The position numbers and the translations under genes were made by a program. Below are positions 1 through 64,000 of a stretch of 64,000 nucleotides of DNA, one piece after another. Under the pieces are notes generated by a model. It made no database searches and was not told the origin of the DNA. It worked only from the letters and a program-made list of their open reading frames with translations. Positions within the stretch are counted from its first letter, which is position 1. Every line of letters begins with the position of its first letter. The DNA comes from Candidatus Eiseniibacteriota bacterium (lineage in GTDB: Bacteria > Eisenbacteria > RBG-16-71-46): positions 978-64,977 of the forward strand of contig JAWOLC010000011.1 of NCBI GenBank assembly GCA_033853925.1, read 5' to 3'.

Positions 1-1465
1 CTGCCCCGGCACCTCGGAGAGGAGCATGTACAGCGGCTTGATGTAGTAGTCGGCGCCCCCGGCCAGGAGCACCGGGACGAACGCCTTCCAGGGAGCGATG
101 GAGAGGGCCACGCGCTTGCGGTCGCGGTCGGGGAGGGAGCGCCAGTTCGACACGAAGCGCTCGATCCCCGGCACGTCGGGCATGGGCGCAGCCGCGAAGC
201 GCGCCTCGTAGCCGGCCCGGTGCACGTCCACCGCGAAGCGCTGGAACTGGAGCGCCTTGGCGAGGATCGCGTGCGCCCGCCCGTACTCGGGGCAGAGGCG
301 CAGCGCCGCGAAGCAGCGCGCGCGCGCCGCGGCGAAGCGGCCCTCCTCGAAGTCCAGCGAGGCGAGGCGGGCGAGGACGTCCACCCAGCCCGGATGGGCG
401 TGCTGCACGGAGGCGTAGGCGGCGCGGGCGCCGCGGTGGTCGCCGGCCGCGAGCAGGGAATCGGCGCGGGCGAGCGCGTGCCGGCCGGGCTCGTCGGCGA
501 AGGCGCGCGGGTAGGCGGCCCGGAGCTGCGTGTAGTTGCGGCGCACGGTGTAGCCGTTGCCGCGCAGGTAGTGCCCCATCTCTCCATAGGGACTCAGGCG
601 CGTGCCCCATTCGGCCGCGGTGATCGCCTCGTCCGTGCGGCCCACGCGCAGGAGCGTCTGCGCCAGGAGGGTCATGGCGTCGCCCGAGACTCCCGCCTGG
701 AGCGCCCGGCGCGCCGCGGCCAGCGCGCCGTCCCAGTCGCGGTACCCGATCCTCACCTGCGCGAGGCCGATCAGGGCCGAGTCGCGGGCGGCGGCGAGGT
801 AGCGCGGCGGCTCGCCGCCCGCCGGCTGCCGGGCGGCGATCGTCGCGAGCGCCCAGTCGTAGCAGGACTCGGCGCGCGCGAAGGCGAGCAGGCTCGTGGC
901 CAGGCGGCCCGCAGCCAGCAACTCGGGGAGGCGGGCGGGCCCGGGTGCGGCGAGGGCGTCGCGTGTGAGCGTGTCGACCCGGGCCGCATCGTCGTGCGCG
1001 AAGAGCCAGGCCAGAGTCGCCTCGCGCTCCTCGTCGGTCGGATCGCGGAGCGTGGCCAGCTTCGCGAACCAGGGCGCCGCCGCGGCGAAGTCCTGGCGCG
1101 CCAGGAGGACGCGGGCGTCGAGGAGCGCGACCCGCCGGGGCTCGCCCTTCAGCTCGGGCAGCAGGGCCTTCGCCTCGTCCACGCGACCCAGCCGCAGGAG
1201 GAGATCCACGCGCATGCCGGCGTCCGCTCGGGCCGCGGAGGAGGCGAGCGAGGCACGCCAGGCGTCGACCTGCGCCTGCACGGGCGCGAAGAGATCGCTG
1301 TCCGGCGGGGCGACGGCGCGCGCCGCGGGGGCGGCGCCCGGGGCCCGGGAGCAGGGCAGGATGGCGAGCAGGAGCGCGAGCCCCGCGGCCCAGGGGCCGC
1401 GGCGCGAGCGGGCAGGTGCGGTGGGGAAGGCGGTGTGGCTCGTGAGAGGGCGACGGCGGAAAACG
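1..1465 (-). CDS. TPR-repeat protein with N-terminal signal peptide (GTG start near 1465; C-terminus runs off the window at position 1)
   Basis: Reverse-strand translation gives a continuous protein: VTAPLVFRRRPLTSHTAFPTAPARSRRGPWAAGLALLLAILPCSRAPGAAP...TPR-like helical repeats...AQCFAALRLCPEYGRAHAILAKALQFQRF...YIKPLYMLLSEVPGQ. It is absent from the ORF track only because no stop lies inside the window. The listed + strand ORF 220..1536 is its antisense artefact. Confidence 0.6.
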
Positions 1466-1787
1466 AGTGGGGCGGTCACGGCGGGCTCCCTGGCATGGAT
1501 GGCGCACGAGATTCGACCATCGAGGCTGGAATCTAGGCGGGGCCTGCGGGAGCGTCAACGGGCCGCCGCGGTGCGAGCGCGCCTGCTCGGCCACCCTCGG
1601 GCCGCCCGCGCGCGCGTGCGCTCCCGCCTCGTCTTCCACGCCGCGAAGCGCGCGAGGGCTCGGGGCTGCCGGTCCGGGCCTTCGGATTGGCCCGAGGACC
1701 CCGGGAGACTGGGTGGACGGGCATCTCGTGGTCCGGCAGGGAGCCGGCCGGACGGGCCGGGGGGAGGCCGGGCCGTGCCCGAGCCGG

Positions 1788-2771
1788 CTACGGCACCAGG
1801 ACGGCTGCTCCCCTGAGCTTCCCCTCGCGCAGGCGGGCGAGGGCTTCGTTGGCCTGGGCGAGCGGGAAGGTCTCGGTCTCCGTGCGCACGGGCACGCGGG
1901 GCGCGAGCGCCAGGAACTCCTCGCCGTCCCGACGCGTCAGGTTCGCGACCGAGCAGAGGGTGCGCTCCTCCCAGAGCAGCTCGTAGGGGAACGAGGGGAT
2001 GTCGCTCATGTGGATGCCACCGCAGACCACGACGCCGCCCCGCGCCACGGCGCGCAGCGCCAGAGGCACGAGCGAGCCCACGGGGGCGAAGATGAGCGCC
2101 GCATCCAGCTCGACCGGCGGCCGCGCCGTGGAGTCGCCCGTCCACGCCGCGCCCAGCTCGCGGGCGAAGCGCTGAGCCGCCTCGTCGCCCGGGCGGGTGA
2201 AGGCGTAGATCTCCCGGCCCTGCCAGCGCGCGACCTGGGCGACGATGTGCGCGGCTGCCCCGAAGCCGTAGATCCCGAGCCGCCGCGCTTCGCCGGCCTT
2301 CGTCAGGGTGCGGTAGCCGATGAGCCCAGCGCAGAGCAGGGGCGCCGAGGCCACGTCCGCGTACGAGGGAGGCAGGGCGAAGCAGAAGCGCTCGTCGGCC
2401 AGGGTGTGCTCGGCGTAGCCGCCGTCCAGCGTGTAGCCCGTGAAGCGCGCGCGCGCACAGAGGTTCTCGCGGCCGTTGCGGCAGTAGTCGCACTCGCCAC
2501 AGGTCCACCCCAGCCAGGGGATCCCCACGCGCTGGCCGGGCGCGAAGCGCGTGACGCCGGGACCCAGGGCCTCGATCTCACCCGCGATCTCGTGTCCGGG
2601 AACGAGGGGCAGCTTGGGGCCGGCCAGCTCGCCGTCCACGACGTGCAGATCGGTGCGGCACACGGCGCAGGCGCGCACGCGCACGCGCACCTGGCCCGGC
2701 CCCGGGACGGGCAGGGGCAGCTCGCCCCAGCGCAGCGGCGAGCGGGCCCTGTCCAGGATCATCGCGCGCAT
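1788..2771 (-). CDS. Zn-dependent alcohol dehydrogenase (MDR superfamily)
   Basis: Start at the internal ATG (MRAMILD...) preceded by GGAGGG. Catalytic Zn motif GHEIAGEI, structural Zn site CGECDYCRNGRENLC, and Rossmann motif GIYGFGAAAH. The 66-aa N-terminal extension of the listed ORF is GC-rich junk. Confidence 0.85.
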   Translation of the reverse strand: MRAMILDRARSPLRWGELPLPVPGPGQVRVRVRACAVCRTDLHVVDGELAGPKLPLVPGHEIAGEIEALGPGVTRFAPGQRVGIPWLGWTCGECDYCRNGRENLCARARFTGYTLDGGYAEHTLADERFCFALPPSYADVASAPLLCAGLIGYRTLTKAGEARRLGIYGFGAAAHIVAQVARWQGREIYAFTRPGDEAAQRFARELGAAWTGDSTARPPVELDAALIFAPVGSLVPLALRAVARGGVVVCGGIHMSDIPSFPYELLWEERTLCSVANLTRRDGEEFLALAPRVPVRTETETFPLAQANEALARLREGKLRGAAVLVP

Positions 2772-2964
2772 GCTCGCTCCCTCCGAGGCTCCCGGCCCGT
2801 CGAGTACCGGCGGCCCGTCCGCCGCATGATACCCCGCCTGGCTCGGGGCGTCCGGGGCCGGGGCGTGCGCCGCAGCCGTGCCTTCCCTCGGCCTCGCTCC
2901 CGATGCATCATGCGCGGCATCGTCGGTCGTAGCCGTGTCCCCTCCCCCGCAGGAGAGCCGATCC

Positions 2965-3600
2965 ATGAAGAGCTACCTCACGGAGTTCGTCGGGACGTTC
3001 TTCCTCGTGCTCACGGTCTGCCTCGCCGCGCCCAGCACCCCCGCGCTCGCGCCGCTGGCGATCGGCGCGGCGCTTATGATCATGGTGTACATGGGCGGGC
3101 ACGTGTCGGGAGGCCACTTCAATCCGGCGGTCTCCCTGGCCGCCACGCTGCGGGGTGCCCTGCCGGGACGGCAGCTCGTGCCCTACTGGATCGCCCAGCT
3201 CCTCGGCGCGGTCGTCGCGGCCCTGCTCGCCTTGTACGCCCTGGGCAAACCGTTCGCCTGCGCGCCGGGCCCGCAGGCGAGCGCCGGCCAGGCCCTGCTC
3301 GTCGAGTTCCTCTTCACCTTCGCCCTGTGTCTCGTGGTGCTGAACGTGGCCACGGCGAAGAAGACCGCGGGCAACTCCTACTTCGGTCTCGCCATCGGCT
3401 TCACCGTCACGGTGGGCGCCTTCGCGGGCGGCGGCATCTCGGGCGGAGCCTTCAATCCCGCCGTGGGCTTCGGGCCGATCCTCGTCTCCTCGCTCGCGGG
3501 CGCGAGCGGGTGGACGAACCTCTGGCTCTACATCGTCGGCCCGCTCCTGGGCGGCGCGCTCGCGGCCGTGGTGTTCAACCTGCAGGGGGCGGGCGAGTAG
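2965..3600 (+). CDS. MIP/aquaporin-family channel
   Basis: Start MKSYLTEF preceded by AGGAGA. Six TM segments. Two NPA boxes (SGGHFNPAVS and SGGAFNPAVG). The second box is NPA-V rather than the canonical NPA-R. Confidence 0.85.
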   Translation: MKSYLTEFVGTFFLVLTVCLAAPSTPALAPLAIGAALMIMVYMGGHVSGGHFNPAVSLAATLRGALPGRQLVPYWIAQLLGAVVAALLALYALGKPFACAPGPQASAGQALLVEFLFTFALCLVVLNVATAKKTAGNSYFGLAIGFTVTVGAFAGGGISGGAFNPAVGFGPILVSSLAGASGWTNLWLYIVGPLLGGALAAVVFNLQGAGE

Positions 3601-3618
3601 GCCCAGCCGCGACGCGAA

Positions 3619-3655
3619 GGCGGGCGAGGAGAGGCGCACCCTCTCCTCACCCGCC
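3619..3655 (+). terminator. GC-rich hairpin downstream of the aquaporin gene (9+6 bp stem, 5-nt loop, no U-tract)
   Basis: ggcgggcGAGGAGAGGcgcacCCTCTCCTCacccgcc lies immediately after the stop at 3600. Confidence 0.4.
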
Positions 3656-3895
3656 CGTGACAAGCGTCTCTCCTTCGGCCCGCTCTCCCGGCGCCACTAC
3701 TGACGAACTCCTGGCGCCGCTCGCGCATCCCAAGTGCAATGCCGATCCGGCCGACGATCGGCACCCCCTGTCGCGGCGGGACCGCAAGGCCGCCGCCATC
3801 GCTCCTGAGTGGTGCGAGGTGAACATGCGGGCTCTTCGCTGCCGGCCGCGTCGCGTCATGGGCTGCCGCGCCCCTTCCCCGGTCGTCCCCGCCTG

Positions 3896-5593
3896 ATGTC
3901 GCTCTGTCTGACGGGCAGCGTGGGTGGCCGCTCCTCGGTCTGGCCGCTCCAGGGGGCGAGCCTGAGCGTCGGGCGCTCCTCGCGTAGCGGCGTGCAGATC
4001 CCCGATCCCACCGTGTCGAAGGAGCACGCCGAGATCACCCGGCGCGACGAGCGGTGGGTCATCCGCGACCTGGGCAGCCGCAACGGCACGCGGGTGAACG
4101 GCGTGGACGCCCTCGAGCCGATCCCGCTCGCCGAGGGGGATCTGGTCGAGGTGGGCAGCGTGCTCCTGCGCGTCGCCGCCGAGCGCGTGGAGGCGGCGAC
4201 GCAGTTCAGCCCCTCGCCGGGGCTGGGCTCGACCGTGAAGCTCGCGGCCCAGGACTTCCTGGGCCGCTCGGCGCCCTCGGGGGAGGCCGCGGCGCGGATG
4301 GTGCACGTGCTCGCCGAGGCGGGGCGCGTGCTGGTCCTCCCTCGCCCCCTGGCGGAGACCTGCGAGAAGATCCTCGAGCTGGTCGAGCGGGCCGTGCCCG
4401 CCTCGCGGCTCGTCGTCCTCCTGCGCGACGCGCCGGGGGCCGAGCCCGTGCAGATCGCGGCGCGCAGCCGGGGCGGGAGCGCCCGCGAGCCGCTGGCGCT
4501 CTCGCGAGCCATCCTCTCCACGGTGCTCGACGAGTGCACCTCGGTCGTGATCAGCGACGCCCGGCACGATCCCCGCTTCCAGGCGCGGCAGAGCATCATC
4601 GCGGCCGCGATCCACTCGGCCATGGCGGTGCCGCTCTTCGACAACGAGCGCGTGCTGGGACTGCTCTACGCCGACACTCGCGACTTCGACGTGACCTTCG
4701 GGCAGGAGCACCTGGAGGTGCTCACCCTGCTCGCCAACATGGCGGCGGTGAAGATCACGAACGCGCGGCTGCTCGAGGCGGAGCAGGCTCGCGCCCGCAT
4801 GGCGCAGGAGCTGGCCACGGCGGCGCGCATCCAGCGCGGGCTACTCCCCCCGGAGCCGCCGGTGCTCGACGGCTGGGAGATCGACGACTTCCTCGAGAGC
4901 TGCTACGAGGTGGGTGGCGACCTCTACGACTTCCACCTCCGCCCCGACGGCAAGCTCCTCTTCGTCGCCGGAGACGTGGTCGGGAAGGGGATGGGCGCGG
5001 CGCTCCTGATGTCCTCCTTCCTCGCGTCGGCGCGCGTGCTCTACGAGGCCTGTCCCGAGCCCGGGGTCCTGGCCACACGCCTGGGCGCGCTCCTCGAGCG
5101 CGAGGCGGAGCGGGGCCGCTTCGTGACGGGGGTCGTGGCCTGCCTCGACCCGCGCACCGGGCGCCTCGAATACGTGAACGCGGGCCACCCGCCGCCGTGC
5201 GTGATCGACGCTTCCGGGCTGAGACGCCTGGAGAGCACGGGTCCGCCCTTCGGGGTGGTCGCGGGCGTGGTCTACGAGCCCGGCGTGGCGACGATCGCAC
5301 CCGGCGAGCTGCTGGCGCTCTACAGCGACGGCCTGCCGGAGGCGCAGCACGGCGACGAGTTCTTCGACGAGGAGCGCCTGGCCTCGGCGCTGCGCGAGTC
5401 CTACGGACTGCCGCTGGCGGAGGCACGGCGCCGGGTGATCGAGCGGGTGAAGACGTTCCAGGCCGAGACGCCACGGGGCGACGACCTCACGCTGCTCCTC
5501 ATTCGCCGCGGTGGGAGCGCGGTGACCGGGGCCTCGTCCGCCGGCGTGAGCGAGAGCGAGGCGGCCGTGGCCCCGGGCGGAGCGGTCCGGTGA
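3896..5593 (+). CDS. FHA domain - GAF domain - PP2C/SpoIIE-type Ser/Thr phosphatase
   Basis: N-terminal FHA (LSVGRSSRSGVQIPDPTVSKEHAEITRRDERWVIRDLGSRNGTRVNG). Central GAF. C-terminal PP2C/SpoIIE (GGDLYDF, VAGDVVGKGMGAALLMS, YSDGLPEA). An alternative upstream ATG at 3809 is possible. The stop is 7 nt before the first kinase gene. Confidence 0.8.
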   Translation: MSLCLTGSVGGRSSVWPLQGASLSVGRSSRSGVQIPDPTVSKEHAEITRRDERWVIRDLGSRNGTRVNGVDALEPIPLAEGDLVEVGSVLLRVAAERVEAATQFSPSPGLGSTVKLAAQDFLGRSAPSGEAAARMVHVLAEAGRVLVLPRPLAETCEKILELVERAVPASRLVVLLRDAPGAEPVQIAARSRGGSAREPLALSRAILSTVLDECTSVVISDARHDPRFQARQSIIAAAIHSAMAVPLFDNERVLGLLYADTRDFDVTFGQEHLEVLTLLANMAAVKITNARLLEAEQARARMAQELATAARIQRGLLPPEPPVLDGWEIDDFLESCYEVGGDLYDFHLRPDGKLLFVAGDVVGKGMGAALLMSSFLASARVLYEACPEPGVLATRLGALLEREAERGRFVTGVVACLDPRTGRLEYVNAGHPPPCVIDASGLRRLESTGPPFGVVAGVVYEPGVATIAPGELLALYSDGLPEAQHGDEFFDEERLASALRESYGLPLAEARRRVIERVKTFQAETPRGDDLTLLLIRRGGSAVTGASSAGVSESEAAVAPGGAVR

Positions 5594-5600
5594 GCCTCCC

Positions 5601-6100
5601 GTGCCGCTGAGCATCGGCCGGCGCCTCGGTCCCTACGAGGTCCTCGCTCCGCTCGGTGCCGGGGGCATGGGCGAGGTCTACCGCGCGCGCGACACCCGGC
5701 TCGGGCGCGAGGTGGCGGTCAAGGTGCTGCCCGAGCACCTCTCGGCCCACCCGGAGGTGCGGGCGCGCTTCGAGCGCGAGGCCAAGACGATCTCCAGCCT
5801 CAACCACCCGCACATCTGCGCGCTCTACGATGTCGGCCACGACGAAGGCGTGGACTACCTGGTGATGGAGCTGGTGGAGGGGGAGACGCTCGCCGAGCGG
5901 CTCAAGCGCGGCCGGCTGCCGGCGGAGCAGGTGCTTCGCCTGGGAGCCGAGATCGCGGACGCCCTGGACAGGGCGCACCGCTCGGGCATCGTCCATCGGG
6001 ACCTGAAGCCGGGCAACATCATGCTCGCGAAGGCGGGGGTGAAGCTGCTGGACTTCGGGCTGGCGCGCGCGGCGCTGTCCGCGGCGGCCTCGGTGGACCT
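5601..6100 (+). repeat. Direct repeat from tandem gene duplication: the kinase-domain coding region here is about 85-90% identical at the nucleotide level to 8243..8740 and, more weakly, to 10915..11400
   Basis: Visible by aligning ccgctcggtgccgggggcatgggcgaggtctaccgcgcgcgcgacacccggctcgggcgcgaggtggcggtcaaggtgctgcccgag with ccgctgggagccgggggcatgggcgaggtctaccgcgcgcgcgactcgcggctcgggcgcgacgtggcgatcaaggtgctgcccgag. Confidence 0.7.
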
Positions 6101-8246
6101 CTCCAGCACGCCGACGCTCACGCGACCTCTCACCACGGAAGGCACGATCGTCGGCACGTTCCAGTACATGGCGCCGGAGCAGCTCGAGGGCAAGGAAGTG
6201 GACGCCCGCGCCGACATCTGGGCGCTCGGCGCGGTGCTCTACGAGATGGCGACGGGGAAGAAGGCCTTCGAGGGGGCGAGCCAGGCGAGCCTGATCGGCG
6301 CCATCATGAACAAGGAGCCGGCCCCGGTCAGCTCGCTCACCCCCGAGCCGCCCGGGCTGGACCGGGTGGTGAGCCGCTGTTTGGCGAAGGACCCCGACGA
6401 GCGCTGGCAGACGGCGCGGGACGTGGGGCACGAGCTGCGCTGGATCGCCGGGCAGACCTCGCAGTCGGGCGCTCCGGCGGTGGTCGCGCCGCGACGGCGG
6501 CCCCGCGAGCCGCTGGCCTGGGCGATCGCCGGCGTGGCGGGGATCGCCGCGCTCTCCACTGGGATCGTGGACCTCGAGCGGCCGGCCGTGGAGCCCTCCA
6601 CCCTGCGCTTCAGCCTCGCGGTGGCCGGGGCCAAATCCATCGAGTGGCCGCGCATCTCGCCCGACGGTCGCACCCTGGCGTTCCAGGCGGCCGACTCGAC
6701 CGGGAAGATCATGATCTGGGTGCGGCCGCTCAACTCCCTCACCGCGGTCCCGCTCCCCGAGACGGAAGGCGCCGGGCGCCCCTTCTGGTCGCCGGACAGC
6801 CGCTTCCTCGGGTTCTTCATGGGCAATCAGCTCAAGAAGGTCCCCGTCGCCGGCGGACCGCCGCAGCTCATCTGCGACGTGCGCGGGGGCGCCGACGGCT
6901 CGTGGGGCAGCCGGGGCGTGATCGTCTTCGACGGCGCCCAGGGCGACTCGATCCGGCAGGTCTCGGCCGAGGGCGGTGAGGCGAGCGCGGCGACGACCCT
7001 GGCCCGCGCGCGCGGCGACCTCTATCACGCCTGGCCCTGCTTCCTGCCCGACGGCCGGCACTTCCTGTACCTGGCCTTCGGGAAGAGCCGCGAGGACACC
7101 CGGCTCGAAGCCGGCAGCCTGGGCTCGCCGAAGACGGTGGACCTGGGCCGGGTCCAGACCCGCGTGGACTACGCGCCCGAGGGCTACGTGCTCTTCGCCA
7201 GCGAGGGGACGCTGATGGCGCGCCCGTTCGACGCGCGTGCCCTCCGCTTCACCGGCGAGCCGTTCCCCGTGGCCGAGCGGGTTCGCTGCGCCCCCGGCGA
7301 CCGGGCCAACCTCTCCGTCTCGCGCACCGGCATCCTGGCCTTCATGCCCGGGGTCGCGGCCGCCAACCGCGAGCTGGTCTGGGTGGACCGGACGGGCAAG
7401 ACGTTGAGCACCGTCGGCGTGCACGCCGCCTACAACGACCCCGCTCTCTCGCCGGACGGCACGCGGCTGGCGTACAGCGTCACGGATCCCGAGTCGGGGA
7501 ACGACGACATCTGGGTGCGCGACCTCAAGCGCGACGTCGCCTCCAAGCTCACCTTCGATCCGGGCAACGAGATCTGGCCCGCGTGGTCGCCCGACGGCAG
7601 CCGCATCGCCTACGCCTCGGACGCTCGCGGCCCCTTCGCGCTGGTGCAGCGGCTGGCCAGCGGCGCGGGCGGCGTGGACACGCTCTACCATTCCCTGGGG
7701 AGCTCGGGCCCCAGCGACTGGTCGCGAGACGGACGCTGGCTCACCTTCATGAACTTCGACGCCGGGCACGCGGACCTCTGGGCGCTGTCCCTGTCCGGCG
7801 ACCATCGGGCGCAGCCCTTGCTCAAGTCCCAATTCACCACGCGCGACCCGGTGCTGTCTCCCGACGGCAAGTGGCTCGCCTACTTCTCCAACGAGTCCGG
7901 GCACATGGAGGTGTACGTCCAGCCCTTCCCCGGACCCGGCGGCAAGTGGCAGATCTCGACGAATGGCGGAGTCGAGCCGCGCTGGCGAGGGGACGGCAAG
8001 GAGCTGTACTACCTCACGCCGGACAACGAGCTCATGGCCGTGCCGGTGAGCGCCGGGGCCACGTTCGAGGCCGGGATCCCGGTCAAGCTCTTCGAGCACG
8101 CCCTGCCGCCCGGCCCCGGGACGCGCAACCGCTACGTGCCGACGGCCGACGGCAAGCGCTTCCTGCTCGTCGCTCCGGTGGAGAGCCCCGCCGCCGAGAC
8201 CTTCACCGTGGTCCTCGACTGGACCGCCGAGGCACGGAAGAGATGA
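5601..8246 (+). CDS. Ser/Thr protein kinase fused to TolB-like PD40 beta-propeller (paralog 1)
   Basis: GTG start. Hanks kinase motifs [41 protein letters not shown]. Then a TM segment and PD40 repeats ([50 protein letters not shown]). Confidence 0.9.
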
Positions 8247-10918
8247 GCCTCGCACCCGGCCGGCGCCTCGGCCCCTACGAGGTCCTCGCCCCGCTGGGAG
8301 CCGGGGGCATGGGCGAGGTCTACCGCGCGCGCGACTCGCGGCTCGGGCGCGACGTGGCGATCAAGGTGCTGCCCGAGGAGTTCGCGCACGATCCGGCTCG
8401 GCTCGCGCGCTTCGAGCGCGAGGCCAAGGCGATCTCCAGCCTCAACCACCCGCACATCTGCGTCCTCTTCGACGTCGGGCGGGAGAACGGCACCGGCTAC
8501 CTGGTGATGGAGCTGGTGGAGGGGGAGACCCTGGCCCAGCGGCTCGAGCGCGGGCCCCTGCCCGCGGCGGAGGTCGTGCGGCTCGGCGTCCAGATCGCGG
8601 ACGCGCTCGAGCGCGCGCACGCCTCGGGGATCGTGCACCGCGATCTGAAGCCGGGCAACATCATGCTCACGAGGTCGGGGGCGAAGCTCCTGGACTTCGG
8701 CCTGGCGCGGCCGGCCGGCCTCGGCGCCGCCGGGAACGACACGAGCACGCCCACCCAGGCGCGGGCGCTCACGAGCGACGGGGCGATCGTCGGCACCTTC
8801 CAGTACATGGCGCCCGAGCAGCTCGAGGGCCGCGAGGCGGACGCTCGCAGCGACCTCTGGGCTCTGGGCTGCGTGTTGTACGAGGCGGCGACGGGGAAGC
8901 GGGCCTTCGAGGGCACGACGCAGGCGAGCCTCGTGGGCGCGGTCATGCGGGACCAGCCGAGGCCCATCGCGGAGCTGGCGCCTCTGGCGCCGCCGGGCCT
9001 GGAGCGCGTGGTGACCGCTTGCCTGGCGAAGGACCCGGCCGACCGCCTGCAGAGCGCGCACGACGCGAAGCTCCAGCTCCAGTGGATCGCCGAGGGCGGG
9101 TCGCAGGCCGGGGTGCCGGCGGCGAGGGCCGCGCGGCGCCGCAGCCGCGAGCGGTACGCCTGGGCGCTGGCGGGGCTCTTCGCCCTGCTCGCCGCGGGAT
9201 CCGCCGCGCCGCGGCTGTGGAGCCGCCCCGCCGCGCCGCGGAGCGCGCATGTGTCGGTCCTGCCCCCCGAGGACGCCATCATCGACGACGAGATGATGCA
9301 CACGGCGATTTCCACGGACGGCGGGTCGGTCGCCTTCGTGGCCACGGATGCCAGCGGCACGTCGCAGCTCTGGGTGCGGGAGTTGGCTTCGCCCCAGGCG
9401 CGGCCCCTGCCGGGCACGGAAGCCGCCACCCTGCCGTTCTGGTCGCCCGACAGCCGCTGGATCGGCTTCTTCGCCGAGGGGAAGCTCAAGAAGGTGGACG
9501 TGGCGGGGCGCAACGTGGAGATCCTCTGCGACGCGCCCGACGGCCGCGGCGGGACGTGGGGGCGCCGGAAGACGATCGTCTTCGCGCCGGCCTCGGCGGG
9601 CCCGCTGGAGAAGGTGTCCGAGGACGGCGGGCAGCCCGTGCCGGTGACGCGGCTGGACGCGAAGCGCGGCGAAGAGGCGCATCGCTTCCCCTCGTTCCTG
9701 CCGGACGGCCGGCGCTTCCTGTACGTGGCGCTGGCCCCGGGGATCAGGCTCGTGACGCGCCTCGGCTCCCTCGACTCGTGGACGGCGGATTCCCTGGTGA
9801 GCGCGGACGGCGCGGCGATCTACGCCGCGCCCGGCTACCTCATCTTCTCGCGCAACGAAGCGTTGCTCGCCCAGCGCCTGGACGAGGGAGGCCGCCGGCT
9901 GACGGGCGAGCCCTTCGCCCTGGGGCCCGCTCCTCGCGGCCTGAGCCTCTACTCGGGGGCGCCCGACGCGTCCGTCTCCGCCAACGGCGTCCTGGTCCAG
10001 CGCCATCGCGCCCCGCGCCGCTCCCGGCTCGCCTGGATGGACCGGGAAGGCCGCGTGCTCGAGACCTTGCCCACGCCGGCGGCCGAGTACGACACGCCCG
10101 TGCTCTCTCCGGACGCGCGCCACGTGGCCATCGGGCGCACCTCGCCGGAGACCATCAAGGACCTCTGGGTCGTGGATCTCGGGAGCGGCGTGGCGAGCAA
10201 GCTGACGACCGATCGCCTCTACGCCGAGAGCCCGGTCTGGTCGCCGGACGGCCGCACGATCGCCTTCTCGTCCCTGGTCGGTGGCGACCGCGTGATCTTC
10301 ACGCGGCTGGCGAGCGGCGCCGGCGACGTGACCCCGCTCGTCCGCCTCGACGGCCCCTTCAACGATCCCGCCTGCTGGTCCGCCGACGGCCGCGAGATCT
10401 TCCTGCGCCGCCTGGATCCGCAGACCGGCGAGGACGTCTGGGTCCTGCCCCTGGAGGGCGGGCGCAGGCCCTATCCGCTGCTCCACAGCCCCTATCACGA
10501 GGAGGACCCGAGCCTGTCGCCCGACTGTCGCTGGCTGGCCTTCCGCTCGAACGAGTCGGGGCGCACGGAGCTGTACGTGCAGTCCTTCCCCGTGCCGGAC
10601 GCCAAGCTGAGGATCTCCACCGACGGCGCGGGGACCTCGCCGCGCTCGGGCTCGGGCCAGCCCTTCTGGCGGAAGGACGGCCGGGAGCTTCTCTACCTGG
10701 CCGGGGACGGCGTCACCATGATGTCCGTGCCGATCGAGACGGCTGGCGGCTTCCACGCCGGGACCCCGCGAGCGCTCTTCCGCGTCCCGGCCGACTGCAA
10801 CGCGATCGTGGCCACCCCCGACGCGCAGCGCTTCCTGGTACTGCGCGAAGAGAGCAGCAAGGAGGGGACCTCGGTCCAAGTGGTTCTGAACTGGCCGGCG
10901 GAGCTGAGGCAGCGATGA
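8243..10918 (+). CDS. Ser/Thr protein kinase fused to TolB-like PD40 beta-propeller (paralog 2)
   Basis: ATG at 8243 overlaps the upstream stop as ATGA. The kinase domain is about 80% identical to paralog 1. PD40 repeats follow. The first 660 nt of the listed ORF (from 7583) are an out-of-frame overlap with paralog 1. Confidence 0.9.
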
Positions 10919-13485
10919 CGCTCGTTCCTGGCAGGCGGCTCGGTCCCTACGAGATTCTCGGTCCGCTCGGCGCGGGCGGCATGGGCGAGGTGTGGCGCGC
11001 GCGCGACTCCCGGCTCGGGCGGGACGTGGCGATCAAGGTGTTACCCGACGAGTTCGCGCACGATCCCGCGCGACGCTCGCGCTTCGAGCGCGAGGCCAAG
11101 GCGATCGCGGCGCTCTCGCACCCGAACGTCCTCGCCCTGCACGACTTCGGCGCGGACGACGGGGCGATCTACGCGGTGATGGAGCTGCTCGAGGGCACGA
11201 CCCTGCGCGAGCGGCTGGCCGGCGGCCCGCTCTCCCCGCGCAAGGCGGTCGACTACGCGATCCAGATCGCGCACGGGCTCGCGGGGGCGCACGAGAGAGG
11301 CATCGTCCATCGCGACCTCAAGCCCGAGAACGTGCTCGTCACCCCGGACGGGCGGGTCAAGATCCTCGACTTCGGCCTGGCCCGGCTGGATCCCTACCAG
11401 AGCGACGGCGACACGCAGACGCCGACGCTCGCGGGCGCCACCCGCCCGGGGGCGGTCCTGGGCACGGTCGGCTACATGGCGCCCGAGCAGGTGCGGGGCG
11501 AGACGGCCGACGCCCGCGCGGACATCTTCTCCCTCGGGGCGCTTCTCTACGAGATGCTCTACGGCCGCCGGGCCTTCCAGCGTGACACGGCTGCCGAGAC
11601 CATGACGGCGATCCTGCGCGAGGATCCGCCGCCCCCACCCGCCGACACGAAGGTTCCCCCGGCCCTGGACCGCGTCGTGCGGGGCTGCCTGGAGAAGGCC
11701 CCCGGAGAGCGCTTCCGCTCGGCGCACGACCTGGCCTTCGCCCTGGAGATGGCCCTCGGCTCCAGCACCTCGCAGGCTGCGGCCGTGGCCGCGGCGAAGC
11801 CGCGGCGCGGCTCCCGCCTGCTGCTCGCGGGCGGCGTCGCGGTTCTCGTCCTGCTCGTGGCCGGGGCGCTCCTCGCCGGCGCGGCCCGCCGGTCCCGGCC
11901 CCTCTTCTATCGCCAGCTGACCTCCGAGCGGGGCAGCGTGGTCTCGGCGCGCTTCTCGCCCGACGGTCAGACCGTGGTGTACGGCGCCGCCTGGGTCGGC
12001 CACCCGCTCGAGCTGTTCTCCACCCGCACCGACGGCTTCGAGTCCCGCTCGCTCGAGCTGCCCTCCGGAGACATTCAGTCCATCTCCCGGACGGGCGACA
12101 TGCTCCTCCTCTCGGGGCGACGGAATCTCCAGAGCTGGATGGCCGTGGGAACGCTTGCCCGGGCCTCGTTCTCGGGGGGTGGGCAGCGGGACATCCTGGA
12201 CGGGGCCAGCGCCGCGGATCTCTCCCCCGATGGGGGGAAGACCGCGGTCGTGCATCGGGTCGGGGGCATGGATCAGCTGGAGTGCCCGCCGGGAACGCCC
12301 CTCTACCGGACCCTGGGCTGGATCGGGACGCCGCGCTTCAGCCCGAACGGCCAGCGCCTCGCCTTCATCGAGCATCCGCTGTTCGGCGACGATCGCGGCT
12401 ACCTCATGGTCGTGGACCTCGGCGGCGGCCGGCCGGCGCGGCTCACGGACGAGTACTCGAGCTTCCAGGGCCTCGCCTGGGCGGGCGGGGGCCGCGAGCT
12501 GTGGTTCACCGCCACGGCCGACAGCGACGCCTATTTCACGCTCTACGCCACCTCCGGCTCGCGCCGGACCCGAGTCGTGCTCTCGGCGCCCGTGGACCTC
12601 GTCATCCAGGACGTCAGCCCACGCGGCGTCGCCCTGCTCTCCGCGAACCAGAGCACGGGCGAGATCGCCGGGCGCTTCCCCGGGCAGGAGAGCGACCGGC
12701 TCGTGGACTTCTACGCCCAGTCCTCCACCGGCGGCCTGTCGGCTGACGGTCGCACGCTGGCGGTCACCTACGCCGGCGCGGGCAGCGGCTTCGACTACTC
12801 GGTGTGGATCATCCGTGCGGACGGCTCGCCCGCGGAGCACGTGGGCGAGGGCGCGGCGCGCGCGATCTCTCCCGACGGGAAGTGGGTGGTCACCACCTTC
12901 GCCTCGGCCCCGAGCCGACTGGAGCTGCTCTCGACGGGCACCGAGGCGTCGAGGAGCTTCGACCTCGGCGGCATCGCCCCGACGGTCAACATCGGCACGC
13001 CCATCACCTGGACCCGCGACGGCTCGGCCTTCCTCTTCACCGGGCGGACGGCGAAGAGCGGGACCCGCTCCTATCTCTTCCGCGTCGCCAAGGGCTCGGC
13101 CCGGCCGGTGACCCCCGAGAACACGAGCGACGCCCTCCTCTCGCCCGACGGGAGCGAGGTGCTGGCCCGCGACGCCGCGGGCTTCGCCCTGTGGCCGCTC
13201 GCGGGCGGCGAGCCGCGCAGGGTGCCCGCCCTGCGCGACGACGACATCCCCTTGCAGTGGGAGGCCTCGGGTGGGTCGGTCTTCGTCTGGAACGGCAGCT
13301 TCCCGGCGCACGTCGAGCGGCTGGACCTGGACACGGGTCGTCGCTCGCCGTGGACCACCATCACGCCGCCCGATCCCTCGGGCGTGCTCTACGGGAACCT
13401 GCTCCTCACCCCCGACGGGAAGTCCTACGTCTACCGCTACCGCCGCTGGCTCTCGAATCTCTTCGTCGTGAGGGGATTGCACTGA
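10915..13485 (+). CDS. Ser/Thr protein kinase fused to TolB-like PD40 beta-propeller (paralog 3, more divergent)
   Basis: ATG at 10915 overlaps the upstream stop (ATGA). Motifs [40 protein letters not shown] segment follows ([22 protein letters not shown]), then PD40-like repeats. Confidence 0.9.
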
Positions 13486-13600
13486 CGGAAGCGGCGCGCC
13501 CGGCGCCGCCGGACCCGGCCGTGGAGGCTGCGCGCCCGCGGGGCGGGGTGCCGCTCGCTCGCTTGGCGCGCGACCGCGCCCGTCTGGTAGGCTTTCCCGC

Positions 13601-14965
13601 ATGCGCTCTCACCTGCTCGCGGTCTGGTTGCTCGCGCTCGCCGGCGGCCTGGCGGCCGCCCCTTCGCCGGCGGCCGCGGTCCCGGCACCCTCCGCCTCCC
13701 TGCGGATGGTCCTTCCCTTCCTCTCCGACGATTACACCAAGGCGCTCGCCGAGGCGCGGGCGCGCCAGGTGCCGCTCTTCATCGAAGCCTGGGCGCCCTG
13801 GTGACACACCTGCCGGTCGATGAGGGCCTACGTCTTCACGGACTCGACCCTCACGCGGCACGCCGGACGGTTCGTCTGGCTCGAGCTGGACACGGAGAAG
13901 GCGAAGAACGCGGCCCTGAAGAAGAAGCTGGGGGTGGCGGCCCTGCCCACTTATTTCGTCCTGGACCCGGCGGACGAGAAGGTGCCCTTGCGCTGGACGG
14001 GTGCCTTCACCGTCGCCCAGCTGGATCGCCTGCTGGATGACGGCTCCGCCGCGGTGAGCGGCCGCCGGGGCACGGGGCTCGCGGACGCCGCGCTGGCCCG
14101 GGCCGACAGCGCCAACGGCGCCGGCGACTACGCCGGCGCGGCGACCGCCTATCGCCAGGCGCTGGCGGCCGCGCCCGCCGGTTGGCCGCCGTACGCTCGC
14201 GCGGTGGACGCGGCGCTGTTCGCGCTCTCGAGCGCCGAGAGCAACGAGGCGGCGGCGCGGCTGGCGCGCGACGCGTTCCCGCGGCTGGCGAGCACACCCT
14301 CGGCCGCCAGCGTGGCCGCGAGCGGGCTGGAGGCGGCGCTCGGACTGCCGCGGTCCCACCCGCAGCGCCGGGAGCTGATCGGGGCCATGGAGGCCGACGC
14401 GCGCGCCGTCCTCGCCGACAGCACCCTGGCGATCGCGGCCGACGACCGCTCCGGCCTCTACATCGATCTCATCAGCGCGCGCAAGGACGTGGTGGACCTG
14501 GGCGGCGCCCACGCGCTGGCGTTGGCCTGGGCGGCATTCCTCGAGCGCCAGGCGGCCGCGGCTCGCACGCCCGAGCAGCGCACGGTCTTCGATTCGCACC
14601 GGCTCTCCGCCTATCTGGAGCTGGGAACTCCGGAGAAGGCGATCCCCATGTTGCAGGCCTCCGAGCGCGACCTGCCCGACGACTACAACCCGCCGGCGCG
14701 CCTGGCGGTGACGTACCTGGCGCTGAAGCGCTGGGACGACGCGCTGGCGGCGTCGGATCGCGCGCTGGCCCGCGCGTACGGCCCGCGCAAGCTCGCGCTC
14801 CTCGCGACCCGCGCCGACATCTACGCGGGGAAGGGCGACGCGCCGGCGGCGCGCAAGACGCTCGAGGAGGCGATCGCGCTCGCGACCTCGCTGCCGCCCG
14901 GCCAGCAGTCCGAGAGCACCCTCGCGTCGCTCAAGCGGAAGCTCGACGCGATCAAGCCGTCCTGA
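13601..14965 (+). CDS. Exported thioredoxin-fold (Thioredoxin_7-like) protein with C-terminal TPR-like domain. It carries an in-frame TGA at 13802-13804 exactly at the first position of the CxxC motif, making it a candidate selenoprotein (UxxC)
   Basis: The ORFs 13601..13804 and 13820..14965 are in the same frame (219 nt apart). The 15 nt between them also read open (HTCRS). Read-through gives a signal peptide followed by ...VPLFIEAWAPW-[TGA]-HTCRSMRAYVFTDSTLTRHAGRFVWLELDTEKAKNAALKKKLGVAALPTYFVLDP... This is a complete thioredoxin fold with W-x-x-C and a cis-Pro PTYFVLD loop, followed by about 300 aa of TPR-like helices. Confidence 0.7.
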
Positions 14966-16055
14966 CGCCGCCGAACAGGTGCATCCAGAGGAAGTCCACC
15001 GCGGCATGGGTGAGCGCCGAGGCGGTCGCCCGGCGCGTGCGCATCCACACCCATCCGTACGCGAGCCCCGCCAGCGTGGCGAGCAGGGCGTAACGCAGGT
15101 CGGGTCGCGGCGGCTCGTCCAGATGCGCCGCGCCGAAGACGAGCGAGGCGAGAGCCAGGGCGGCCGCCCGCCCGCCGCGGCCCGGCCAGGAGCGCTCGAG
15201 GAAGTTCTGGATCAGGCCGCGGAAGAGCACCTCCTCCGGGCAGGCGACGCCCAGGTAGATCGCCAGCGCGCTCACCGCCCGCTCGAGCGGGCCCAGGTGC
15301 GGCCCGCCCGGGCGGATGAAGCCGCTGGCGAGGCCGAGAGGGATGGCCAGCGCGGCGAAGGCCGCGAGGCCGACCGCGGCGTGAGCGAGGTCCCGGCGGC
15401 TCAAGGCGAAGGTGTAGCCCACCCGGGGCACGTGCGCCTGGACCACGAAGACCAGCAAGCCGAGAGCGAAGAGCGCGAGGTGCGTGGCGTCGAAGGCCTG
15501 CGCGGCGCCGGCGGGAAGGCGCAGGCCGCCCACGAGCCGGAACTCCGCGGGCAGCCAGAAGACGAGCAGCGCGGCGAGGAAGGGGAGCCGGGCGGGAAAC
15601 GCGGGCGGGCCTGGCCGGCTCGGATCCGCGAGGGGGACGGCGGACGCGGGGCGCAGCCCCCCGCCGACGACGATCACGGCGATGCCGTAGACGGCGAGCC
15701 GGAGCAGCTCCGCGGGCACGAGCGCGTGGCACGCCGCCGCGTAGCCCGCGTAGGCGAGCAGCGCTAGGATCCACAGCCCCCCCGAGCGCAGCCGGGGCGC
15801 AGGCGCCAGCCAGGCGCGCAGGCCGGCGCGCCAGGGGCGAACCGAGAGCAGGACGCAGGGGATGAAGAAGAGCGCGAAGGCGGCGCCAGCGGCCGCCGCG
15901 GCCGCGGCTCCGGCGCCGCTTCGCCGGGCGAAGAGCGCGAAGGCGCCGAGCCCCGACGCGGCGAGCGCCAGGGCGATGGCGGCCTCGCGAGGCGCGCGCG
16001 ACCCCGGTGCCTGGGCTGCGCTCGAGCCCGTGGGGTTCGTGGCGCTCGTGCTCAT
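14952..16055 (-). CDS. CPBP-family intramembrane metalloprotease (CAAX protease/bacteriocin-processing type)
   Basis: All three CPBP motifs in the C-terminal half: EEVLFRG (EExxxR), FGAAHL (FxxxH) and HAAVDF (HxxxD). Multiple TM helices. Start taken at the only in-frame ATG (MSTSATN, 16053-16055). The upstream part of the listed ORF is junk. Start position is uncertain. Confidence 0.65.
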   Translation of the reverse strand: MSTSATNPTGSSAAQAPGSRAPREAAIALALAASGLGAFALFARRSGAGAAAAAAAGAAFALFFIPCVLLSVRPWRAGLRAWLAPAPRLRSGGLWILALLAYAGYAAACHALVPAELLRLAVYGIAVIVVGGGLRPASAVPLADPSRPGPPAFPARLPFLAALLVFWLPAEFRLVGGLRLPAGAAQAFDATHLALFALGLLVFVVQAHVPRVGYTFALSRRDLAHAAVGLAAFAALAIPLGLASGFIRPGGPHLGPLERAVSALAIYLGVACPEEVLFRGLIQNFLERSWPGRGGRAAALALASLVFGAAHLDEPPRPDLRYALLATLAGLAYGWVWMRTRRATASALTHAAVDFLWMHLFGGVRTA

Positions 16056-16635
16056 GTTCGAGTGGCTCGTGGCTCCGCGCGCGCCGGCGCCGGTCGTCGT
16101 CGCGGCGCTGGCGCTCCTCGCTCTGCTCCCGGTGGGCTCGAGCCGGCTGCACGGAGACGGGCTCCGGGATCTGGGCTTCCGCCGGGACAACCTCGCCCGC
16201 GCGGCCCGGGAGGCCGGGCTGGCCACCGCCTCCCTGGCCGTGGTCGTGCTCGTCCTCAGCGCGCTCTCGCGGAACGGGCTTCACCTGCGACCCGGGATCG
16301 CGCTGGCCCTCGCGGGCTATCCCTTCTGGGGGCTGGCGCAGCAGTATACGCTCCAGGGGTTCGCCTATCGCCGGCTGCGGGCGGGCCTCGGCTCCGCGCG
16401 CGCGGCGGCGCTCGTCGCCGCGCTTCTCTTCGGCGCCGTCCACTTCCCCAACCCGGCGCTCCTCGTGAGCACCGCGCTCGCGGGCTACGTGTGGTGCCGG
16501 CTCTACGAGCGTGAGCCGAACCTCTACGCGCTGGCGCTCTCGCACGCGTTGCTGGCGGCGCTCCTCCTCGCGGCGCTGCCCCGCGGGTGGCTCCATACGC
16601 TGCGCGTGGGGCCGGGCTACTGGCTGCACCTCTGA
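15862..16635 (+). CDS. CPBP-like membrane protein with degenerate catalytic motifs (possible inactive paralog)
   Basis: TM helices plus FGAVHF (FxxxH). The EExxxR position reads QQYTLQG and the third motif reads HALLA (no N/D). MKKSAKA looks like a genuine N-terminus. An alternative ATG at 16054 overlaps the minus-strand start codon. The 5' end is ambiguous. Confidence 0.45.
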   Translation: MKKSAKAAPAAAAAAAPAPLRRAKSAKAPSPDAASARAMAASRGARDPGAWAALEPVGFVALVLMFEWLVAPRAPAPVVVAALALLALLPVGSSRLHGDGLRDLGFRRDNLARAAREAGLATASLAVVVLVLSALSRNGLHLRPGIALALAGYPFWGLAQQYTLQGFAYRRLRAGLGSARAAALVAALLFGAVHFPNPALLVSTALAGYVWCRLYEREPNLYALALSHALLAALLLAALPRGWLHTLRVGPGYWLHL

Positions 16636-16653
16636 GCCCGCGGGGGGGCGCGC

Positions 16654-17685
16654 TCAGCGCGGCCGGTCGCCCGCGAGGGGACGGCGCGTGCGCACGGCCT
16701 CGACCACGTCCCGGACGGCCGCGACGACCTCCTTGGCGTAGCGGGGATCGGCGACGATCGAGCCGTGGCTCGCCCCGACCACGACGCGCTGCACGCCGTC
16801 CGTGGAGAGCGCCGCATTCCGCCCCTGGAAGCGCGCCCAGGCTCCCCAGCGCCGCGCGCTCCGTCCGGCGGTCAGGACCACGACCGGGCGCGAGCCCAGC
16901 CCGTCGAGCCGGCCCACCTCTCGATTCGTGAGCGGCGCCCACGCCCGCAGCTCGGCCACGATGCCCCGCCACTGCGGGGCCGAGGACATGAAAGCCCTCT
17001 GCTCGGCGCGATCGCGCGGCGGGAGCTGGTCGATGTCCGTGGGGAGGAAGAGGAGCGCCGCCCGCATCACGCCGATCCGCGCGAGGAACGGCGCCGCGGG
17101 CAGCGACGCGGCGAGCGGGCCCAGCCAGCGCGGCCCGCGTCGCCGAGGGCCGCCGAACTGGGCGGGGTGCGAGGACTCCACGAGCACGAGCCCGGCGACC
17201 TCCGCGGGATAGAGGTGCGTGAACATGCGCGCGATCAGCCCTCCGTACGAATGGCCGACGTACACGTACGGTCCGGAGAGGCCCGCGCTCGCCAGCGCCG
17301 CGTGCAGCTCCGTCGCCAGGCGGCGAGTGTCGCGGGGCAGGGGACCGGGATCGCTCCAGCCCAGCCCCGCGCGATCGTAGGCCACGACGGGGGCGAACAC
17401 GGCCACCGCCGGCTCCACCCAGCCCCAGCTCGCGGAGGTGGCGCCGCCGATGCCCGACTCCAGGATCACGACCGGGCCGCGTTGCCCGACGCCGCTCACC
17501 ACCACGTGGAGCCGGTGTCCTCCCGCGTCCACGAGGCGACCCACGAAGGGAATCGCCCGCCGGTCGAGCCGCTCCGCGATTGCCTCCCAGATCGCGCCCG
17601 CCAGGGCCAGGGCGACGAGACCGAGGCCGAGGCCGGCGACGAGGCGGCCGCTGCGGACCAGCCAGCGCGGCGAAGACAGGCTCAT
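16654..17685 (-). CDS. Membrane-anchored alpha/beta hydrolase
   Basis: N-terminal TM anchor. Nucleophile elbow GHSYGG. Oxyanion-hole region VVILESGIGG. Confidence 0.8.
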   Translation of the reverse strand: MSLSSPRWLVRSGRLVAGLGLGLVALALAGAIWEAIAERLDRRAIPFVGRLVDAGGHRLHVVVSGVGQRGPVVILESGIGGATSASWGWVEPAVAVFAPVVAYDRAGLGWSDPGPLPRDTRRLATELHAALASAGLSGPYVYVGHSYGGLIARMFTHLYPAEVAGLVLVESSHPAQFGGPRRRGPRWLGPLAASLPAAPFLARIGVMRAALLFLPTDIDQLPPRDRAEQRAFMSSAPQWRGIVAELRAWAPLTNREVGRLDGLGSRPVVVLTAGRSARRWGAWARFQGRNAALSTDGVQRVVVGASHGSIVADPRYAKEVVAAVRDVVEAVRTRRPLAGDRPR

Positions 17686-17990
17686 TCAGGCTCCAGGGCG
17701 AAGCAGGCACGGGCCCGTGGCCCGAGAGGAGGCACCCGGGAAGGCGTCCACAGAACTCACTGCCGGCCAGGAAGCTGGCGTATTCGCTTCGAGTTGATCG
17801 TCAAGGCCGTGCACATCGCCTCTCCGGGGCGAGGCCCCATCGAGTTCGCTCCGCTCCAGCCGACACTACCTTGAGACGAGGTCGGGTCGGCCGGGGATCC
17901 TCCGGCTCCGACGTGCCCGGCAGGCGGGGTGGTCCCGGATCGCGCTCCCCTGCGAACAGGCTCTCGTCCTCGAAGAGGGGAAGGACCTCG

Positions 17991-18913
17991 GTGGACACGT
18001 TCATCGCCCGGCAACCGATCCTGGACCGTGAGCTCGGCGTCTACGCCTACGAGCTTCTCTTTCGCACTGGGTTCAAGGAGTACTTCGACTGCGCGGACCG
18101 CGACCATGCCTCGTCGCGCGTGATCGCGGACAGCCTGTTCCTTCCCCGCCTCGACGCGATCGCGCGCGGCCGACCTGCCTTCATCAACATCACCCGCGAC
18201 GTGCTCGTGCGCAATCTGATCGAGGTCCTGCCCCCGGCCACGACGGTGGCCGAGATCACCGAGGACGTGGAGCCGGGCCGGGAGGTGCTCTCGGCCTGCC
18301 AGCGTCTGCACGACAGGGGCTACAGGCTGGCCCTCGACGACTTCAAAGCGGCTCGCGCCGGGACTCGTGGCTCGAGCGCGTGGACATCGTCAAGGTGGAC
18401 ATGCTGCCCACCCGGGCGCCGTTCCGCGCCGCGCTGGCTCGCCGGGTCCGGGCCGGCGGGCCGCTCCTGCTGGCCGAGAAGGTGGAGTCGCAGAAGGTCT
18501 ATCGCGACGCCCATGGGCTGGGGTTCGGCCTCTTCCAGGGCTTCTTCTTCGAGCGGCCGACGGTGGTGCCCGGGCGCGACATCCCCGCCTCGCGCCTGCA
18601 CCGGATCGAGCTGCTGCGCGAGATCCACAAGCCCGGCCTGGACTTCGCCGCCATCGCCGAGATCATCGAGCGTGAGGTCGGCCTCTCCTGCAAGCTCATG
18701 CGCTACCTCAACTCGGCCTTCTTCGGCTGGCGAGGTCCGGTCTCCTCGATCCACCACGCCCTGATGCTGCTCGGCGAGTCGGACTGGGCGGCCGTCTCGG
18801 CGCTGGCGGCGCGGCTGGCCGTGGACGAGGGGAGCGTGCCGGACCTCTACGTCGAGGCCCTGGAGTGGCTCGACGAGGGCGCCCCGTTCCTGGCCGGCAA
18901 CCGCGCCGCGTAG
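17991..18913 (+). pseudogene. EAL-HDOD (YuxH-type) c-di-GMP signalling protein interrupted by a +1/-1 frameshift near 18345-18348. It is either a pseudogene or a sequencing error at an A-run
   Basis: GTG start at 17991 with GAGGGGA upstream. N-terminus (V)DTFIARQPILDRELGVYAYELLFR, EITE motif and ...RLALDDF in frame A. The continuation ...DSWLERVDIVKVDMLP..., the EAL C-terminus and the HDOD domain (LMRYLNSAFFG..., HHALMLLGESDW) run to 18913 in frame B. The switch sits at ttcAAAgcg (18343-18350). Confidence 0.6.
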
Positions 18914-18957
18914 CGCAGGGCGGGCGGCTGGCTCCTCGCGGCTTCCCCCGCGGAGGC

Positions 18958-19881
18958 TCACCAGCCGCCGGCGCTCGGGGGCGCGAGCCGAGGAGCGGCC
19001 CGCGCGGCCACGACGATCCCCGCGAGGATGAGGAGGGCGCCGGCCAGCTCGAGCGCGCTCGGGATCTCGCGCAGCACGACCCAGGCCAGCGCCGTGGAGC
19101 CCACGGGCTCACCCAGCAGAACGATCGCCACGAAGGAGGCGGGCAGATAGCGCAGCGCCCAGTTGAAGCTGGAGTGACCGAGGAGCTGGGGCACGAGCGC
19201 GAGCAGGACGAGCCACACCCAGACTCGGGGCGGGAGGCTGGAGAAGCTCAGGCCGGAGAGGGCCATGAGGAGGAGGAGCACCAGGGCCGCCATGCCGTAC
19301 ACCACGAAGACGTAGGGCACGAGCGTGAGGGCTCCGCGCAGGCGGCGCCCCACGAGCAGGTAGCCGGTCATCATCCACGCGCCCGAGAGCGCGAGGAGGT
19401 CGCCCAGCCAGGCGCCGCCCCGGCCGTGAGCGAGGCCGCTCGCCGCCCGGCCGCCGCCCGTGCCGACGATGACGCCGCCCGCCAGGGCGATCAGGATGCC
19501 GATCGCGGCCGCGCGCGTCAGGGGCTCGCGCAGGACGACCGGAGCCAGCAGCGCCACCCAGAGAGGCGTGGTCGTGACCAGCACCACCGAGCTGGCCACC
19601 GTCGTGCGCTCGAGCGAGGCGATCCACAGGGCGAAGTGAAGGGCGAGAAAGAGGCCGGCCGCCAGCGCCAGCAACAGGTCGCGAGCGCGCAGCCGGGCGA
19701 GCGCGGGGCGGTCGCGGGTGAGCGCCAGCGGCGCGAGCGCCACGGTGGCGAGCGCGAGCCGGCCGGCGGCGATCGTGAGCGAGGGGGCGTCGTGCTGGGC
19801 GAAGCGGACGAAGATGGAGGCGGTCGAGACGGCCAGGATGCCGAGGGCCAGCACGGGCAGCGAGAGCCGACGCGGGTCCAC
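18958..19881 (-). CDS. EamA/DMT-family transporter (10 TM)
   Basis: Two EamA-like halves; strongly hydrophobic throughout. Confidence 0.8.
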   Translation of the reverse strand: MDPRRLSLPVLALGILAVSTASIFVRFAQHDAPSLTIAAGRLALATVALAPLALTRDRPALARLRARDLLLALAAGLFLALHFALWIASLERTTVASSVVLVTTTPLWVALLAPVVLREPLTRAAAIGILIALAGGVIVGTGGGRAASGLAHGRGGAWLGDLLALSGAWMMTGYLLVGRRLRGALTLVPYVFVVYGMAALVLLLLMALSGLSFSSLPPRVWVWLVLLALVPQLLGHSSFNWALRYLPASFVAIVLLGEPVGSTALAWVVLREIPSALELAGALLILAGIVVAARAAPRLAPPSAGGW

Positions 19882-20234
19882 GCCTCACCTCAGCAGCGAA
19901 TCGCGCAGCGCCGGCCAGAGGCAGGGATGGTCGCACCGCCTCGCCCAGCCGAAGTCGCCCGCGTGCGCGGGCGCGAGCTCCCGGGAGGGAAGCGGGCCGC
20001 GCGCGGGCTCGACGCCGGCGAGGCGGCGAAGCGAGACCCTGTGCGGGCGGCGGGGTGTCACCCGCGGATTATCGGCGATTTGCCCGGGCCGAGAAAGCGA
20101 GCGGGCCGCGCCCGTGCGCACCGCGTGGGCGCGCGAGGGCCGGTCCGCGCCGGCTCGCGCGCCCTCGAGGGCGGATGTACGATGCCTGCCGTTTCCCGCA
20201 CGCTTCTCGTCTTCGCCGCATGGGAGGGCCTCGG

Positions 20235-20906
20235 ATGAAGCGGATCCTGGTTCCGGCCGCGCTCGTCGGACTCGCGATCTACGTCCTCGCCGGCTGCGCC
20301 GGCCGGAAGACGGAGCCCGAGCGGTCGAGCGGCTCGTCGGGCATCGCCAGCGCTCACGGCTCCATGGGCGCCGGCCTCGACACCTCGGGCTCGCCGCGCG
20401 CCGGGACCCCCGCGTCCCCTTCGATCCAGGCGCAGACGGGAGGCTCACCCACGGCGGCCGCCGGCTTGCGCTGGCGTCTGCCCGCGCGCTGGATCGTCCA
20501 GCCCGACCGGCCCATGCGCGTGGCGACCTACGCGATCGCGCCCGTGCGCGGCGACTCGGGGGGCGCCGAGTGCGCCGTCTACTATTTCGGCCCCCACCAA
20601 GGCGGTGACGTGGACGCCAACTTCCAGCGCTGGACCCAGCAGTTCCAGCCCGCGACCGCGTCGCGGCGCTCGAGCCGGCGGGTGAGCGGTCTCGAGGTGA
20701 GCCTGCTCCAGGTGAGCGGCACGTACACGGCGCCCGGCGGACCGATGATGCAGTCGCAGGGGAGCAAGACGGGCTGGCGCCTGCTCGGGGCGATCGTGGG
20801 CGGGCCGCAGGGGTCCGTGTTCTTCAAGCTCACCGGCCCCGAGAAGACGGTGGCGATGGCCGCGTCGAGCTTCGACGAGCTGATCGGCTCGCTGCGCAGG
20901 GAGTGA
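20235..20906 (+). CDS. Lipoprotein of unknown function
   Basis: Start MKRILVPAALVGLAIYVLAGC (lipobox LAGC) preceded by GGGAGG. The 60 codons upstream in the listed ORF are junk. Confidence 0.7.
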   Translation: MKRILVPAALVGLAIYVLAGCAGRKTEPERSSGSSGIASAHGSMGAGLDTSGSPRAGTPASPSIQAQTGGSPTAAAGLRWRLPARWIVQPDRPMRVATYAIAPVRGDSGGAECAVYYFGPHQGGDVDANFQRWTQQFQPATASRRSSRRVSGLEVSLLQVSGTYTAPGGPMMQSQGSKTGWRLLGAIVGGPQGSVFFKLTGPEKTVAMAASSFDELIGSLRRE

Positions 20907-20948
20907 GCCGGCGGAATCGCCGGCAGGCCCCGCCCCCGGGCGGGGCCT
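20906..20948. terminator. Two adjacent perfect GC hairpins between convergent genes (bidirectional terminator candidate)
   Basis: GCCGGCGgaatCGCCGGC followed by CAGGCCCCGCCCccGGGCGGGGCCTG (12-bp perfect stem). Confidence 0.5.
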
Positions 20949-20963
20949 GTGCGCCAGACCGGG

Positions 20964-22229
20964 CTACAGCTCCTTGGGGATCGCGGCCGTGAGGACCTCG
21001 GGCTCGCCGGAGGTGACGAGCACGTCGTCCTCGATGCGGATGCCGCCGAAGCCGAGCAGCGAATCCACCTTCGTCCAGTTCACCGCATCGCGGTAGCGCG
21101 TCCGCCGCGCCGGGTCATGGAGCAGCGCCGGGACGAAGTAGAGCCCCGGCTCCACCGTGATCACGAAGCCCGCCTCGAGCGGGAAGTCGCAGCGCAGGAA
21201 GCTGAGGCCGAAGCGCTCGCTGCGCTTGCGGCCGGGCAGGTAGCCGCTCGCGTCGCGCACACCCAGGCCCACCAGGTGCCCGAGGCCGTGCGGGAAGAAG
21301 AGCGCGTGCGCGTCCTGCTCGACCAGTGAGTCGGGCGAGCCGCGCAGGATGCCGAGGGCCACCAGCCCCTCGGCCAGGTCGCGGGCCACGGCCAGGTGCA
21401 CGTCCCGCCACTCTCGGCCCGGGCGGCAGCCGGCGATGCCGCGCACCTGCGCGCCGAGCACGACCTGGTAGAGGTCGCGGAAGAAGCCGTCGCGCCCGCC
21501 AGCGCGGTACGTGCGGGTCACGTCGCTCACGTAGCGGCCGACGTCCGCGCCCGCGTCGATCAGCACGTTGTCGCCGTCCCGCGCCACGCGCTCGCCCGGG
21601 GTGAAGTGCAGCACCCCGGAATTGGCGCCCACGCCGACGATCGTGGTGAACGCCAGCCGGTCGCCGCCGCCGCGCAGGAACTCGGCCTCCAGCTCGACCT
21701 GCAGCGCCCGCTCGGTCACCCCCGGCGCGATCAGCCGCTGGAGGGCCGCGAATCCCCGGGCCGTCGCCGCCGTGGCGCGCCGCATGCGCTCGAGCTCCAC
21801 GTCGTCCTTGGGCCGCCGCGCCTGCAGGAGCCGCTCGCCGCTCGCCGCCGTGAGCGCCGCGTCCGCCGGCACGTCGGGAAGAGGCGTGCCCAGCATGGCG
21901 ATCTTGCGGCCGCGCCGCGCCGCCAGCCAGGCCGGGAGGCGGGAGAGCGGGGTGCCCTCGGCGTCCGTGCGCCCTTCCCAGACGCGCTCGTCCTCGGTCA
22001 CCTCGGGGACGAAGTCGACCCAGCCCTCCCGGGGATCGAAGGCCACGACGCCGCCCACGCACTCGCGGTCGGCGAGGAAGACGTAGTCGGTATGGGAGAG
22101 ATACGGATAGGTCTGATCGGCTCCGCCCGGGATCGGGATCGGCTGCCCCGCGCCCACGAGAACGAGCTGGTCCTGGAGGTCCCAGGCGGACGCGACGCGC
22201 TGGCGGCGGCGTTCGAGGTACGTGGTCAT
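20964..22229 (-). CDS. Xaa-Pro aminopeptidase / M24B family peptidase
   Basis: Start MTTYLERRRQ (ATG 22227-22229). Pita-bread fold metal ligands in HFTPGERVARDGDNVLIDAG, HGLGHLVG and a GIRIEDDVLVT-type C-terminus. The 54 upstream codons are junk. Confidence 0.85.
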   Translation of the reverse strand: MTTYLERRRQRVASAWDLQDQLVLVGAGQPIPIPGGADQTYPYLSHTDYVFLADRECVGGVVAFDPREGWVDFVPEVTEDERVWEGRTDAEGTPLSRLPAWLAARRGRKIAMLGTPLPDVPADAALTAASGERLLQARRPKDDVELERMRRATAATARGFAALQRLIAPGVTERALQVELEAEFLRGGGDRLAFTTIVGVGANSGVLHFTPGERVARDGDNVLIDAGADVGRYVSDVTRTYRAGGRDGFFRDLYQVVLGAQVRGIAGCRPGREWRDVHLAVARDLAEGLVALGILRGSPDSLVEQDAHALFFPHGLGHLVGLGVRDASGYLPGRKRSERFGLSFLRCDFPLEAGFVITVEPGLYFVPALLHDPARRTRYRDAVNWTKVDSLLGFGGIRIEDDVLVTSGEPEVLTAAIPKEL

Positions 22230-22317
22230 GCGTGGCACTCGCTCGGGACCGGGATCGTGAAGGGGAGCGCGCGCGTCCCGGGTCGCGCGCCCCCGCGTTC
22301 GCCTGCGGGAACGGCGC

Positions 22318-22731
22318 TCACACCTCCAGCGCCTTGGCCGCGCGGTCGTACTCCTCGGGGCGCACGTAGATGAGGTAGCCGTAGTGACCACGCCCGTCGG
22401 TGACGGCGGTCGAGGCGTAGACGTTCACCTGGACCTCGGCCAGCTTGGCGTGCACCTTGGCCAGGGCTCCCATCTCGTCGTCGCCCTGCACGAGCAGCGC
22501 GTGGTGCGGCCCGTCCAGGGCGAGCCTGGCGTTCTGGGCCGCGCTCACGAGGCGGTGCGCGTCCTCCGGGAAGAGCGTGAGCTGCGTGCTCTCCGGTCCC
22601 GTGGGAACGGCGGTGAAGGCGAGCAGGTTCACGCCCAGGCTCGCGAGCTGGGAGAGCAGATCGTAGGCCTGACCGGGTTGATCGGGGACCGTCGCGTAGT
22701 AGTAGCTCAACCGCCGGATCGTGCTGCCCAT
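22318..22731 (-). CDS. ACT-domain protein (137 aa)
   Basis: Start MGSTIRRLSYYY with GGAGGAGAGG 6 nt upstream. ACT-like beta-alpha-beta-beta-alpha-beta pattern. The remaining 400 codons of the listed ORF are junk. Confidence 0.75.
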   Translation of the reverse strand: MGSTIRRLSYYYATVPDQPGQAYDLLSQLASLGVNLLAFTAVPTGPESTQLTLFPEDAHRLVSAAQNARLALDGPHHALLVQGDDEMGALAKVHAKLAEVQVNVYASTAVTDGRGHYGYLIYVRPEEYDRAAKALEV

Positions 22732-22931
22732 GACCTCTCCTCCAGGTGTGGCCGGACCGCGGGGCTCGTGAGGGACTCGAGGCAAGCTGTCTCGATGGCG
22801 GCGACAGCCTACCGCCGGGTCCGCTCGCGCGCCAGACGAGACCCCGGCCGACGCGCTTGCGCCGGCTTCCGTCGCCGTGCCAGCCTTGGGATGCGCTGGG
22901 AGTGCCGCGAGACCGGGGAGGAAGGAAGGGC

Positions 22932-23392
22932 GTGAGCATCCGCGACGACGGTCCGGCCGCGCTCGAGTGGGTCGCGCGCTATCTCGAGCGGGTGGGAGAG
23001 CTGCCCGTGCTGGCGCAGGTGGAGCCGGGCGAGATCCGAGCGCGCCTGCCGGCCTCGCCGCCCGAGTCCGGCGAGCCCTTCGCCGCGCTTCTGGCGCGTA
23101 CGCCGGGGCGGCGATGGTGTGCCCCGAGCACCGCTGGGCCTTCGCGGGCGTCGAGCACGCCGACTCGCCCGTCCCGCGTCCCTTCTCGGTCGTGTGCTTC
23201 CGGCGCCTGGCGACGGACGCGGAGAACGCCGCGCGCCTCGAGCGCGTGAACCGCACGGGCGAGATCTTCCTCTCGGGAACGAAGCTCCGCGGCCGCACGG
23301 TCCTCCGGCTCGCGGTGGGGAACGCGCGCACGACCGAAGCCGACGTGGCCCGAGCCTGGGCGGTCCTCAGACGCGAGGCGGCGAAGGGGTAG
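22932..23392 (+). pseudogene. Remnant of a PLP-dependent aromatic-L-amino-acid decarboxylase (group II decarboxylase). N-terminal (~60 aa), mid and C-terminal (~80 aa) fragments are fused by out-of-frame deletions
   Basis: Frame 0: VSIRDDGPAALEWVARYLERVGELPVLAQVEPGEIRARLPASPPESGEPFAALLAR, resembling a DDC/TyrDC N-terminus. Frame +2 from about 23095: AYAGAAMVCPEHRWAFAGVEHADS, resembling DDC [25 protein letters not shown]. The next segment follows directly: FSVVCFRRLATDAENAARLERVNRTGEIFLSGTKLRGRTVLRLAVGNARTTEADVARAWAVL, resembling the DDC C-terminal VCFRLK...LRFAICSR...AW. About 300 aa of a normal ~470-aa enzyme are missing. Confidence 0.6.
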
Positions 23393-23747
23393 TGCGAGCC
23401 GCCAGCCGATCGCGAAGCGCGCGCGCCCGGCGTGGCGGGAGCGGCAAGACGCTCGCTCTTCCCCGCGTGCGTGGAGTAGAATCGCCCCGCTGTTCCTAGA
23501 GACTCGCGCAGCGATCCCTGGCCCCGGGTGCACTGCCACCCGAGGCCTTGTTGCGTTCCGGGCCGCATTCCGCCGGGCCCGATCGGGACCCGGGAGGCGG
23601 GAGCACAGCGGCGAGGCAGGTCGCGAGGCGCGGAGTGGGCCCGTACGCTCGAGCCCGGTCGCAGGCCGAAGGGAGCGCCGTGTAACAGATTCAGCCCGTT
23701 TTCAGGAAGGGCTGTCCATTCCTGACTTGACGAAACCAGGATACTCA

Positions 23748-23761
23748 TGTAACCGTTTTCA
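23748..23761. promoter_or_regulatory. LacI/CcpA-type operator-like imperfect palindrome TGTAACCGTTTTCA in a lower-GC intergenic island
   Basis: 12/14 match to the perfect palindrome at 47356. Flanked by CATG as at the other site. Lies 215 bp upstream of the first gene of the secreted-cargo/GH144 cluster. A TTGACG box sits at 23727-23732. TGTAAC and CCGTTTTCA each occur twice within 23681-23761. Confidence 0.4.
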
Positions 23762-23973
23762 TAAGGGAAAAGGCCCAGCCAGGGAAGACGGAGGGCCACC
23801 GCCGGACGGACCAAGCCGGCCGACGCGGGAGGGTAGAGCGGCGGGCCACCAGAGCCGCCGCAGCCCCGCGGGCCAGCCGCTCGGCGGTGGCTTTCCGGCA
23901 GGGCGAGCGCCGGGCCGCGAGAGTCCACCCAGCTTCAGCTGCTCCATTCACCGCAGCTCGAGGAGGTCGCAAC

Positions 23974-25878
23974 ATGAGAGCTGGACTGACCACGGCATTG
24001 CTCTTGGGCGTGGTCCTCGCCTGCGCGTCGCCAGCGCGGGCGCAGACGCCGCGCCTCGACGCCATCTGGGCCCGGTCGACGAACGGGGCCCCGATCACGC
24101 TCGACGGCATTCTGAGCGAGCCCGCTTGGGCGCAGGCGGAATCCGTCATCGTCCGCTACGGGGTGGACAACGGCATCCCCGGCAGCGGCTACCAGGAAGA
24201 GGGCGGCCGGCTCACGCGGGACAGCACGTACGCCGTCGTCAAGTTCCTGACCGTGGGGAACTACCTCTACATGGCGGCGTCGCTGCGCGACAGCTCGGTC
24301 GGCGGCGACGTGGACTTCAACAAGATCGACGGCCTGCAGATCGGGCTGAAGGATCACAGCGTGATCACGCGGCCGGCGCCGGTGCGCGAGTACTTCTACG
24401 CCTGGTGGTTCCCGACGGACACGCTCCACGCCCATGATCCCGGCCGGTCCCCCTGCTTCCGCGGCTGGTGGGCTCCGGACAGCTGCAAGCCCCGCACGCC
24501 CGAGCAGATCGACAACTGGGACGCCGTGACCGTCGTGCACGGCGTGTCCAACGACGACAGCGACACGGACCATGGCTACACGGTCGAGATGAAGTTCAAC
24601 CTGACGCCCATGGGCTACGACGTCACGAAGGCCGGGGGCGACATCGTCGAGTGGAACCTGGGCATCAAGGACGCCGACTGGAACTGGCCGCTCAACGTCA
24701 AGCGCTTCGCCTCGAACCGGACGTGGTGGCAGAGCCCGTGGTCGCTGGATGCCTGGTACGACGAGGTGCACATCTACGCCCGCCCGGACGTGTACGTCGG
24801 CTCGGGGGCCGCGCCCCTGATCCCGCCCGAGGTGCGCGTGGCCAACGCCGGCAACTGGCCCGCTCCCGTGATCGACGGCCATCTGAACGATCCCGTGTGG
24901 AGCCTGGCGCCGTCCTTCGACGTCCGCTGGGGAGACGACGCGCTGCGCGCCAGCTATCCGGGCGTGGGCCCGTGGCGCTCCGGGCAGTGGCAGCCGTCGG
25001 TGAACGACACGCTGGCCACCATCCAGGACCCGGGCGACGCCACCGTGCGCTGGTTCTTCAAGGAGGACACGCTCTACTTCGGCTTCGACGTGCGCGACCA
25101 GTACGTGCAGTACATTCCCCTGTTCACGCGCTACGACGGTGTGCAGGTGAACCTGAACGACCGCGGCGTCCGCTATCGTGACCGCAATCTCGAGGCCCGC
25201 TGGCTCACCTACCTGGTGGGGCCCACGGGCAGCGGGCTGGCCCTCGACTACCTGCCGTACCTGCGGGACACCCTGCTGGGCGCGCGCGTGGCCTGCCAGC
25301 TCAAGGGCGGCACGACCGTGGACACGATCGGCTTCGAGCCGGACTCCGGCTACACGATGGAGATGGCGATCGATCTGACGAAGCTCGGCTATCCTCACGG
25401 CCTCGGGGACCGGGCCTTGTTCCTCGGCCTCAGCCTGATGGACGGCGACTCGTTCGGCCCGTCGGGGGTCCACGACAGCTACGGCACGCACCAGTGGTGG
25501 TTCTGGCACCAGCAGCGCGAGTGCTGCCCGGTGTGGGCCTACCTGGATCCCACGCTCTACCTGACCACGGACGTGGCCGGGCCGGGCGGCGGGCAGCCCT
25601 ACACGCTGCTCGGCAACTACCCGAATCCCTTCCGGGCGCTGACCACGATCCAGTACGCGCTGGCGGCGGCGAGCGACGTCACGATCGAGGTCTTCGACGT
25701 GCAGGGGCGCCTGGTGGCGCGGCGCGTGCTCGGGCTGCAGGCGGCGGGCAAGCAGCGCGCGACGTTCTCCAACCCGGGTCTGAGGACCGGGATCTACCTC
25801 TACCGCCTGCGGGCGGCGGATCCGCTGTCGGGCAAGCAGAGAGCCGCGATGGCGGGGAAGATGCTGGTGCTGAAGTAG
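23974..25878 (+). CDS. Secreted protein with two CBM9-like (carbohydrate-binding) modules and a C-terminal FlgD-Ig-like / T9SS-type sorting domain
   Basis: AGGAGG 7 nt before ATG 23974. Signal peptide MRAGLTTALLLGVVLACASPARA. Repeated ITLDGILSEPAW / VIDGHLNDPVW modules. C-terminus GNYPNPFRALTTIQYAL...VTIEVFDVQGRLV...GIYLYRLRA...KMLVLK. Confidence 0.8.
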   Translation: MRAGLTTALLLGVVLACASPARAQTPRLDAIWARSTNGAPITLDGILSEPAWAQAESVIVRYGVDNGIPGSGYQEEGGRLTRDSTYAVVKFLTVGNYLYMAASLRDSSVGGDVDFNKIDGLQIGLKDHSVITRPAPVREYFYAWWFPTDTLHAHDPGRSPCFRGWWAPDSCKPRTPEQIDNWDAVTVVHGVSNDDSDTDHGYTVEMKFNLTPMGYDVTKAGGDIVEWNLGIKDADWNWPLNVKRFASNRTWWQSPWSLDAWYDEVHIYARPDVYVGSGAAPLIPPEVRVANAGNWPAPVIDGHLNDPVWSLAPSFDVRWGDDALRASYPGVGPWRSGQWQPSVNDTLATIQDPGDATVRWFFKEDTLYFGFDVRDQYVQYIPLFTRYDGVQVNLNDRGVRYRDRNLEARWLTYLVGPTGSGLALDYLPYLRDTLLGARVACQLKGGTTVDTIGFEPDSGYTMEMAIDLTKLGYPHGLGDRALFLGLSLMDGDSFGPSGVHDSYGTHQWWFWHQQRECCPVWAYLDPTLYLTTDVAGPGGGQPYTLLGNYPNPFRALTTIQYALAAASDVTIEVFDVQGRLVARRVLGLQAAGKQRATFSNPGLRTGIYLYRLRAADPLSGKQRAAMAGKMLVLK

Positions 25879-25900
25879 GCGCGAGATCGCGAGAGGAAGT

Positions 25901-25931
25901 GGCGGGGCGGGCCGGCAGAGTCCGCCCCGCC
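25901..25931 (+). terminator. Perfect 10-bp GC hairpin after the CBM9-like gene
   Basis: GGCGGGGCGGgccggcagagtCCGCCCCGCC. Confidence 0.4.
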
Positions 25932-25972
25932 GGGATGGACGAGTCGGAGCGGCCGGCGAGGGACCAGGGGGC

Positions 25973-28654
25973 ATGGGTCGCCAGCGGAAGGGACGTGTCG
26001 CAGGGAAGGCCTGGGTGGCGGGCCTCTGCCTGCTCTCGGCGTTGATCGCCTCGGGGGCGCTCGCCGGGACCACGGGGAAGATCTCGGGCCGGGTGCTCGA
26101 CAAGAAGAAGCAGGCCCTGGCGGGCGTGAACGTCACCATCCCGGCCGCCCGGCTGGGAGCGATCAGCGACGCCGAGGGTCGCTACACGATCATCGGCATC
26201 CCCGCCGGCACGTTCGAGGTGAAGGTGAGCCTCATGGGCTACGGGCCGGTGCTGGTGAAGGACGTCCTCGTCTCGGCGGACAACACGACGAGCCTGGACG
26301 TGGAGCTGGCCGAGGCGCCGGTGATGATGAAGGAGGTCGTGGTCTCCGCCCAGCGCCCGGTGGTGGACCTCAAGCTCACGAGCACGATGTCCACGGTGAG
26401 CCGGCAGGACATCCGCTCCCTCCCCGTCCAGGAGCTGCAGGACGTGGTCAACCTCCAGGCGGGCGTCGTGGACGGCCACTTCCGCGGCGGACGGCTGGGC
26501 GAGGTGCAGTACCAGGTGGACGGCGTCTCCGTGAACAACGCCTACGACAACACCTCCACGCTGCGCATCGACCGCTCCCTGATCGAGGAGGTGCAGGTCA
26601 TCAGCGGCACCTTCGACGCCGAGTACGGGCAGGCGATGAGCGGCGTGGTGAACGCGGTGCTGCGCCGCGGCACGGAGAAGCTGCAGTGGGACGCCGAGCT
26701 GCTCTCGGGCGGCTTCGCCTACGCGGGCGACCCGCGCGGCATCTCCTCGACCTTCCGCCAGGCGAGCCCGGCGGGCGCGCAGAACTACCAGGCGAGCCTG
26801 AGCGGGCCCGCGGGGCTGCCCCAGACGTTCTTCCTCGTGAACGGGCGGCGCTACAGCTTCGACGACTACCTGCAGGGCACGCGGCTGTTCGTCCCCACGG
26901 ACCGCTCGGCTCCCGAAGCCCTGATCGTGAACCCGACGGGAGACGGGGCCACCGTCCCGCTGGTGTACAGCCGCGAGTGGTCGGGGCTCGCCAAGGTCAC
27001 GAACCGGTCGGTCGCGAACCTCGAGCTGAACTACCAGGCCGTCGGGAGCCTGGTGAACGGCCGGCACATGACCGGCTCGACCTGGCTCTACCGACTGAAC
27101 CCCGACGGCCTCTCCAAGCAGCGCACCTTCTCCATCGTGCACGGTCTGGACGGCACCTACACGCTGTCGAAGAAGACCTTCTTCACCTCCAGCCTGCGGC
27201 AGAACTACTTCGACTACAAGGACCTGCTCTACGACGACGAGAACGACCCGCGCTACGACGCCGCCGGGCCGCCGCTGGGGAGCCAGGCGTACCAGCTCGG
27301 CGCCTACGTCCAGGGCGTGGACCTCACCCGCTTCGTGCAGAAGACGAGCACCATCGTCTGGAAGAGCTCCCTCGTGAGCCAGATGAAGAACGACCAGCAG
27401 GTCAAGGTGGGGGCCGAGTTCTCCTGGCCGCGCGTCACCTTCGGGAACCCGGGCGTGCTCACCTCGACGCAGTGGGGCAACACGCCGGTCATCGGCCGGG
27501 ACATTCCCGACTCCTACGGGATCCCGCCGCCGAGCGTCTACGAGTACCGGCCCTACGAGGCGGCCGCCTTCGCGCAGGAGGATCTGGAGTGGAACGACCT
27601 GCGCATCCGCGCCGGCCTGCGGGCCGAGTACTTCAACCCGCGGAGCATGCTGCCGGCGGATCTCCAGAACCCGGCCAACACGATCACGGGCGCCCCGGTC
27701 ACGCCCTGGCGCGCGACGACCCGCAAGATGTCGCTTGCCCCGCGGCTCGGCGTGTCGTACCCCATCACCCGGGACGCCGCGCTGTTCTTCGCCTACGGCC
27801 ACTTCTACCAGATGCCGCCGCTCGGGGACATGTTCCAGAACGCCGACTATGGGGTCCTCCGCAACCTGCAGGCAGGCGACACGAGGTACGGGGTCATGGG
27901 GAACCCCGACATCCGCCCCGAGAAGACGGTGCAGTACCAGTTCGGCTACAAGCAGGCGGTCACGGACTGGCTCGGCGTCGACCTCAACGTCTTCTACAAG
28001 GACATCCGCGACCTGCTGGGCGTCGAGTTCATCACCACCTACAACGACGCCGAGTACCCGCGGATGACGAACGTGGATTTCGGCAACGTCGTCGGGTTCA
28101 CGGTGGCGCTCGAGCAGCGGCGGCGCGGGATCGTGAGCACCTCGCTCGACTACACCTGGCAGATGGCGGAGGGGAACTCGAGCGACCCGCGGGAGACGGC
28201 GACCCGGGCGTCCGCGGGCGAGGATCCCCGGCCCCGGCAGATCCCCTTCAACTGGGACCAGCGGCACACGCTGAACCTGACCGTCATGCTCTCGCGGCCG
28301 GAGCGCTTCTCCGTGAGCACGGTCGTGCGCGTGGCCAGCGGGCAGCCCTACACCCCGGCCAGCAGCGCCTCGGGCTTCTTCCGGCTCTACGGCACGAACT
28401 CGGGGCGCAAGCCCGCCAGCGTCCTCGTGGACCTGCGCGCGGAGAAGAACCTGGTCCGCTCCCGCGTCGGCGCGAACCTGTTCGCCCGGGTGTTCAACCT
28501 GTTCGACACGAGGTACTCGAACGGCATGGTGTTCGAGTCGACCGGCAGTCCGTACTACTCGGTGGATCCGTCCGATCCCACGCTGAGGGATCCGACGCGC
28601 TTCTACGAGCCGCGGCGGATCGAGGCCGGTCTCAGCCTGAGCGCGGGCCGCTAG
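25973..28654 (+). CDS. TonB-dependent outer-membrane receptor with N-terminal carboxypeptidase-regulatory-like (CarbopepD_reg) domain and plug domain
   Basis: Signal peptide. GKISGRVLD...GVNVTI...DAEGRYTI (CarbopepD_reg). Plug: VVVSAQRP...VSRQDIRSLPVQELQDVVNLQAGVV. About 600 aa of beta-barrel follow. Confidence 0.8.
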   Translation: MGRQRKGRVAGKAWVAGLCLLSALIASGALAGTTGKISGRVLDKKKQALAGVNVTIPAARLGAISDAEGRYTIIGIPAGTFEVKVSLMGYGPVLVKDVLVSADNTTSLDVELAEAPVMMKEVVVSAQRPVVDLKLTSTMSTVSRQDIRSLPVQELQDVVNLQAGVVDGHFRGGRLGEVQYQVDGVSVNNAYDNTSTLRIDRSLIEEVQVISGTFDAEYGQAMSGVVNAVLRRGTEKLQWDAELLSGGFAYAGDPRGISSTFRQASPAGAQNYQASLSGPAGLPQTFFLVNGRRYSFDDYLQGTRLFVPTDRSAPEALIVNPTGDGATVPLVYSREWSGLAKVTNRSVANLELNYQAVGSLVNGRHMTGSTWLYRLNPDGLSKQRTFSIVHGLDGTYTLSKKTFFTSSLRQNYFDYKDLLYDDENDPRYDAAGPPLGSQAYQLGAYVQGVDLTRFVQKTSTIVWKSSLVSQMKNDQQVKVGAEFSWPRVTFGNPGVLTSTQWGNTPVIGRDIPDSYGIPPPSVYEYRPYEAAAFAQEDLEWNDLRIRAGLRAEYFNPRSMLPADLQNPANTITGAPVTPWRATTRKMSLAPRLGVSYPITRDAALFFAYGHFYQMPPLGDMFQNADYGVLRNLQAGDTRYGVMGNPDIRPEKTVQYQFGYKQAVTDWLGVDLNVFYKDIRDLLGVEFITTYNDAEYPRMTNVDFGNVVGFTVALEQRRRGIVSTSLDYTWQMAEGNSSDPRETATRASAGEDPRPRQIPFNWDQRHTLNLTVMLSRPERFSVSTVVRVASGQPYTPASSASGFFRLYGTNSGRKPASVLVDLRAEKNLVRSRVGANLFARVFNLFDTRYSNGMVFESTGSPYYSVDPSDPTLRDPTRFYEPRRIEAGLSLSAGR

Positions 28655-28664
28655 CGGGGGACAC

Positions 28665-31600
28665 GTGCGAGAACGCGGAGCGTCGTCGGCGAGAAGAAGC
28701 CCAGGGGATCCACGCTGGCTGGTCCTCCTGCTGGCGGGGCTGGGACTCGGGGCCGCCGCCGCGGCCAGCGCGGATTGCCCGACCCTCGCGCCGCCCGGGG
28801 ACCAGTCCAGGTGCGCCGACCCCGGTGGCAGGACGCGCTTCACCCTGAGCGGCACGGGGGCGGAGCAGTGCGCCTGGGTCCTGCTGCCCGGCCAGTCCAG
28901 CGGCGTCTACCGGGTCGCGCTGGGCAGCCCCACGGGCTGCGAGGTCGGCGTCGACGTCTTCAGCGACGGCCCCTGCACGGTGGCGGTGCAGTGGACGGGG
29001 CGGGCCGGCTCCGACTCGGCCTGCGTGCTGCGCGACACCGTCTACCTCGCGGTCGTCCCGGGGCCGGGCCCGCGCGGGACCATCGACGCGGAGCGCTCGG
29101 GCTTCCTCGACGCGAACCGCATCCGCACCGTGTTCTGGAACTACGGCATGGTCGGCGACTATCCGCAGGATCCCGCCAACGTGGACCTCAGCGTCTTCCA
29201 CTCCGTCGAGGTCCCGAAGGGCAGCGGGATGAACTACACGGACGGCATCACGCCCTTCGTGATGGCCCGGATCGCGCAGGCCGCGGGGGACACCGCCATC
29301 ATCATGGAGACGGGGTTCCGCGAGCGCCAGGGCATCAGCCCCCTCCACAACCGCGTCATGCGCTTCGAGCCGCGGCCGGGGTTCTTCCAGGCCGACCCGC
29401 TGATCAACCGCGGCCGCTCGCCGGCCATCAGCAACGACCCGCGCACCTGGCCCTCCGCGTGGCCCGACAAGAAGTACGACCCCGACGACGCCGGCTGGCC
29501 GGGGAGCTGGGACGGCTACTTCGGCAAGCGGGCGGCGGCGGACGAGGAGAGCTTCACCGTCATGGACGACGACTTCTACGACGCCTGGGACTACGCGCCC
29601 GACGCCTGCGACCCGGACCGGCGCGGTCTCGGTCTCAAGGTCGAGGTGCGCGGCTTCCAGTGGGCGAACCCGCAGGCCGGGAACGTCGTCTTCTGGCACT
29701 ACGACATCACCAACGAAAGCACCACCGACTACGACGACAACATCATCTTCGGCCTCTACATGGACTCGGGGGTCGGAGGCTCCGCGCTCTCCTGCGACGG
29801 CATCTACGAGTCGGACGACGACAACGCCTACTTCGACCGCTCCTCCGGCCTCAACCTGGTCTACACCTGGGACACCTACGGGCACGGCGTGGATCTGGCG
29901 GGCAACTGCAGCCCGACCGGCTACCTCGGCTACGCCTACATGGAGACACCCGGCAATCCCTACGACGGCATCGACAACGACAACGACGGCATCACCGACG
30001 AGTCTCGCGACGGCGGTCCCGGCCAGCTCATCGTCGGGCAGACGGCGATCCGCGAGTACGCGGCGGCGCACTACGACCTGGCCAAGTTCGAGGCGTTCTA
30101 CGGCCCGCTCGAGAACCGGCCCGCCTACCGCGCCGGGCGCTGGTGGACCGGGGACGAGGACATGGACTGGACGGCGGAGTTCGACGACGTCGGCGCGGAC
30201 GGCGTCCCCAACACCTTCGACACCGGCGAGGGCGACGGCATCCCCACCGACGGCGAGCCGCATTTCGACCGCACCGACAAGGACGAGTCGGACCAGATCG
30301 GGCTCACCGGCTTCAAGATGAACCGGATCAAGGCCGGCGTGGGGAATCCGAACCCCGCCACGGACGACATCCTCTTCTACACCGACGCCCACCACTGGCC
30401 CGAGCGGCTGTGGCAGCACTTCACCGATCCCAACCCGGCTGCCCGCTTCGACTCCGCGGTGGCCGCGAACTACAACATCGGCTTCCTCTTCGCCTCCGGT
30501 CCCTTCAAGCTGCCGCCCGGGAAGCGGGAGCGCTTCAGCCTGGCGCTGGCCTACGGGCAGGACCTCGCCGAGCTGCGCGAGACCGTGCACACGGTGCAGC
30601 TCATCTACAACGCGAATTACCAGTTCGCCGTGCCGCCCACGCTGCCGACCGCCTCGGCCGAGGCGGGCGACGGCTACGTCCGGCTCTCGTGGGACGACGC
30701 GGCGGAGCGCAGCCTCGACCCGGTCACGAACACCTTCGACTTCGAGGGGTACCGCATCTACCGGGCGACGGATCCCGAGTTCCGCGATCCGCAGATCGTG
30801 CCCACCGGCTCGACCCAGCTCTGGCTGCCCAACGGCAAGCCCATCGCCCAGTTCGATCTCGCGGACGGGCGGAAGGGCTACTCGCGCAAGGTGATCAACG
30901 GCATCGGCTACTACCTCGGCACGGACAGCGGGATCCGCCACACCTGGACCGACACCACGGTGACGAACGGCCAGGAGTACTACTACGCGGTCTGCGCGTA
31001 CGACTACGGCTACGACCCGGGCGCGGACTCCTTGGCCATCTACCCGTCGGAGAATTCGATCACGGTCTCGCGCACGCCCCGGGGCGGCCTGATCCTGCCC
31101 AGGAACGTGGTGCAGGTGCGGCCCAATCCGAGAGTGCCGGGCTACGTGCCCGGCTCGTCGAGCGGGGTGACCAAGGTCGCGGGGAACGGCACCGGCGCCG
31201 TGGGCATCCGGGTCGTGAACTCGGGCCTCGTCCCCGACGGGCATCTGTTCACGGTCGGCTTCGTCACCACCTCACCCGACAGCATCCACGCCACGAGCTA
31301 CGTGCTCCGGGACAGCACCTCGCGGCGCACGCTCTTCTCGACGGGCTCCGACTTCGACAGCCTGGGGACGGGCCCTTCCGGCGCCGGCTTGCTGCCGCTC
31401 GTCAGATCGGTCGAGCAGTGCAGCGTGGACGGCAGGGCCTCCGGATTCCGCTCGGGCAGCGGCACGAACGTGACGCTCTCCACCTACTACGCCAACAGCG
31501 CGATGCCCATGAACCTGAAGCGGCTCGGCTACCCGGACAACCTCACGATCGTGTTCGACAGCACCTTCGCCGACACGGGCCTGGGCTGGGGGCCGGTGCG

Positions 31601-32258
31601 GCGGAACCCGGCGAAGTTCCAGCTCTGGGCCCACACGGACACGGGCGACGTGCGTCTCAAGTTCCGCTTCAACGACCTGCCCTCGGGCAGGGGAGACGGC
31701 ACGCTCGACTCGCTGGGCGAGTGGATCGAGGTCATCGCCCCCGGCCCGCCGGTGCGCGTGGACTCGCTCGTGGCCTGGCGCATCCAGGTGGATCCGAGCG
31801 GGCCGCACGGCCGCCCCGACGTGGTCCCGCCCGGTGCCGGCGACGTCTACGACCTGGTCGTGGTCCGCCCCCTGAACCCCTCGGACCGCTTCCTCTTCAG
31901 CAGCGGCGGCGAGCGCGTCGACGCCGCGAAGGCCGCGACGGACTACGCCAGCAAGCCCTACGTGGTGCCCAATCCGTACGTGGGCGCCGCCGCCTTCGAG
32001 CCCGAGCGCTTCGCCGTCTCGGGGCGCGGCGACCGGCGCATGGAATTCCGCAACCTGCCGCAGAACGCCACGGTGCGCATCTACACCGTGCGCGGCGACC
32101 TCGTGCGCACCCTGCGCCAGGACGGCTCGCTGAACGGCTACGTGGCCTGGGACCTGCGCACCAAGGACAACCTGGACGTGGCTCCGGGCCTCTACATCTT
32201 CCACGTCGAAGCTCCCGGCGCGAACGGCTACGTCGGGAAGTTCGCGATCATCAAATGA
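28665..32258 (+). CDS. Large (1197 aa) secreted protein of unknown function with FN3-like region and C-terminal FlgD-Ig-like / T9SS-type sorting domain
   Basis: GTG start 11 nt after the upstream stop. Signal peptide. Asp-rich putative Ca-binding stretch GIDNDNDGITDESRDGG. C-terminus VVPNPYVGAAAFEP...VRIYTVRGDLVRTL...GYVAWDLRTKDNLDVAPGLYIFHVEA...KFAIIK. Confidence 0.8.
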   Translation: MRERGASSARRSPGDPRWLVLLLAGLGLGAAAAASADCPTLAPPGDQSRCADPGGRTRFTLSGTGAEQCAWVLLPGQSSGVYRVALGSPTGCEVGVDVFSDGPCTVAVQWTGRAGSDSACVLRDTVYLAVVPGPGPRGTIDAERSGFLDANRIRTVFWNYGMVGDYPQDPANVDLSVFHSVEVPKGSGMNYTDGITPFVMARIAQAAGDTAIIMETGFRERQGISPLHNRVMRFEPRPGFFQADPLINRGRSPAISNDPRTWPSAWPDKKYDPDDAGWPGSWDGYFGKRAAADEESFTVMDDDFYDAWDYAPDACDPDRRGLGLKVEVRGFQWANPQAGNVVFWHYDITNESTTDYDDNIIFGLYMDSGVGGSALSCDGIYESDDDNAYFDRSSGLNLVYTWDTYGHGVDLAGNCSPTGYLGYAYMETPGNPYDGIDNDNDGITDESRDGGPGQLIVGQTAIREYAAAHYDLAKFEAFYGPLENRPAYRAGRWWTGDEDMDWTAEFDDVGADGVPNTFDTGEGDGIPTDGEPHFDRTDKDESDQIGLTGFKMNRIKAGVGNPNPATDDILFYTDAHHWPERLWQHFTDPNPAARFDSAVAANYNIGFLFASGPFKLPPGKRERFSLALAYGQDLAELRETVHTVQLIYNANYQFAVPPTLPTASAEAGDGYVRLSWDDAAERSLDPVTNTFDFEGYRIYRATDPEFRDPQIVPTGSTQLWLPNGKPIAQFDLADGRKGYSRKVINGIGYYLGTDSGIRHTWTDTTVTNGQEYYYAVCAYDYGYDPGADSLAIYPSENSITVSRTPRGGLILPRNVVQVRPNPRVPGYVPGSSSGVTKVAGNGTGAVGIRVVNSGLVPDGHLFTVGFVTTSPDSIHATSYVLRDSTSRRTLFSTGSDFDSLGTGPSGAGLLPLVRSVEQCSVDGRASGFRSGSGTNVTLSTYYANSAMPMNLKRLGYPDNLTIVFDSTFADTGLGWGPVRRNPAKFQLWAHTDTGDVRLKFRFNDLPSGRGDGTLDSLGEWIEVIAPGPPVRVDSLVAWRIQVDPSGPHGRPDVVPPGAGDVYDLVVVRPLNPSDRFLFSSGGERVDAAKAATDYASKPYVVPNPYVGAAAFEPERFAVSGRGDRRMEFRNLPQNATVRIYTVRGDLVRTLRQDGSLNGYVAWDLRTKDNLDVAPGLYIFHVEAPGANGYVGKFAIIK

Positions 32259-33283
32259 GCGCCCGCGCGAGCACGAGTCGGCGGATCCTGGCCGGGGTGG
32301 CGGCGCTGCTGCTGGCGGCCCTGCCGGCCTGGGGCCAGAGCAAGACGGGCACCACGATCGGCCAGTTCCTGCTGATCGAGCCCAGCGCGCGCATCGCCGG
32401 CATGGGGAACGCCGGGGTGGCGATCGCCGACGGCCTGGACGCGGTCTACTTCAACCCGGCGACGATCGGGCTGCTGCGGGGCTACAACGTGCAGTTCACG
32501 CACAGCGCCTGGCTGGCCGACATCCGCTTCGACTACGCGGCGGCCTCGATTCCCCTCGGCAAGTGGGGCAGCGCGGTGGCCAGCGTGACGGCCCTGAACT
32601 CCGGGGCCATGGACGTGCGCACGGTCTCGCAGCCCCTGGGCACGGGGGAGACGTTCTCCGTGTCCGACGTGGCCCTCGGGCTGGGGTACGGGCGGCAGAT
32701 CACCGACCGCTTCTCCACGGGCGCCCAGATCCAGTACGTGCAGGAGACGATCTGGCACAGCTCGCTGAGCACGGTCGTGCTCGACCTGGGCACGCTGTAC
32801 CGGATCTCGGACCGCGGGCTCAGGATCGGCGCGAGCCTGTCGCACCTGGGCACGCAGGGGCGCTTCGCGGGCCGGGATCTGAACGTCGTCTACGACAACG
32901 ACCCGAGCCGGTACGGCGACAACGGCACGCTGCCCGGCGACATGTTCACCAGCGACTTCTCGGTCCCGACGCTCTTCCGCGTGGGCCTCGGCCTGCCGTT
33001 CCAGTTCGGGCCGCGGGCGCGGCTGGACCTCGCGGCGGACGCCTTCCACCCGGCCGACAATTCCGAGGGCCTGAGCGCGGGGGCGGAGTTCCGCTACGCG
33101 CGCGTCCTCTCGCTGCGGGCCGGCTGGCAGGACGCGTTCCAGCAGGACACCGAGGTCGGCCTGACGCTGGGCGCCGGATTGCAGGGGAAGGTGGACGTGT
33201 ACGGATACCGGGTCGACTACGGTTGGGCGGATCACAGGCGGCTGGGCGGCACGCATCGCCTGACCATCCAGCTCGCGTTCTAG
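32255..33283 (+). CDS. PorV/PorQ-family (UPF0164-like) outer-membrane beta-barrel
   Basis: ATG overlaps the upstream stop (ATGA). Signal peptide. Hallmark N-terminal motif SARIAGMGNAGVAIADGLDAVYFNPA. Alternating beta-strand pattern to a C-terminal aromatic (QLAF). It is the last 343 codons of the listed 1502-aa artefact ORF. Confidence 0.75.
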   Translation: MSARASTSRRILAGVAALLLAALPAWGQSKTGTTIGQFLLIEPSARIAGMGNAGVAIADGLDAVYFNPATIGLLRGYNVQFTHSAWLADIRFDYAAASIPLGKWGSAVASVTALNSGAMDVRTVSQPLGTGETFSVSDVALGLGYGRQITDRFSTGAQIQYVQETIWHSSLSTVVLDLGTLYRISDRGLRIGASLSHLGTQGRFAGRDLNVVYDNDPSRYGDNGTLPGDMFTSDFSVPTLFRVGLGLPFQFGPRARLDLAADAFHPADNSEGLSAGAEFRYARVLSLRAGWQDAFQQDTEVGLTLGAGLQGKVDVYGYRVDYGWADHRRLGGTHRLTIQLAF

Positions 33284-33347
33284 GGCGGGAGATCGCGGCC
33301 CGCCCGCAAGACGAGACGGCCGAGGAAGGCCGACGGGAGAGGTGGAC

Positions 33348-34919
33348 ATGCGCAACTGCATCCTGGCGTTCCTCGTGCTCCTGGGCGGGGCCGCCGACGC
33401 GAGGGCTCAGAGCACGGCGGCCGTCCTGGACACGATCCAGCACGCCACCTTCGACTACTTCTGGTACGAGGCGAACGCCGCGAACGGCCTGATCAAGGAT
33501 CGCAGCACCGCCACCTCCCCGGCGAGCATCGCGGCGGTGGGCTTCGGGCTCTCGGCCATCTGCGTGGGCGTCGACCACGGCTGGATCACGCGCGAGGCGG
33601 GCCGCGACCGGGTCCTCACCACCCTCCGCACGTTCTGGTACGGCCCGCAGGGAAGCGGCGCCAGCGGCATCATCGGCTACAAGGGGCTCTTCTACCACTG
33701 GCTCGACATGAGCACCGCGACCCGCACCTGGAGCTGCGAGCTGTCCACGATCGACACGGCCCTGCTGATGGCCGGCATCCTGGACAGCAAGCAGTACTTC
33801 ACCGGCGGCGACGCGGCGGAGGACTCGATCCGGACCCTGGCGGACGCGATCTACCAGCGGGCGGACTGGGAGTTCATGCGCAACGGCGCCCAGGGGATCT
33901 ACATGGGCTGGAAGCCCGGCACGGGCTTCTCCGGCTACGGCCTCTGGCAGGGCTACAACGAGGCCATGATCCTCTACCTCCTGGCCCTCGGCTCGCCCAC
34001 GCATCCGGTGCCGGCGAGCACCTGGACGTACTGGATGAGCGGCTACCAGTGGACCACGCAGTACGGCCAGACCTACATCATCTTCCCGCCGCTCTTCGGC
34101 CACCAGTACTCGCACTGCTGGGTCGACTTCCGCACGAGCCAGGACGCCTTCATGCGCGTCAAGGGCATCACCTACTTCGAGAACTCGCGGCGGGCCACGC
34201 TGGCCCAGCGGGCCTACGCGGCGGCCAATCCCTACGGCTGGACCGGCTACAGCGACAGCCTCTGGGGGCTGACCGCCTCCGACATCAAGAACGGCTACAG
34301 CGCCCGCGGCGCGCCGCCGACGCAGAACGACGACGGCACCATCACGCCCAGCGCGCCGGGGGGCTCGATCGCCTTCGCCCCCGACGAGGTGATCCCGGTG
34401 CTGCGCAACCTGTACCTGAACTATCCCGCGGCCTGGGGCACCTACGGCTTCCGGGACGCCTTCAACCTGAGCCTCAATCCGGACTGGTACGATACGGACT
34501 TCCTCGGCATCGACGAGGGGCCGATCGTGCTGATGATCGAGAACTACCTGCACTCCTCGGTCTGGCTGCGCTTCAATCGGAACCCGGACGTCCAGCGCGG
34601 GCTCGAGCGGGCGGGCTTCACCGCCATTGCCGCGGTCGGTCCGGGCCCGGGGGCGGAGGCCGAGCTGGCCGCCTGGAGCGAGCCCAACCCGTTCACGGGC
34701 TCGGCCACCGTGCGCTTCCGCCTGCCCGCGGCGGGCCCCGTGCGTCTGGCCGTTTTCGATCTGGGCGGCCGGCGGGTCGCGACTCTGCTCGACGGGACGC
34801 GCCCTGCGGGCGAACATGCGGTGACCTGGCGGGCCGCGGGGGCGCCGAGCGGCGTGTACTTCGTCCGGCTCGAAGCGGGTGGCCGATCGGTGACGCGGCG
34901 TTGCGTGCGGCTCGAATGA
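33348..34919 (+). CDS. Secreted GH144-like (glucoamylase-like PF10091 domain; endo-beta-1,2-glucanase family) enzyme with C-terminal FlgD-Ig-like / T9SS-type sorting domain
   Basis: GGGAGAGG before ATG 33348. Signal peptide. Motifs FGHQYSHCWVDFR, FENSRRATLAQRAY, DFLGIDEGPIVLMIENY. C-terminal NPFTGSATVRFRLP...VRLAVFDLGGRRVATL...GVYFVRLEAGGRSVTRRCVRLE. Confidence 0.75.
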   Translation: MRNCILAFLVLLGGAADARAQSTAAVLDTIQHATFDYFWYEANAANGLIKDRSTATSPASIAAVGFGLSAICVGVDHGWITREAGRDRVLTTLRTFWYGPQGSGASGIIGYKGLFYHWLDMSTATRTWSCELSTIDTALLMAGILDSKQYFTGGDAAEDSIRTLADAIYQRADWEFMRNGAQGIYMGWKPGTGFSGYGLWQGYNEAMILYLLALGSPTHPVPASTWTYWMSGYQWTTQYGQTYIIFPPLFGHQYSHCWVDFRTSQDAFMRVKGITYFENSRRATLAQRAYAAANPYGWTGYSDSLWGLTASDIKNGYSARGAPPTQNDDGTITPSAPGGSIAFAPDEVIPVLRNLYLNYPAAWGTYGFRDAFNLSLNPDWYDTDFLGIDEGPIVLMIENYLHSSVWLRFNRNPDVQRGLERAGFTAIAAVGPGPGAEAELAAWSEPNPFTGSATVRFRLPAAGPVRLAVFDLGGRRVATLLDGTRPAGEHAVTWRAAGAPSGVYFVRLEAGGRSVTRRCVRLE

Positions 34920-34976
34920 GGGAGCCGGGCGGGGCAAGGCCCGCGGCGCGGCCGCGGCGCCTGGCGGAGGGATAGC

Positions 34977-36041
34977 ATGGCGACGATCCGAGACGTGGCG
35001 CGGGCGAGCAACGTGTCCATCGCCACGGTGTCGCGGGTGTTCAACCAGAGCCCGCTCGTGAGCGAGGACACGCGCCAGCGCGTGGTCGCCGCGGCGAGCC
35101 GCCTGGGCTACTGGCCCAACGGTATCGCCCGCAGCCTCATCACCAACCGCACGCACACCCTCGGGCTCCTCCTCCCGGACCTGCACGGGGAGTTCTTCTC
35201 GGAGGTCATCCACGGGGTCGACCTCAAGGCGCGGGAGAGAGGCTTCCACCTGCTCGTGTCCCGCTCCAGCTCGAGCGCCGAGGAGCTGACGGACGCGCTG
35301 CGCGCCATGCGCGGCCGGGTGGACGGCCTCATCGTCATGGCGCCGGACGTGGACGCTTCGCGGGCGCTGCGCAGCGCGGCGGGCAACGTCCCCATCGTGC
35401 TCCTGAACCCGGAGGTGGAGCTGCCGGGCTCCGACACCGTCGGGATCGACAACCTGCACGGGGCGGCGACGATCGTCCACCACCTGATCGACCTCGGCAA
35501 CCGCCGCATCGCCACGATCACGGGGCCGGGCCAGAACATCGACGCGCGCCAGCGGCTCGACGGCTATCGCGCGGCGCTGCGGGAGGCCGGCCTCGCGCCC
35601 GACCCCGACCTCGAGTTCCACGGGGACTTCACGGAGCGGTCGGGGTACGAGGCGGCCCGGGCGATTCTGCGTCAGCGCAGCGGCGCCACGGCGATCTTCG
35701 TGGCCAACGACCACATGGCCATCGGCGTGATCGGCGCGCTCCAGGAGGCGGGCATGCGGGTGCCCGACGACATCGCCGTCACGGGCTTCGACGACATCCC
35801 GATGGCGCGCTACCTGACGCCGCCGCTCACGACCATGCACGTGAACATGCTGCAGATCGGGGAGCGGGCGGTCGAGCTGCTGGTGGACCCGGAGCGGGTG
35901 GCCGGCCCTCCCGAGGGTCGGCACGAGGTGCTGCCCACGACGCTGGTCGTGCGGGAGTCGTGCGGGGCCCGCCGGCCGCGCCGCAGCGGGGGGGCGCCGG
36001 GCTGGGATCGCGGCGAGCCTCCCGCCGCGGTGCCGCGCTGA
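34977..36041 (+). CDS. LacI-family transcriptional regulator
   Basis: HTH MATIRDVARASNVSIATVSRVFN. Periplasmic-binding-protein-like sugar-binding core. Confidence 0.9.
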   Translation: MATIRDVARASNVSIATVSRVFNQSPLVSEDTRQRVVAAASRLGYWPNGIARSLITNRTHTLGLLLPDLHGEFFSEVIHGVDLKARERGFHLLVSRSSSSAEELTDALRAMRGRVDGLIVMAPDVDASRALRSAAGNVPIVLLNPEVELPGSDTVGIDNLHGAATIVHHLIDLGNRRIATITGPGQNIDARQRLDGYRAALREAGLAPDPDLEFHGDFTERSGYEAARAILRQRSGATAIFVANDHMAIGVIGALQEAGMRVPDDIAVTGFDDIPMARYLTPPLTTMHVNMLQIGERAVELLVDPERVAGPPEGRHEVLPTTLVVRESCGARRPRRSGGAPGWDRGEPPAAVPR

Positions 36042-36049
36042 AGCCGGCC

Positions 36050-37513
36050 GTGGCCCTCCGCTCGCGCACCCGTCCGGCCGCCGGCCGCCGCGTGGCGCTC
36101 GCGGCGCTCCTCGTCCTGGTCGCGGCCTTGGGCTGCCGCGACGGCTTCACGGCGCGCGGCCCGCGTGGCCCCGCCCCCTCCGGCGAGACCGCCTTCCTCG
36201 ACACGCTCGAGTTGCGCACCTTCCGCTGGTTCTGGGAGCTGAGCGATTCCCGCACGGGGCTGACGCCGGATCGCTGGCCGAGCAAGTCGTTCTCGAGCGT
36301 GGCGGCGGTGGGCTTCGCGCTCACGGCCTACCCGATCGGGGCGGAGCGCGGCTACGTGACCCGGGCGGCCGCCTGCGAGCGCACGCTGGCCACGCTCCGC
36401 TTCTTCTGGACCGCGCCCCAGGGCTCCGCGGCGCGGGGCTGCACCGGCTACCACGGCTTCTTCTACCACTTCCTCGAGCCCGTGAGCGGCCAGCGCTTCG
36501 AGCGCGTGGAGCTCTCCACGATGGACACCGCGCTCCTCCTCGCGGGGGCGCTCTTCTGCCAGTCCTACTTCGACCGCGCGGACCCGCGCGAGGCGGAGGT
36601 GCGCGCCCTGGCCGAGTCGCTCTACGCGCGCGCGGACTGGCGCTGGGCACTGGTGCGGCCGCCCATGATCGTGCACGGCTGGACCCCCGAGGAGGGCTTC
36701 CTGCCCTGGGACTGGCAGGGCATGAACGAGTCCATGCTGGTTCCCATCCTGGCGCTCGGCTCGCCCACGCACCCGGTCGAGCCCGCGGTCTGGTCCTACT
36801 GGATGGGGGGCTGCCGCTGGGGCTCGTTCCAGGGCGTGGAGCACTTCGGCTTCGCGCCGCTCTTCGGCCACCAGTTCACCCAGGTCTGGCTCGACCTGCG
36901 CGGGCTCAGGGACAGCACCCTGCGGGCGCGGGGGATCGACTGGTTCGAGAACTCTCGACGGGCCACCCTCGCCCAGCGGGCCTACTGTCTGGCCAACCCC
37001 GGCGGCTTCCGCGGCTACGGAGCCGATCTCTGGGGGCTCACCGCCTGCGACGGGCCGCTCAACGACACGGTGGCGGTGGCCGGGCGCAGGCTCCGCTTCG
37101 AGACCTACGCCGCGCGCGGGGCCGGCGTCCAGCGCGTCTCCGACGACGGCACGATCTCGCCGGCCGCGGCCGGCGGCTCGATCGCCTTCGCGCCCGAGCT
37201 GGTGATCCCCACGCTGCAGGCCATGCGCCGCACCTACGGCGAGAACCTGTTCTCGCGGTACGGCTTCGTGGACGCGCTCAATCCGACGCTGGACGTGGCG
37301 GTACCCGTGCAGCACGGGCGGGTGATCCCGGGCACCGGCTGGTTCGACACCGACTACCTGGGGATCGACCAGGGCCCGATCCTGGCCATGCTCGAGAACT
37401 GGCGCAGCGGGCTCGTGTGGCGGACCATGCGGAAGAACGCGCACGTCGTCCGCGGCCTCGTGGCCGCGGGGTTCACGGGCGGATGGCTGGACTCGCTCTC
37501 CCGGGCCCGCTGA
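36050..37513 (+). CDS. GH144-like (glucoamylase-like domain) lipoprotein, paralog of 33348..34919
   Basis: GTG start giving M-ALRSRTRPAAGRRVALAALLVLVAALGC (lipobox LGC). Same conserved blocks as the paralog (FGHQFTQVWLDLR, FENSRRATLAQRAY, DYLGIDQGPILAMLEN). Start is uncertain; the listed ATG 35960 overlaps the lacI gene. Confidence 0.7.
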   Translation: MALRSRTRPAAGRRVALAALLVLVAALGCRDGFTARGPRGPAPSGETAFLDTLELRTFRWFWELSDSRTGLTPDRWPSKSFSSVAAVGFALTAYPIGAERGYVTRAAACERTLATLRFFWTAPQGSAARGCTGYHGFFYHFLEPVSGQRFERVELSTMDTALLLAGALFCQSYFDRADPREAEVRALAESLYARADWRWALVRPPMIVHGWTPEEGFLPWDWQGMNESMLVPILALGSPTHPVEPAVWSYWMGGCRWGSFQGVEHFGFAPLFGHQFTQVWLDLRGLRDSTLRARGIDWFENSRRATLAQRAYCLANPGGFRGYGADLWGLTACDGPLNDTVAVAGRRLRFETYAARGAGVQRVSDDGTISPAAAGGSIAFAPELVIPTLQAMRRTYGENLFSRYGFVDALNPTLDVAVPVQHGRVIPGTGWFDTDYLGIDQGPILAMLENWRSGLVWRTMRKNAHVVRGLVAAGFTGGWLDSLSRAR

Positions 37514-38814
37514 CGAGCCGGGCCGCGCGGGCGCTCGCCGTGGCGGGCCTCGTGGCGCTCGCCGGCTGCCGCGGCGCCGGCGAGGCGCGGACGACCGTGC
37601 GCTTCTGGGCGATGGGGCGCGAGGGCGAGGTCGTCCAGGAGCTGGTCCGCGACTTCGAGCGCGAGAATCCCACGGTGCGCGTGATCGTCCAGCAGATGCC
37701 CTGGGACGCGGCGCACGAGAAGCTGCTCACCGCCTTCGTGGGACGCTCCACGCCCGACCTCGCCCAGCTCGGCAACACCTGGATCCCCGAGTTCGTCGCG
37801 CTGCGCGCCGTGGAGCCGCTCGGCCCCTGGCTCGCGGGCTCCCGGGCCGTGGCGGAGTCCTCGTACTTCGCCGGCATCTGGGACACCAACGTGGTGGACG
37901 GCGTGCCCTACGGCGTGCCCTGGTACGTGGACACCCGCGTGCTCTTCTACCGCCGCGACCTGCTCCGGCAGGCCGGCTGGGACTCGATCCCGGGCGGCTG
38001 GAGCGAGTGGCTGCGGGCCATGGAGGACGTGAAGCGCCTGGGCCGCGGCCGCTTCGCCATCTTCCTCCCCACGAACGAGTACACGCCCTGGATCGTGCTC
38101 GGCATGCAGGCGGGCTCGCCGCTCCTGCGCGACGGAGAGTCGCGCGGGGACTTCTCGGGACCCGAGTACCGGCGCGCCGCCGCCTTCTATCTCGAGGTGT
38201 TTCGCCGCGGGCTCGCCCCGAACGTGGCCGGGGCCACGATCGCCAACCGCTACCAGGAGTTCGAGCGCGGCACGTTCGCCATGTACATCAGCGGCCCGTG
38301 GGACGTGGGCGAGTTCGGGCGCCGGTTGTCTCCGGCCATGAAGGGGGCCTGGTTCATCGCCACGCTCCCCGGCCCCGACGGCCCGGCCAGCGGCGTCTCC
38401 TCCGCCGGCGGCTCGAGCCTCGTGCTCTTCCGCGACTCCCGCCACAAGCGCGAGGCGTGGCGCCTCGTGGAGTACCTCTCGCGGCCCGAGGTGCAGCTCC
38501 GCTTCCAGCGGCTGTGCGGGAACCTGCCCGCGCGGCTCGAGGCCTGGCGCGACTCGTCCCTGGCGAACGATCCCTTCGCCCGCGTGTTCGAGCGGCAGCT
38601 CCGGCGCGTGGTCTCGACGCCGAAGGTGCCCGAGTGGGAGAACATCTCGAAGAGCCTCCAGGACTGCGTCGAGTCCATGGTGCTCGGGCACGCGCCGCCC
38701 GATTCGGCGCTGGCGAGCCTGGATCGGCGGGTGGACCGCATCCTCGAGAAGCGGCGCTGGCTCCTGGAGCGGGAGCGGCGGCGCGTGGCGGGCGGGACGG
38801 CGGAGGCGCGATGA
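37480..38814 (+). CDS. ABC transporter sugar-binding lipoprotein (SBP family 1)
   Basis: Lipobox LVALAGC. Typical oligosaccharide-SBP sequence. The start overlaps the upstream gene by about 34 nt; an alternative GTG is at 37540. Confidence 0.8.
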   Translation, partial: RMAGLALPGPLTSRAARALAVAGLVALAGCRGAGEARTTVRFWAMGREGEVVQELVRDFERENPTVRVIVQQMPWDAAHEKLLTAFVGRSTPDLAQLGNTWIPEFVALRAVEPLGPWLAGSRAVAESSYFAGIWDTNVVDGVPYGVPWYVDTRVLFYRRDLLRQAGWDSIPGGWSEWLRAMEDVKRLGRGRFAIFLPTNEYTPWIVLGMQAGSPLLRDGESRGDFSGPEYRRAAAFYLEVFRRGLAPNVAGATIANRYQEFERGTFAMYISGPWDVGEFGRRLSPAMKGAWFIATLPGPDGPASGVSSAGGSSLVLFRDSRHKREAWRLVEYLSRPEVQLRFQRLCGNLPARLEAWRDSSLANDPFARVFERQLRRVVSTPKVPEWENISKSLQDCVESMVLGHAPPDSALASLDRRVDRILEKRRWLLERERRRVAGGTAEAR

Positions 38815-39704
38815 GGGGCGCGATCGAGCTGCGGCAGCATCGCGCGGGCTGGGCGTTCGTGGCGCCCGCGCTGGTCCTGATCGGCGTCTTCTTCTTCGTG
38901 CCGGTGCTGGCCGGACTCGTGCTCAGCTTCACCGACTTCGACATCTACGCCATCGGCCGGCCGAGCGTCGCGCGCTTCGTGGGCCTGCGCAACTACGCCG
39001 ACGTGCTGGCGAACCCGCTCTTCTGGAAGGCCCTGGGCAACACGCTCTACTTCGTGCTCCTGGGCGGACCGCTCTCGGTCGTGACCTCGCTGGTGGCGGC
39101 CCTGCTCGTCAGCTCGAAGCTCACCCGCCTGCAGGGGCTCTTCCGCTCCATCTTCTTCATGCCGGTCGTCACCACGCTCGTGGCCGTGGCGGTCGTGTGG
39201 CGCTACCTCTACCAACCCGAGTACGGGCTGGCGAACTGGGCCCTCCGGGCCTTCGGGATCCGCCCCGTGGACTGGCTGGGCGACCCGCACTGGGCCATGC
39301 TCGCCATCATCCTCATGGCCGTGTGGAAGAACTTCGGCTACAACATGCTCATCTTCGTGGCCGGGCTGCAGGGCATCCCCGAGGAGCTGTACGAGGCCGC
39401 CGAGCTGGACGGCGCCAGCCCCTGGGCGCGCTTCGTCCACATCACCCTGCCCAGCCTGGGGCCCACCTTCCTCTTCGTGGGCGTCATCACCATGCTCGGC
39501 AACTTCCAGCTCTTCGCCGAGCCCTACGTGATGACCCAGGGCGGCCCGCTCAAGGCCACGACCACGCTGGTGATGCTCATGTACGAGGAGGGCTTCCGCT
39601 GGTGGCGCATGGGAGCGGGGGCCGCCATCGCCTTCCTCCTCTTCGTCCTCATGATGGCGGGCACGCTCCTGCAGATGCGCCTGCAGCGGGAGACGCGCAG
39701 GTGA
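38811..39704 (+). CDS. ABC sugar transporter permease (MalF/UgpA-like)
   Basis: ATG overlaps the upstream stop (ATGA). EAA-type loop EAAELDGASPWARFVHITLP. Six TM segments. Confidence 0.85.
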   Translation: MRGAIELRQHRAGWAFVAPALVLIGVFFFVPVLAGLVLSFTDFDIYAIGRPSVARFVGLRNYADVLANPLFWKALGNTLYFVLLGGPLSVVTSLVAALLVSSKLTRLQGLFRSIFFMPVVTTLVAVAVVWRYLYQPEYGLANWALRAFGIRPVDWLGDPHWAMLAIILMAVWKNFGYNMLIFVAGLQGIPEELYEAAELDGASPWARFVHITLPSLGPTFLFVGVITMLGNFQLFAEPYVMTQGGPLKATTTLVMLMYEEGFRWWRMGAGAAIAFLLFVLMMAGTLLQMRLQRETRR

Positions 39705-40522
39705 GGCGCGCGCTGCCCTCCCTGCTGCTCCACGCCGTGCTCGTCGCGGGGGCGGCGCTGACCCTGGCGCCGCTGCTGTGGATGGTCTCGGCGTCGTTTA
39801 TGCCCACGGGCGAGGCGAACAGCTTCCCGCCCCGCCTGCTCCCCAGCGTCCCCACCGCGCGGCACTACGCCGAGCTCTTCACCCGGCTCGACCTGGGCCG
39901 GCACTTCGCGAACAGCGCGCTCGTCGCCGTGGCCTCGACCCTCGTCTCCCTGATCGTCAACTCGCTCGCCGGGTACGCCTTCGCCAAGCTGCGCTTCGCC
40001 GGCCGGGAGCGCACGTTCCGCGCGCTGCTCGCCGCTCTGGTCATCCCCGCCCAGGTCGGGATGCTCCCCCTCTTCCTGCTCCTCAAGGCCATGGGCCTCG
40101 TGAACACCTACGCCGGCGCGGTCGTTCCCTTCATGGCCGGGGTGTTCGGCATCTTCATGATCCGCCAGTACGCGCTGAGCATCCCCGACGACCTGCTCGA
40201 CGCCGCCCGCGTGGACGGAGCGGGGGAGCTGCGCATCTACTGGAGCGTCGTCCTGCCGGTGATCCGGCCCATCCTGGTCACCCTGGCCGTGTTCGTCTTT
40301 CTCAGCGCGTGGAACGACTTCATGTGGCCGCTCATCGTCCTCAGCGACCAGGCCAAGTACACGCTGCCGGTGGCGCTGGCGAACCTCTCGGGCGAGCACG
40401 TGCAGGACACGGAGCTGATGATGGCCGGCTCGGTCCTCACCGTGCTGCCCGTCGTCGTCCTCTTCATCGCTCTGCAGCGCGCCTACATGCGCGGCGTGAT
40501 GATGGGCAGCGTCAAGGGCTAG
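39701..40522 (+). CDS. ABC sugar transporter permease (MalG/UgpE-like)
   Basis: GTG overlaps the upstream stop (GTGA). EAA-type loop DAARVDGAGELRIYWSVVLP. Confidence 0.85.
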   Translation: MRRALPSLLLHAVLVAGAALTLAPLLWMVSASFMPTGEANSFPPRLLPSVPTARHYAELFTRLDLGRHFANSALVAVASTLVSLIVNSLAGYAFAKLRFAGRERTFRALLAALVIPAQVGMLPLFLLLKAMGLVNTYAGAVVPFMAGVFGIFMIRQYALSIPDDLLDAARVDGAGELRIYWSVVLPVIRPILVTLAVFVFLSAWNDFMWPLIVLSDQAKYTLPVALANLSGEHVQDTELMMAGSVLTVLPVVVLFIALQRAYMRGVMMGSVKG

Positions 40523-40542
40523 GCCGCCTCCGAGGATTCCCC

Positions 40543-43500
40543 GTGCTCCCGCTGCCGCTCCGGATCGCCTGGCTGCTCGGCCTCCTGGCTCTGCCCGGGG
40601 CGGCGGCGGGGGACGTCGTGGACGCCTTCGACCGGCCCGAGGCGTGGCGTGCCCTGCCTTCCGACGGCGTCGAGATGAAGGTCTCGCGGGAGGCGGGCGA
40701 GAGCGGGAGCGCGCTGCGGCTGGACTTCCGCTTCGTCAAGGGCGGCGGCTACGCCGTGCTGCACCGCGACCTGGCGCTGGAGCTGCCCGAGAACTACCGC
40801 TTCACCCTGCGGCTCCGCGGCCAGTCCCCGCCCGAGAACCTCGAGTTCAAGCTCGTCGACTCGACCGGCGCGAACGTCTGGTGGCGGAACCAGCGGGACT
40901 TCGTCTTCACGAACGAGTGGCAGACGGTCGGCGTCCGCCGCCGGCAGGTGGAGTTCGCCTGGGGGCCGGCCGGGGGCGGCGAGATCCGCCACGTCGCGGC
41001 CATCGAGATCGCGGTCACCGCCGGCAGCGGGGGCGCGGGCACGGTGTGGCTCGACCGGCTCGAGCTGACGCCGCTGCCGGTGGCGGGGGCGGCCCCGCCG
41101 CCCGTGGCGAGCGCTTCGTCGGCGCGCGCCGGCGGCGGCCCGGAGCGGGCGATCGACGGCGACACCGGGACCGCCTGGGAGAGCGATCCGGGCGACCGCG
41201 CGCCCTGGCTCGAGCTGGACCTCGGCGCCGAGCGGGAGTTCGGCGGGCTGGTGGTGGAGTGGGCGAAGGGTCGCGAGCCCGCCCGCTACCTGGTGGAGGC
41301 CTCCCCGGACGGGCGGGCCTGGACCGTCCTGCGCGCGGTGAGCGGCTGGGGGCGGTCGCGGCGCGCGCTGGACCTTCCCGAGAGCGAAGGGCGCTACCTG
41401 CGGCTGCGCGCGCTGGATCTCGGGGGCGGCGCGGGCCCCGCCGTGCGCGAGGTGAGGCTGATGCCGCTCGAGTGGGGCGCGACCCCCGAGGCCTTCTATC
41501 GGGCGGTCGCCCGGGAAGCGCCCCGCGGCTCGTATCCGCCGGGCATCCGCGGCGAGCGGTCGTGGTGGACGGTGGTGGGCGTGGACGGAGACCGCGAGAA
41601 GGGGCTCCTGAGCGCGGACGGCGCGCTGGAGACCGGGAGCGGGCAGTACTCGGTCGAGCCCTTCCTCTACGCGGACGGGGCTCTCGTCACCTGGGCGGAC
41701 GTGCGCTCCGAGACCGCGCTCGAGGACGGCTCGCTCCCGATCCCCTCGGTGCGCTGGCAGCACGGCGACCTGGCGCTGACGATCACCGCCTTCGCCGACG
41801 GCGCCCCGCGCGCGTCCACGCTGGTGGCCCGCTATCGGCTCCGGAACCTCGGCAGCATGCCCCGCCGCGCCACCCTCTTCCTCGCCTTGCGCCCCTTCCA
41901 GGTGAATCCGCCCGAGCAGTTCCTCGGCACGCGCGGCGGGACGGCCCGGGTGCGCTCGCTGCGCCGGGAGGGCTCGCTCGTCCGCGTCAACGGGGATCGC
42001 GGGCTCTCGAGCCTCACCTCGCCCGCCGGCTTCGGCGCCGCGAGCTTCGACGAGGGAGACGTCGTGGCGGACTTCCTGCGCGCGGGACGCCTGCCGCCGC
42101 GGGAGCAGGTGAGCGACTCGCTGGGCCGGGCCTCGGGCGCGCTCGCCTATGCCTTCGAGCTGGCCGGCGGCGGGGAGGACGAAGTGGACATCGAGATCCC
42201 GCTCGGGGCCGCGCCCGAACCGCGCGCCGAGGGCGGCGACGGCGGGGGAGCCGCCGAGGTCGAGCGCCGGCTCTCGGCCTGCCGGCGGAAGTGGAGCGAG
42301 ACGCTCGGGCTCGCGCGCCTCCGCCTCCCGGCGGCTCCGGAGGTGGCCCGGGCCCTCGAGGCGCAGATCGGCTGGATCCTGGTCGAGCGCGACGGCGCGG
42401 CCCTGCAGCCGGGCGTCCGCTCCTACGCGCGCACCTGGATCCGCGACGGTGCGCTCATGTCCTCGGCCCTGCTCCGCACGGGCCACGCGCAGGCGGTGAA
42501 GGAGTTCGTGGACTGGTTCGCTCCCTACCAGTACGAGGATGGCAAGGTGCCCTGCTGCGTGGACGCTCGCGGCTCGGATCCCGTCCCCGAGCACGACAGC
42601 GGCGGCGAGTTCGTCTTCCTGGCGGCCGAGTACCTGCGCTACACCGGCGACCTCGCCTCGGCGGGGCGCTGGTGGCCGGCGGTCGCGCGCGCCGCCGCCT
42701 ATCTGGATTCCCTGCGCGGGCTGCGGCGCACGGCGGCCTGGCGCACGCCCGCGACCGAGGAGTTCTTCGGCCTCCTGCCCCCCTCGATCAGCCACGAGGG
42801 CTACTCGGCGAAGCCCATGCACTCGTACTGGGACGATCTCTTCGCCCTGCGCGGATTCGCCGACGCCGCCTATCTGGCGGAGGCGCTGGGGCACGGTGAC
42901 GCGGCCCGGCACTGGGCCGCGGTGCGCGACGAGTTCGCCGGCGACCTGACGGCGTCGGTGGCCGCGGCGATGCGCCGCCATCGCCTCGACTACCTGCCGG
43001 GCTGCGCCGACCTCGGCGACTTCGACGCCACCTCGACGACGATCGCGCTCGATCCCGTGCAAGCCGAGGGCGTCCTGCCGCGGGCGGCCCTGGAGCGCAC
43101 CTTCGCGCGCTACTGGGACTTCTTCCGCGACCGCCGCGACGGGACGCAGCCGTGGGAGGTCTTCACGCCCTACGAGATGCGCAACATCGGCGCCTTCGTC
43201 CGCCTGGGCTGGAGCGAGCGGGCCGACAGCCTCCTCGAGTTCTTCCTGGGGTTCCGCCGTCCGCCCGGCTGGCAGCAATGGCCCGAGGTGATCCGCCGCG
43301 ACGAGAAGGTCCCCTACTTCGTGGGCGACCTGCCGCACGCCTGGGTGGGCTCGGACTTCGCGCGCTCGGTGCTGGACTTCTTCGCCTTCGCGCGCGCGGC
43401 GGACAGCACGCTCGTCCTCGGTGCCGGCGTGCCGGCCGCCTGGGCCCTGCATCCGGATGGCCTGGACGTGCGCGGCCTCCGCACGCCCTGGGGAGCGGTC

Positions 43501-43698
43501 GCCTACACGATGCGGCCGCGGGGCGGCGGGATCGAGATGCGGATCGAGGCCGGGCCACGGCTGCCCCCGGGCGGGATCCGGGTGCGGGCGCCCCGGGGAT
43601 TCCCGCGGGTCACGGTGGACGGGGCGCCGGTTCCGGTCGGGGAGACCGGCGAGGTCAGCGTGCGCGCCCTGCCCGCGAGGCTGCGGTTCGCTCCCTGA
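40543..43698 (+). CDS. Secreted 1051-aa glycoside hydrolase: N-terminal F5/8 type C (discoidin) domain plus six-hairpin (alpha/alpha)6 catalytic domain, glucoamylase/GH15-like
   Basis: GTG start and signal peptide VLPLPLRIAWLLGLLALPGAAAG. Discoidin block ERAIDGDTGTAWESDPGDRAPWLELDLGAEREFGGLVVEW. (alpha/alpha)6 region with ARTWIRDGALMSSALLRTGHAQAVKEFVDWF. The 255 upstream codons of the listed ORF are an out-of-frame overlap. Confidence 0.7.
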   Translation: MLPLPLRIAWLLGLLALPGAAAGDVVDAFDRPEAWRALPSDGVEMKVSREAGESGSALRLDFRFVKGGGYAVLHRDLALELPENYRFTLRLRGQSPPENLEFKLVDSTGANVWWRNQRDFVFTNEWQTVGVRRRQVEFAWGPAGGGEIRHVAAIEIAVTAGSGGAGTVWLDRLELTPLPVAGAAPPPVASASSARAGGGPERAIDGDTGTAWESDPGDRAPWLELDLGAEREFGGLVVEWAKGREPARYLVEASPDGRAWTVLRAVSGWGRSRRALDLPESEGRYLRLRALDLGGGAGPAVREVRLMPLEWGATPEAFYRAVAREAPRGSYPPGIRGERSWWTVVGVDGDREKGLLSADGALETGSGQYSVEPFLYADGALVTWADVRSETALEDGSLPIPSVRWQHGDLALTITAFADGAPRASTLVARYRLRNLGSMPRRATLFLALRPFQVNPPEQFLGTRGGTARVRSLRREGSLVRVNGDRGLSSLTSPAGFGAASFDEGDVVADFLRAGRLPPREQVSDSLGRASGALAYAFELAGGGEDEVDIEIPLGAAPEPRAEGGDGGGAAEVERRLSACRRKWSETLGLARLRLPAAPEVARALEAQIGWILVERDGAALQPGVRSYARTWIRDGALMSSALLRTGHAQAVKEFVDWFAPYQYEDGKVPCCVDARGSDPVPEHDSGGEFVFLAAEYLRYTGDLASAGRWWPAVARAAAYLDSLRGLRRTAAWRTPATEEFFGLLPPSISHEGYSAKPMHSYWDDLFALRGFADAAYLAEALGHGDAARHWAAVRDEFAGDLTASVAAAMRRHRLDYLPGCADLGDFDATSTTIALDPVQAEGVLPRAALERTFARYWDFFRDRRDGTQPWEVFTPYEMRNIGAFVRLGWSERADSLLEFFLGFRRPPGWQQWPEVIRRDEKVPYFVGDLPHAWVGSDFARSVLDFFAFARAADSTLVLGAGVPAAWALHPDGLDVRGLRTPWGAVAYTMRPRGGGIEMRIEAGPRLPPGGIRVRAPRGFPRVTVDGAPVPVGETGEVSVRALPARLRFAP

Positions 43699-43748
43699 GC
43701 CCGGCCGCGACGAGCGCCCGGGAATCCGCGCGCCCGCTCGAGGAAGGG

Positions 43749-46139
43749 TCAGAGGCGCACGAGCACGCGGTGCTCGCGACCGTCCCCGAAGGCGGGGATC
43801 GTCTCCGTCCCGTGCGGCCGGCCGTCCACCCAGATGCCCCTGCGCCCCGAGCGCATGCGAACCGTGATGCGGTACACGCTCCCGCGGAAGCTCCTCCGCA
43901 TGGTGAAGCCGCGCCAGGCCCGCGGCAGGCACGGCCGCACCAGGAGCCCGTCGTACGTGGGCCGGACGCCCAGGACCCACTCGGTGCTCACCCGGAACGT
44001 CCAGGCCGCCGAGCCCGTGTACCAGGTCCACCCGCCGCGGCCATAGCGGGACGAGTCGGGTCCGTCCACGTTGCCCGGCGTCACGTAGGGCTCCACCTCG
44101 TAGAGGTCCGGCTTCAGGCCGCGACGGATGGGGCAGAACGAGCGCAAGAGCCGCCAGGCCTGATCGCCCCGGCCGAGCCGGCACTCCGCCTGCACGGCCC
44201 ACGCCGCGGCGTGGGTGTAGAGACCTCCGTTCTCGCGGGAGCCGGGGGCGTAGCGGGTGAGGTAGCCGATCTCGGGATCCGGCTTCCGGTAGGCGGGGGC
44301 GAGGAGCAGCGGACCGAAGTCCCGGTACAGGTGCCGACGCATCGCCCGCAAGAGCCGGGGAAGGCGCCGGGGTGGCACGATCCCGTTCAGGATCGCCCAG
44401 GTCTGGGCGTTGAGGTAGATGCGCCCCTCCTGGCACCGGCGTGAGCCGATCGTCTCCCCGCTGTCCTTCGTGGCCCGCGCGTACCAGTCGCCGTCCCAGA
44501 AGTGCCGATTGAGGGCCCTCCGCATCTTGACCGCCTCGCGCCGATACCTGGCCGCCGTGCGCGCATCGGGACGCGGGAGCCGGCCCTCGAGGTCCGCCCA
44601 CTCCTCGAGCACCCCCACCAGGAAGTGCCCGAGCCAGACGCTCTCCGAGCGCAGCCGCCGCCCGATGGCGGAGAGCCCGTCGTTCCAGTCTCCCGCGCCC
44701 ATGCGGGGCACGCCGCGCGGGGAGATCCGGGCCCAGAAGGAATCGATCGCGCGGCGGCAGTGGTCGTAGAGCGTGCCGCGCACGCGCCCCGGCTTGCCGT
44801 CGCGGCCCAGGAAGGCGACGCGCTCCGCGAGGATGGCGAAGTCCGCGGTCTCGCGCAGGTAGGCGAGCGTGACGAAGGGGAGCCAGAGCAGATCGTCGTT
44901 GTACTTCTTCGTCGCGCCTTCCTCGATGAGCGGGTGCCACCAATGGTAGGTGGTCCCGTCGCGGAACTGGTGGGCGGCGTGCAGGAGGATCTGGCGCCGG
45001 GTGTGCTCGGGGGCCAGGGGGAGGAAGGCGAGGCTGTCCTGGAGCTGGTCGCGGAAGCCGTAGGCGCCGCCCGGCTGGAAGTAGCCGGTGCGCCCCCAGA
45101 CGCGCGCCGAGAGCGTCTGGTACTTGAGCCAGGTGTTGGTGAGGAGATCGAAGGCCCGGTCGGGCGTGCGGACCTCGAGGGGCGCCAGGAAGGCGTCCCA
45201 GTGCCGGCGCATCCGCTGGCGCGCGGCCTCGACGGCGGCGGGGGCGCGATACCTGCGCGACAGGCGCAGGGCGGCGGCGCGAGTCGCCGCCAGGCCCAGG
45301 GTGAAGTCCACCTCGCGCGTCTCGCCCGGGGCGAGCCGCACGGCGACCTGCAGGGAGGCGACGCCGTCCTGCCACTTGCTCGTCGAGTTGGACAGCCGCG
45401 GCCGGTCGAGGGCGGCCGGGCGGGCGAGGTCGCCATAGGGCCCGACGAACTTCTCCTTGTCGCTCTCGTGGGCGACGGGCCCGGGGCTGGCACCGTGGAA
45501 GGCGACGTGCGGCCACTCGCAGTTCCACGGCTCGCCCCGGCCGTCCTCGGCGATCGTGTTCAGGCGCTTGGTCGCGAGCAGGGCGCCCGCCGCGGGCACG
45601 TACTCGGGCTCGATGAAGAGCCGGTGGAACTCGCGGTGCGTGTCGGGAGCGGGGCCCAGGTTCCACTCGAAGTAGCTGAAGAGGTCCAGGCGCCGCCGCC
45701 GCCGCGAGCGGTTCGTGAGGCGCACGCGCCAGATCTCGAGCGGCTCGCCGGGCGGGACGAAGATCAGGTACTCGCTCTCGATCTCCTCGTTGAGCGAGAG
45801 GATGGAGGTGTAGCCGATGCCGTGGTGACATTCGTAGTGCCGGGGCCGCGCCTTGACCGGCTGCCAGGCCAGGGACCAGGCGCGGCGCGAGTCGCGGTCG
45901 CGGCAGTACAGCCACTTGCCCCAGTCGTCCCGGATCAGGTCCTGCTCCCAGCGCGTCAGGCGGTTCAAGCTGGCGTGCCTCATCCAGGAGTAGCCGCCGC
46001 CGCACTGCGAGACCACCGTGCCGTACTCGCCGGGACAGATGACGTTCACCCAGGGGCGTGGCGTGTCCGGCCGAGTGACGACGTACTCGCGGCCATCGGC
46101 GCTGAAGTGGCCGTAGCGGGTGGGGAATTGCCTGCTCAT
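43749..46139 (-). CDS. GH94-family glycoside phosphorylase (cellobiose / beta-1,2-oligoglucan phosphorylase-like), cytoplasmic
   Basis: 796 aa, no signal peptide. N-terminal beta-sandwich, (alpha/alpha)6 catalytic domain (GGAYGFRDQLQDSLA, WNDGLSA) and C-terminal jelly-roll typical of GH94. Confidence 0.8.
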   Translation of the reverse strand: MSRQFPTRYGHFSADGREYVVTRPDTPRPWVNVICPGEYGTVVSQCGGGYSWMRHASLNRLTRWEQDLIRDDWGKWLYCRDRDSRRAWSLAWQPVKARPRHYECHHGIGYTSILSLNEEIESEYLIFVPPGEPLEIWRVRLTNRSRRRRRLDLFSYFEWNLGPAPDTHREFHRLFIEPEYVPAAGALLATKRLNTIAEDGRGEPWNCEWPHVAFHGASPGPVAHESDKEKFVGPYGDLARPAALDRPRLSNSTSKWQDGVASLQVAVRLAPGETREVDFTLGLAATRAAALRLSRRYRAPAAVEAARQRMRRHWDAFLAPLEVRTPDRAFDLLTNTWLKYQTLSARVWGRTGYFQPGGAYGFRDQLQDSLAFLPLAPEHTRRQILLHAAHQFRDGTTYHWWHPLIEEGATKKYNDDLLWLPFVTLAYLRETADFAILAERVAFLGRDGKPGRVRGTLYDHCRRAIDSFWARISPRGVPRMGAGDWNDGLSAIGRRLRSESVWLGHFLVGVLEEWADLEGRLPRPDARTAARYRREAVKMRRALNRHFWDGDWYARATKDSGETIGSRRCQEGRIYLNAQTWAILNGIVPPRRLPRLLRAMRRHLYRDFGPLLLAPAYRKPDPEIGYLTRYAPGSRENGGLYTHAAAWAVQAECRLGRGDQAWRLLRSFCPIRRGLKPDLYEVEPYVTPGNVDGPDSSRYGRGGWTWYTGSAAWTFRVSTEWVLGVRPTYDGLLVRPCLPRAWRGFTMRRSFRGSVYRITVRMRSGRRGIWVDGRPHGTETIPAFGDGREHRVLVRL

Positions 46140-46206
46140 TCGTTCTGCTCTCGCGCGAGGGCGGGTCGCACGCTCCTTGCCGGGAGGCTCGACCCAGCCC
46201 CATGAG

Positions 46207-46260
46207 CCGGAGCCCGCGTGCTGAGGCGCGCGGGCTCCGAGTTCACGGACTTCCAGTCCG
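46207..46260 (-). terminator. Two hairpins downstream of the 46278 gene (10-bp perfect GC stem plus a 6-bp stem)
   Basis: GGAGCCCGCGtgctgaggCGCGGGCTCC and CGGACTtccAGTCCG lie between the stop of the secreted-protein gene and the start of the GH94 gene. Confidence 0.45.
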
Positions 46261-46277
46261 CGTGAAACGCTCCAGGG

Positions 46278-47114
46278 CTACCGATACAGGGTCTTCAGCT
46301 TGCCCCAGGTCGTGCTCGTGGTCGGCGTGGCCTGCTCGCCCAGGTAGCCGATGTCCGACCAGGTGGTGGTGATGTCGTACGCAGCGCCGCCGTTGCCGTT
46401 GGGAAGCTGGAAGTAGCCGCCCACGCGCGTGGGATACAGCTCGCCCCACTGGCCGTGCGGCGGATCCTCGTTCGGGTTCCCCTGGTCGAAGGGCAGCAGA
46501 CCGCTGGTGTACACGTTGCCCAGGTAGGAGATGGTGTACTGGATGGTCGCCGGGTCGGCCTGGCTCAGCGTATGGGGATCGTAGTCGATCTCCATGTAGA
46601 TCGGGTTGCCGGCCGTGTAGGTGACACCGTGGCTCACGGTGAAGCTGTAGAACGGGAGCCGTCCGCCGAAGCAGGCGATCTCGCCATTCCCGTTGGCCCG
46701 CACCATGAACCGGCCGTCGACGTCCAAGGACCACCAGGGCGAGAGGCGCAAGCCGGCCTCGGCCTGCGCGCCCGAGCCGTTGATCGTGACCGTGGCCCAG
46801 TACTTGTAGTGGCTGCAGTTCTCGAAGACGGCGGGCGTGAGGCCGCCATCCTCCGAGAAGCTCCACACGTGCAGGTTCGCCCAGCCCACGCAGCCGTCGC
46901 CCGTGTCGCGGATCCAGACCTGGCTGGGATAGTTGTCGAAGAACGACACATCGGAACCCGGGCAGTCGTTGAAGACGCGCGTGGCGATGACCGCGCCATT
47001 CGGCGCCGGGGTGTGGACGGGCGACGTGCAGTCGCGCCCGTCGGCGGCGAAGGCGAGGCCCGCGAACAGAACGGCCGCGAACGCCAAGAGAGTGGAGTAG
47101 CAGAGACGCTTCAT
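46278..47114 (-). CDS. Secreted Cys-rich protein of unknown function (278 aa)
   Basis: AAGGAGG 9 nt upstream of the ATG. Signal peptide MKRLCYSTLLAFAAVLFAGLAFAA. Eight Cys residues. Ends ...TWGKLKTLYR. Somewhat lower GC than neighbouring genes. Confidence 0.65.
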   Translation of the reverse strand: MKRLCYSTLLAFAAVLFAGLAFAADGRDCTSPVHTPAPNGAVIATRVFNDCPGSDVSFFDNYPSQVWIRDTGDGCVGWANLHVWSFSEDGGLTPAVFENCSHYKYWATVTINGSGAQAEAGLRLSPWWSLDVDGRFMVRANGNGEIACFGGRLPFYSFTVSHGVTYTAGNPIYMEIDYDPHTLSQADPATIQYTISYLGNVYTSGLLPFDQGNPNEDPPHGQWGELYPTRVGGYFQLPNGNGGAAYDITTTWSDIGYLGEQATPTTSTTWGKLKTLYR

Positions 47115-47355
47115 GTTCCTGGGTCCTCCTTCCGGAGCTGGTGAGTTGCGGGGTGGATGAGTGGACCCTACAACGGACGGCCTACGACCTTGCAGGATCG
47201 TGACAGAATCTCGGGCCTCGACCTAGTCACGCGTGGCGCCCGCCGCAGCGCGCCGTGGCCGACTCGCCAGTTCGCCGTTTGCCTGGCGATTCGGACCCCT
47301 CGGGCGGCGCGTGACGTTGGCCGCGGGCCGGAGCCCAATCCTCCTCAGACCTGCA

Positions 47356-47369
47356 TGTAAACGTTTACA
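47356..47369. promoter_or_regulatory. Perfect 14-bp LacI/CcpA-type operator palindrome TGTAAACGTTTACA (central CG)
   Basis: Exact self-complement. Matches the LacI-family consensus TGnAAnCGnTTnCA. Lies in a 715-bp intergenic region, 242 bp upstream of the minus-strand gene start (47114) and 460 bp upstream of 47829. Confidence 0.55.
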
Positions 47370-47828
47370 CAGATGACCTGGCCTTGTCAACGAGTATGTT
47401 CGGGGGCGGGCCAGAAGCGTTCCGATCGTCCCTCGGGCTGGGCCTCAGAGGTGCGCCTGTCCGGTCTCGAGAGGTGGGAGTGGCGCCTCTCCCGGGAGTC
47501 GGCCGGCCCAATCCTTCGGCCGAGGCCCACGGCGCGAAACCCATGGCGGGCCGTCCTTTTGGCCGTTCGGCCCATCCGGTGTACCCTGCAGCGTCCCTCC
47601 GGCCGGCGGACCTGCGCTCGGCCTGGGGGCGCGCCCGGCCGGGCCGTCGGGCGCGCTCAGTCAGCCGGCCGCGAGAGGTAGCGGGGGCTCCAGGGGCCGC
47701 GTGGCGAGGGGCATATCGAGAGCCGCCTTGCTCGCCAGGGGCGGGCTCCCGACGGCCGGCTCCCCGGGTCGCGTTTCGAGGCGGGCGCTCTCCGCGCTGC
47801 GCGGGCCCTGGAGCCCCGCCGGCGCCGG

Positions 47829-50252
47829 ATGTGCCCGCACCGCGGGACGAGAGCCGCCCCGAGGCGGCAGGAGCCAGAATCGGTGATCACCTGCGAGCGA
47901 GGTCACTTCCGCCTGGACGGCGAGCCTCTCTTCCTCTACTCGGGAGAGATCCACTACTTCCGCCTGGCTCCCCGGCTGTGGGCCGCGCACCTCGATGCGG
48001 CCCGCGCGGCCGGCCTCAACGCGGTGAGCAGCTACATCCCCTGGATCTGGCACGAGCCCGAGGAGGGGCGCTTCGACTTCTCCGGGCGCACGCATCCCCA
48101 GCGTCACCTCGAGCGCTACCTGGCGCTCGTGCGGGAGCGTGGGCTGCGCTTCATCGCGCGCATCGGGCCGGTGGCGAACGCCGAGCTGGCGAACGAAGGC
48201 CTGCCTCACTGGCTCGTCCGGGAGCATCCGGAGATCGTCGCGCTCGGACGCGAGATCACGAACCTCCCGCACACCACCCTCCTGGCCTATCACAGCCCGA
48301 CCTTCCAGGAGCGCGTGAGCCGCTGGTACGACGCCGTGCTGCCCGTGGTGTCACGCCACGCGCATCCTCGCGGCCCCGTGGTGCTCGTGCAGCTCTGCAA
48401 CGAGATCGGGATGGTGCAATGGCTGCAGAAGGCCGCCGATCGCACCTCCGAGGCGGAGGCGATGTACCGGGATTTCCTCCGCCGGCTCTTCGGGGACGAC
48501 ATCGAGCGGCTCAACCAGGCGTACGGGACGCGCCATCTCGGCTTCGCCGAGCTGGCGCAGCCCGAGTCGGGCGAGGACCGCCAGAACCCGCGGCTCCTCC
48601 TGGACTGGATGAGGTTCTACCAGGACTATTTCGCCCGGTACTTCGGCGGGCTGCACCGGCGCTACGCCGCCCGCGGCCTCGAGCTGCCCGTGCTGGCGAA
48701 CATCCCGCAGTTCTACGATTTCGACGTGCGCGGCCGGGGCGTCTTCTCGCCGATGACGGCCACGATGTTCCGCGACTTCCCCGCGCGCGTGCCGGGCGTG
48801 GTCTTCGGCGGGGCCTATCAGATCCGGCGCCTCGACTTCGAGAACTTCCACGATCTGGCCATCACGACCGAGGTCCTCGAGATGATCGGCGGCCGCGAGA
48901 CGCCGGCCATGTGCGCCGAGCTGCAGACGGGGATCATGCGCGACCGGCCCCGGCTCTATCCCCAGGACGTGGAGCTGAACCTCAAGACCTCGGCGGCGCA
49001 CGGGCTCAACGCCCTCAACGCCTACATGTTCTCGGGCGGGTGCAATCCCTCGGGCCTGGGCGCCTTCGGCGCCTACCACGATTGGCAGGCCCCGGTGGCC
49101 GCGGACGGGCGCCGGCGGCCCCACTTCCGCGCCCTGCGCGACTTCGGCCGGCAGGTCCGCGCCTTCGGCCCGCGCCTCGCGGAGACCCGCAAGCAGGTGG
49201 ACCTGGTGGTCGGGTTCTACGCGCCGTACTGGACGACCGAGTATCTCTCCGGCCCCGCGATCGAGGAGCTGGAGTGGAAGAAGCACCACCTCTTCTTCGA
49301 CGGCCTCGGCCGCCTCCTGCACCTCGCCCACCTCAACTTCTCGCTCGTGGATCTGGAACGGGCGACGCTCGAGGAGCTGCGGCGCCTCCCGGCGATGGCC
49401 ATCTTCTCGCTCGACTTCATGGACGCCGAGACGCAGGCGAAGCTGGTCGCGTACGCGCGATCCGGGGGCCGGCTGCTCCTGAACCCCGAGCTGCCCATGC
49501 GCGACGTCGGCGGCGAGCCCTGCACGGTCCTCGCGGACTTCCTCCAGGCGAAGCCGGCGGGGCGGCTGAGCGGCACGCCCGTCTACCACCTGGGCGAGCT
49601 GGAATCCGTCTCGCCTGGCGGGCTGACCTGGTTCGAGGCCTCCGGGGCCGAGATCGTCGCCAGGACCGCCGAGGGGAAGCCCTGCGCCCTGGAGGTCCGC
49701 AGGGGAGACGGCCAGGTCCTGCTCTGCGGCTGCGGGCTCAATCACATGTTCGACTATCAGGTCGCGCTCGTCGGCGCGCTCGCCGGCCGTCTCGGCATCC
49801 GTCCGGCGATCCAGACCGACCCGGATCTGCACGTCTGCCTGCGCGCGACCGCCGACTACGGATTCCTGCTGGTCGCCAACTACCACGACGCGCCCCGCGC
49901 GGGGCGGATCCACATGAAGCTGCCGGGCGAGGCGCGCGCCGTCGTGTTCCCGGCTCGGGGCAAGCTGACCCTCGCCGCCCGCCGCGCCTATCTGCTCCCC
50001 CTCCGCCTGCCCCTGGCGAACGGGGACCGCCTCCGCTACGCGAGCGTGGAGGTCCTGGACGTGCGCGCCCGTGGCCGGGAGGTGCGCCTGCTCGTCGCCG
50101 GCGCCGCGGGGGCAGTGGGCGAGGTGGAGCTGATCACCGGCGCACGCGCCGGCTCCCTGGACGGCAGGCGGATCGCGGCCCAGCGGCTGGGCGCGCGCCT
50201 GCGTCTCCGCTTCACCGCCTCGGGAGCGCCGCAGCGTCTGGTCGTGCGCTAG
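47829..50252 (+). CDS. GH35-like beta-galactosidase-family glycoside hydrolase, cytoplasmic
   Basis: GEIHYFR (GH35 sGeiHYfR). LCNEIG (acid/base NE motif). AYMFSGGCNP (nucleophile-region GGTNFG-like). Start uncertain (ATG 47829 or GTG 47883). Confidence 0.7.
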   Translation: MCPHRGTRAAPRRQEPESVITCERGHFRLDGEPLFLYSGEIHYFRLAPRLWAAHLDAARAAGLNAVSSYIPWIWHEPEEGRFDFSGRTHPQRHLERYLALVRERGLRFIARIGPVANAELANEGLPHWLVREHPEIVALGREITNLPHTTLLAYHSPTFQERVSRWYDAVLPVVSRHAHPRGPVVLVQLCNEIGMVQWLQKAADRTSEAEAMYRDFLRRLFGDDIERLNQAYGTRHLGFAELAQPESGEDRQNPRLLLDWMRFYQDYFARYFGGLHRRYAARGLELPVLANIPQFYDFDVRGRGVFSPMTATMFRDFPARVPGVVFGGAYQIRRLDFENFHDLAITTEVLEMIGGRETPAMCAELQTGIMRDRPRLYPQDVELNLKTSAAHGLNALNAYMFSGGCNPSGLGAFGAYHDWQAPVAADGRRRPHFRALRDFGRQVRAFGPRLAETRKQVDLVVGFYAPYWTTEYLSGPAIEELEWKKHHLFFDGLGRLLHLAHLNFSLVDLERATLEELRRLPAMAIFSLDFMDAETQAKLVAYARSGGRLLLNPELPMRDVGGEPCTVLADFLQAKPAGRLSGTPVYHLGELESVSPGGLTWFEASGAEIVARTAEGKPCALEVRRGDGQVLLCGCGLNHMFDYQVALVGALAGRLGIRPAIQTDPDLHVCLRATADYGFLLVANYHDAPRAGRIHMKLPGEARAVVFPARGKLTLAARRAYLLPLRLPLANGDRLRYASVEVLDVRARGREVRLLVAGAAGAVGEVELITGARAGSLDGRRIAAQRLGARLRLRFTASGAPQRLVVR

Positions 50253-50479
50253 CCTCGCGCCGCCCGCACCCCGCTCGGACTCCGAGACGATCGCCCGCGC
50301 CCGTGCGGCCAGGCGGCGGTCCCGCCGAGCGCTCGCGCTCGACCGCGTGGCCTCACGGCCCCGCGCTGGTGTGGTCGTGGACGATGTGCCCGGTCGAGTC
50401 CGGCGGGGGCAAGCCGAGCGGGCCCGAGCCGCCCCGGGTCCCCTGCACGGCCTCGCCGTCTTCGGTAGAATGCTGCGCC

Positions 50480-51292
50480 GTGCGTCACCTGCGATTCCTC
50501 GCCAGCGCCCTCGCCGTGCTCGGCGGGCTGCTCGCTGCCGGCTGCGCGCCTTCGGACGCGGGCCGCTACCTCGGTGTGCGCGGCATCCGCCTGTACTACG
50601 AGGTGCACGGTCACGGTCCGACGCTCCTCCTCCTCCACGGCGGCACCGGCGACGGCACGCAGTTCGCCAGGCAGGTCCCCGCCTTCGCGCAGCGCTTTCG
50701 CGTGATCGTCCCCGACCTGCGCGCCCAGGGGCGCACGACGGACGGGCCCGGACCGCTGACCTACCACATCATGGCCGAGGACGTGGTCGCGCTCATGGAC
50801 CGGCTGCGCATCCGCAGCGCCGACGTCGTGGGCTGGAGCGACGGCGGCATCGTGGGGCTGGACATCGCCATCCATCACCCGTCCCGGCTCAAGCACCTCG
50901 TGACCTTCGGCGCCAACTTCCAGCCCGACGGACTGATGCCCGACGAGGTGGCGTGGGGGTCCACCGCCAGCGCGCAGAGCCTGGGCCCCGCGGTGCGCCT
51001 CGAGTACCAGCGGCTCGCTCCCGATCCCGGCCACTACGAAGTGGCGATGAACAAGATCCTGGCGATGTGGCGCGCGGAACCGCGCTTCACGCTGGCCGAG
51101 CTGCACTCCATCCGCGCGCGGACGCTGGTCGCCGCGGGCGAGCACGACCTGGTGCGTCGCGACCACACCGAGGCGCTGGCTCACGCCATCCCCGGGGCGC
51201 AGCTCTGGATCGTGCCGGGCGCCACCCACTCGGTGATCCACGAAGAGCCGGATCTCGTGAACGAGAGGGTGCTGGAGTTCTTGGGCCGCTAG
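50480..51292 (+). CDS. Alpha/beta hydrolase lipoprotein
   Basis: GTG start giving M-RHLRFLASALAVLGGLLAAGC (lipobox). HGGTGDG (HG oxyanion motif). GWSDGG nucleophile elbow. C-terminal His in PGATHSV. Only the last 271 codons of the listed 1302-aa ORF are real. Confidence 0.75.
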   Translation: MRHLRFLASALAVLGGLLAAGCAPSDAGRYLGVRGIRLYYEVHGHGPTLLLLHGGTGDGTQFARQVPAFAQRFRVIVPDLRAQGRTTDGPGPLTYHIMAEDVVALMDRLRIRSADVVGWSDGGIVGLDIAIHHPSRLKHLVTFGANFQPDGLMPDEVAWGSTASAQSLGPAVRLEYQRLAPDPGHYEVAMNKILAMWRAEPRFTLAELHSIRARTLVAAGEHDLVRRDHTEALAHAIPGAQLWIVPGATHSVIHEEPDLVNERVLEFLGR

Positions 51293-51537
51293 CGCCCCGG
51301 GACGCGCGGACGCGGGGCCGGACGCCGCGTCCAGCGCCCGCCGAGCGGAAACCGCGGCCACCCCCGTCACGTCCGTGTCACGCTCGGCGCCGCGCGCGGG
51401 CCGCCGCCACGCTCGGCGCCCGACAATTGTCCGCGCCTTGACGGCCCGGCCCGCTTCAGGATTGCGCGCGCCGCCCGGCGGGCTCTAGCGTTTCGTGCAG
51501 GCAATCGCCGCTCATCCCGCAAGTGTCGGAGGATCCC

Positions 51538-51945
51538 ATGAGGCTCCCTTGGATTCGTTCTCTCCTGCTGATCGGCTTTCTCGCCCTGCTCGCTCTGGCG
51601 ACGGGCACTCTGGCCAAGGAGGGCACGGGCCAGCAGGCGGCAGGCGCGGCGAAGGGCGCGAAGGGCGCGGCCGCCGAGCAGGAGTGGATCGTGGAGTGCT
51701 CGCACTCGAGCGCCGAGTGCCAGCAGGCGCTCGCCGAGATGGAGAAGACCGGGTACAAGAACCTCTCCCTGTGGCGCTTCGGCTGTCCGTACGGTGAGCA
51801 CAAGGGCTGGATCACCGTGCGCGCGGCCGACGAGAAGACCGCGCTCGAGATCGTGCCCACCGTCCTGCGCAGCAAGGCCGCGGCCCACCGGGTGAGCGCC
51901 CTCACGGTGGCGCAGCTCCGCGCCCTGCACGAGGAGAAGCCCTAG
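51538..51945 (+). CDS. Small secreted protein (135 aa) with two Cys pairs
   Basis: GGAGGA 7 nt before the ATG. Signal peptide MRLPWIRSLLLIGFLALLALATGTLA. ECSHSSAEC and FGCPYGEH. Confidence 0.55.
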   Translation: MRLPWIRSLLLIGFLALLALATGTLAKEGTGQQAAGAAKGAKGAAAEQEWIVECSHSSAECQQALAEMEKTGYKNLSLWRFGCPYGEHKGWITVRAADEKTALEIVPTVLRSKAAAHRVSALTVAQLRALHEEKP

Positions 51946-52152
51946 CCGGCTTCGCAGCTCCTGACTGGGGGCGTCTCGCGCCACGATGGCGGGGACGCCC
52001 TCGTCACGTCCGGCTGCGGCCGCTTTCCCGCGCGTGACGCGTGCCTGACCGGCGGTGGGCAATCTTCCCTTCAGTCCGGCATCCAAAGCGATGACGTCGC
52101 GGCGGGTCGCGAGGAGGCGGCCATTCTCCTCGTCGTCGGCGGTTCGCGGAGG

Positions 52153-52533
52153 ATGCGGATGAGCGTCCTGGAGGCGAGCATGCTCCTGGTCGCCGCGATC
52201 AACTTCGTGTTGCTCGTGGCGGTCGTGATCCTGCTCGTGCGGCTCACGAGCCTGCTCTCGCTGACGCAGCGGGTCATTCGCGAGCAGGGCGTGCCCTTCC
52301 TCGACAAGCTGAACCGGGTCGCCGACGACCTGAGCCGGGTCTCCGTGGACTTCCGCCGGGTGGGGGAGCGCGTGAGTGGGACCGCCACCCGCGTGATGAA
52401 CGAGGTCGAGCCGCCCATTCGTCAGCTCGCCGCGCTGCTGGCCGGCCTGCGAGCCGGCGTCGGCAAGATGTTCGAGCACGGTGGGCACCGGGACGGAGAC
52501 GCCGCGGAGGCGGGCGAGCGCAGAAAGGAGTAG
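52153..52533 (+). CDS. DUF948-like membrane-anchored coiled-coil protein
   Basis: N-terminal TM (MLLVAAINFVLLVAVVILLV) then a helical region. Immediately upstream of a YtxH gene, the usual arrangement. Confidence 0.6.
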   Translation: MRMSVLEASMLLVAAINFVLLVAVVILLVRLTSLLSLTQRVIREQGVPFLDKLNRVADDLSRVSVDFRRVGERVSGTATRVMNEVEPPIRQLAALLAGLRAGVGKMFEHGGHRDGDAAEAGERRKE

Positions 52534-52536
52534 GGC

Positions 52537-52842
52537 ATGAGCGACAACGAGCGGGGTACGAACGGCACCCTCGTGGCCTTCGGGCTGGGAGTGCTGGCGG
52601 GCGCGATCACCGCCCTGCTGGTCGCGCCGGCGAGCGGCCGGGAGACGCGCCGGCGCCTCGGGCAGGCGGCGCAGAAGGTGGGCGACCAGGCCAAGACCGG
52701 CTTCGAGGCGACGCGGCACCTGGTGAGCGACCAGAAGGAGCGCCTGACGCGCGCGGTCGAGGAGGCGCGCGAAGCCTATCGGCGCGAGTCCTCGAGCGGC
52801 GCGGGCGACGTCATGTCGGGGCCCCCGCCCGGCCACCTGTGA
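52537..52842 (+). CDS. YtxH-domain protein
   Basis: GTLVAFGLGVLAGAITALLVAPASGRETRRRL matches the YtxH motif GxxxGAxxGxLxAPKSGKETR. Confidence 0.7.
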   Translation: MSDNERGTNGTLVAFGLGVLAGAITALLVAPASGRETRRRLGQAAQKVGDQAKTGFEATRHLVSDQKERLTRAVEEAREAYRRESSSGAGDVMSGPPPGHL

Positions 52843-52857
52843 GCGGCCGGGCGCGGC

Positions 52858-55518
52858 TCAGCGCGGCCGGCCGCTGGCGTAGAGGGCGTTGAACAGGAAC
52901 TTGTAGGTCCCCACCATCTGGCCGCGGTGCTGGACGCGCGGGCCGAAGAGCACGACGTGCCCGGCGCCGAGGGTGACATCCACGACCGCCGCCCGTCCGG
53001 TCAGGAGGGAGACGCCCTCCGCCCAGCCGCTCTCGACCACCTGGTCCGGGTACTCGGGGTAGCGCGCCACCACCGCGCGGCCCGTGCCCGCCCCCGGCGG
53101 CGAGGTGGCGAAGGCGGGTCCGCCCGTGCAATAGGCCGCGCACTCCGCGGGGAGGCCGAAGCCCAGAGGATGCTCGGTGTCCACCGAGAGGCGCACGAGC
53201 GTGCCCGGCAGGGAGAACTCGCCGGCCTTCGCCTTCGCGATCACGTCCCGCACCGGGATGTTGAATTCCTCGATGGGTAGCGCCGAGGAGGCCGTGAGGC
53301 ACACGAGCGTGCCGCCCTGCTCGACGAAGGCCTTGAGGTTGGCCACGCCCTCCTTGCCGATGCCCCCCGCGTACGGCGGCGGCAGCGGCTCCTGGTAGCT
53401 CGGGCCGTCCTCGGCTCGCCGGCGGCCGTCCACGATGACCTCCTTCGGGACGCTGGGCAGGACGATGGCGTCGAAGCGGGCGCGCAGGTTGCCGGCGCGC
53501 ACGGCGGCGTTGTCGAGGCTCGCGTAGCGGAAGCCGTTCTGATCGAGCGCGAAGCGCGTCCACCCCTCGTCCTCGCTGGCCTGCCAGGGCTTGAACAGGC
53601 CGATGCGGGGGACCCGCAACGGGACGCGCTTCGCGGGCCACGAGGCGAGACCCACCAGGTCGACGTCCGCCTCGTGGCTCGCCCCGCCCCGGGTCGGGAG
53701 CGCGCCGGCCGGCACGAGGAAGGCACCCGCCGGTATCGTGGGGAAGTCTCCGCTGATCGGCTCGAGGGCGCGCTCCACCTTGACGCCGCGGGCCATGAGG
53801 CCGTTCACGAAGGGCACGGCCGCGCTCGTCGCGGGCGACACGGCCCAGCAGGCCCCGGCGGCGCCCTGCGTTCGTCCCGGCGGCCACGGCGCGCCGGCGA
53901 GCGCCGTGGTCCGCGGCGCGGGGGAGAAGGATGCCTCCACGCGCGCCCAGGCGACCCCCATCATCAGGGGCAGCGTCCAGGCCGTGACGTCGTAGGGCTT
54001 GTAGATGTCGCTGGCGTCCGGGCTCTGGCGCACCTCGGGGTAGCGCTGGCGCTCCATCATCTCGACGAGGAAGGCGCGGTACGGCTGGCTCGCGGGGAAG
54101 ATCACGCTGCCCTTGGGGAAGGTGCGCCCGTCCGCGCTCGCGAAGTCCTCTTCCGCGCGGACGGCCTCGAGGCCGTTCTCGCGCAGGATCTCGATCAGGC
54201 GGCGCGCCGCGGCGGGATCGCGCTGCGCGGCGGGGATGACGTAGGCGTAAGGATCTCCGCGCCCGCCGCGCCGCACCTCCTCGCGGCCCATCTCGTAGAA
54301 GGCGCGCAGGATCTCCGCGCGATAGCGGGAGCAGGTCTCGAGCAGGCTGTTCGAGGCGATCAGCTCGTAGTCCACGATGTCCCGCGGGCGCCACCAGCCG
54401 CCCGGCCAGGGGTTGGGGAAGTTGTGCTGGAGGCGATAGTCCGGGAGACCCTTGGCGCCGCCCGCCAGCTCGCCGGGGTCGACGAACACCGGCGTCGCCA
54501 CGCGGCACGACGCCACCTCGGTCAGGAGCCCGATCACGTTCTTCAGGCAGGCCGTGTTCTTGGTGCCTCCCGGCCAGTAGGCGTCGTACAGGTAGGAGTA
54601 GATCACTCCGGACTTGCGGGCCTGCTCGAGCCGCCAGGCCATGTTCGTGCCCATGAGATCGGTGAGCCGCCACTGCAGCGGGTGCACGAGCGGCGTCACG
54701 GGGTCGGCGTACGGCGGCACGAAGATGCGCGGCGAGGTCTGGCCCATCTGGTGCTCGTCGAGGAAGACCTGCGGGTACCAGGTGTGGTGCAGGACCCGGT
54801 TCACGAGCTTCGTCTCCGCCAGGTCGAGCATGAACCAGTCGCGGTTGTCGTCGTGGCCCGCGTAGTGGTGGTAGAGCCAGGGCATGCGCCCGCCTTCCCA
54901 CGGCGTGCCCAGGTACTTGCGGTACCAGTCGGCGACCAGGTCCGTGCCGTCGGGGTTCAGCGAGGGCACGAGGAGCAGGATCACGTCGTCGAGCCAGCCG
55001 CGCACCTTGGGATCCGCGCTCGTGGCCAGCGACCAGGCCCACTCCAGGGCCATCTGGCTGGCGCCGATCTCCGTCGAGTGGATGCTGCAGGTGACCAGCA
55101 GGACGACCTTGCCCTCGGCGACGAGACGCTCGGCCTCCGCGTCTCGCTCGGCGGTCCCGGAGTCGGGGTGGGCGAGGCGGCTCGACACCTCGCGCCAGTG
55201 ATCGGCCTCGCGCAGGTTGGCGGCGCTGGAGATGACGGCCATCACCAGCGGCCGGCCGAGCGTCGTCCGGCCCAGGGTATCGAGCCGCACGCGCTCCGAG
55301 GCGCGAGCGAGGGTCTCGAGATAGCGGACGATCTGCCCGTAGTCGGCGAGCCGGCGATCGGCGCCCACGCGGAAGCCGAGAAAGGCCTCGGGGCTGGCGG
55401 GCCCGCCGGCCGCGGGCGCGGGCGCGCCCGGCGCCGCTCCGGCGAAGGTGCACGGGGCGGGGACGAGGACGAGGAGCGCGAGCAGGACCAGCGGGGATCG
55501 GGGACTCATCGGCGGCAC
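52858..55518 (-). CDS. Secreted M14-family zinc carboxypeptidase (886 aa)
   Basis: Signal peptide. Zn-binding HxxE in CSIHSTEIGASQ. A later His in the HHYAGHDDNRDW region. Large C-terminal extension. Confidence 0.75.
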   Translation of the reverse strand: MPPMSPRSPLVLLALLVLVPAPCTFAGAAPGAPAPAAGGPASPEAFLGFRVGADRRLADYGQIVRYLETLARASERVRLDTLGRTTLGRPLVMAVISSAANLREADHWREVSSRLAHPDSGTAERDAEAERLVAEGKVVLLVTCSIHSTEIGASQMALEWAWSLATSADPKVRGWLDDVILLLVPSLNPDGTDLVADWYRKYLGTPWEGGRMPWLYHHYAGHDDNRDWFMLDLAETKLVNRVLHHTWYPQVFLDEHQMGQTSPRIFVPPYADPVTPLVHPLQWRLTDLMGTNMAWRLEQARKSGVIYSYLYDAYWPGGTKNTACLKNVIGLLTEVASCRVATPVFVDPGELAGGAKGLPDYRLQHNFPNPWPGGWWRPRDIVDYELIASNSLLETCSRYRAEILRAFYEMGREEVRRGGRGDPYAYVIPAAQRDPAAARRLIEILRENGLEAVRAEEDFASADGRTFPKGSVIFPASQPYRAFLVEMMERQRYPEVRQSPDASDIYKPYDVTAWTLPLMMGVAWARVEASFSPAPRTTALAGAPWPPGRTQGAAGACWAVSPATSAAVPFVNGLMARGVKVERALEPISGDFPTIPAGAFLVPAGALPTRGGASHEADVDLVGLASWPAKRVPLRVPRIGLFKPWQASEDEGWTRFALDQNGFRYASLDNAAVRAGNLRARFDAIVLPSVPKEVIVDGRRRAEDGPSYQEPLPPPYAGGIGKEGVANLKAFVEQGGTLVCLTASSALPIEEFNIPVRDVIAKAKAGEFSLPGTLVRLSVDTEHPLGFGLPAECAAYCTGGPAFATSPPGAGTGRAVVARYPEYPDQVVESGWAEGVSLLTGRAAVVDVTLGAGHVVLFGPRVQHRGQMVGTYKFLFNALYASGRPR

Positions 55519-55664
55519 CTCCGGGTTCCGGACGACGCCGGGAATGTGCGCCGGCGCCTCGGCGAAGGCAAGGCGGCGGCACGTTTGCCGAAAGGGCGCG
55601 GCTTCCCTAGTGTGCTGCCGGCGCGCTCGTTCCCGCCTCGGCGGAGCCCGGAGGAGGATGGCCC

Positions 55665-57198
<1,534 letters not shown>

Positions 57199-57389
57199 AG
57201 CGCCCGAGGTCGCAGCCCCGAGCGGCCTGAGCGATGTCTTCGCGGTCCTCGCCGGCGAGCGCGGCCGCGAGCGTGCCCCCTCTTTGGCAGCGTCTTCACA
57301 CCGCCGGACGCGCGCGGAGCGAGACTGCCTCGACGCGGTGACCGGAGGTTCCTCCTGCGGCCTCCCGCACGCCCCGGAACCCTTCGGCG

Positions 57390-58477
57390 ATGATCGGCAC
57401 CCTGCTCTTCGTCTCCTTCCCGCTGGCCGTCGCCCGCGCCATGGCCGCGAATCCCGCGCCCGCGGAGCGGCGGCTGCTCGTCTTCCTCGCCCTCGCCGCC
57501 TCCGGCGCCCTCGCCGCCTTCCTGCTGGCGCGGGCCCGGGTCTCGCGCGCGGTTCGCGAGCTGGTCGCCAGCGCCCGCCAGGTGGGAGCCGGCGATCTGC
57601 GCAAGCGCGTCCCCGTGCGCGGGCGCGGCGGGCTCGCGCGCCTCGCCCTGGAGTTCAACGCGATGTGCGAGCGGCTCGAGCAGACGCAACGCTCCCTGCT
57701 CGAGGAGCAGGAGGAACGCCGGCGCGTGGAAGCGAGGCTGCGCGAGGCCGAGCACCTGGCCAGCATCGGCCGGCTCGCCGCCGGCCTGGCCCACGAGATC
57801 GGCACGCCCCTGAACGTCATCAGCGGCCGCACGGAGTCCCTGCTGCGCCGGGGAGGCGGCGACGAGTCGGCGAGCCGCAGCCTGCGGATCATCGGCAGCC
57901 AGATCGAGCGCATCGCCCGCACCGTCCGGGCCATGCTCGACTTCGCCCGCGCCCACGAGCCGCGGCTCGCCCTCAGCGATGTGACGGAGCTGATCCGGGA
58001 CGTCCTCGACCTCGTCGAGCAGCGCTTCGAGCAGGCACGGGTGCGGGTGACGACCTCCATCGCCCCGGATCTGCCGGCCGTGGCCGTGGACGCCGACCAG
58101 ATCCAGGAGGTGTTCCTGAACCTGGCCTTGAACGCCGCCGACGCGATGCCGGCGGGGGGTGAGCTGCGCATCGCCGTCGAGCGCGTGTCGCGCCGTCGGC
58201 CGGAGCGCGAGGAGCCGTCGCGGCCCTTCGTGGCGGTGGCCTTCGAGGATACGGGCACGGGCGTCGCCGCCGAGAACCTGGGGCGGGTCTTCGATCCCTT
58301 CTTCACCACCAAGGAGATCGGGGTGGGCACCGGGCTCGGCCTCTCGATCGCCTACGGCATCGTCAGCGAGCACGGTGGCTGGATCGAGCTGGAGAGCGCG
58401 CCCGGCCGGGGCGCGCGGGCCACGGTGTTCCTGCCCCTCGAGCCGCTCGGCGCCCCCGCCGGCGCCGGAGCCCGGGC

Positions 58478-58484
<7 letters not shown>
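57390..58484 (+). CDS. Sensor histidine kinase (TM-HAMP-HisKA-HATPase)
   Basis: H-box LAAGLAHEIGTPL. N-box NLALNAADA. G-boxes DTGTGV and GTGLGL. Confidence 0.9.
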
Positions 58485-59827
<1,343 letters not shown>

Positions 59828-60020
59828 CCCGACAGGGTGTCCCGGGGTGCCACACCCGTGGCGTTCCGCCCCGAACCCGCGATCGGTGCGCTCCGGGGCG
59901 GCATCGCGCGGGTGGCGAGCCCTCCGTGGGACGCCGCGCTCGCCGGGGCCGGCGCGCGGCCGAGCGATCTCGGCCGCGCAACGGCTTGGCCGCCGCCGCG
60001 TTCGCGCGACAGGGGCGAGC

Positions 60021-60035
60021 TGGCACGTGAATCGC
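60021..60035 (+). promoter_or_regulatory. Candidate sigma-54 promoter (-24/-12) TGGCACgtgaaTCGC
   Basis: Matches TGGCACG-N4-TTGC with correct GG/GC spacing and one mismatch (T to C at -14). Lies between the sigma54 activator gene and the small paralog genes, about 160 nt upstream of ATG 60193. Confidence 0.45.
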
Positions 60036-60192
60036 CTCGTGGGGCGCGGGGCGAGGAGCGTGTCCGTCGCGCGGGACCAGGCCGCGCCGAGGAGAAGAGC
60101 GCGAGGGCTCACGGGCCGCCCAGTCTTCGCCCTGCCGAAGGGAGCCGGTCGCGCGAACGCGTATCCTCGTCACGGAACGAAGGAGGGTCATC

Positions 60193-60474
60193 ATGCCTCA
60201 GACCAAGGGTCAGACCATGTCGGCACAGCACCGTTCCTCGCGCCTCGCCGAGATGGGTTGGAACGACATCGACTTCCCGGGCTGCTACCTGCTCATCGAC
60301 TCCGGGGAGCTCGTCCGGATCCCGGAGGAGGCGCTGGCGCCGGGGCACTCGCCGCTCGTGACGATCACCTCCTCGCGGGACACGCGGGTGGCTCGGCTCT
60401 CCGAGAACCCCTCCGAGCCGATCTCGGTGCTGCGCGCCACCGCGGCGGACAACGACTACTTCGTCAACTTCTGA
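60193..60474 (+). CDS. Small conserved protein of unknown function, tandem paralog A (93 aa)
   Basis: GAAGGAGG 5 nt before the ATG. About 55% identical to paralog B over ~70 aa (GWNDIDFPGCYLL..SGELVR...PLVTITSSRDTRVARLS...PIS.LR..AADNDYFVNF). Confidence 0.65.
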   Translation: MPQTKGQTMSAQHRSSRLAEMGWNDIDFPGCYLLIDSGELVRIPEEALAPGHSPLVTITSSRDTRVARLSENPSEPISVLRATAADNDYFVNF

Positions 60475-60680
60475 AGGGTCGGGATGCGGCCGGGCGAGGG
60501 GCGGGCGAGCTGGCGCCGCGGTGAGCGAGCCGGGGCCTCGCGAGCCCGCCCCCCTCCCGGTGCTCGAGAGAGAGTGGCCGCCCGCCAAGGAGGCGCCAGT
60601 TGCCGAGAAGGAAATCGCACCCCAAGCGACGGGCTCCGGAGCCGGAGGGGCGGCGCGTCCGGGACGCCGGTCCTCCCGAG

Positions 60681-60902
60681 ATGGAGTGGAACGAGATCAC
60701 CCGGCCCGGGTGCTACCTGATGGTCGGCAGCGGTCAGCTCGTGCGCGTGCGCTCGGGGGTGGTGGGCAGCGGTCATCCGCCGCTCGTCAGCATCACGACC
60801 CGGGGGGACACGCGCGTCGCGCGGCTGTCCGACGACGCCGCGGCGCCGATCTCGTCCTTGCGGACGATGGCGGCGGACAACGACTACCTCGTGGCCTTCT
60901 GA
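60681..60902 (+). CDS. Small conserved protein of unknown function, tandem paralog B (74 aa from ATG 60681; 100 aa if the listed TTG start at 60600 is used)
   Basis: MEWNEITRPGCYLMVGSGQLVRV...PLVSITTRGDTRVARLSDDAAAPISSLRTMAADNDYLVAF. The listed ORF start at 60600 is a TTG codon. Confidence 0.6.
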   Translation: MEWNEITRPGCYLMVGSGQLVRVRSGVVGSGHPPLVSITTRGDTRVARLSDDAAAPISSLRTMAADNDYLVAF

Positions 60903-61121
60903 GCGGAGGCGAGACGACCGGCGCCCAGCATGCTGCACCGGCAGCGGAACGCGTTTGGAGGCATGCCGCTGCGCGTGAAGTCTGGGCGTCAGGCTCCGCC
61001 TCCGCTCAGGAGGAGTGACGAGGCCGGGGGAGCCGGGGACCGGGCGGTGGCCGGGTCCCCTCGCGGGAAGGGAGCACTTTTCTTGCTCCTTCTCCGGCCC
61101 GATCTCATCCATCCGGCCGAT

Positions 61122-62660
61122 ATGAGCGATCTCTCTTCCAGGGGGGGTGGGGATCTCTACCGGCTGGCCGTGGAGCTGTCGCCCTCGGGCATGCTGGCCG
61201 TGGATGCCTCCGGCACGATCCTCCTCGTCAACCGCGAGGTCGAGCGGCTCTTCGGCTACGGCCGCGACGAGCTGAACGGCCGCCCGGTCGAGTTGCTCGT
61301 GCCCGAGCGCTTTCGCGGGCGGCATCCGGCCCTGCGGCACGCCTTCTTCCAGGAGCCCGAGATGCGCCCCATGGGAGCGGGGCGCGAGCTGTTCGGCCTG
61401 CGCAAGGACGGCACCGAGTTCCCCGTCGAGATCGGGCTCAACCCCATCCGCACCGAGCTGGGCCTGCTGGTCTTCGCCTCGATCGTGGACGTGACCCACC
61501 GCCAGCAGCTCGAGGAGCAGCTTCGGCAGTCGCAGAAGCTCGAGGCGATCGGGACGATCGCCGGGGGCATCGCCCACGACTTCAACAACCTGCTCCTGAG
61601 CGTCGTGGGGCACGCCGAGCTGGCGCGCGCCAGCCTGGCCGCGGATCCCAAGGAGAGAGAGGACATCGATCAGATCCTGAAGGCCGCCCAGCGCGGGCGC
61701 GAGCTGGTGCAGCGGATCCTGACCTTCAGCCGGCGGCACGTGACCGCCCGCGTGCCCCTGCGTCTCGAGCGTCCGGTCCGCGACGCGCTCGGCTTGCTGC
61801 GCGCCTCGCTGCCGAGCACGATCGAGCTGCGCGAGGACTTCGATCCGCGCACCCCCGCCGTGCTGTCGGACGAGACGGACGTCCACCAGATCCTGATGAA
61901 CCTGGTGACGAACTCGGCGCACGCCCTGGAGGGGGGCGGGCGCATCGACATCGCGCTCGCGCCCCACCTCGTGTCCGCGGGGAGCGACTCGCTCCATCCC
62001 GATCTGAAGCCCGGCGCCTACGCGCGCCTCACCGTCGTGGACAACGGGCACGGGATGACCCCCGAAGTGGCGCAGCGGGCCTTCGAGCCGTTCTTCACCA
62101 CCAAGCCCGTGGGGACGGGCACGGGGCTCGGCCTCTCCGTCATCCGCGGCATCGTGCGCAGCCTCGGCGGCGTGATCGCGCTGGAGACCCGGCCGAACGA
62201 GGGCACGCGGGTGGACATCTTCCTCCCCGCGCTGTCGGAGGAGGAGGCGCCGCTGCGGGGGGCGGAGACGGACCCCGAGGCGCACGCGGAGGCCCGCGTG
62301 CTGCTCGTGGAGGACGAGGAGATTCTGGCCACGCTGCAGCGCCGTCGCCTCGAGGACTTCGGCGTGCGCGTGACCGTGCACACGTCCAGCGTGGAGGCGC
62401 TCGCGGACTTTCGCGCCAGGCCCGAGGCCTTCGATCTCCTGATCACCGACAACACGATGCCGGGCCTCACGGGCTCGGCCCTCGCCCGCGAGGTGCACCG
62501 CCTGCGCCCGAGCCTGCCCATCCTGATGATCTCGGGCGTGCTGGAGACCGACGACCCGGTGGTTCTCCGCGCGCGCGGCGTGGTGGGCGTGCTGCGCAAG
62601 CCTCACAGCGCGAAGGAGCTGGAGGACGCCGTCCGCCAGGCTCTCCGCGCGACCGCCTGA
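61122..62660 (+). CDS. Hybrid sensor histidine kinase (PAS - HisKA - HATPase - C-terminal receiver)
   Basis: Start MSDLSS. PAS (LFGYGRDELNGRPVELLVPERFRGRH). H-box GIAHDFNNLL. HATPase (DNGHGM, GTGLGLS). Receiver with D in DLLITDNTMPG. The 64 upstream codons of the listed ORF are junk. Confidence 0.85.
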   Translation: MSDLSSRGGGDLYRLAVELSPSGMLAVDASGTILLVNREVERLFGYGRDELNGRPVELLVPERFRGRHPALRHAFFQEPEMRPMGAGRELFGLRKDGTEFPVEIGLNPIRTELGLLVFASIVDVTHRQQLEEQLRQSQKLEAIGTIAGGIAHDFNNLLLSVVGHAELARASLAADPKEREDIDQILKAAQRGRELVQRILTFSRRHVTARVPLRLERPVRDALGLLRASLPSTIELREDFDPRTPAVLSDETDVHQILMNLVTNSAHALEGGGRIDIALAPHLVSAGSDSLHPDLKPGAYARLTVVDNGHGMTPEVAQRAFEPFFTTKPVGTGTGLGLSVIRGIVRSLGGVIALETRPNEGTRVDIFLPALSEEEAPLRGAETDPEAHAEARVLLVEDEEILATLQRRRLEDFGVRVTVHTSSVEALADFRARPEAFDLLITDNTMPGLTGSALAREVHRLRPSLPILMISGVLETDDPVVLRARGVVGVLRKPHSAKELEDAVRQALRATA

Positions 62661-62676
62661 GCTTCGCCGCTCCGCC

Positions 62677-64000
62677 TCAGGTCCCCAGCGCCTCGCAGGT
62701 CCGGCGGAAGTGGTGGCCGTAGATCGCCAGGGTCACGGCCACGCGCAGGAGCGCGGGTCGCCGGCAGAACGTCCACGCGAGCAGGTGCCAGTAGTGGAAG
62801 CGCTCGCGGCCCAGGACCCCCAGCCGCAGGCTCGAGTAGGCGAACGCCCAGGCGCTGCGCCAGTCCAGGCGCCAGCCGATGCGCGGCGGCCGGTACTCGC
62901 GCAGGAAGGTGCGGATGCGCCCGTAGTAGGAGCCGGGCGCGTAGAGCCGGGCGAGGAGGTTGCGGTAGCCCGAGCGCAGCACCTCCGCGTTCATGCGTGG
63001 CACGAAGTTCGTCGAGCCGTCCACGTTGTCGCCGGTGCTCTCGCCGAGGATCCGGCCCTCGCGCTTCAGCCGCTCGTAGAGGCGCGTCCGCGGCGCGGCG
63101 TTCAGCAGCCCCACCATGGCCGTGACGATGCCGCTCCGCTGGATGAACTCGATCTGCGTCTGGAAGATCGCGGGCGTGTCGCTGTCGAAGCCGATGATGA
63201 AGCCTCCCTGCACCTGCAGGCCCGCCCGCTGGATCCGCTTCACGTTCGCGACGAGATCGCGGCCCCGGTTCTGCCGCTTGTTGCACTCCGCGAGCGCCGC
63301 GTCCTCCGGCGTCTCGATGCCGATGAACACGGTGTCGAAGCCCGCCGCCACCAGCATGCGCATCAGGGCCTCGTCGTCGGCCAGGTTGATCGAGGCCTCG
63401 GTGTAGAAGCTGAAGCCGGGCCGCGTGCGCCGCCAGGCGATCAGCTCCGGCAGGAGCCCCTCCTTCAGCTCGCGTTTGTTGCCGATCAGGTTGTCGTCCA
63501 CGAAGAACACCGCGCCGCGCCAGCCCAGGCGATGGATCGCCTCCAGCTCGGCGATGACCTGGGCAGGACTCTTCGTGCGCGGCCGGCGGCCGAAGAGAGC
63601 AGTGACGTTGCAGAACTCGCAGTCGAAGGGACAGCCCCTCGAGAACTGCACGCTCAGGGAGTGGTAGCGCCTGAGATCGGCCAGGTCCCAGAGGGGCGCG
63701 GGGGTCTCGTGCAGCTCCGGGAACTCGCTGGCCGTGTAGATCCGCTCCGCCTTGCCCCGCTCCAGGTCGCGCAGGAAGGGGGCCAGGGTGGCCTCGGCCT
63801 CGTCGAGGACGAAGTGATCCACCTCGGGAAACCGCTCGTGCTCGGCGGTGAAGAGCGGGCCGCCGGCGACGATCTTCTTGCCCGCGGCACGGCAGCGGGC
63901 GATCAGCGCCCGCGCCGAATCCCGCTGGGCGATCATGGCGCTCACGAGCACGATGTCGGCCCAGGCCAGGTCCGCGTCGCGCAGGCGGCGGACGTTCTCG
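62677..64000 (-). CDS. B12-binding-domain radical SAM protein (5' end beyond the window)
   Basis: Cobalamin-binding N-terminal region continuing past position 64000 in frame. Radical SAM cluster motif SRGCPFDCEFC. TIM-barrel-like remainder. Confidence 0.8.
   Translation of the reverse strand, partial: ENVRRLRDADLAWADIVLVSAMIAQRDSARALIARCRAAGKKIVAGGPLFTAEHERFPEVDHFVLDEAEATLAPFLRDLERGKAERIYTASEFPELHETPAPLWDLADLRRYHSLSVQFSRGCPFDCEFCNVTALFGRRPRTKSPAQVIAELEAIHRLGWRGAVFFVDDNLIGNKRELKEGLLPELIAWRRTRPGFSFYTEASINLADDEALMRMLVAAGFDTVFIGIETPEDAALAECNKRQNRGRDLVANVKRIQRAGLQVQGGFIIGFDSDTPAIFQTQIEFIQRSGIVTAMVGLLNAAPRTRLYERLKREGRILGESTGDNVDGSTNFVPRMNAEVLRSGYRNLLARLYAPGSYYGRIRTFLREYRPPRIGWRLDWRSAWAFAYSSLRLGVLGRERFHYWHLLAWTFCRRPALLRVAVTLAIYGHHFRRTCEALGT

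Follow-up and report, generated by a model that had tools for sequence, protein, structure and literature searches.

β-1,2-Glucans are made by other bacteria for osmoprotection and infection, and a cluster of glycosidase, repressor and transport genes in the 64-kb stretch of DNA analysed here (the window) raises the question of whether it serves the use of such glucans and which genes belong to it. Because the window has a GC content of ~73 %, genes were called by GC3 frame analysis, and the products were then compared with Pfam (Table 1). The preliminary description had placed a candidate LacI-controlled locus for β-1,2-glucan utilisation at 33348-46139. This reading was borne out in every test run, and the eight genes listed for that region were confirmed by gene calling and Pfam, with the one correction that the LacI gene sits between the two GH144 genes rather than after both. 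The limits, however, were too narrow: the functional unit is about twice as long and extends on both sides (~23748-50252), adding a CBM9-like T9SS protein, a TonB receptor, a PorV-like protein, an IaSGT-homologous GH35 protein and two LacI-type palindromes. From sequence comparison, we give a probability of about 0.8 to the reading that the region at ~23.75-50.25 kb serves, under LacI repression, to scavenge linear or cyclic β-1,2-glucan from other bacteria.

Table 1. Features of the putative β-1,2-glucan locus, in order of position in the window
Feature	Position	Strand	Evidence or remark
LacI-type operator-like palindrome TGTAACCGTTTTCA	23748-23761		Matches TGTAAACGTTTACA at <=3 mismatches
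Exported 635-aa protein, tandem CBM9-like β-sandwiches, T9SS type A sorting domain	23971-25878	+	TIGR04183
TonB-dependent outer-membrane receptor, N-terminal CarboxypepD_reg domain	25973-28654	+	Pfam
Exported 1197-aa protein, fold unassigned, CTD-like C-terminus	28665-32258	+	Signal peptide read
PorV/PorQ-family outer-membrane protein	32255-33283	+	NCBIfam NF033709, 182.6 bits (cut-off 90)
GH144 endo-β-1,2-glucanase homologue, Sec signal peptide, T9SS type A CTD	33348-34919	+	PF10091, 6.9e-79
LacI-family repressor	34977-36041	+	Pfam LacI HTH, Peripla_BP_3
GH144 endo-β-1,2-glucanase homologue, lipoprotein	36050-37513	+	PF10091, 1.9e-76
Lipoprotein solute-binding protein, CUT1-type sugar ABC importer	37483-38814	+	SBP_bac_1; lipobox L-A-G-C
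ABC permease 1	38811-39704	+	Pfam BPD_transp_1; ATGA overlap with binding-protein gene
ABC permease 2	39701-40522	+	Pfam BPD_transp_1; GTGA overlap
G, exported 1051-aa protein	40543-43698	+	Signal peptide; Pfam F5/8 type C (F5_F8_type_C) domain only
H, cytoplasmic stand-alone GH94 protein, 796 aa	43749-46139	-	PF17167, 2.4e-107; PF06165, 1.1e-80
Exported 278-aa protein, upstream of H on same strand	46278-47114	-	No family matched
Perfect LacI-type operator palindrome TGTAAACGTTTACA	47356-47369		Divergent intergenic region between H operon and GH35 gene
Cytoplasmic GH35 protein, IaSGT homologue	47829-50252	+	Pfam Glyco_hydro_35, GLMA_2nd

Membership of PF10091/GH144, on which the reading had been staked beforehand, was found for both GH144 paralogues, one with a CTD and one a lipoprotein as first described, and both keep the Glu/Phe/Tyr triad that defines the SGL clan and in which Glu is the acid. 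The CTD-bearing protein is 49 % identical to XcSGL (8xul, 6.1e-110), its E205, F250 and Y317 corresponding to E239, F286 and Y367 of that enzyme; its C-terminal sorting domain passes NCBIfam TIGR04183 (30.9 bits, cut-off 23), and it is predicted to be a secreted or surface enzyme. The other is 52 % identical to XcSGL (1e-159), keeps the triad as E227, F272 and Y353, and has an Arg-rich signal peptide with a Cys in a lipobox-like A-L-G-C, which predicts a periplasm-facing lipoprotein. By alignment it is the orthologue of XcSGL (XCC2207), and it is the GH144 of a cassette conserved across phyla. XcSGL is a characterised β-1,2-glucanase with a Sop7 complex structure, its activity and residue roles being established (PMC12102758), and the substrates of every characterised GH144 enzyme are β-1,2-glucans or oligosaccharides of these (PMC12102758, PMC8861115).

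Upstream lie the genes of a surface and outer-membrane module. The 635-aa product scored 34.3 bits against TIGR04183 (cut-off 23), PF06452 CBM9_1 is present in many of its homologues, and its model (pLDDT 85.6) has the CBM9 modules 7nwn and 1i82 as best PDB folds, with TM-scores of 0.64-0.70 (target). Its homologues adjoin LacI or TonB-dependent receptor genes in at least nine related loci, and it is a candidate surface glycan-binding protein. The receptor contains TonB_dep_Rec_b-barrel, Plug and CarbopepD_reg_2 domains, and its gene order is repeated in three related loci (L009, L031 and L085), where homologues of the 1197-aa protein come after the receptor. This large protein matched no Pfam family; its last 110 aa resemble the PorZ CTD, and the stop of its gene is overlapped by the start of the PorV-like gene (ATGA). 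The combination with T9SS export had been thought unusual, but it is not odd, because the loci of the closest relatives, which are Eisenbacteria, carry the same CTD-tagged genes.

Only two matches to TGTAAACGTTTACA at <=3 mismatches were found in the 64 kb, compared with 0.03 expected, and one of them, TGTAACCGTTTTCA, precedes the long plus-strand gene string, 210 bp before its first gene. Of the 25 exact matches to the operator in related loci, 20 lay 35-124 bp upstream of the LacI orthologue, two lay upstream of a GH94 gene and the remaining three preceded the 278-aa gene, which there heads the GH94 gene string. The motif of the perfect palindrome, between the H operon and the GH35 gene, recurs in that position in three Eisenbacteria loci (L001, L002 and L018) and stands upstream of LacI or GH94 in 18 other loci. 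The TGTAAACGTTTACA-type palindromes (23748 and 47356) would be bound by LacI, which an oligosaccharide effector would release.

Such substrate-induced LacI-type repression is typical of catabolic loci and argues against a non-nutritional role, which we consider unlikely, in which the locus remodels or recycles the periplasmic β-1,2-glucans of its own cell (OPG or cyclic glucan turnover). This role would fit the lipoprotein GH144, G and the binding protein, all periplasmic or exported, and it has a parallel in Xanthomonas, which combines its own cyclic β-1,2-glucan synthesis with the same cassette and may likewise use it for turnover of its own glucan. However, the secreted T9SS GH144, the surface CBM9-like protein and the TonB-dependent receptor indicate capture of external polymer, and no glucan synthase (CGS, OpgH or GH186) is encoded in the window. 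Scavenging of glucan from other bacteria is the reading we prefer.

The three-gene sugar importer with ATGA/GTGA-coupled permeases had been described correctly, the overlaps being read directly in the sequence. The best PDB matches of its binding protein are a Xanthomonas protein (3uor, 5.3e-136) and Lin1841 (5ysb, 2.5e-68); it is, as judged by these alignments, homologous to the sophoro-oligosaccharide binder Lin1841, its best characterised relative, which binds Sop3-5. Neither an ABC ATPase nor a β-glucosidase (GH1 or GH3) is encoded in the window, and the pathway is therefore incomplete as encoded here.

G, the discoidin-(α/α)6 protein, had been suggested as a possible representative of an uncharacterised family. 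This was supported, since no Pfam family covers it: only F5_F8_type_C was matched and no catalytic family rose above threshold. The AlphaFold model (pLDDT 87.6) predicts, from N to C terminus, a β-sandwich, a discoidin/CBM32-like domain, a β-supersandwich, an (α/α)6 barrel (residues 568-947) and a second β-sandwich. Foldseek matched this model to GH15, GH94 and GH116 at 11-14 % identity, and hhalign against GH94 gave a probability of 93.5 %; in that alignment G retains the RD motif but not the His and Thr that bind phosphate. Model and alignment together make G a six-hairpin protein that is remotely GH94/GH15-like and lacks the residues for phosphate binding. It has the supersandwich, barrel and C-terminal β-sandwich in common with GH15 glucodextranase/dextran dextrinase and GH94 phosphorylases, as well as the W-x-R-D sugar-binding motif of GH15/GH94 enzymes, but differs from them in its low identity, unmet family thresholds, absent GH94 phosphate His/Thr, two extra N-terminal CBM-like domains and signal peptide. 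Within the barrel, W632, R634, E683, D685, E752, D764, D765, E878 and D929 are invariant and D635 is nearly so. More than 1890 homologues were found, at least 598 species genomes encode relatives, and a signal-peptide-like N-terminus was present in 112 of 120 homologues. A permease gene is directly upstream of G in 64 of 69 related loci from several phyla, and it is from gene linkage that we infer a role for G at this locus. That position, the two CBM-like domains and the lack of a catalytic Pfam match could also suit a large protein with no enzymatic function, which would bind glycan or act as a scaffold and pass oligosaccharides on to the importer; this is improbable, as the barrel contains many acidic and aromatic residues that are invariant, G keeps the RD motif with which GH94/GH15-type enzymes bind sugar, and no ABC transporter accompanies G in Croceibacterium, where it comes after GH144. 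As an enzyme, G might at best guess have an exo-acting trimming role, or it might be an inverting hydrolase for the removal of a structure that GH144 is unable to process.

The GH94 domains of H and its lack of a signal peptide agree with the cytoplasmic phosphorylase first described on the opposite strand. H is still predicted from its sequence to be a β-1,2-oligoglucan (sophoro-oligosaccharide) phosphorylase, but it falls outside the characterised SOGP clade, with whose enzymes (~1100 aa) it shares only marginal similarity (LpSOGP, E = 5.7e-5). In a search of 1.84 billion representatives, the close matches were five clusters of proteins of ~750-850 aa; the rest of the top 150 matches listed were mostly C-terminal domains of cyclic β-1,2-glucan synthases (CGS, 2800-2950 aa) or of 1150-1400-aa proteins. 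Per-domain scores against H were 470-575 bits for CGS-type domains and 436 for CtCBP, the cellobiose phosphorylase of C. thermocellum, although the A. tumefaciens CGS domain (420.6 bits) was slightly below CtCBP (433). At all five discriminating active-site positions H is of the CGS type, with the catalytic Asp, His and Thr-Gly kept; the roles of the CBP positions E649, K658, N667, H666 and T731 we take to be those given in the Cellvibrio and Cellulomonas literature. Grouping with cellobiose or cellodextrin phosphorylases, named in advance as counting against the assignment, appeared in neither tree, scores nor active-site signature. The alignments place H among uncharacterised stand-alone GH94 proteins nearest to the CGS phosphorylase domain, monophyly of the stand-alone group having a bootstrap of only 48/100 in a tree with a single cellobiose phosphorylase as outgroup. 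The CGS (Cgs/NdvB) domain, the nearest large sequence group and identical in active-site signature at the compared positions, is a phosphate-dependent controller of β-1,2-glucan length (PMC10901819) within a ~2800-aa membrane synthase, whereas H is a free cytoplasmic protein in a catabolic locus. That the locus has β-1,4- or β-1,3-glucans (cellodextrins, laminarin) as the substrates to be degraded, with H a cellobiose phosphorylase, is highly improbable: many H homologues are named 'cellobiose phosphorylase' by JGI (automatic annotation), the CtCBP alignment covers the whole of H (3.5e-129) and the A. tumefaciens CGS domain is not clearly better, and some G homologues have a CBM11-like match, but H differs from CtCBP at five acceptor-side positions where it agrees with the CGS type, CGS-type domains outscore CtCBP, no cellulase or laminarinase family occurs in the window, and both the characterised GH144 enzymes and Lin1841 point to β-1,2-linked substrates.

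The 278-aa protein matched no family in Pfam or NCBIfam, and its homologues (44-59 % identity) adjoin GH94 in L001, L002, L018 and L010; H homologues adjoin GH144 or G in L081, L082, L085 and L086. The best PDB match of the GH35 protein is IaSGT (7vkw, 3.1e-102, versus 1.4e-72 for GlmA), its CNEIG and AELQTG motifs match the E176 and E343 sites of IaSGT as deduced from mutagenesis primers, and homologues occur in L001, L018, L082 and L086. The order GH144-SBP-permease-permease-G was found in Eisenbacteria, Krumholzibacteria, Gemmatimonadota, Acidobacteriota, Fibrobacter, Binatia, Duganella and Xanthomonas. Each of 32 loci contained one GH94, H-type in 11 and CGS-type in 21, never both. In L085, the genes for LacI, the CBM9 protein, the receptor, the homologue of the 1197-aa protein, PorV, GH94, GH144-CTD, GH144 and G are all on one strand.

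The catabolic logic invoked in the preliminary description stands, while its model of GH144 with SOGP is better replaced by the closest published relatives, the Ignavibacterium album SGL cluster and the Xanthomonas XcSGL (XCC2207) cassette. The I. album cluster (IALB_1177-1187) contains two GH144 proteins, a TonB-dependent transporter, an ABC importer with a Lin1841-like binder, a stand-alone GH94 homologous to the C-terminal phosphorylase domain of CGS and the GH35 β-1,2-glucosyltransferase IaSGT (PMC8861115). It has no dedicated β-glucosidase according to the discussion of that paper, and only IaSGT is characterised there (Kobayashi et al. 2022, PMC8861115). The window has the same set of parts (GH144 pair, TonB, ABC, GH94, GH35) and, compared with the text rather than the figure of the paper, adds the T9SS-tagged proteins, the PorV-like gene, LacI with its operators, and G. 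The Xanthomonas cassette is a TonB-dependent 'CUT locus' (PMC12102758; PMC1790865), and in X. sacchari its order is that of the window (LacI, receptor, GH144, SBP, two permeases, G); unlike the window, Xanthomonas has no T9SS-tagged second GH144, adjacent H-type GH94 or GH35. G of X. sacchari may be a pseudogene, because it is unannotated in the record and matches in three pieces. The SOGP clusters of Listeria innocua (lin1838-1843) and Lachnoclostridium combine a GH94 SOGP, a GH3 and a Sop(n) ABC importer (PMC8861115), and share with the window a cytoplasmic GH94 and an importer with a homologous binding protein (Lin1841), but these Gram-positive clusters lack GH144, the outer-membrane module and G.

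In the scheme that we propose, the host would be a diderm bacterium with Candidatus Eisenbacteria as closest relatives. At the cell surface, the T9SS-anchored CBM9-like protein would hold the polymer and the T9SS-exported GH144 would cut it, the fragments entering through the TonB-dependent receptor. In the periplasm, the lipoprotein GH144 would trim them to sophoro-oligosaccharides, alongside G, whose export is supported and whose chemistry is hypothetical. The binding protein and two permeases, with an ATPase presumably encoded elsewhere, would import Sop(n), which H would phosphorolyse to glucose-1-phosphate and shorter sugars, and the IaSGT-like GH35 may transfer or dispose of remaining sophorose units. 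This repressor-controlled cluster of an uncultured soil-type bacterium is most likely one for eating β-1,2-glucan, and its new part is G, which the evidence supports as a widespread, conserved and uncharacterised glycosidase-like family.

Raw ORF lists were rich in artefacts at the GC content of the window (~73 %), and frames and strands were fixed by third-position GC frame plots, after which translations and start codons were inspected. Between 23.7 and 50.3 kb, a run of eleven plus-strand genes was followed by two genes on the opposite strand and one further plus-strand gene. Most junctions in the plus-strand run were overlaps or small gaps, with ATGA at 32255 and 38811 and GTGA at 39701. 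Oxidoreductases, two-component sensors, peptidases and kinases are encoded beyond 23.7–50.3 kb, and these flanks were without carbohydrate-linked genes. Downstream of the locus lay a large gene of M14 carboxypeptidase type; an M14 peptidase also flanks the related gene pair of Croceibacterium, probably by coincidence. The nearest related loci were from Eisenbacteria, with 65–82 % amino-acid identity. Pfam searches bore out the gene content given in the preliminary description: two GH144 proteins (PF10091), a LacI-family repressor (N-terminal HTH and periplasmic-binding-protein fold), an SBP_bac_1 solute-binding protein (SBP), two BPD_transp_1 permeases, a discoidin protein and a GH94 protein. 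The gene order required correction, as the LacI gene lies between the two GH144 genes and not after both.

Features of the locus and its surroundings (window positions; assignments predicted)
Position	Strand	Feature
23748-23761		Palindrome copy with two mismatches
23971-25878	+	CBM9-like protein with CTD
25973-28654	+	TonB-dependent receptor (TBDR)
28665-32258	+	1197-aa exported protein
32255-33283	+	PorV/PorQ-family protein
33348-34919	+	Gene A, GH144 with T9SS sorting domain (CTD)
34977-36041	+	LacI protein
36050-37513	+	Gene C, lipoprotein GH144
37483-38814	+	SBP
38811-39704	+	Permease
39701-40522	+	Permease
40543-43698	+	G, exported discoidin/(α/α)6 protein
43749-46139	-	H, cytoplasmic GH94
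46278-47114	-	278-aa exported protein
47356-47369		Perfect palindrome
47829-50252	+	GH35 protein
52858-55671	-	M14 carboxypeptidase-like protein

Both GH144-like proteins exceeded the PF10091 cut-off of 27 bits (gene A, 264.9 bits, 6.9e-79; gene C, 256.9 bits, 1.9e-76; Pfam), and the signal peptide of gene C ends in a lipobox-like A-L-G-C. XcSGL (PDB 8xul) was matched at 6.1e-110 by gene A and 1e-159 by gene C, and CpSGL (PDB 5gzh) at 6.5e-50 and 7.3e-37, respectively. In the alignment, gene C was 52 % and gene A 49 % identical to XcSGL, with 48 % identity between them. XcSGL (XCC2207) is a GH144 enzyme of Xanthomonas campestris, a biochemically proven β-1,2-glucanase (SGL) crystallised with the sophoro-oligosaccharide Sop7, for which the SGL-clan residues were defined as the general acid E239 plus F286 and Y367 (PMC12102758). 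With the numbering offset fixed by the Gln at the Glu239 position of the crystal sequence, all five positions were found to be kept in gene A (E205, F250, Y317 and the acidic pair E131 and D136) and in gene C (E227, F272, Y353 and the acidic pair E154 and D159). The acidic pair sits in a V-E-L-S-x-x-D-T-A-L-L helix upstream of the acid Glu. With the Pfam threshold passed, characterised GH144 enzymes matched and these residues kept, the GH144 assignment first proposed for both paralogs stands, and genes A and C are predicted members of this endo-β-1,2-glucanase family. Gene A is without two surface loops, of ~13–14 residues each, that are common to gene C and XcSGL, which may indicate another substrate length or another endo/exo preference.

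The SBP, whose signal peptide ends in a lipobox-like L-A-G-C, had as its best solved relative 3uor, a Xanthomonas sugar-binding protein (5.3e-136), and as its second best Lin1841 of Listeria (2.5e-68), which was shown to bind Sop3–5 (cited in PMC8861115 and PMC12369401). The window holds this Lin1841-homologous SBP and two permeases, which may be parts of a CUT1 importer of sophoro-oligosaccharides. A MalK-type ABC ATPase gene was not found across the 64-kb window, though common in related loci, and the importer ATPase is presumably shared and encoded elsewhere. A GH1 β-glucosidase, common in related loci, was not found in the window either. The GH35 protein had its best match in IaSGT (3.1e-102), the β-1,2-glucosyltransferase of the Ignavibacterium album SGL cluster (PMC8861115), ahead of GlmA (1.4e-72) and β-galactosidases (1e-21 or weaker). 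It keeps the CNEIG and AELQTG (AE(L/F)Q) motifs around both catalytic Glu residues of IaSGT, which were deduced from mutagenesis primers in the supplement of the IaSGT paper, and is predicted to be a β-1,2-glucosyltransferase of the IaSGT type. The nearest published system is this I. album cluster, in which IaSGT occurs together with two GH144 genes, a Lin1841-like ABC system, a TonB transporter and a GH94 described as homologous to the C-terminal part of cyclic β-1,2-glucan synthase (CGS) (PMC8861115), while the nearest characterised enzyme, XcSGL, belongs to a Xanthomonas TonB-dependent 'CUT locus' (PMC12102758; PMC1790865). The interpretation of the locus as one for β-1,2-glucan utilisation, already put forward in the preliminary description, is supported, with a probability of about 0.8.

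The plus-strand run opens with an outer-membrane module in which the CBM9-like protein is followed by the TBDR, the 1197-aa exported protein of unknown fold and the PorV/PorQ-family protein. CBM9_1 was found in many homologues of the first protein, and CBM9 modules were the best matches of its structure model (pLDDT 85.6). Against TIGR04183 (T9SS type A; NCBIfam cut-off 23), this protein scored 34.3 bits and the CTD of gene A 30.9 bits; the PorV/PorQ-family gene scored 182.6 bits against a cut-off of 90. The CTD scores and the presence of a PorV/PorQ gene inside the window point to both proteins as T9SS type A cargo; the core components of the T9SS would be encoded outside the window. Such T9SS tagging was initially regarded as an unusual pairing; since it is common to related Eisenbacteria loci, it is not an odd one. 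The four-gene module adjoins the cassette LacI in at least nine other loci. A polysaccharide utilisation locus of the Bacteroidota type (SusC/SusD) would also contain a TBDR, but no locus protein had a SusD-family match, and the architecture fits the broader 'CUT locus' definition of a TBDR, a CAZyme, an inner-membrane transporter and a regulator (PMC1790865). The 1197-aa protein has a CTD-like C-terminus as its sole recognisable domain, and the stop codon of its gene overlaps the PorV start (ATGA). Its homologues come after the TBDR in the related loci L009, L031 and L085, and, judged from where its gene lies, it may take the role of SusD.

H (796 aa) matched the GH94 models PF06165 (271 bits) and PF17167 (360 bits) in Pfam. 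The catalytic Asp (DWND), the phosphate-binding His and Thr-Gly and the RD and QD motifs were all kept, and the roles of the catalytic, phosphate-binding and acceptor-side positions we take to be those of cellobiose phosphorylase (CBP) structures. The top solved structures were the C-terminal GH94 domain of A. tumefaciens CGS (3.2e-138) and the CBP of C. thermocellum (CtCBP; 3.5e-129), and the PDB matches alone do not discriminate between a CGS-like and a CBP-like H. H was searched against 1.84 billion cluster representatives and the best 150 matches were considered. The first five clusters comprised proteins of ~750–850 aa with 44–49 % identity, and the remainder were mostly C-terminal domains of proteins of 2800–2950 aa (CGS architecture) or 1150–1400 aa; scores among these 150 stayed above the CBP-like level. 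Per-domain scores against H were 470–575 bits for CGS-type sequences and 436 bits for CtCBP, although the A. tumefaciens CGS domain itself, at 420.6 bits, was slightly below CtCBP (433 bits). In a neighbour-joining tree (100 bootstraps), CtCBP occupied the longest branch (0.94), apart from all other sequences, and H was placed among stand-alone proteins of ~750–850 aa beside the CGS-type group, with support of 93–100 for the inner clades around it. At the acceptor-side positions, H has Tyr, Arg, Gly, Ala and Gly where CtCBP has Glu, Lys, Ala, Asn and Cys, and the signature of H is common to all but one of the compared stand-alone and CGS-type sequences. On scores, tree position and acceptor-site residues, we reject a place for H in the cellobiose/chitobiose phosphorylase clade; the preliminary description had named a firm grouping with cellobiose/cellodextrin phosphorylases, together with evidence of cellulose-type substrates, as counting against its interpretation, and H does not group with these enzymes. 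H shares its signature with the CGS group, and CGS domains dominate its nearest representatives, yet it belongs to a separate group, with 48/100 support for the stand-alone group as a whole. An enzyme of the 1,2-β-oligoglucan phosphorylase (SOGP) clade (Lin1839/LpSOGP, EC 2.4.1.333) is ruled out because the match to the characterised LpSOGP (5h3z) was only marginal (E=5.7e-5, 24 bits, 150 residues). The GH94 domain of CGS controls β-1,2-glucan length through phosphorolysis (PMC10901819). The 278-aa exported protein, which has no family match and ends in ...TTSTTWGKLKTLYR, is encoded just upstream of H on the same strand, downstream of the perfect palindrome; homologues with 44–59 % identity adjoin GH94 in L001, L002, L018 and L010.

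To compare gene orders, one genome per species was scanned with an alignment of G homologues, which gave G relatives in at least 598 genome stretches; 80 loci were kept, from Eisenbacteria, Krumholzibacteria, Gemmatimonadota, Acidobacteriota, Fibrobacter, Binatia, Zhuqueibacter and the cultured Duganella sp. 1411. Cassette order was obtained by tblastn of the window proteins against these loci. A permease gene lay directly upstream of G in 64 of the 69 loci with enough flank, and 34 of 47 had the string GH144–SBP–permease–permease–G on one strand and in no more than 5.2 kb. Of the 13 exceptions, most could be traced to genes spaced a little further apart, to insertions, to a locus lying in the other orientation or to truncation of GH144 at the locus edge. 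A single GH94 gene was present near G in 32 loci, being H-type in 11 and of the long CGS type in 21, and the two were never found together. This is the pattern expected for two forms with the same job. A MAG labelled Udaeobacter repeated the order of the window exactly. The Duganella locus comprises LacI, TBDR, GH144, SBP, two permeases, G, GH1, a GH94 of 1264 aa (837 bits to CGS versus 289 to CBP) and MalK. An Elusimicrobiota contig contains GH144, GH2, GH35, G and an H-type GH94; a Logan contig has, on one strand, LacI, a CTD protein, TBDR, a 1098-aa unknown protein, PorV, an H-type GH94, GH144-CTD, GH144, GH43 and G; and a further contig has GH144, ABC genes, GH35 and an H-type GH94. Among annotated records, Croceibacterium has GH3, TBDR, GH144 and G with no ABC system, and Xanthomonas sacchari has LacI, TBDR, a 'glucoamylase family protein', SBP, two permeases and an unannotated match to G. 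The latter (L084, NZ_CP010410.1, 12001–14895) was matched in three pieces and may be a pseudogene; the 508-kb record is labelled a plasmid, yet zwf, pgl, glk and edd adjoin the cassette. A GH43-discoidin fusion and GH2-type genes occur beside G in L085 (15501–17225 and 20418–22391) and L082 (293–2437), which hints at a natural substrate with non-glucose decorations in some lineages.

The perfect palindrome, TGTAAACGTTTACA, is located where the H operon and the GH35 gene diverge, and the copy with two mismatches lies 210 bp 5' of the first gene; no other match occurred in the 64 kb, for which 0.03 matches would be expected. Across 82 related loci, TGTAANCGNTTACA was found 25 times, with 20 copies 35–124 bp upstream of the LacI gene, three at the equivalent Eisenbacteria position and two upstream of GH94 genes. 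In 21 related loci, the palindrome motif was kept 5' of a LacI or GH94 gene. Because of these positions in the window and in related loci, the operator-like palindromes appear to place the outer-membrane module in a single regulon with both types of GH94, presumably through LacI binding. Tandem palindromes, 22 or 52 bp apart, were seen just 5' of LacI in several Proteobacteria and Acidobacteriota loci (L058, L073, L074 and, in Duganella sp. 1411, L075 at 1267–1280 and 1319–1332), which suggests cooperative binding or autoregulation. A scan of the 73 % GC window for sigma-70 promoters and terminators yielded nothing useful.

G (1051 aa) has an F5/8 type C domain as its sole Pfam family match. 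More than 1890 homologues were found, and the best 120 were full-length with 52–72 % identity; those with names are 'hypothetical' or 'discoidin domain-containing', one JGI name adding a rhamnosidase six-hairpin domain. A signal-peptide-like N-terminus was present in 112 of 120 G homologues versus two of 120 H homologues. The AlphaFold model (pLDDT 87.6, pTM 0.84) consists of an N-terminal β-sandwich (residues 24–177), the discoidin domain (188–307), a β-supersandwich (340–553), an (α/α)6 barrel (568–947) and a C-terminal β-sandwich (948–1050). Foldseek placed GH15 dextran dextrinase and glucodextranase first, followed by GH94 phosphorylases, the exo-β-D-arabinanase ExoMA2, GH116, GH78 and GH65, all at 11–14 % identity, with a probability of 1.0 for GH15, GH94 and GH116. 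On this model, G would work like a clan-L/Q-type glycosidase, which does not imply membership of GH15, GH78, GH94 or GH116. Membership of one of these existing families is rejected, as no Pfam or NCBIfam glycosidase model matched G at its curated threshold. The sub-threshold matches were to Glyco_hydro_15 (E=0.098, 12.0 bits, cut-off 22), Bac_rhamnosid6H (E=0.1, 12.3 bits, cut-off 24.5) and TIGR01577 (19.9 bits, cut-off 820), and a PDB sequence search returned CBM32 modules only. Among 35 members of the G group, sub-threshold matches were seen to Bac_rhamnosid6H in 32, GH15 in 16 and GDE_C in 14, and such matches would place G in the six-hairpin superfamily.

Profile-profile alignment (hhalign) of G with the H clade gave a probability of 93.5 % over 437 columns, and W-I-R634-D635 of G aligned with the R-D sugar-binding motif of GH94. 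The phosphate-binding His of GH94 aligned with Pro876 of G, within an invariant T-P-Y-E878, and the phosphate-binding Thr was deleted; the catalytic Asp region aligned five residues before the invariant Glu752. Given its predicted export and the absence of both phosphate-binding residues, we reject a phosphorylase; our inference is that G, once exported, acts as a hydrolase or transglycosylase, for which Glu752 and Glu878 are the catalytic candidates. According to a recent preprint (bioRxiv 10.1101/2025.04.21.649730), a 'non-degradable glucopentaose' remains when α-1,6-cyclised β-1,2-glucans are treated with CpSGL plus a β-glucosidase, which shows that an additional enzyme is required for at least one natural structure. 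That G is the enzyme for this α-1,6-linked glucopentaose is speculation and rather unlikely; branched or substituted periplasmic glucans would be other candidate substrates. A joint reading, to which we give somewhat less than even odds, is that G founds a new GH family and that, among β-1,2-oligoglucan phosphorylases, the H clade forms a third type, of stand-alone proteins. G would then be exported and hydrolytic, related to the six-hairpin enzymes of GH94 and GH15, and a standard partner of GH144 when β-1,2-glucan is degraded, and would handle structures beyond the reach of endo-β-1,2-glucanase and β-glucosidase.

Literature searches on G-like proteins with GH144, on 3UOR and on the Xanthomonas neighbours XCC2202–2209 returned no characterisation of G; among these neighbours, XCC2208 is a TonB receptor. 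Three features were undescribed in the literature searched: the conserved linkage of G with GH144, the presence of either an H-type or a CGS-type GH94 but never both, and a front end of T9SS, CBM9, TBDR and PorV parts that shares a LacI operator.

In Brucella, Agrobacterium, rhizobia and Xanthomonas, β-1,2-glucans serve as factors in virulence, symbiosis and osmoprotection. Their turnover in soil and on hosts is only partly known, and new enzyme families acting on them have been found mainly through mining of such gene clusters. The locus indicates a full predicted β-1,2-glucan pathway, from outer membrane to cytoplasm, in uncultured Eisenbacteria-like bacteria. It also points to two widespread uncharacterised components, the stand-alone CGS-like GH94 group of H and the exported, six-hairpin G, which occurs in the genomes of at least 598 species and whose linkage with GH144 extends over at least six phyla. 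As the cassette is carried by some culturable bacteria (Duganella sp. 1411 and Xanthomonas), genetic and biochemical work is feasible, and G is the component of the locus worth an experiment.

What the first reader, a model, noticed from the sequence alone, without database searches (positions are those of the whole stretch)
60017..60902. Two tandem paralogous small proteins of unknown function downstream of an NtrC-type two-component system, preceded by a near-consensus sigma-54 promoter
Immediately after the HK/sigma54-activator pair lies TGGCACgtgaaTCGC (60021-60035), with correct -24/-12 spacing. An inverted repeat GGGTGT-N11-ACACCC (59835-59857) could serve as an activator-binding site. 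Downstream are two adjacent genes (60193-60474 and 60681-60902) encoding ~75-100-aa proteins that are about 55% identical to each other. Both have a single conserved Cys in FPGCYL / RPGCYLM and a conserved AADNDY(F/L)V tail. The first has a strong SD (GAAGGAGG). I do not recognise this family. The arrangement suggests a dedicated output of the two-component system.
Basis: partly seen in the sequence, partly recalled or inferred. Interest (0 to 1): 0.6.

Follow-up and report, generated by a model that had tools for sequence, protein, structure and literature searches.

The report
Sigma-54-controlled pair of unknown small proteins
Two neighbouring genes for about 95-residue proteins of a widespread but undescribed family from uncultured soil bacteria sit behind a conserved sigma-54 promoter, and appear to be the dedicated target of the two-component regulator encoded just upstream; what the proteins do is still unknown, with weak hints of a stress role.

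Summary
Two paralogous ORFs (58% identical over 74 residues) follow a histidine kinase / NtrC-type activator pair, and TGGCAC-N5-TCGC lies at 60021-60035. Gene 2 probably starts at TTG 60600, not ATG 60681. The shared Cys is not conserved in the family.

Comparative evidence supports the regulatory reading. A -24/-12 element lies 60-230 nt upstream of the gene in 29 of 49 dereplicated lineages (0.019 expected per upstream region). An activator is adjacent in 15 of 38 informative lineages. All 28 activators of the adjacent clade that span the motif carry GAFTDA. Second tandem copies never have their own promoter, so the two genes probably form one operon ending in a strong hairpin.

The proteins belong to an unnamed family: 365 clusters at 50% identity, about 1,480 at 90%, all from metagenomes or MAGs (Acidobacteriota, Gemmatimonadota, Eisenbacteria). 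They have no Pfam, NCBIfam, PADLOC, PHROG or PDB match. Other lineages use an NhaR-type LysR regulator or a sigma-70-like promoter. Some place the gene beside groES-groEL, hsp20 or a MamK-family actin.

Function is unresolved. My best guess is a stress-induced cytoplasmic protein acting through protein-protein contacts. This is an ordinary regulatory design with a novel output protein; interest is moderate.

The parts
57390..58484 (+). Sensor histidine kinase. It has two N-terminal hydrophobic segments separated by a loop of about 10 residues, then HAMP, HisKA and HATPase_c. It overlaps the next gene by 7 nt.
   Evidence: Pfam HAMP 1.3e-08, HisKA 3.1e-13, HATPase_c 1.2e-21. It reaches no NCBIfam equivalog cut-off. 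Orthologues 53-61% identical sit in the same position in L015, L044 and L076. The membrane topology is read from the sequence.
58478..59827 (+). NtrC-type response regulator and sigma-54 enhancer-binding protein: REC with Asp56, an AAA+ domain with Walker A GESGTGK and the sigma-54 contact loop GAFTDA, and an HTH_8 DNA-binding domain.
   Evidence: Pfam Response_reg 1.1e-30, Sigma54_activat 2.8e-68, HTH_8 9.9e-13. GAFTDA is shared by all 28 activators of the clade adjacent to the family gene that span the motif. The REC residues are canonical. It scores below the cut-offs for NtrC, AtoC, GlrR and ZraR.
59835..59872 (.). Conserved element immediately after the activator stop codon and candidate activator-binding site (UAS), about 170 nt upstream of the -24 element.
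   Evidence: An alignment of the intergenic regions of six lineages of the window's clade shows the pattern GTCCC..GCCmCA-N3-4-GkGGC(A/G)TT..CCCCAC at the same position. The exact dyad also occurs in L014 at 4716-4729. Binding is inferred, not shown; a terminator hairpin for the activator gene is not excluded.
60021..60035 (+). Sigma-54 (-24/-12) promoter TGGCAC-GTGAA-TCGC. The transcription start is inferred near 60046-60048, giving a 5' leader of about 146 nt.
   Evidence: It is the only match in the window. Equivalent elements lie 60-230 nt upstream of the family gene in 29 of 49 dereplicated lineages, against 0.019 expected per 240 nt. The TCGC form of the -12 element recurs in the closest lineages: L015, L066, L076, L008, L089 and L110.
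60180..60186 (+). Shine-Dalgarno AAGGAGG of gene 1, 6 nt before the ATG.
   Evidence: Sequence.
60193..60474 (+). Gene 1 (P1): 93 aa, acidic (pI 4.9). It is a typical member of the family, with a disordered N-terminal tail (KGQ..RSSRL.EM.WN), a beta-rich core and a C-terminal helix ending in DNDYFVNF.
   Evidence: 110 homologues at 52-81% identity (one 53-aa fragment at 84%), most covering the full length. GC3 is 0.94. AlphaFold2 gives pLDDT 76.7 and pTM 0.62.
60490..60560 (+). GC-rich hairpin between the two genes. It encloses GGGCGAGCTGGC (60503-60514), a 12-nt copy of the sequence around the -24 element, which may be a relic of the duplication. It has no usable -12 element.
   Evidence: Inverted repeat I8 and direct repeat D6. 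The fold is not better than shuffles, z -1.17. None of 9 second-of-tandem copies in other loci has its own sigma-54 element.
60587..60593 (+). Shine-Dalgarno AAGGAGG of gene 2, 6 nt before TTG 60600.
   Evidence: Sequence. The geometry is the same as for gene 1.
60600..60902 (+). Gene 2 (P2): 100 aa if it starts at TTG 60600, or 73 aa from ATG 60681. It is a divergent paralogue. The core keeps every family-invariant residue, but the N-terminal 26 residues are basic, Pro/Arg-rich and unique (overall pI 10.3).
   Evidence: BLASTP against P1. Alignment. Called as 100 aa in public data. There are no close orthologues; the best hits are P1-type proteins, 52-68% identical over the core only. GC3 is 0.91 overall and 0.78 in the N-terminal extension.
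60895..61105 (+). Strongly structured 3' region. A long hairpin starts in the last codons of gene 2 (arms 60895-60911 and 60997-61013), followed by two shorter GC-rich hairpins. It is the probable transcript end and stabiliser of the two-gene unit.
   Evidence: MFE -144.9 against -113.6 kcal/mol for shuffles, z -6.03, and 0 of 200 shuffles fold as well. The 3' flank of the family gene is structured in many lineages: median z -1.9, and z below -2 in 25 of 54. No Rfam match. Unique in the window.

Best explanation
The region is a two-gene, sigma-54-dependent transcription unit. It is the dedicated target of the histidine kinase / enhancer-binding response regulator encoded directly upstream.

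Proposed sequence of events:
1. The kinase (57390-58484) has almost no extracytoplasmic loop, so it probably senses a membrane-associated or cytoplasmic cue. It phosphorylates Asp56 of the regulator. (Inferred.)
2. The regulator binds the conserved element just after its own stop codon (about 59835-59872). (Inferred from conservation.)
3. Through its GAFTDA loop it remodels sigma-54 RNA polymerase bound at 60021-60035. (The element and its conservation are shown; activity is inferred.)
4. One transcript starts near 60047 and carries P1 (60193-60474) and P2 (60600-60902), each with AAGGAGG-N6-start. It ends in the strong hairpin region 60895-61105. (Inferred.)

The products are small, soluble, cytoplasmic proteins of an undescribed family. 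Each has a flexible N-terminal tail, a small beta-rich core with invariant Gly30, Gly38 and Arg42, and a C-terminal helix that resembles a single leucine-rich-repeat-variant unit and ends in a near-invariant Phe. The family has no conserved catalytic or metal-binding residues, tandem paralogue pairs recur, and conservation is very high. I therefore propose that the proteins act stoichiometrically by binding a partner protein, probably as homo- or hetero-dimers, as effectors of a stress response.

The stress reading rests on relatives that lie under an NhaR-type regulator and beside groES-groEL or hsp20. That last step is the weakest. I put the regulatory part at about 0.85 and the stress-effector function at about 0.3.
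For: Anatomy:
- Kinase and regulator domains.
- Canonical receiver residues.
- GESGTGK and GAFTDA. GAFTDA is a documented functional variant of GAFTGA (PMC4641369).

Promoter:
- Unique match in the window.
- Same element at the same relative position in 29 of 49 dereplicated lineages, against a background of 0.019 per 240 nt.

Regulator-target pairing:
- Activator within 1.5 kb in 15 of 38 informative lineages.
- Activator is the most widespread neighbour family, 18 of 54 lineages.
- Kinase-activator-gene order is conserved in L015, L044/L040 and L076.
- The motif is GAFTDA in the 28 activators of the adjacent clade that span it. It is GAFTGA or GSFTGA in the 3 activators lying 3-4 kb away.
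- A conserved element follows the activator stop codon.

Operon:
- Identical SD geometry for both genes.
- 0 of 9 second tandem copies carry their own promoter.
- No sigma-70-like promoter in 59700-61100.
- Strong 3' structure after gene 2, z -6.03; the 3' flank is structured in many other lineages.

Real genes:
- GC3 0.94 and 0.91.
- 110 close homologues, 365 clusters at 50% identity, about 1,480 at 90%.
- P2 keeps all invariant residues.

Protein features:
- AlphaFold2 pLDDT 76.7 with a disordered N-terminus.
- Invariant G30, G38, R42; near-invariant Y32, L40, R81 and C-terminal F93.
- Resemblance to one LRV repeat.

Stress hints:
- A divergent LysR regulator scores above the NhaR equivalog cut-off.
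- groES-groEL lies directly downstream in L023, L079/L081 and L100, and hsp20 in L092.

Precedents for sigma-54 or two-component control of heat-shock genes:
- ibpB in E. coli (PMC2831329).
- HsfBA-lonD in Myxococcus (PMC9109919).
Against: - There are no expression data of any kind.
- The window's -12 element is TCGC, not TTGC, and a single match in 64 kb is within chance expectation. The case rests on comparative position.
- 20 of 49 lineages lack a sigma-54 element. Many copies have no activator nearby. The protein's role therefore cannot depend on this regulator.
- Chaperone neighbours are seen in only four or five related lineages. Other contexts are unrelated: a MamK-family actin, a flagellar regulatory cluster, or none conserved.
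- No structural or sequence relative gives any functional handle.
- The 5' leader and the hairpin between the genes fold no better than shuffled sequence.
- The start of P2 is uncertain.
- The candidate binding site could be a terminator hairpin for the activator gene.
Confidence: 0.6

Rival explanations
1. Feedback regulator. P1/P2 bind the adjacent enhancer-binding protein, or its kinase, and switch it off. PspA does this to PspF, HrpV to HrpS, and ZraP to ZraSR. The locus would then be a self-limiting circuit, and the small proteins would be regulators rather than effectors.
For: - The gene sits directly beside its activator in 15 of 38 informative lineages.
- Those activators form their own clade, marked by GAFTDA, which suggests co-evolution.
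- The protein is small, has no catalytic residues, and has a conserved C-terminal docking-like motif.
- The PspA, HrpV and ZraP precedents are from my own knowledge of those systems.
Against: - Many family genes with a sigma-54 promoter have no activator within 5 kb: L005-7, L017, L020, L067.
- Whole lineages use an NhaR-type LysR regulator or a sigma-70-like promoter instead.
- Sequence conservation is as high in those lineages, so the conserved partner is unlikely to be the activator.
- The family has no similarity to PspA, ZraP/CpxP or HrpV.
Confidence: 0.15
2. DNA-binding swapped-hairpin (AbrB/MazE/SpoVT-like) transcription factor or antitoxin. The core motif G-x-L-V-R-I-P-x-E-A-L and the predicted beta-beta-alpha-beta-beta order resemble that fold, which needs dimerisation. 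That would fit the recurrent tandem pairs.
For: - Motif resemblance, recalled from memory of MazE (..AVRIPATLMQAL..) and AbrB (..GRVVIPIELRRTL..).
- Predicted secondary-structure order E30-34, E40-43, H45-48, E65-70.
- Tandem paralogue pairs in several lineages.
Against: - Profile comparison against MazE and AbrB gives probabilities of 1.2% and 0.1%.
- No Pfam SpoVT-AbrB hit, even at E 0.1-1.
- Foldseek against the PDB finds no such chain.
- P1 is acidic (pI 4.9), as is most of the family.
- No toxin-like partner gene is present.
Confidence: 0.04
3. The promoter match is coincidental. The two genes are read from the activator's transcript or from an unrecognised promoter, or gene 2 is a decaying duplicate that is not expressed.
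For: - One match in 64 kb is within chance.
- The -12 element is non-consensus.
- The N-terminal extension of P2 has atypical codon-position GC, and P2 has no orthologues.
- A 17-nt inverted repeat (59997-60013 / 60145-60161) flanks the promoter and would only form in a read-through RNA.
Against: - The element is conserved in position across 29 lineages with different surrounding sequence.
- The core of P2 keeps every invariant residue and has GC3 0.91.
- P2 has a perfect SD at the right distance.
Confidence: 0.08
4. Ribosomally made peptide precursors, modified by the nearby B12-binding radical SAM enzyme (62677-63951, minus strand).
For: Small tandem paralogues with a conserved C-terminal tail, and a radical SAM gene 1.8 kb away.
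Against: - The radical SAM gene is not found near any other family member.
- The whole protein is conserved, rather than a leader plus a variable core.
- A folded domain is predicted.
- The Cys is not conserved.
Confidence: 0.02

Closest known systems
ZraPSR of Enterobacteria (ZraS kinase, ZraR sigma-54 activator, small accessory protein ZraP)
   Same: - A two-component kinase plus NtrC-family enhancer-binding regulator whose main adjacent sigma-54 target encodes one small protein (from my own knowledge).
- The window's kinase and regulator give partial matches to the ZraS and ZraR models.
   Different: - Scores are far below the ZraS/ZraR equivalog cut-offs: 165 against 479, and 393 against 760.
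- P1/P2 show no signal peptide on reading their sequences (no predictor was run) and have no CpxP/ZraP-type domain.
- The target lies on the same strand downstream rather than divergent.
- The kinase has almost no periplasmic domain.
PspF-pspA (phage-shock) and HrpS-HrpV circuits
   Same: An enhancer-binding protein gene next to a sigma-54 promoter whose first product is a small non-enzymatic protein acting by protein-protein contact (from my own knowledge).
   Different: - No PspA or HrpV homology.
- The activator here has a phosphorylatable receiver domain and a cognate kinase.
- Family members also occur without any activator nearby.
HsfBA-lonD of Myxococcus xanthus and the sigma-54 promoter of E. 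coli ibpB
   Same: They are precedents for stress or heat-shock genes driven by an NtrC-like regulator or by sigma-54 (PMC9109919; PMC2831329). Some relatives of P1 lie next to hsp20 or groES-groEL.
   Different: - The output here is not a protease or a small heat-shock protein.
- A stress role for P1/P2 is only inferred from neighbours in a few lineages.
Leucine-rich repeat variant (LRV, Pfam PF01816) repeats
   Same: Residues 57-92 (..RVARLSENPSEPISVLRATAADNDYFV..) align with one LRV unit (vRxxvAxNPnTPxxvLxxLAkDed). The family profile picks up LRV repeat proteins with many matched stretches, and hhalign gives 62% probability over 36 columns.
   Different: - There is a single unit, not an array.
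- The family proteins themselves do not reach any Pfam LRV hit.
- The N-terminal beta-rich core has no counterpart in LRV proteins.

Membership tests
Sigma-54 (RpoN)-dependent promoter | GG at -24 and GC at -12, with exactly 10 bases between the two dinucleotides, within TGGCAC-N5-TTGC(A/T) | tested here: met
   TGGCAC-GTGAA-TCGC at 60021-60035. There is one deviation, TCGC for TTGC, and the same variant occurs in related loci.
Sigma-54 (RpoN)-dependent promoter | Positioned upstream of, and oriented towards, a gene, and conserved at orthologous positions | tested here: met
   It lies 172 nt before the ATG. Equivalent elements occur in 29 of 49 dereplicated lineages, against 0.019 expected per 240 nt.
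Sigma-54 (RpoN)-dependent promoter | A cognate enhancer-binding ATPase with Walker A and the GAFTGA-type sigma-54 contact loop | tested here: met
   GESGTGK and GAFTDA in the adjacent regulator. GAFTDA is listed among functional variants (PMC4641369).
Sigma-54 (RpoN)-dependent promoter | Transcription start about 12 nt downstream of the GC, dependent on rpoN and on the activator | not testable with these tools
   This needs 5' end mapping and genetics. I did not look for rpoN in the window.
NtrC-family two-component system | Kinase with HisKA and HATPase_c; regulator with REC (phospho-acceptor Asp), sigma-54 AAA+ domain and Fis-type HTH | tested here: met
   Pfam domains. Asp56, Thr and Lys of the receiver are present in the window's clade.
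Named equivalogs NtrC, AtoC, GlrR, ZraR, PspF | Score above NCBIfam's curated cut-off | tested here: not met
   Best scores are 434 against 559 (NtrC), 420 against 714 (AtoC), 406 against 763 (GlrR) and 393 against 760 (ZraR). It is a member of the superfamily only.
Any described protein family (for P1/P2) | Significant match to a Pfam, NCBIfam, PADLOC or PHROG profile, or to a solved structure | tested here: not met
LRV repeat (PF01816) | Tandem 24-26-residue helical repeats recognised by the Pfam model | tested here: inconclusive
   The resemblance covers a single unit: hhalign 62% probability over 36 columns. There is no Pfam hit for the family itself.
SpoVT/AbrB/MazE swapped-hairpin domain | Profile or fold similarity to AbrB or MazE N-domains | tested here: not met
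   hhalign gives 1.2% and 0.1%. No Pfam hit and no Foldseek hit.
RiPP precursor with radical SAM maturase | Conserved linkage to a modifying enzyme; conserved leader and variable core | tested here: not met
   The radical SAM gene is absent from all other loci. The protein is conserved over its full length.

The most novel reading that the evidence does not exclude
P1/P2 represent a previously unrecognised class of small stress-response proteins, abundant in uncultured soil phyla (Acidobacteriota, Gemmatimonadota, Eisenbacteria). On this reading they work as homo- or hetero-dimeric adaptors for a conserved cellular machine, such as a chaperone or an actin-like filament. Different lineages have repeatedly rewired their expression to different dedicated sensors: a GAFTDA-type enhancer-binding protein with sigma-54, an NhaR-type LysR regulator, or a sigma-70-like promoter.
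Probability: 0.3. Interest if true: 0.6.

Novelty: new variant of a known kind. Interest (0 to 1): 0.42.

Why it matters
The regulatory design is textbook: sensor kinase, enhancer-binding regulator, sigma-54 promoter, small output protein. The output, however, is a family with no name, fold assignment or cultured representative. Even so, it forms about 1,480 clusters at 90% identity in soil and sediment metagenomes and stays 60-80% identical across phyla.

Such strong conservation, together with a dedicated regulator, marks it as something these organisms need under a specific condition. The conserved promoter and the GAFTDA activator clade give a concrete, testable handle. A reporter reconstituted in a model host could be used to find the inducing signal for poorly understood soil bacteria. 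The small size of the protein makes structural and interaction studies easy.

Tried and rejected
- Rfam on 59000-62000 at E up to 1 gave nothing. The 5' leader (z -0.25) and the hairpin between the genes (z -1.17) fold no better than shuffles, so I do not propose a riboswitch or attenuator.
- The exact palindrome GCCAC-N4-GTGGC is not a general motif: only L014 shares it upstream of the gene. Only the looser element of the window's clade is conserved.
- A CIRCE heat-shock operator was not found in any locus, even with 4 mismatches allowed.
- AbrB/MazE fold idea: rejected.
- A PilZ-like c-di-GMP binding motif was considered from the sequence. RxxxR and DxSxxG are not present in register, and there is no Pfam hit. 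I did not pursue it.
- RiPP precursor idea: rejected.
- Defence-system and phage libraries: no hits.
- Literature search for the peptide strings: no paper.
- The 98-codon ORF between the family gene and groES, which looked HPF-like at its N-terminus, has no Pfam hit and is frameshifted in L079/L081. It may be non-coding.
I used the close alignment instead.
Full report
**What is in the sequence**

The window is about 70% G+C. On the plus strand lie five features in order:
- A histidine kinase (57390-58484) with HAMP, HisKA and HATPase_c domains.
- An NtrC-type regulator (58478-59827) with REC, a sigma-54 AAA+ domain and HTH_8. It overlaps the kinase gene by 7 nt.
- A 365-nt spacer.
- A 93-codon ORF (60193-60474).
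- A second ORF ending at 60902.

The two products are 58% identical over 74 residues, E 8e-32. TGGCAC-GTGAA-TCGC is at 60021-60035 and is the only match to TGGCAC-N5-TYGC in the window. One match is within chance, however: 0.39 are expected, and 34 of 100 shuffles have at least one.

**Corrections to the observation**

Gene 2 most likely begins at TTG 60600:
- AAGGAGG lies at 60587-60593, 6 nt before the TTG. This is the same geometry as AAGGAGG 60180-60186 before ATG 60193.
- ATG 60681 has no ribosome-binding site.
- Public gene calls give a 100-residue product.

The extension remains uncertain. Its third-position G+C is 0.78, against 0.94 for gene 1 and 0.91 for gene 2 as a whole. No homologue covers it.

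The Cys shared by the two paralogues is C, S, A or T in relatives, so it is not a hallmark.

**The protein family**

- P1 has 110 homologues at 52-81% identity (one 53-aa fragment at 84%), and most cover its full length. All are unnamed. All come from metagenomes or MAGs labelled Acidobacteriota, Thermoanaerobaculia, Gemmatimonadota or Candidatus Eisenbacteria, plus one 'Hyphomicrobiales' bin.
- An exhaustive profile search finds 365 clusters at 50% identity. A word-indexed profile search finds 1,482 clusters at 90%.
- Nearly all are stand-alone proteins of 85-100 residues.
- Across the broad family, G30, G38 and R42 are invariant. Y32, L40, R81 and the C-terminal F93 are near-invariant.
- There is no Pfam, NCBIfam, PADLOC or PHROG match for P1, P2 or distant members. 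There is no PDB sequence relative.
- Two AlphaFold2 models (pLDDT 72.9 and 76.7, pTM 0.60 and 0.62) agree. They show a disordered N-terminal tail of about 18 residues, four short strands and a C-terminal helix at 77-86.
- Foldseek against the PDB gives nothing better than E 1.7. Other fold libraries were unavailable.
- P1 is acidic (pI 4.9), as is most of the family. P2 is basic only because of its N-terminal extension.
- The family profile also picks up long LRV-repeat proteins (PF01816) through residues 54-91. A profile comparison gives 62% probability over 36 columns. This is a resemblance to one repeat unit, not membership.

**Is the promoter real?**

I collected 119 loci. The counts below use the 114 held at that point, plus the window. 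I located every family copy with a profile and dereplicated the copies at 95% nucleotide identity, which gave 62 clusters.
- Of 49 first-copy clusters with at least 200 nt upstream, 29 carry a -24/-12 element 60-230 nt before the start codon. The criterion was a GG/GC core with at least 9 of 11 consensus positions.
- The same criterion hits 0.019 times per 240 nt elsewhere in these loci.
- The TCGC form of the -12 element seen in the window recurs in its closest relatives.
- None of the 9 second-of-tandem copies has its own element.
- No sigma-70-like promoter is found in 59700-61100.

The window's element is therefore very likely a genuine sigma-54 promoter serving both genes.

**Is the adjacent regulator its activator?**

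- An NtrC-type activator lies within 1.5 kb in 15 of 38 informative clusters. It is mostly directly upstream on the same strand, 290-400 nt away.
- It is the most widespread conserved neighbour family, in 18 of 54 lineages.
- The full kinase-activator-gene order is conserved in L015, L044/L040 and L076, with kinases 53-61% and activators 72-75% identical.
- All 28 activators of the adjacent clade that span the motif carry GAFTDA instead of GAFTGA. The three activators lying 3-4 kb away carry GAFTGA or GSFTGA. GAFTDA is listed as a functional variant in Desulfovibrio (PMC4641369).
- In the window's clade a roughly 45-nt element directly after the activator's stop codon is conserved. Its pattern is GTCCC..GCCmCA-N3-4-GkGGC(A/G)TT..CCCCAC, at 59835-59872 in the window. 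A terminator hairpin is not excluded.
- The receiver domain is canonical in the window's clade but degenerate in the Acidobacteriota-type clade. The conserved partnership is therefore activator plus gene, with variable input.

**Transcript end**

The 236 nt from 60890 fold far better than shuffles: -144.9 against -113.6 kcal/mol, z -6.03. The structure begins with a long hairpin that starts in the last codons of gene 2. The element is unique in the window. The 3' flank of the family gene is structured in many lineages, with a median z of -1.9 and z below -2 in 25 of 54. This fits a short transcription unit that ends right after the family gene or genes. The PAS hybrid kinase downstream probably starts at 61122 and is not conserved next to the family.

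**Clues to function**

Contexts vary, and I saw four kinds:
- In a group of lineages without a sigma-54 element, a LysR regulator is divergently transcribed about 130-180 nt upstream. It scores above NCBIfam's NhaR cut-off, 232 against 219. The next genes downstream are groES-groEL (L023, L079/L081, L100), hsp20 (L092) or a 101-residue ABM-like protein (L024, L102, L103; also in the sigma-54 loci L008 and L101).
- In two more distant lineages (L030/31, L115/116), a tandem pair of family genes is followed by an acidic Pro/Ala-rich protein of about 160 residues and an actin-like protein. The actin-like protein scores above the MamK-family cut-off, 414 against 400. L030 has a sigma-70-like TTGACA-16-TACATA.
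- Two lineages place the gene beside a flagellar regulatory cluster.
- Tandem or nearby duplicates arose repeatedly: the window, L014, L025, L030, L115, and L005/L020. In some of these the copies are still at least 95% identical.

The family has no conserved catalytic or metal-binding residues, very high conservation and recurrent paralogue pairs. I therefore favour a stoichiometric, protein-binding role, probably as dimers, in a stress response. Sigma-54 or two-component control of heat-shock genes has precedents: ibpB (PMC2831329) and HsfBA-lonD (PMC9109919). This functional step is inference from a minority of contexts, and I give it about 0.3.

**Rivals**

- A PspA- or ZraP-style feedback regulator of the adjacent activator remains possible (0.15). 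It fits poorly with the many copies that have no activator nearby, and with lineages under LysR or sigma-70 control.
- An AbrB/MazE-like DNA binder was suggested by the VRIP motif but failed profile and fold tests.
- A peptide precursor for the nearby radical SAM enzyme is excluded, because the linkage is not conserved.
- A coincidental promoter is unlikely given the comparative data.

**Verdict**

The system is a known design with an output protein from an undescribed, widespread family of uncultured soil bacteria. Interest is moderate. The function is open but now has a clear experimental handle.

Noticed in passing
window 60890-61125: The region after gene 2 is exceptionally structured: z -6.03, and 0 of 200 shuffles fold as well. 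It consists of a roughly 115-nt hairpin that starts inside the last codons of gene 2, plus two further GC-rich hairpins. It has no Rfam match and is unique in the window. It may be more than a terminator, for example a 3'-derived small RNA or a stabiliser.
   Followed up: partly
window 58478-59827, and activators in L001, L013-L016, L036-L066, L076, L110 and others: All 28 enhancer-binding proteins of the clade adjacent to the family gene that span the motif have GAFTDA in place of GAFTGA. In the Acidobacteriota-type members (L001, L014, L016, L036) the receiver domain has lost the conserved Thr/Lys, and in some the acceptor Asp, so it is a pseudo-receiver.
   Followed up: partly
L030 6001-8582; L115 420-3000: A conserved four-gene cluster in distant lineages: family gene A, a distinct B-type paralogue, an acidic Pro/Ala-rich protein of about 160 residues with a conserved C-terminal helix, and an actin-like protein scoring above NCBIfam's MamK-family cut-off (414 against 400). 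No other magnetosome genes are nearby.
   Followed up: partly
L023, L079, L081, L092, L097, L100, L102-L104, L114: In lineages lacking the sigma-54 element, an NhaR-type LysR regulator is divergently transcribed from the family gene. The next genes downstream are groES-groEL, hsp20 or an ABM-like protein.
   Followed up: partly
L023 4972-5259; L100 944-1240; L104 1264-1503; frameshifted in L079 and L081: A conserved stretch of about 300 nt lies between the family gene and groES. It reads as a 95-98-codon ORF with an HPF-like first ten residues, but it has no Pfam hit and is frameshifted in two loci. It may be a non-coding leader of groESL.
   Followed up: partly
window 59997-60013 and 60145-60161: A 17-nt inverted repeat, 94% complementary, brackets the sigma-54 promoter and the first 100 nt of the leader. 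Only a read-through transcript from the activator gene could form this pairing.
   Followed up: no
window 60013-60024 and 60503-60514: The 12-nt sequence GGGCGAGCTGGC around the -24 element is repeated exactly between the two genes, inside a hairpin and without a usable -12 element. It may be a relic of a duplication that included the promoter. In L014 the second copy likewise keeps the upstream element but has lost the promoter segment.
   Followed up: partly
L001 6257-6270 (+), upstream of the activator gene: A second GGCAY-N5-TYGC match lies just upstream of the activator gene itself in L001-L003, which hints at autoregulation in that clade.
   Followed up: no
window 55665-57198 and 61122-63951: Neighbours of the cassette in the window:
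- DUF6526 protein (55665-56102).
- Old-Yellow-Enzyme-type flavin oxidoreductase (56107-57198).
- PAS-HisKA-HATPase-REC hybrid kinase (ORF from 60930, probable start 61122, to 62660).
- Convergent B12-binding radical SAM protein with DUF4070 (62677-63951, minus strand).

None of them is conserved next to the family elsewhere.
   Followed up: partly
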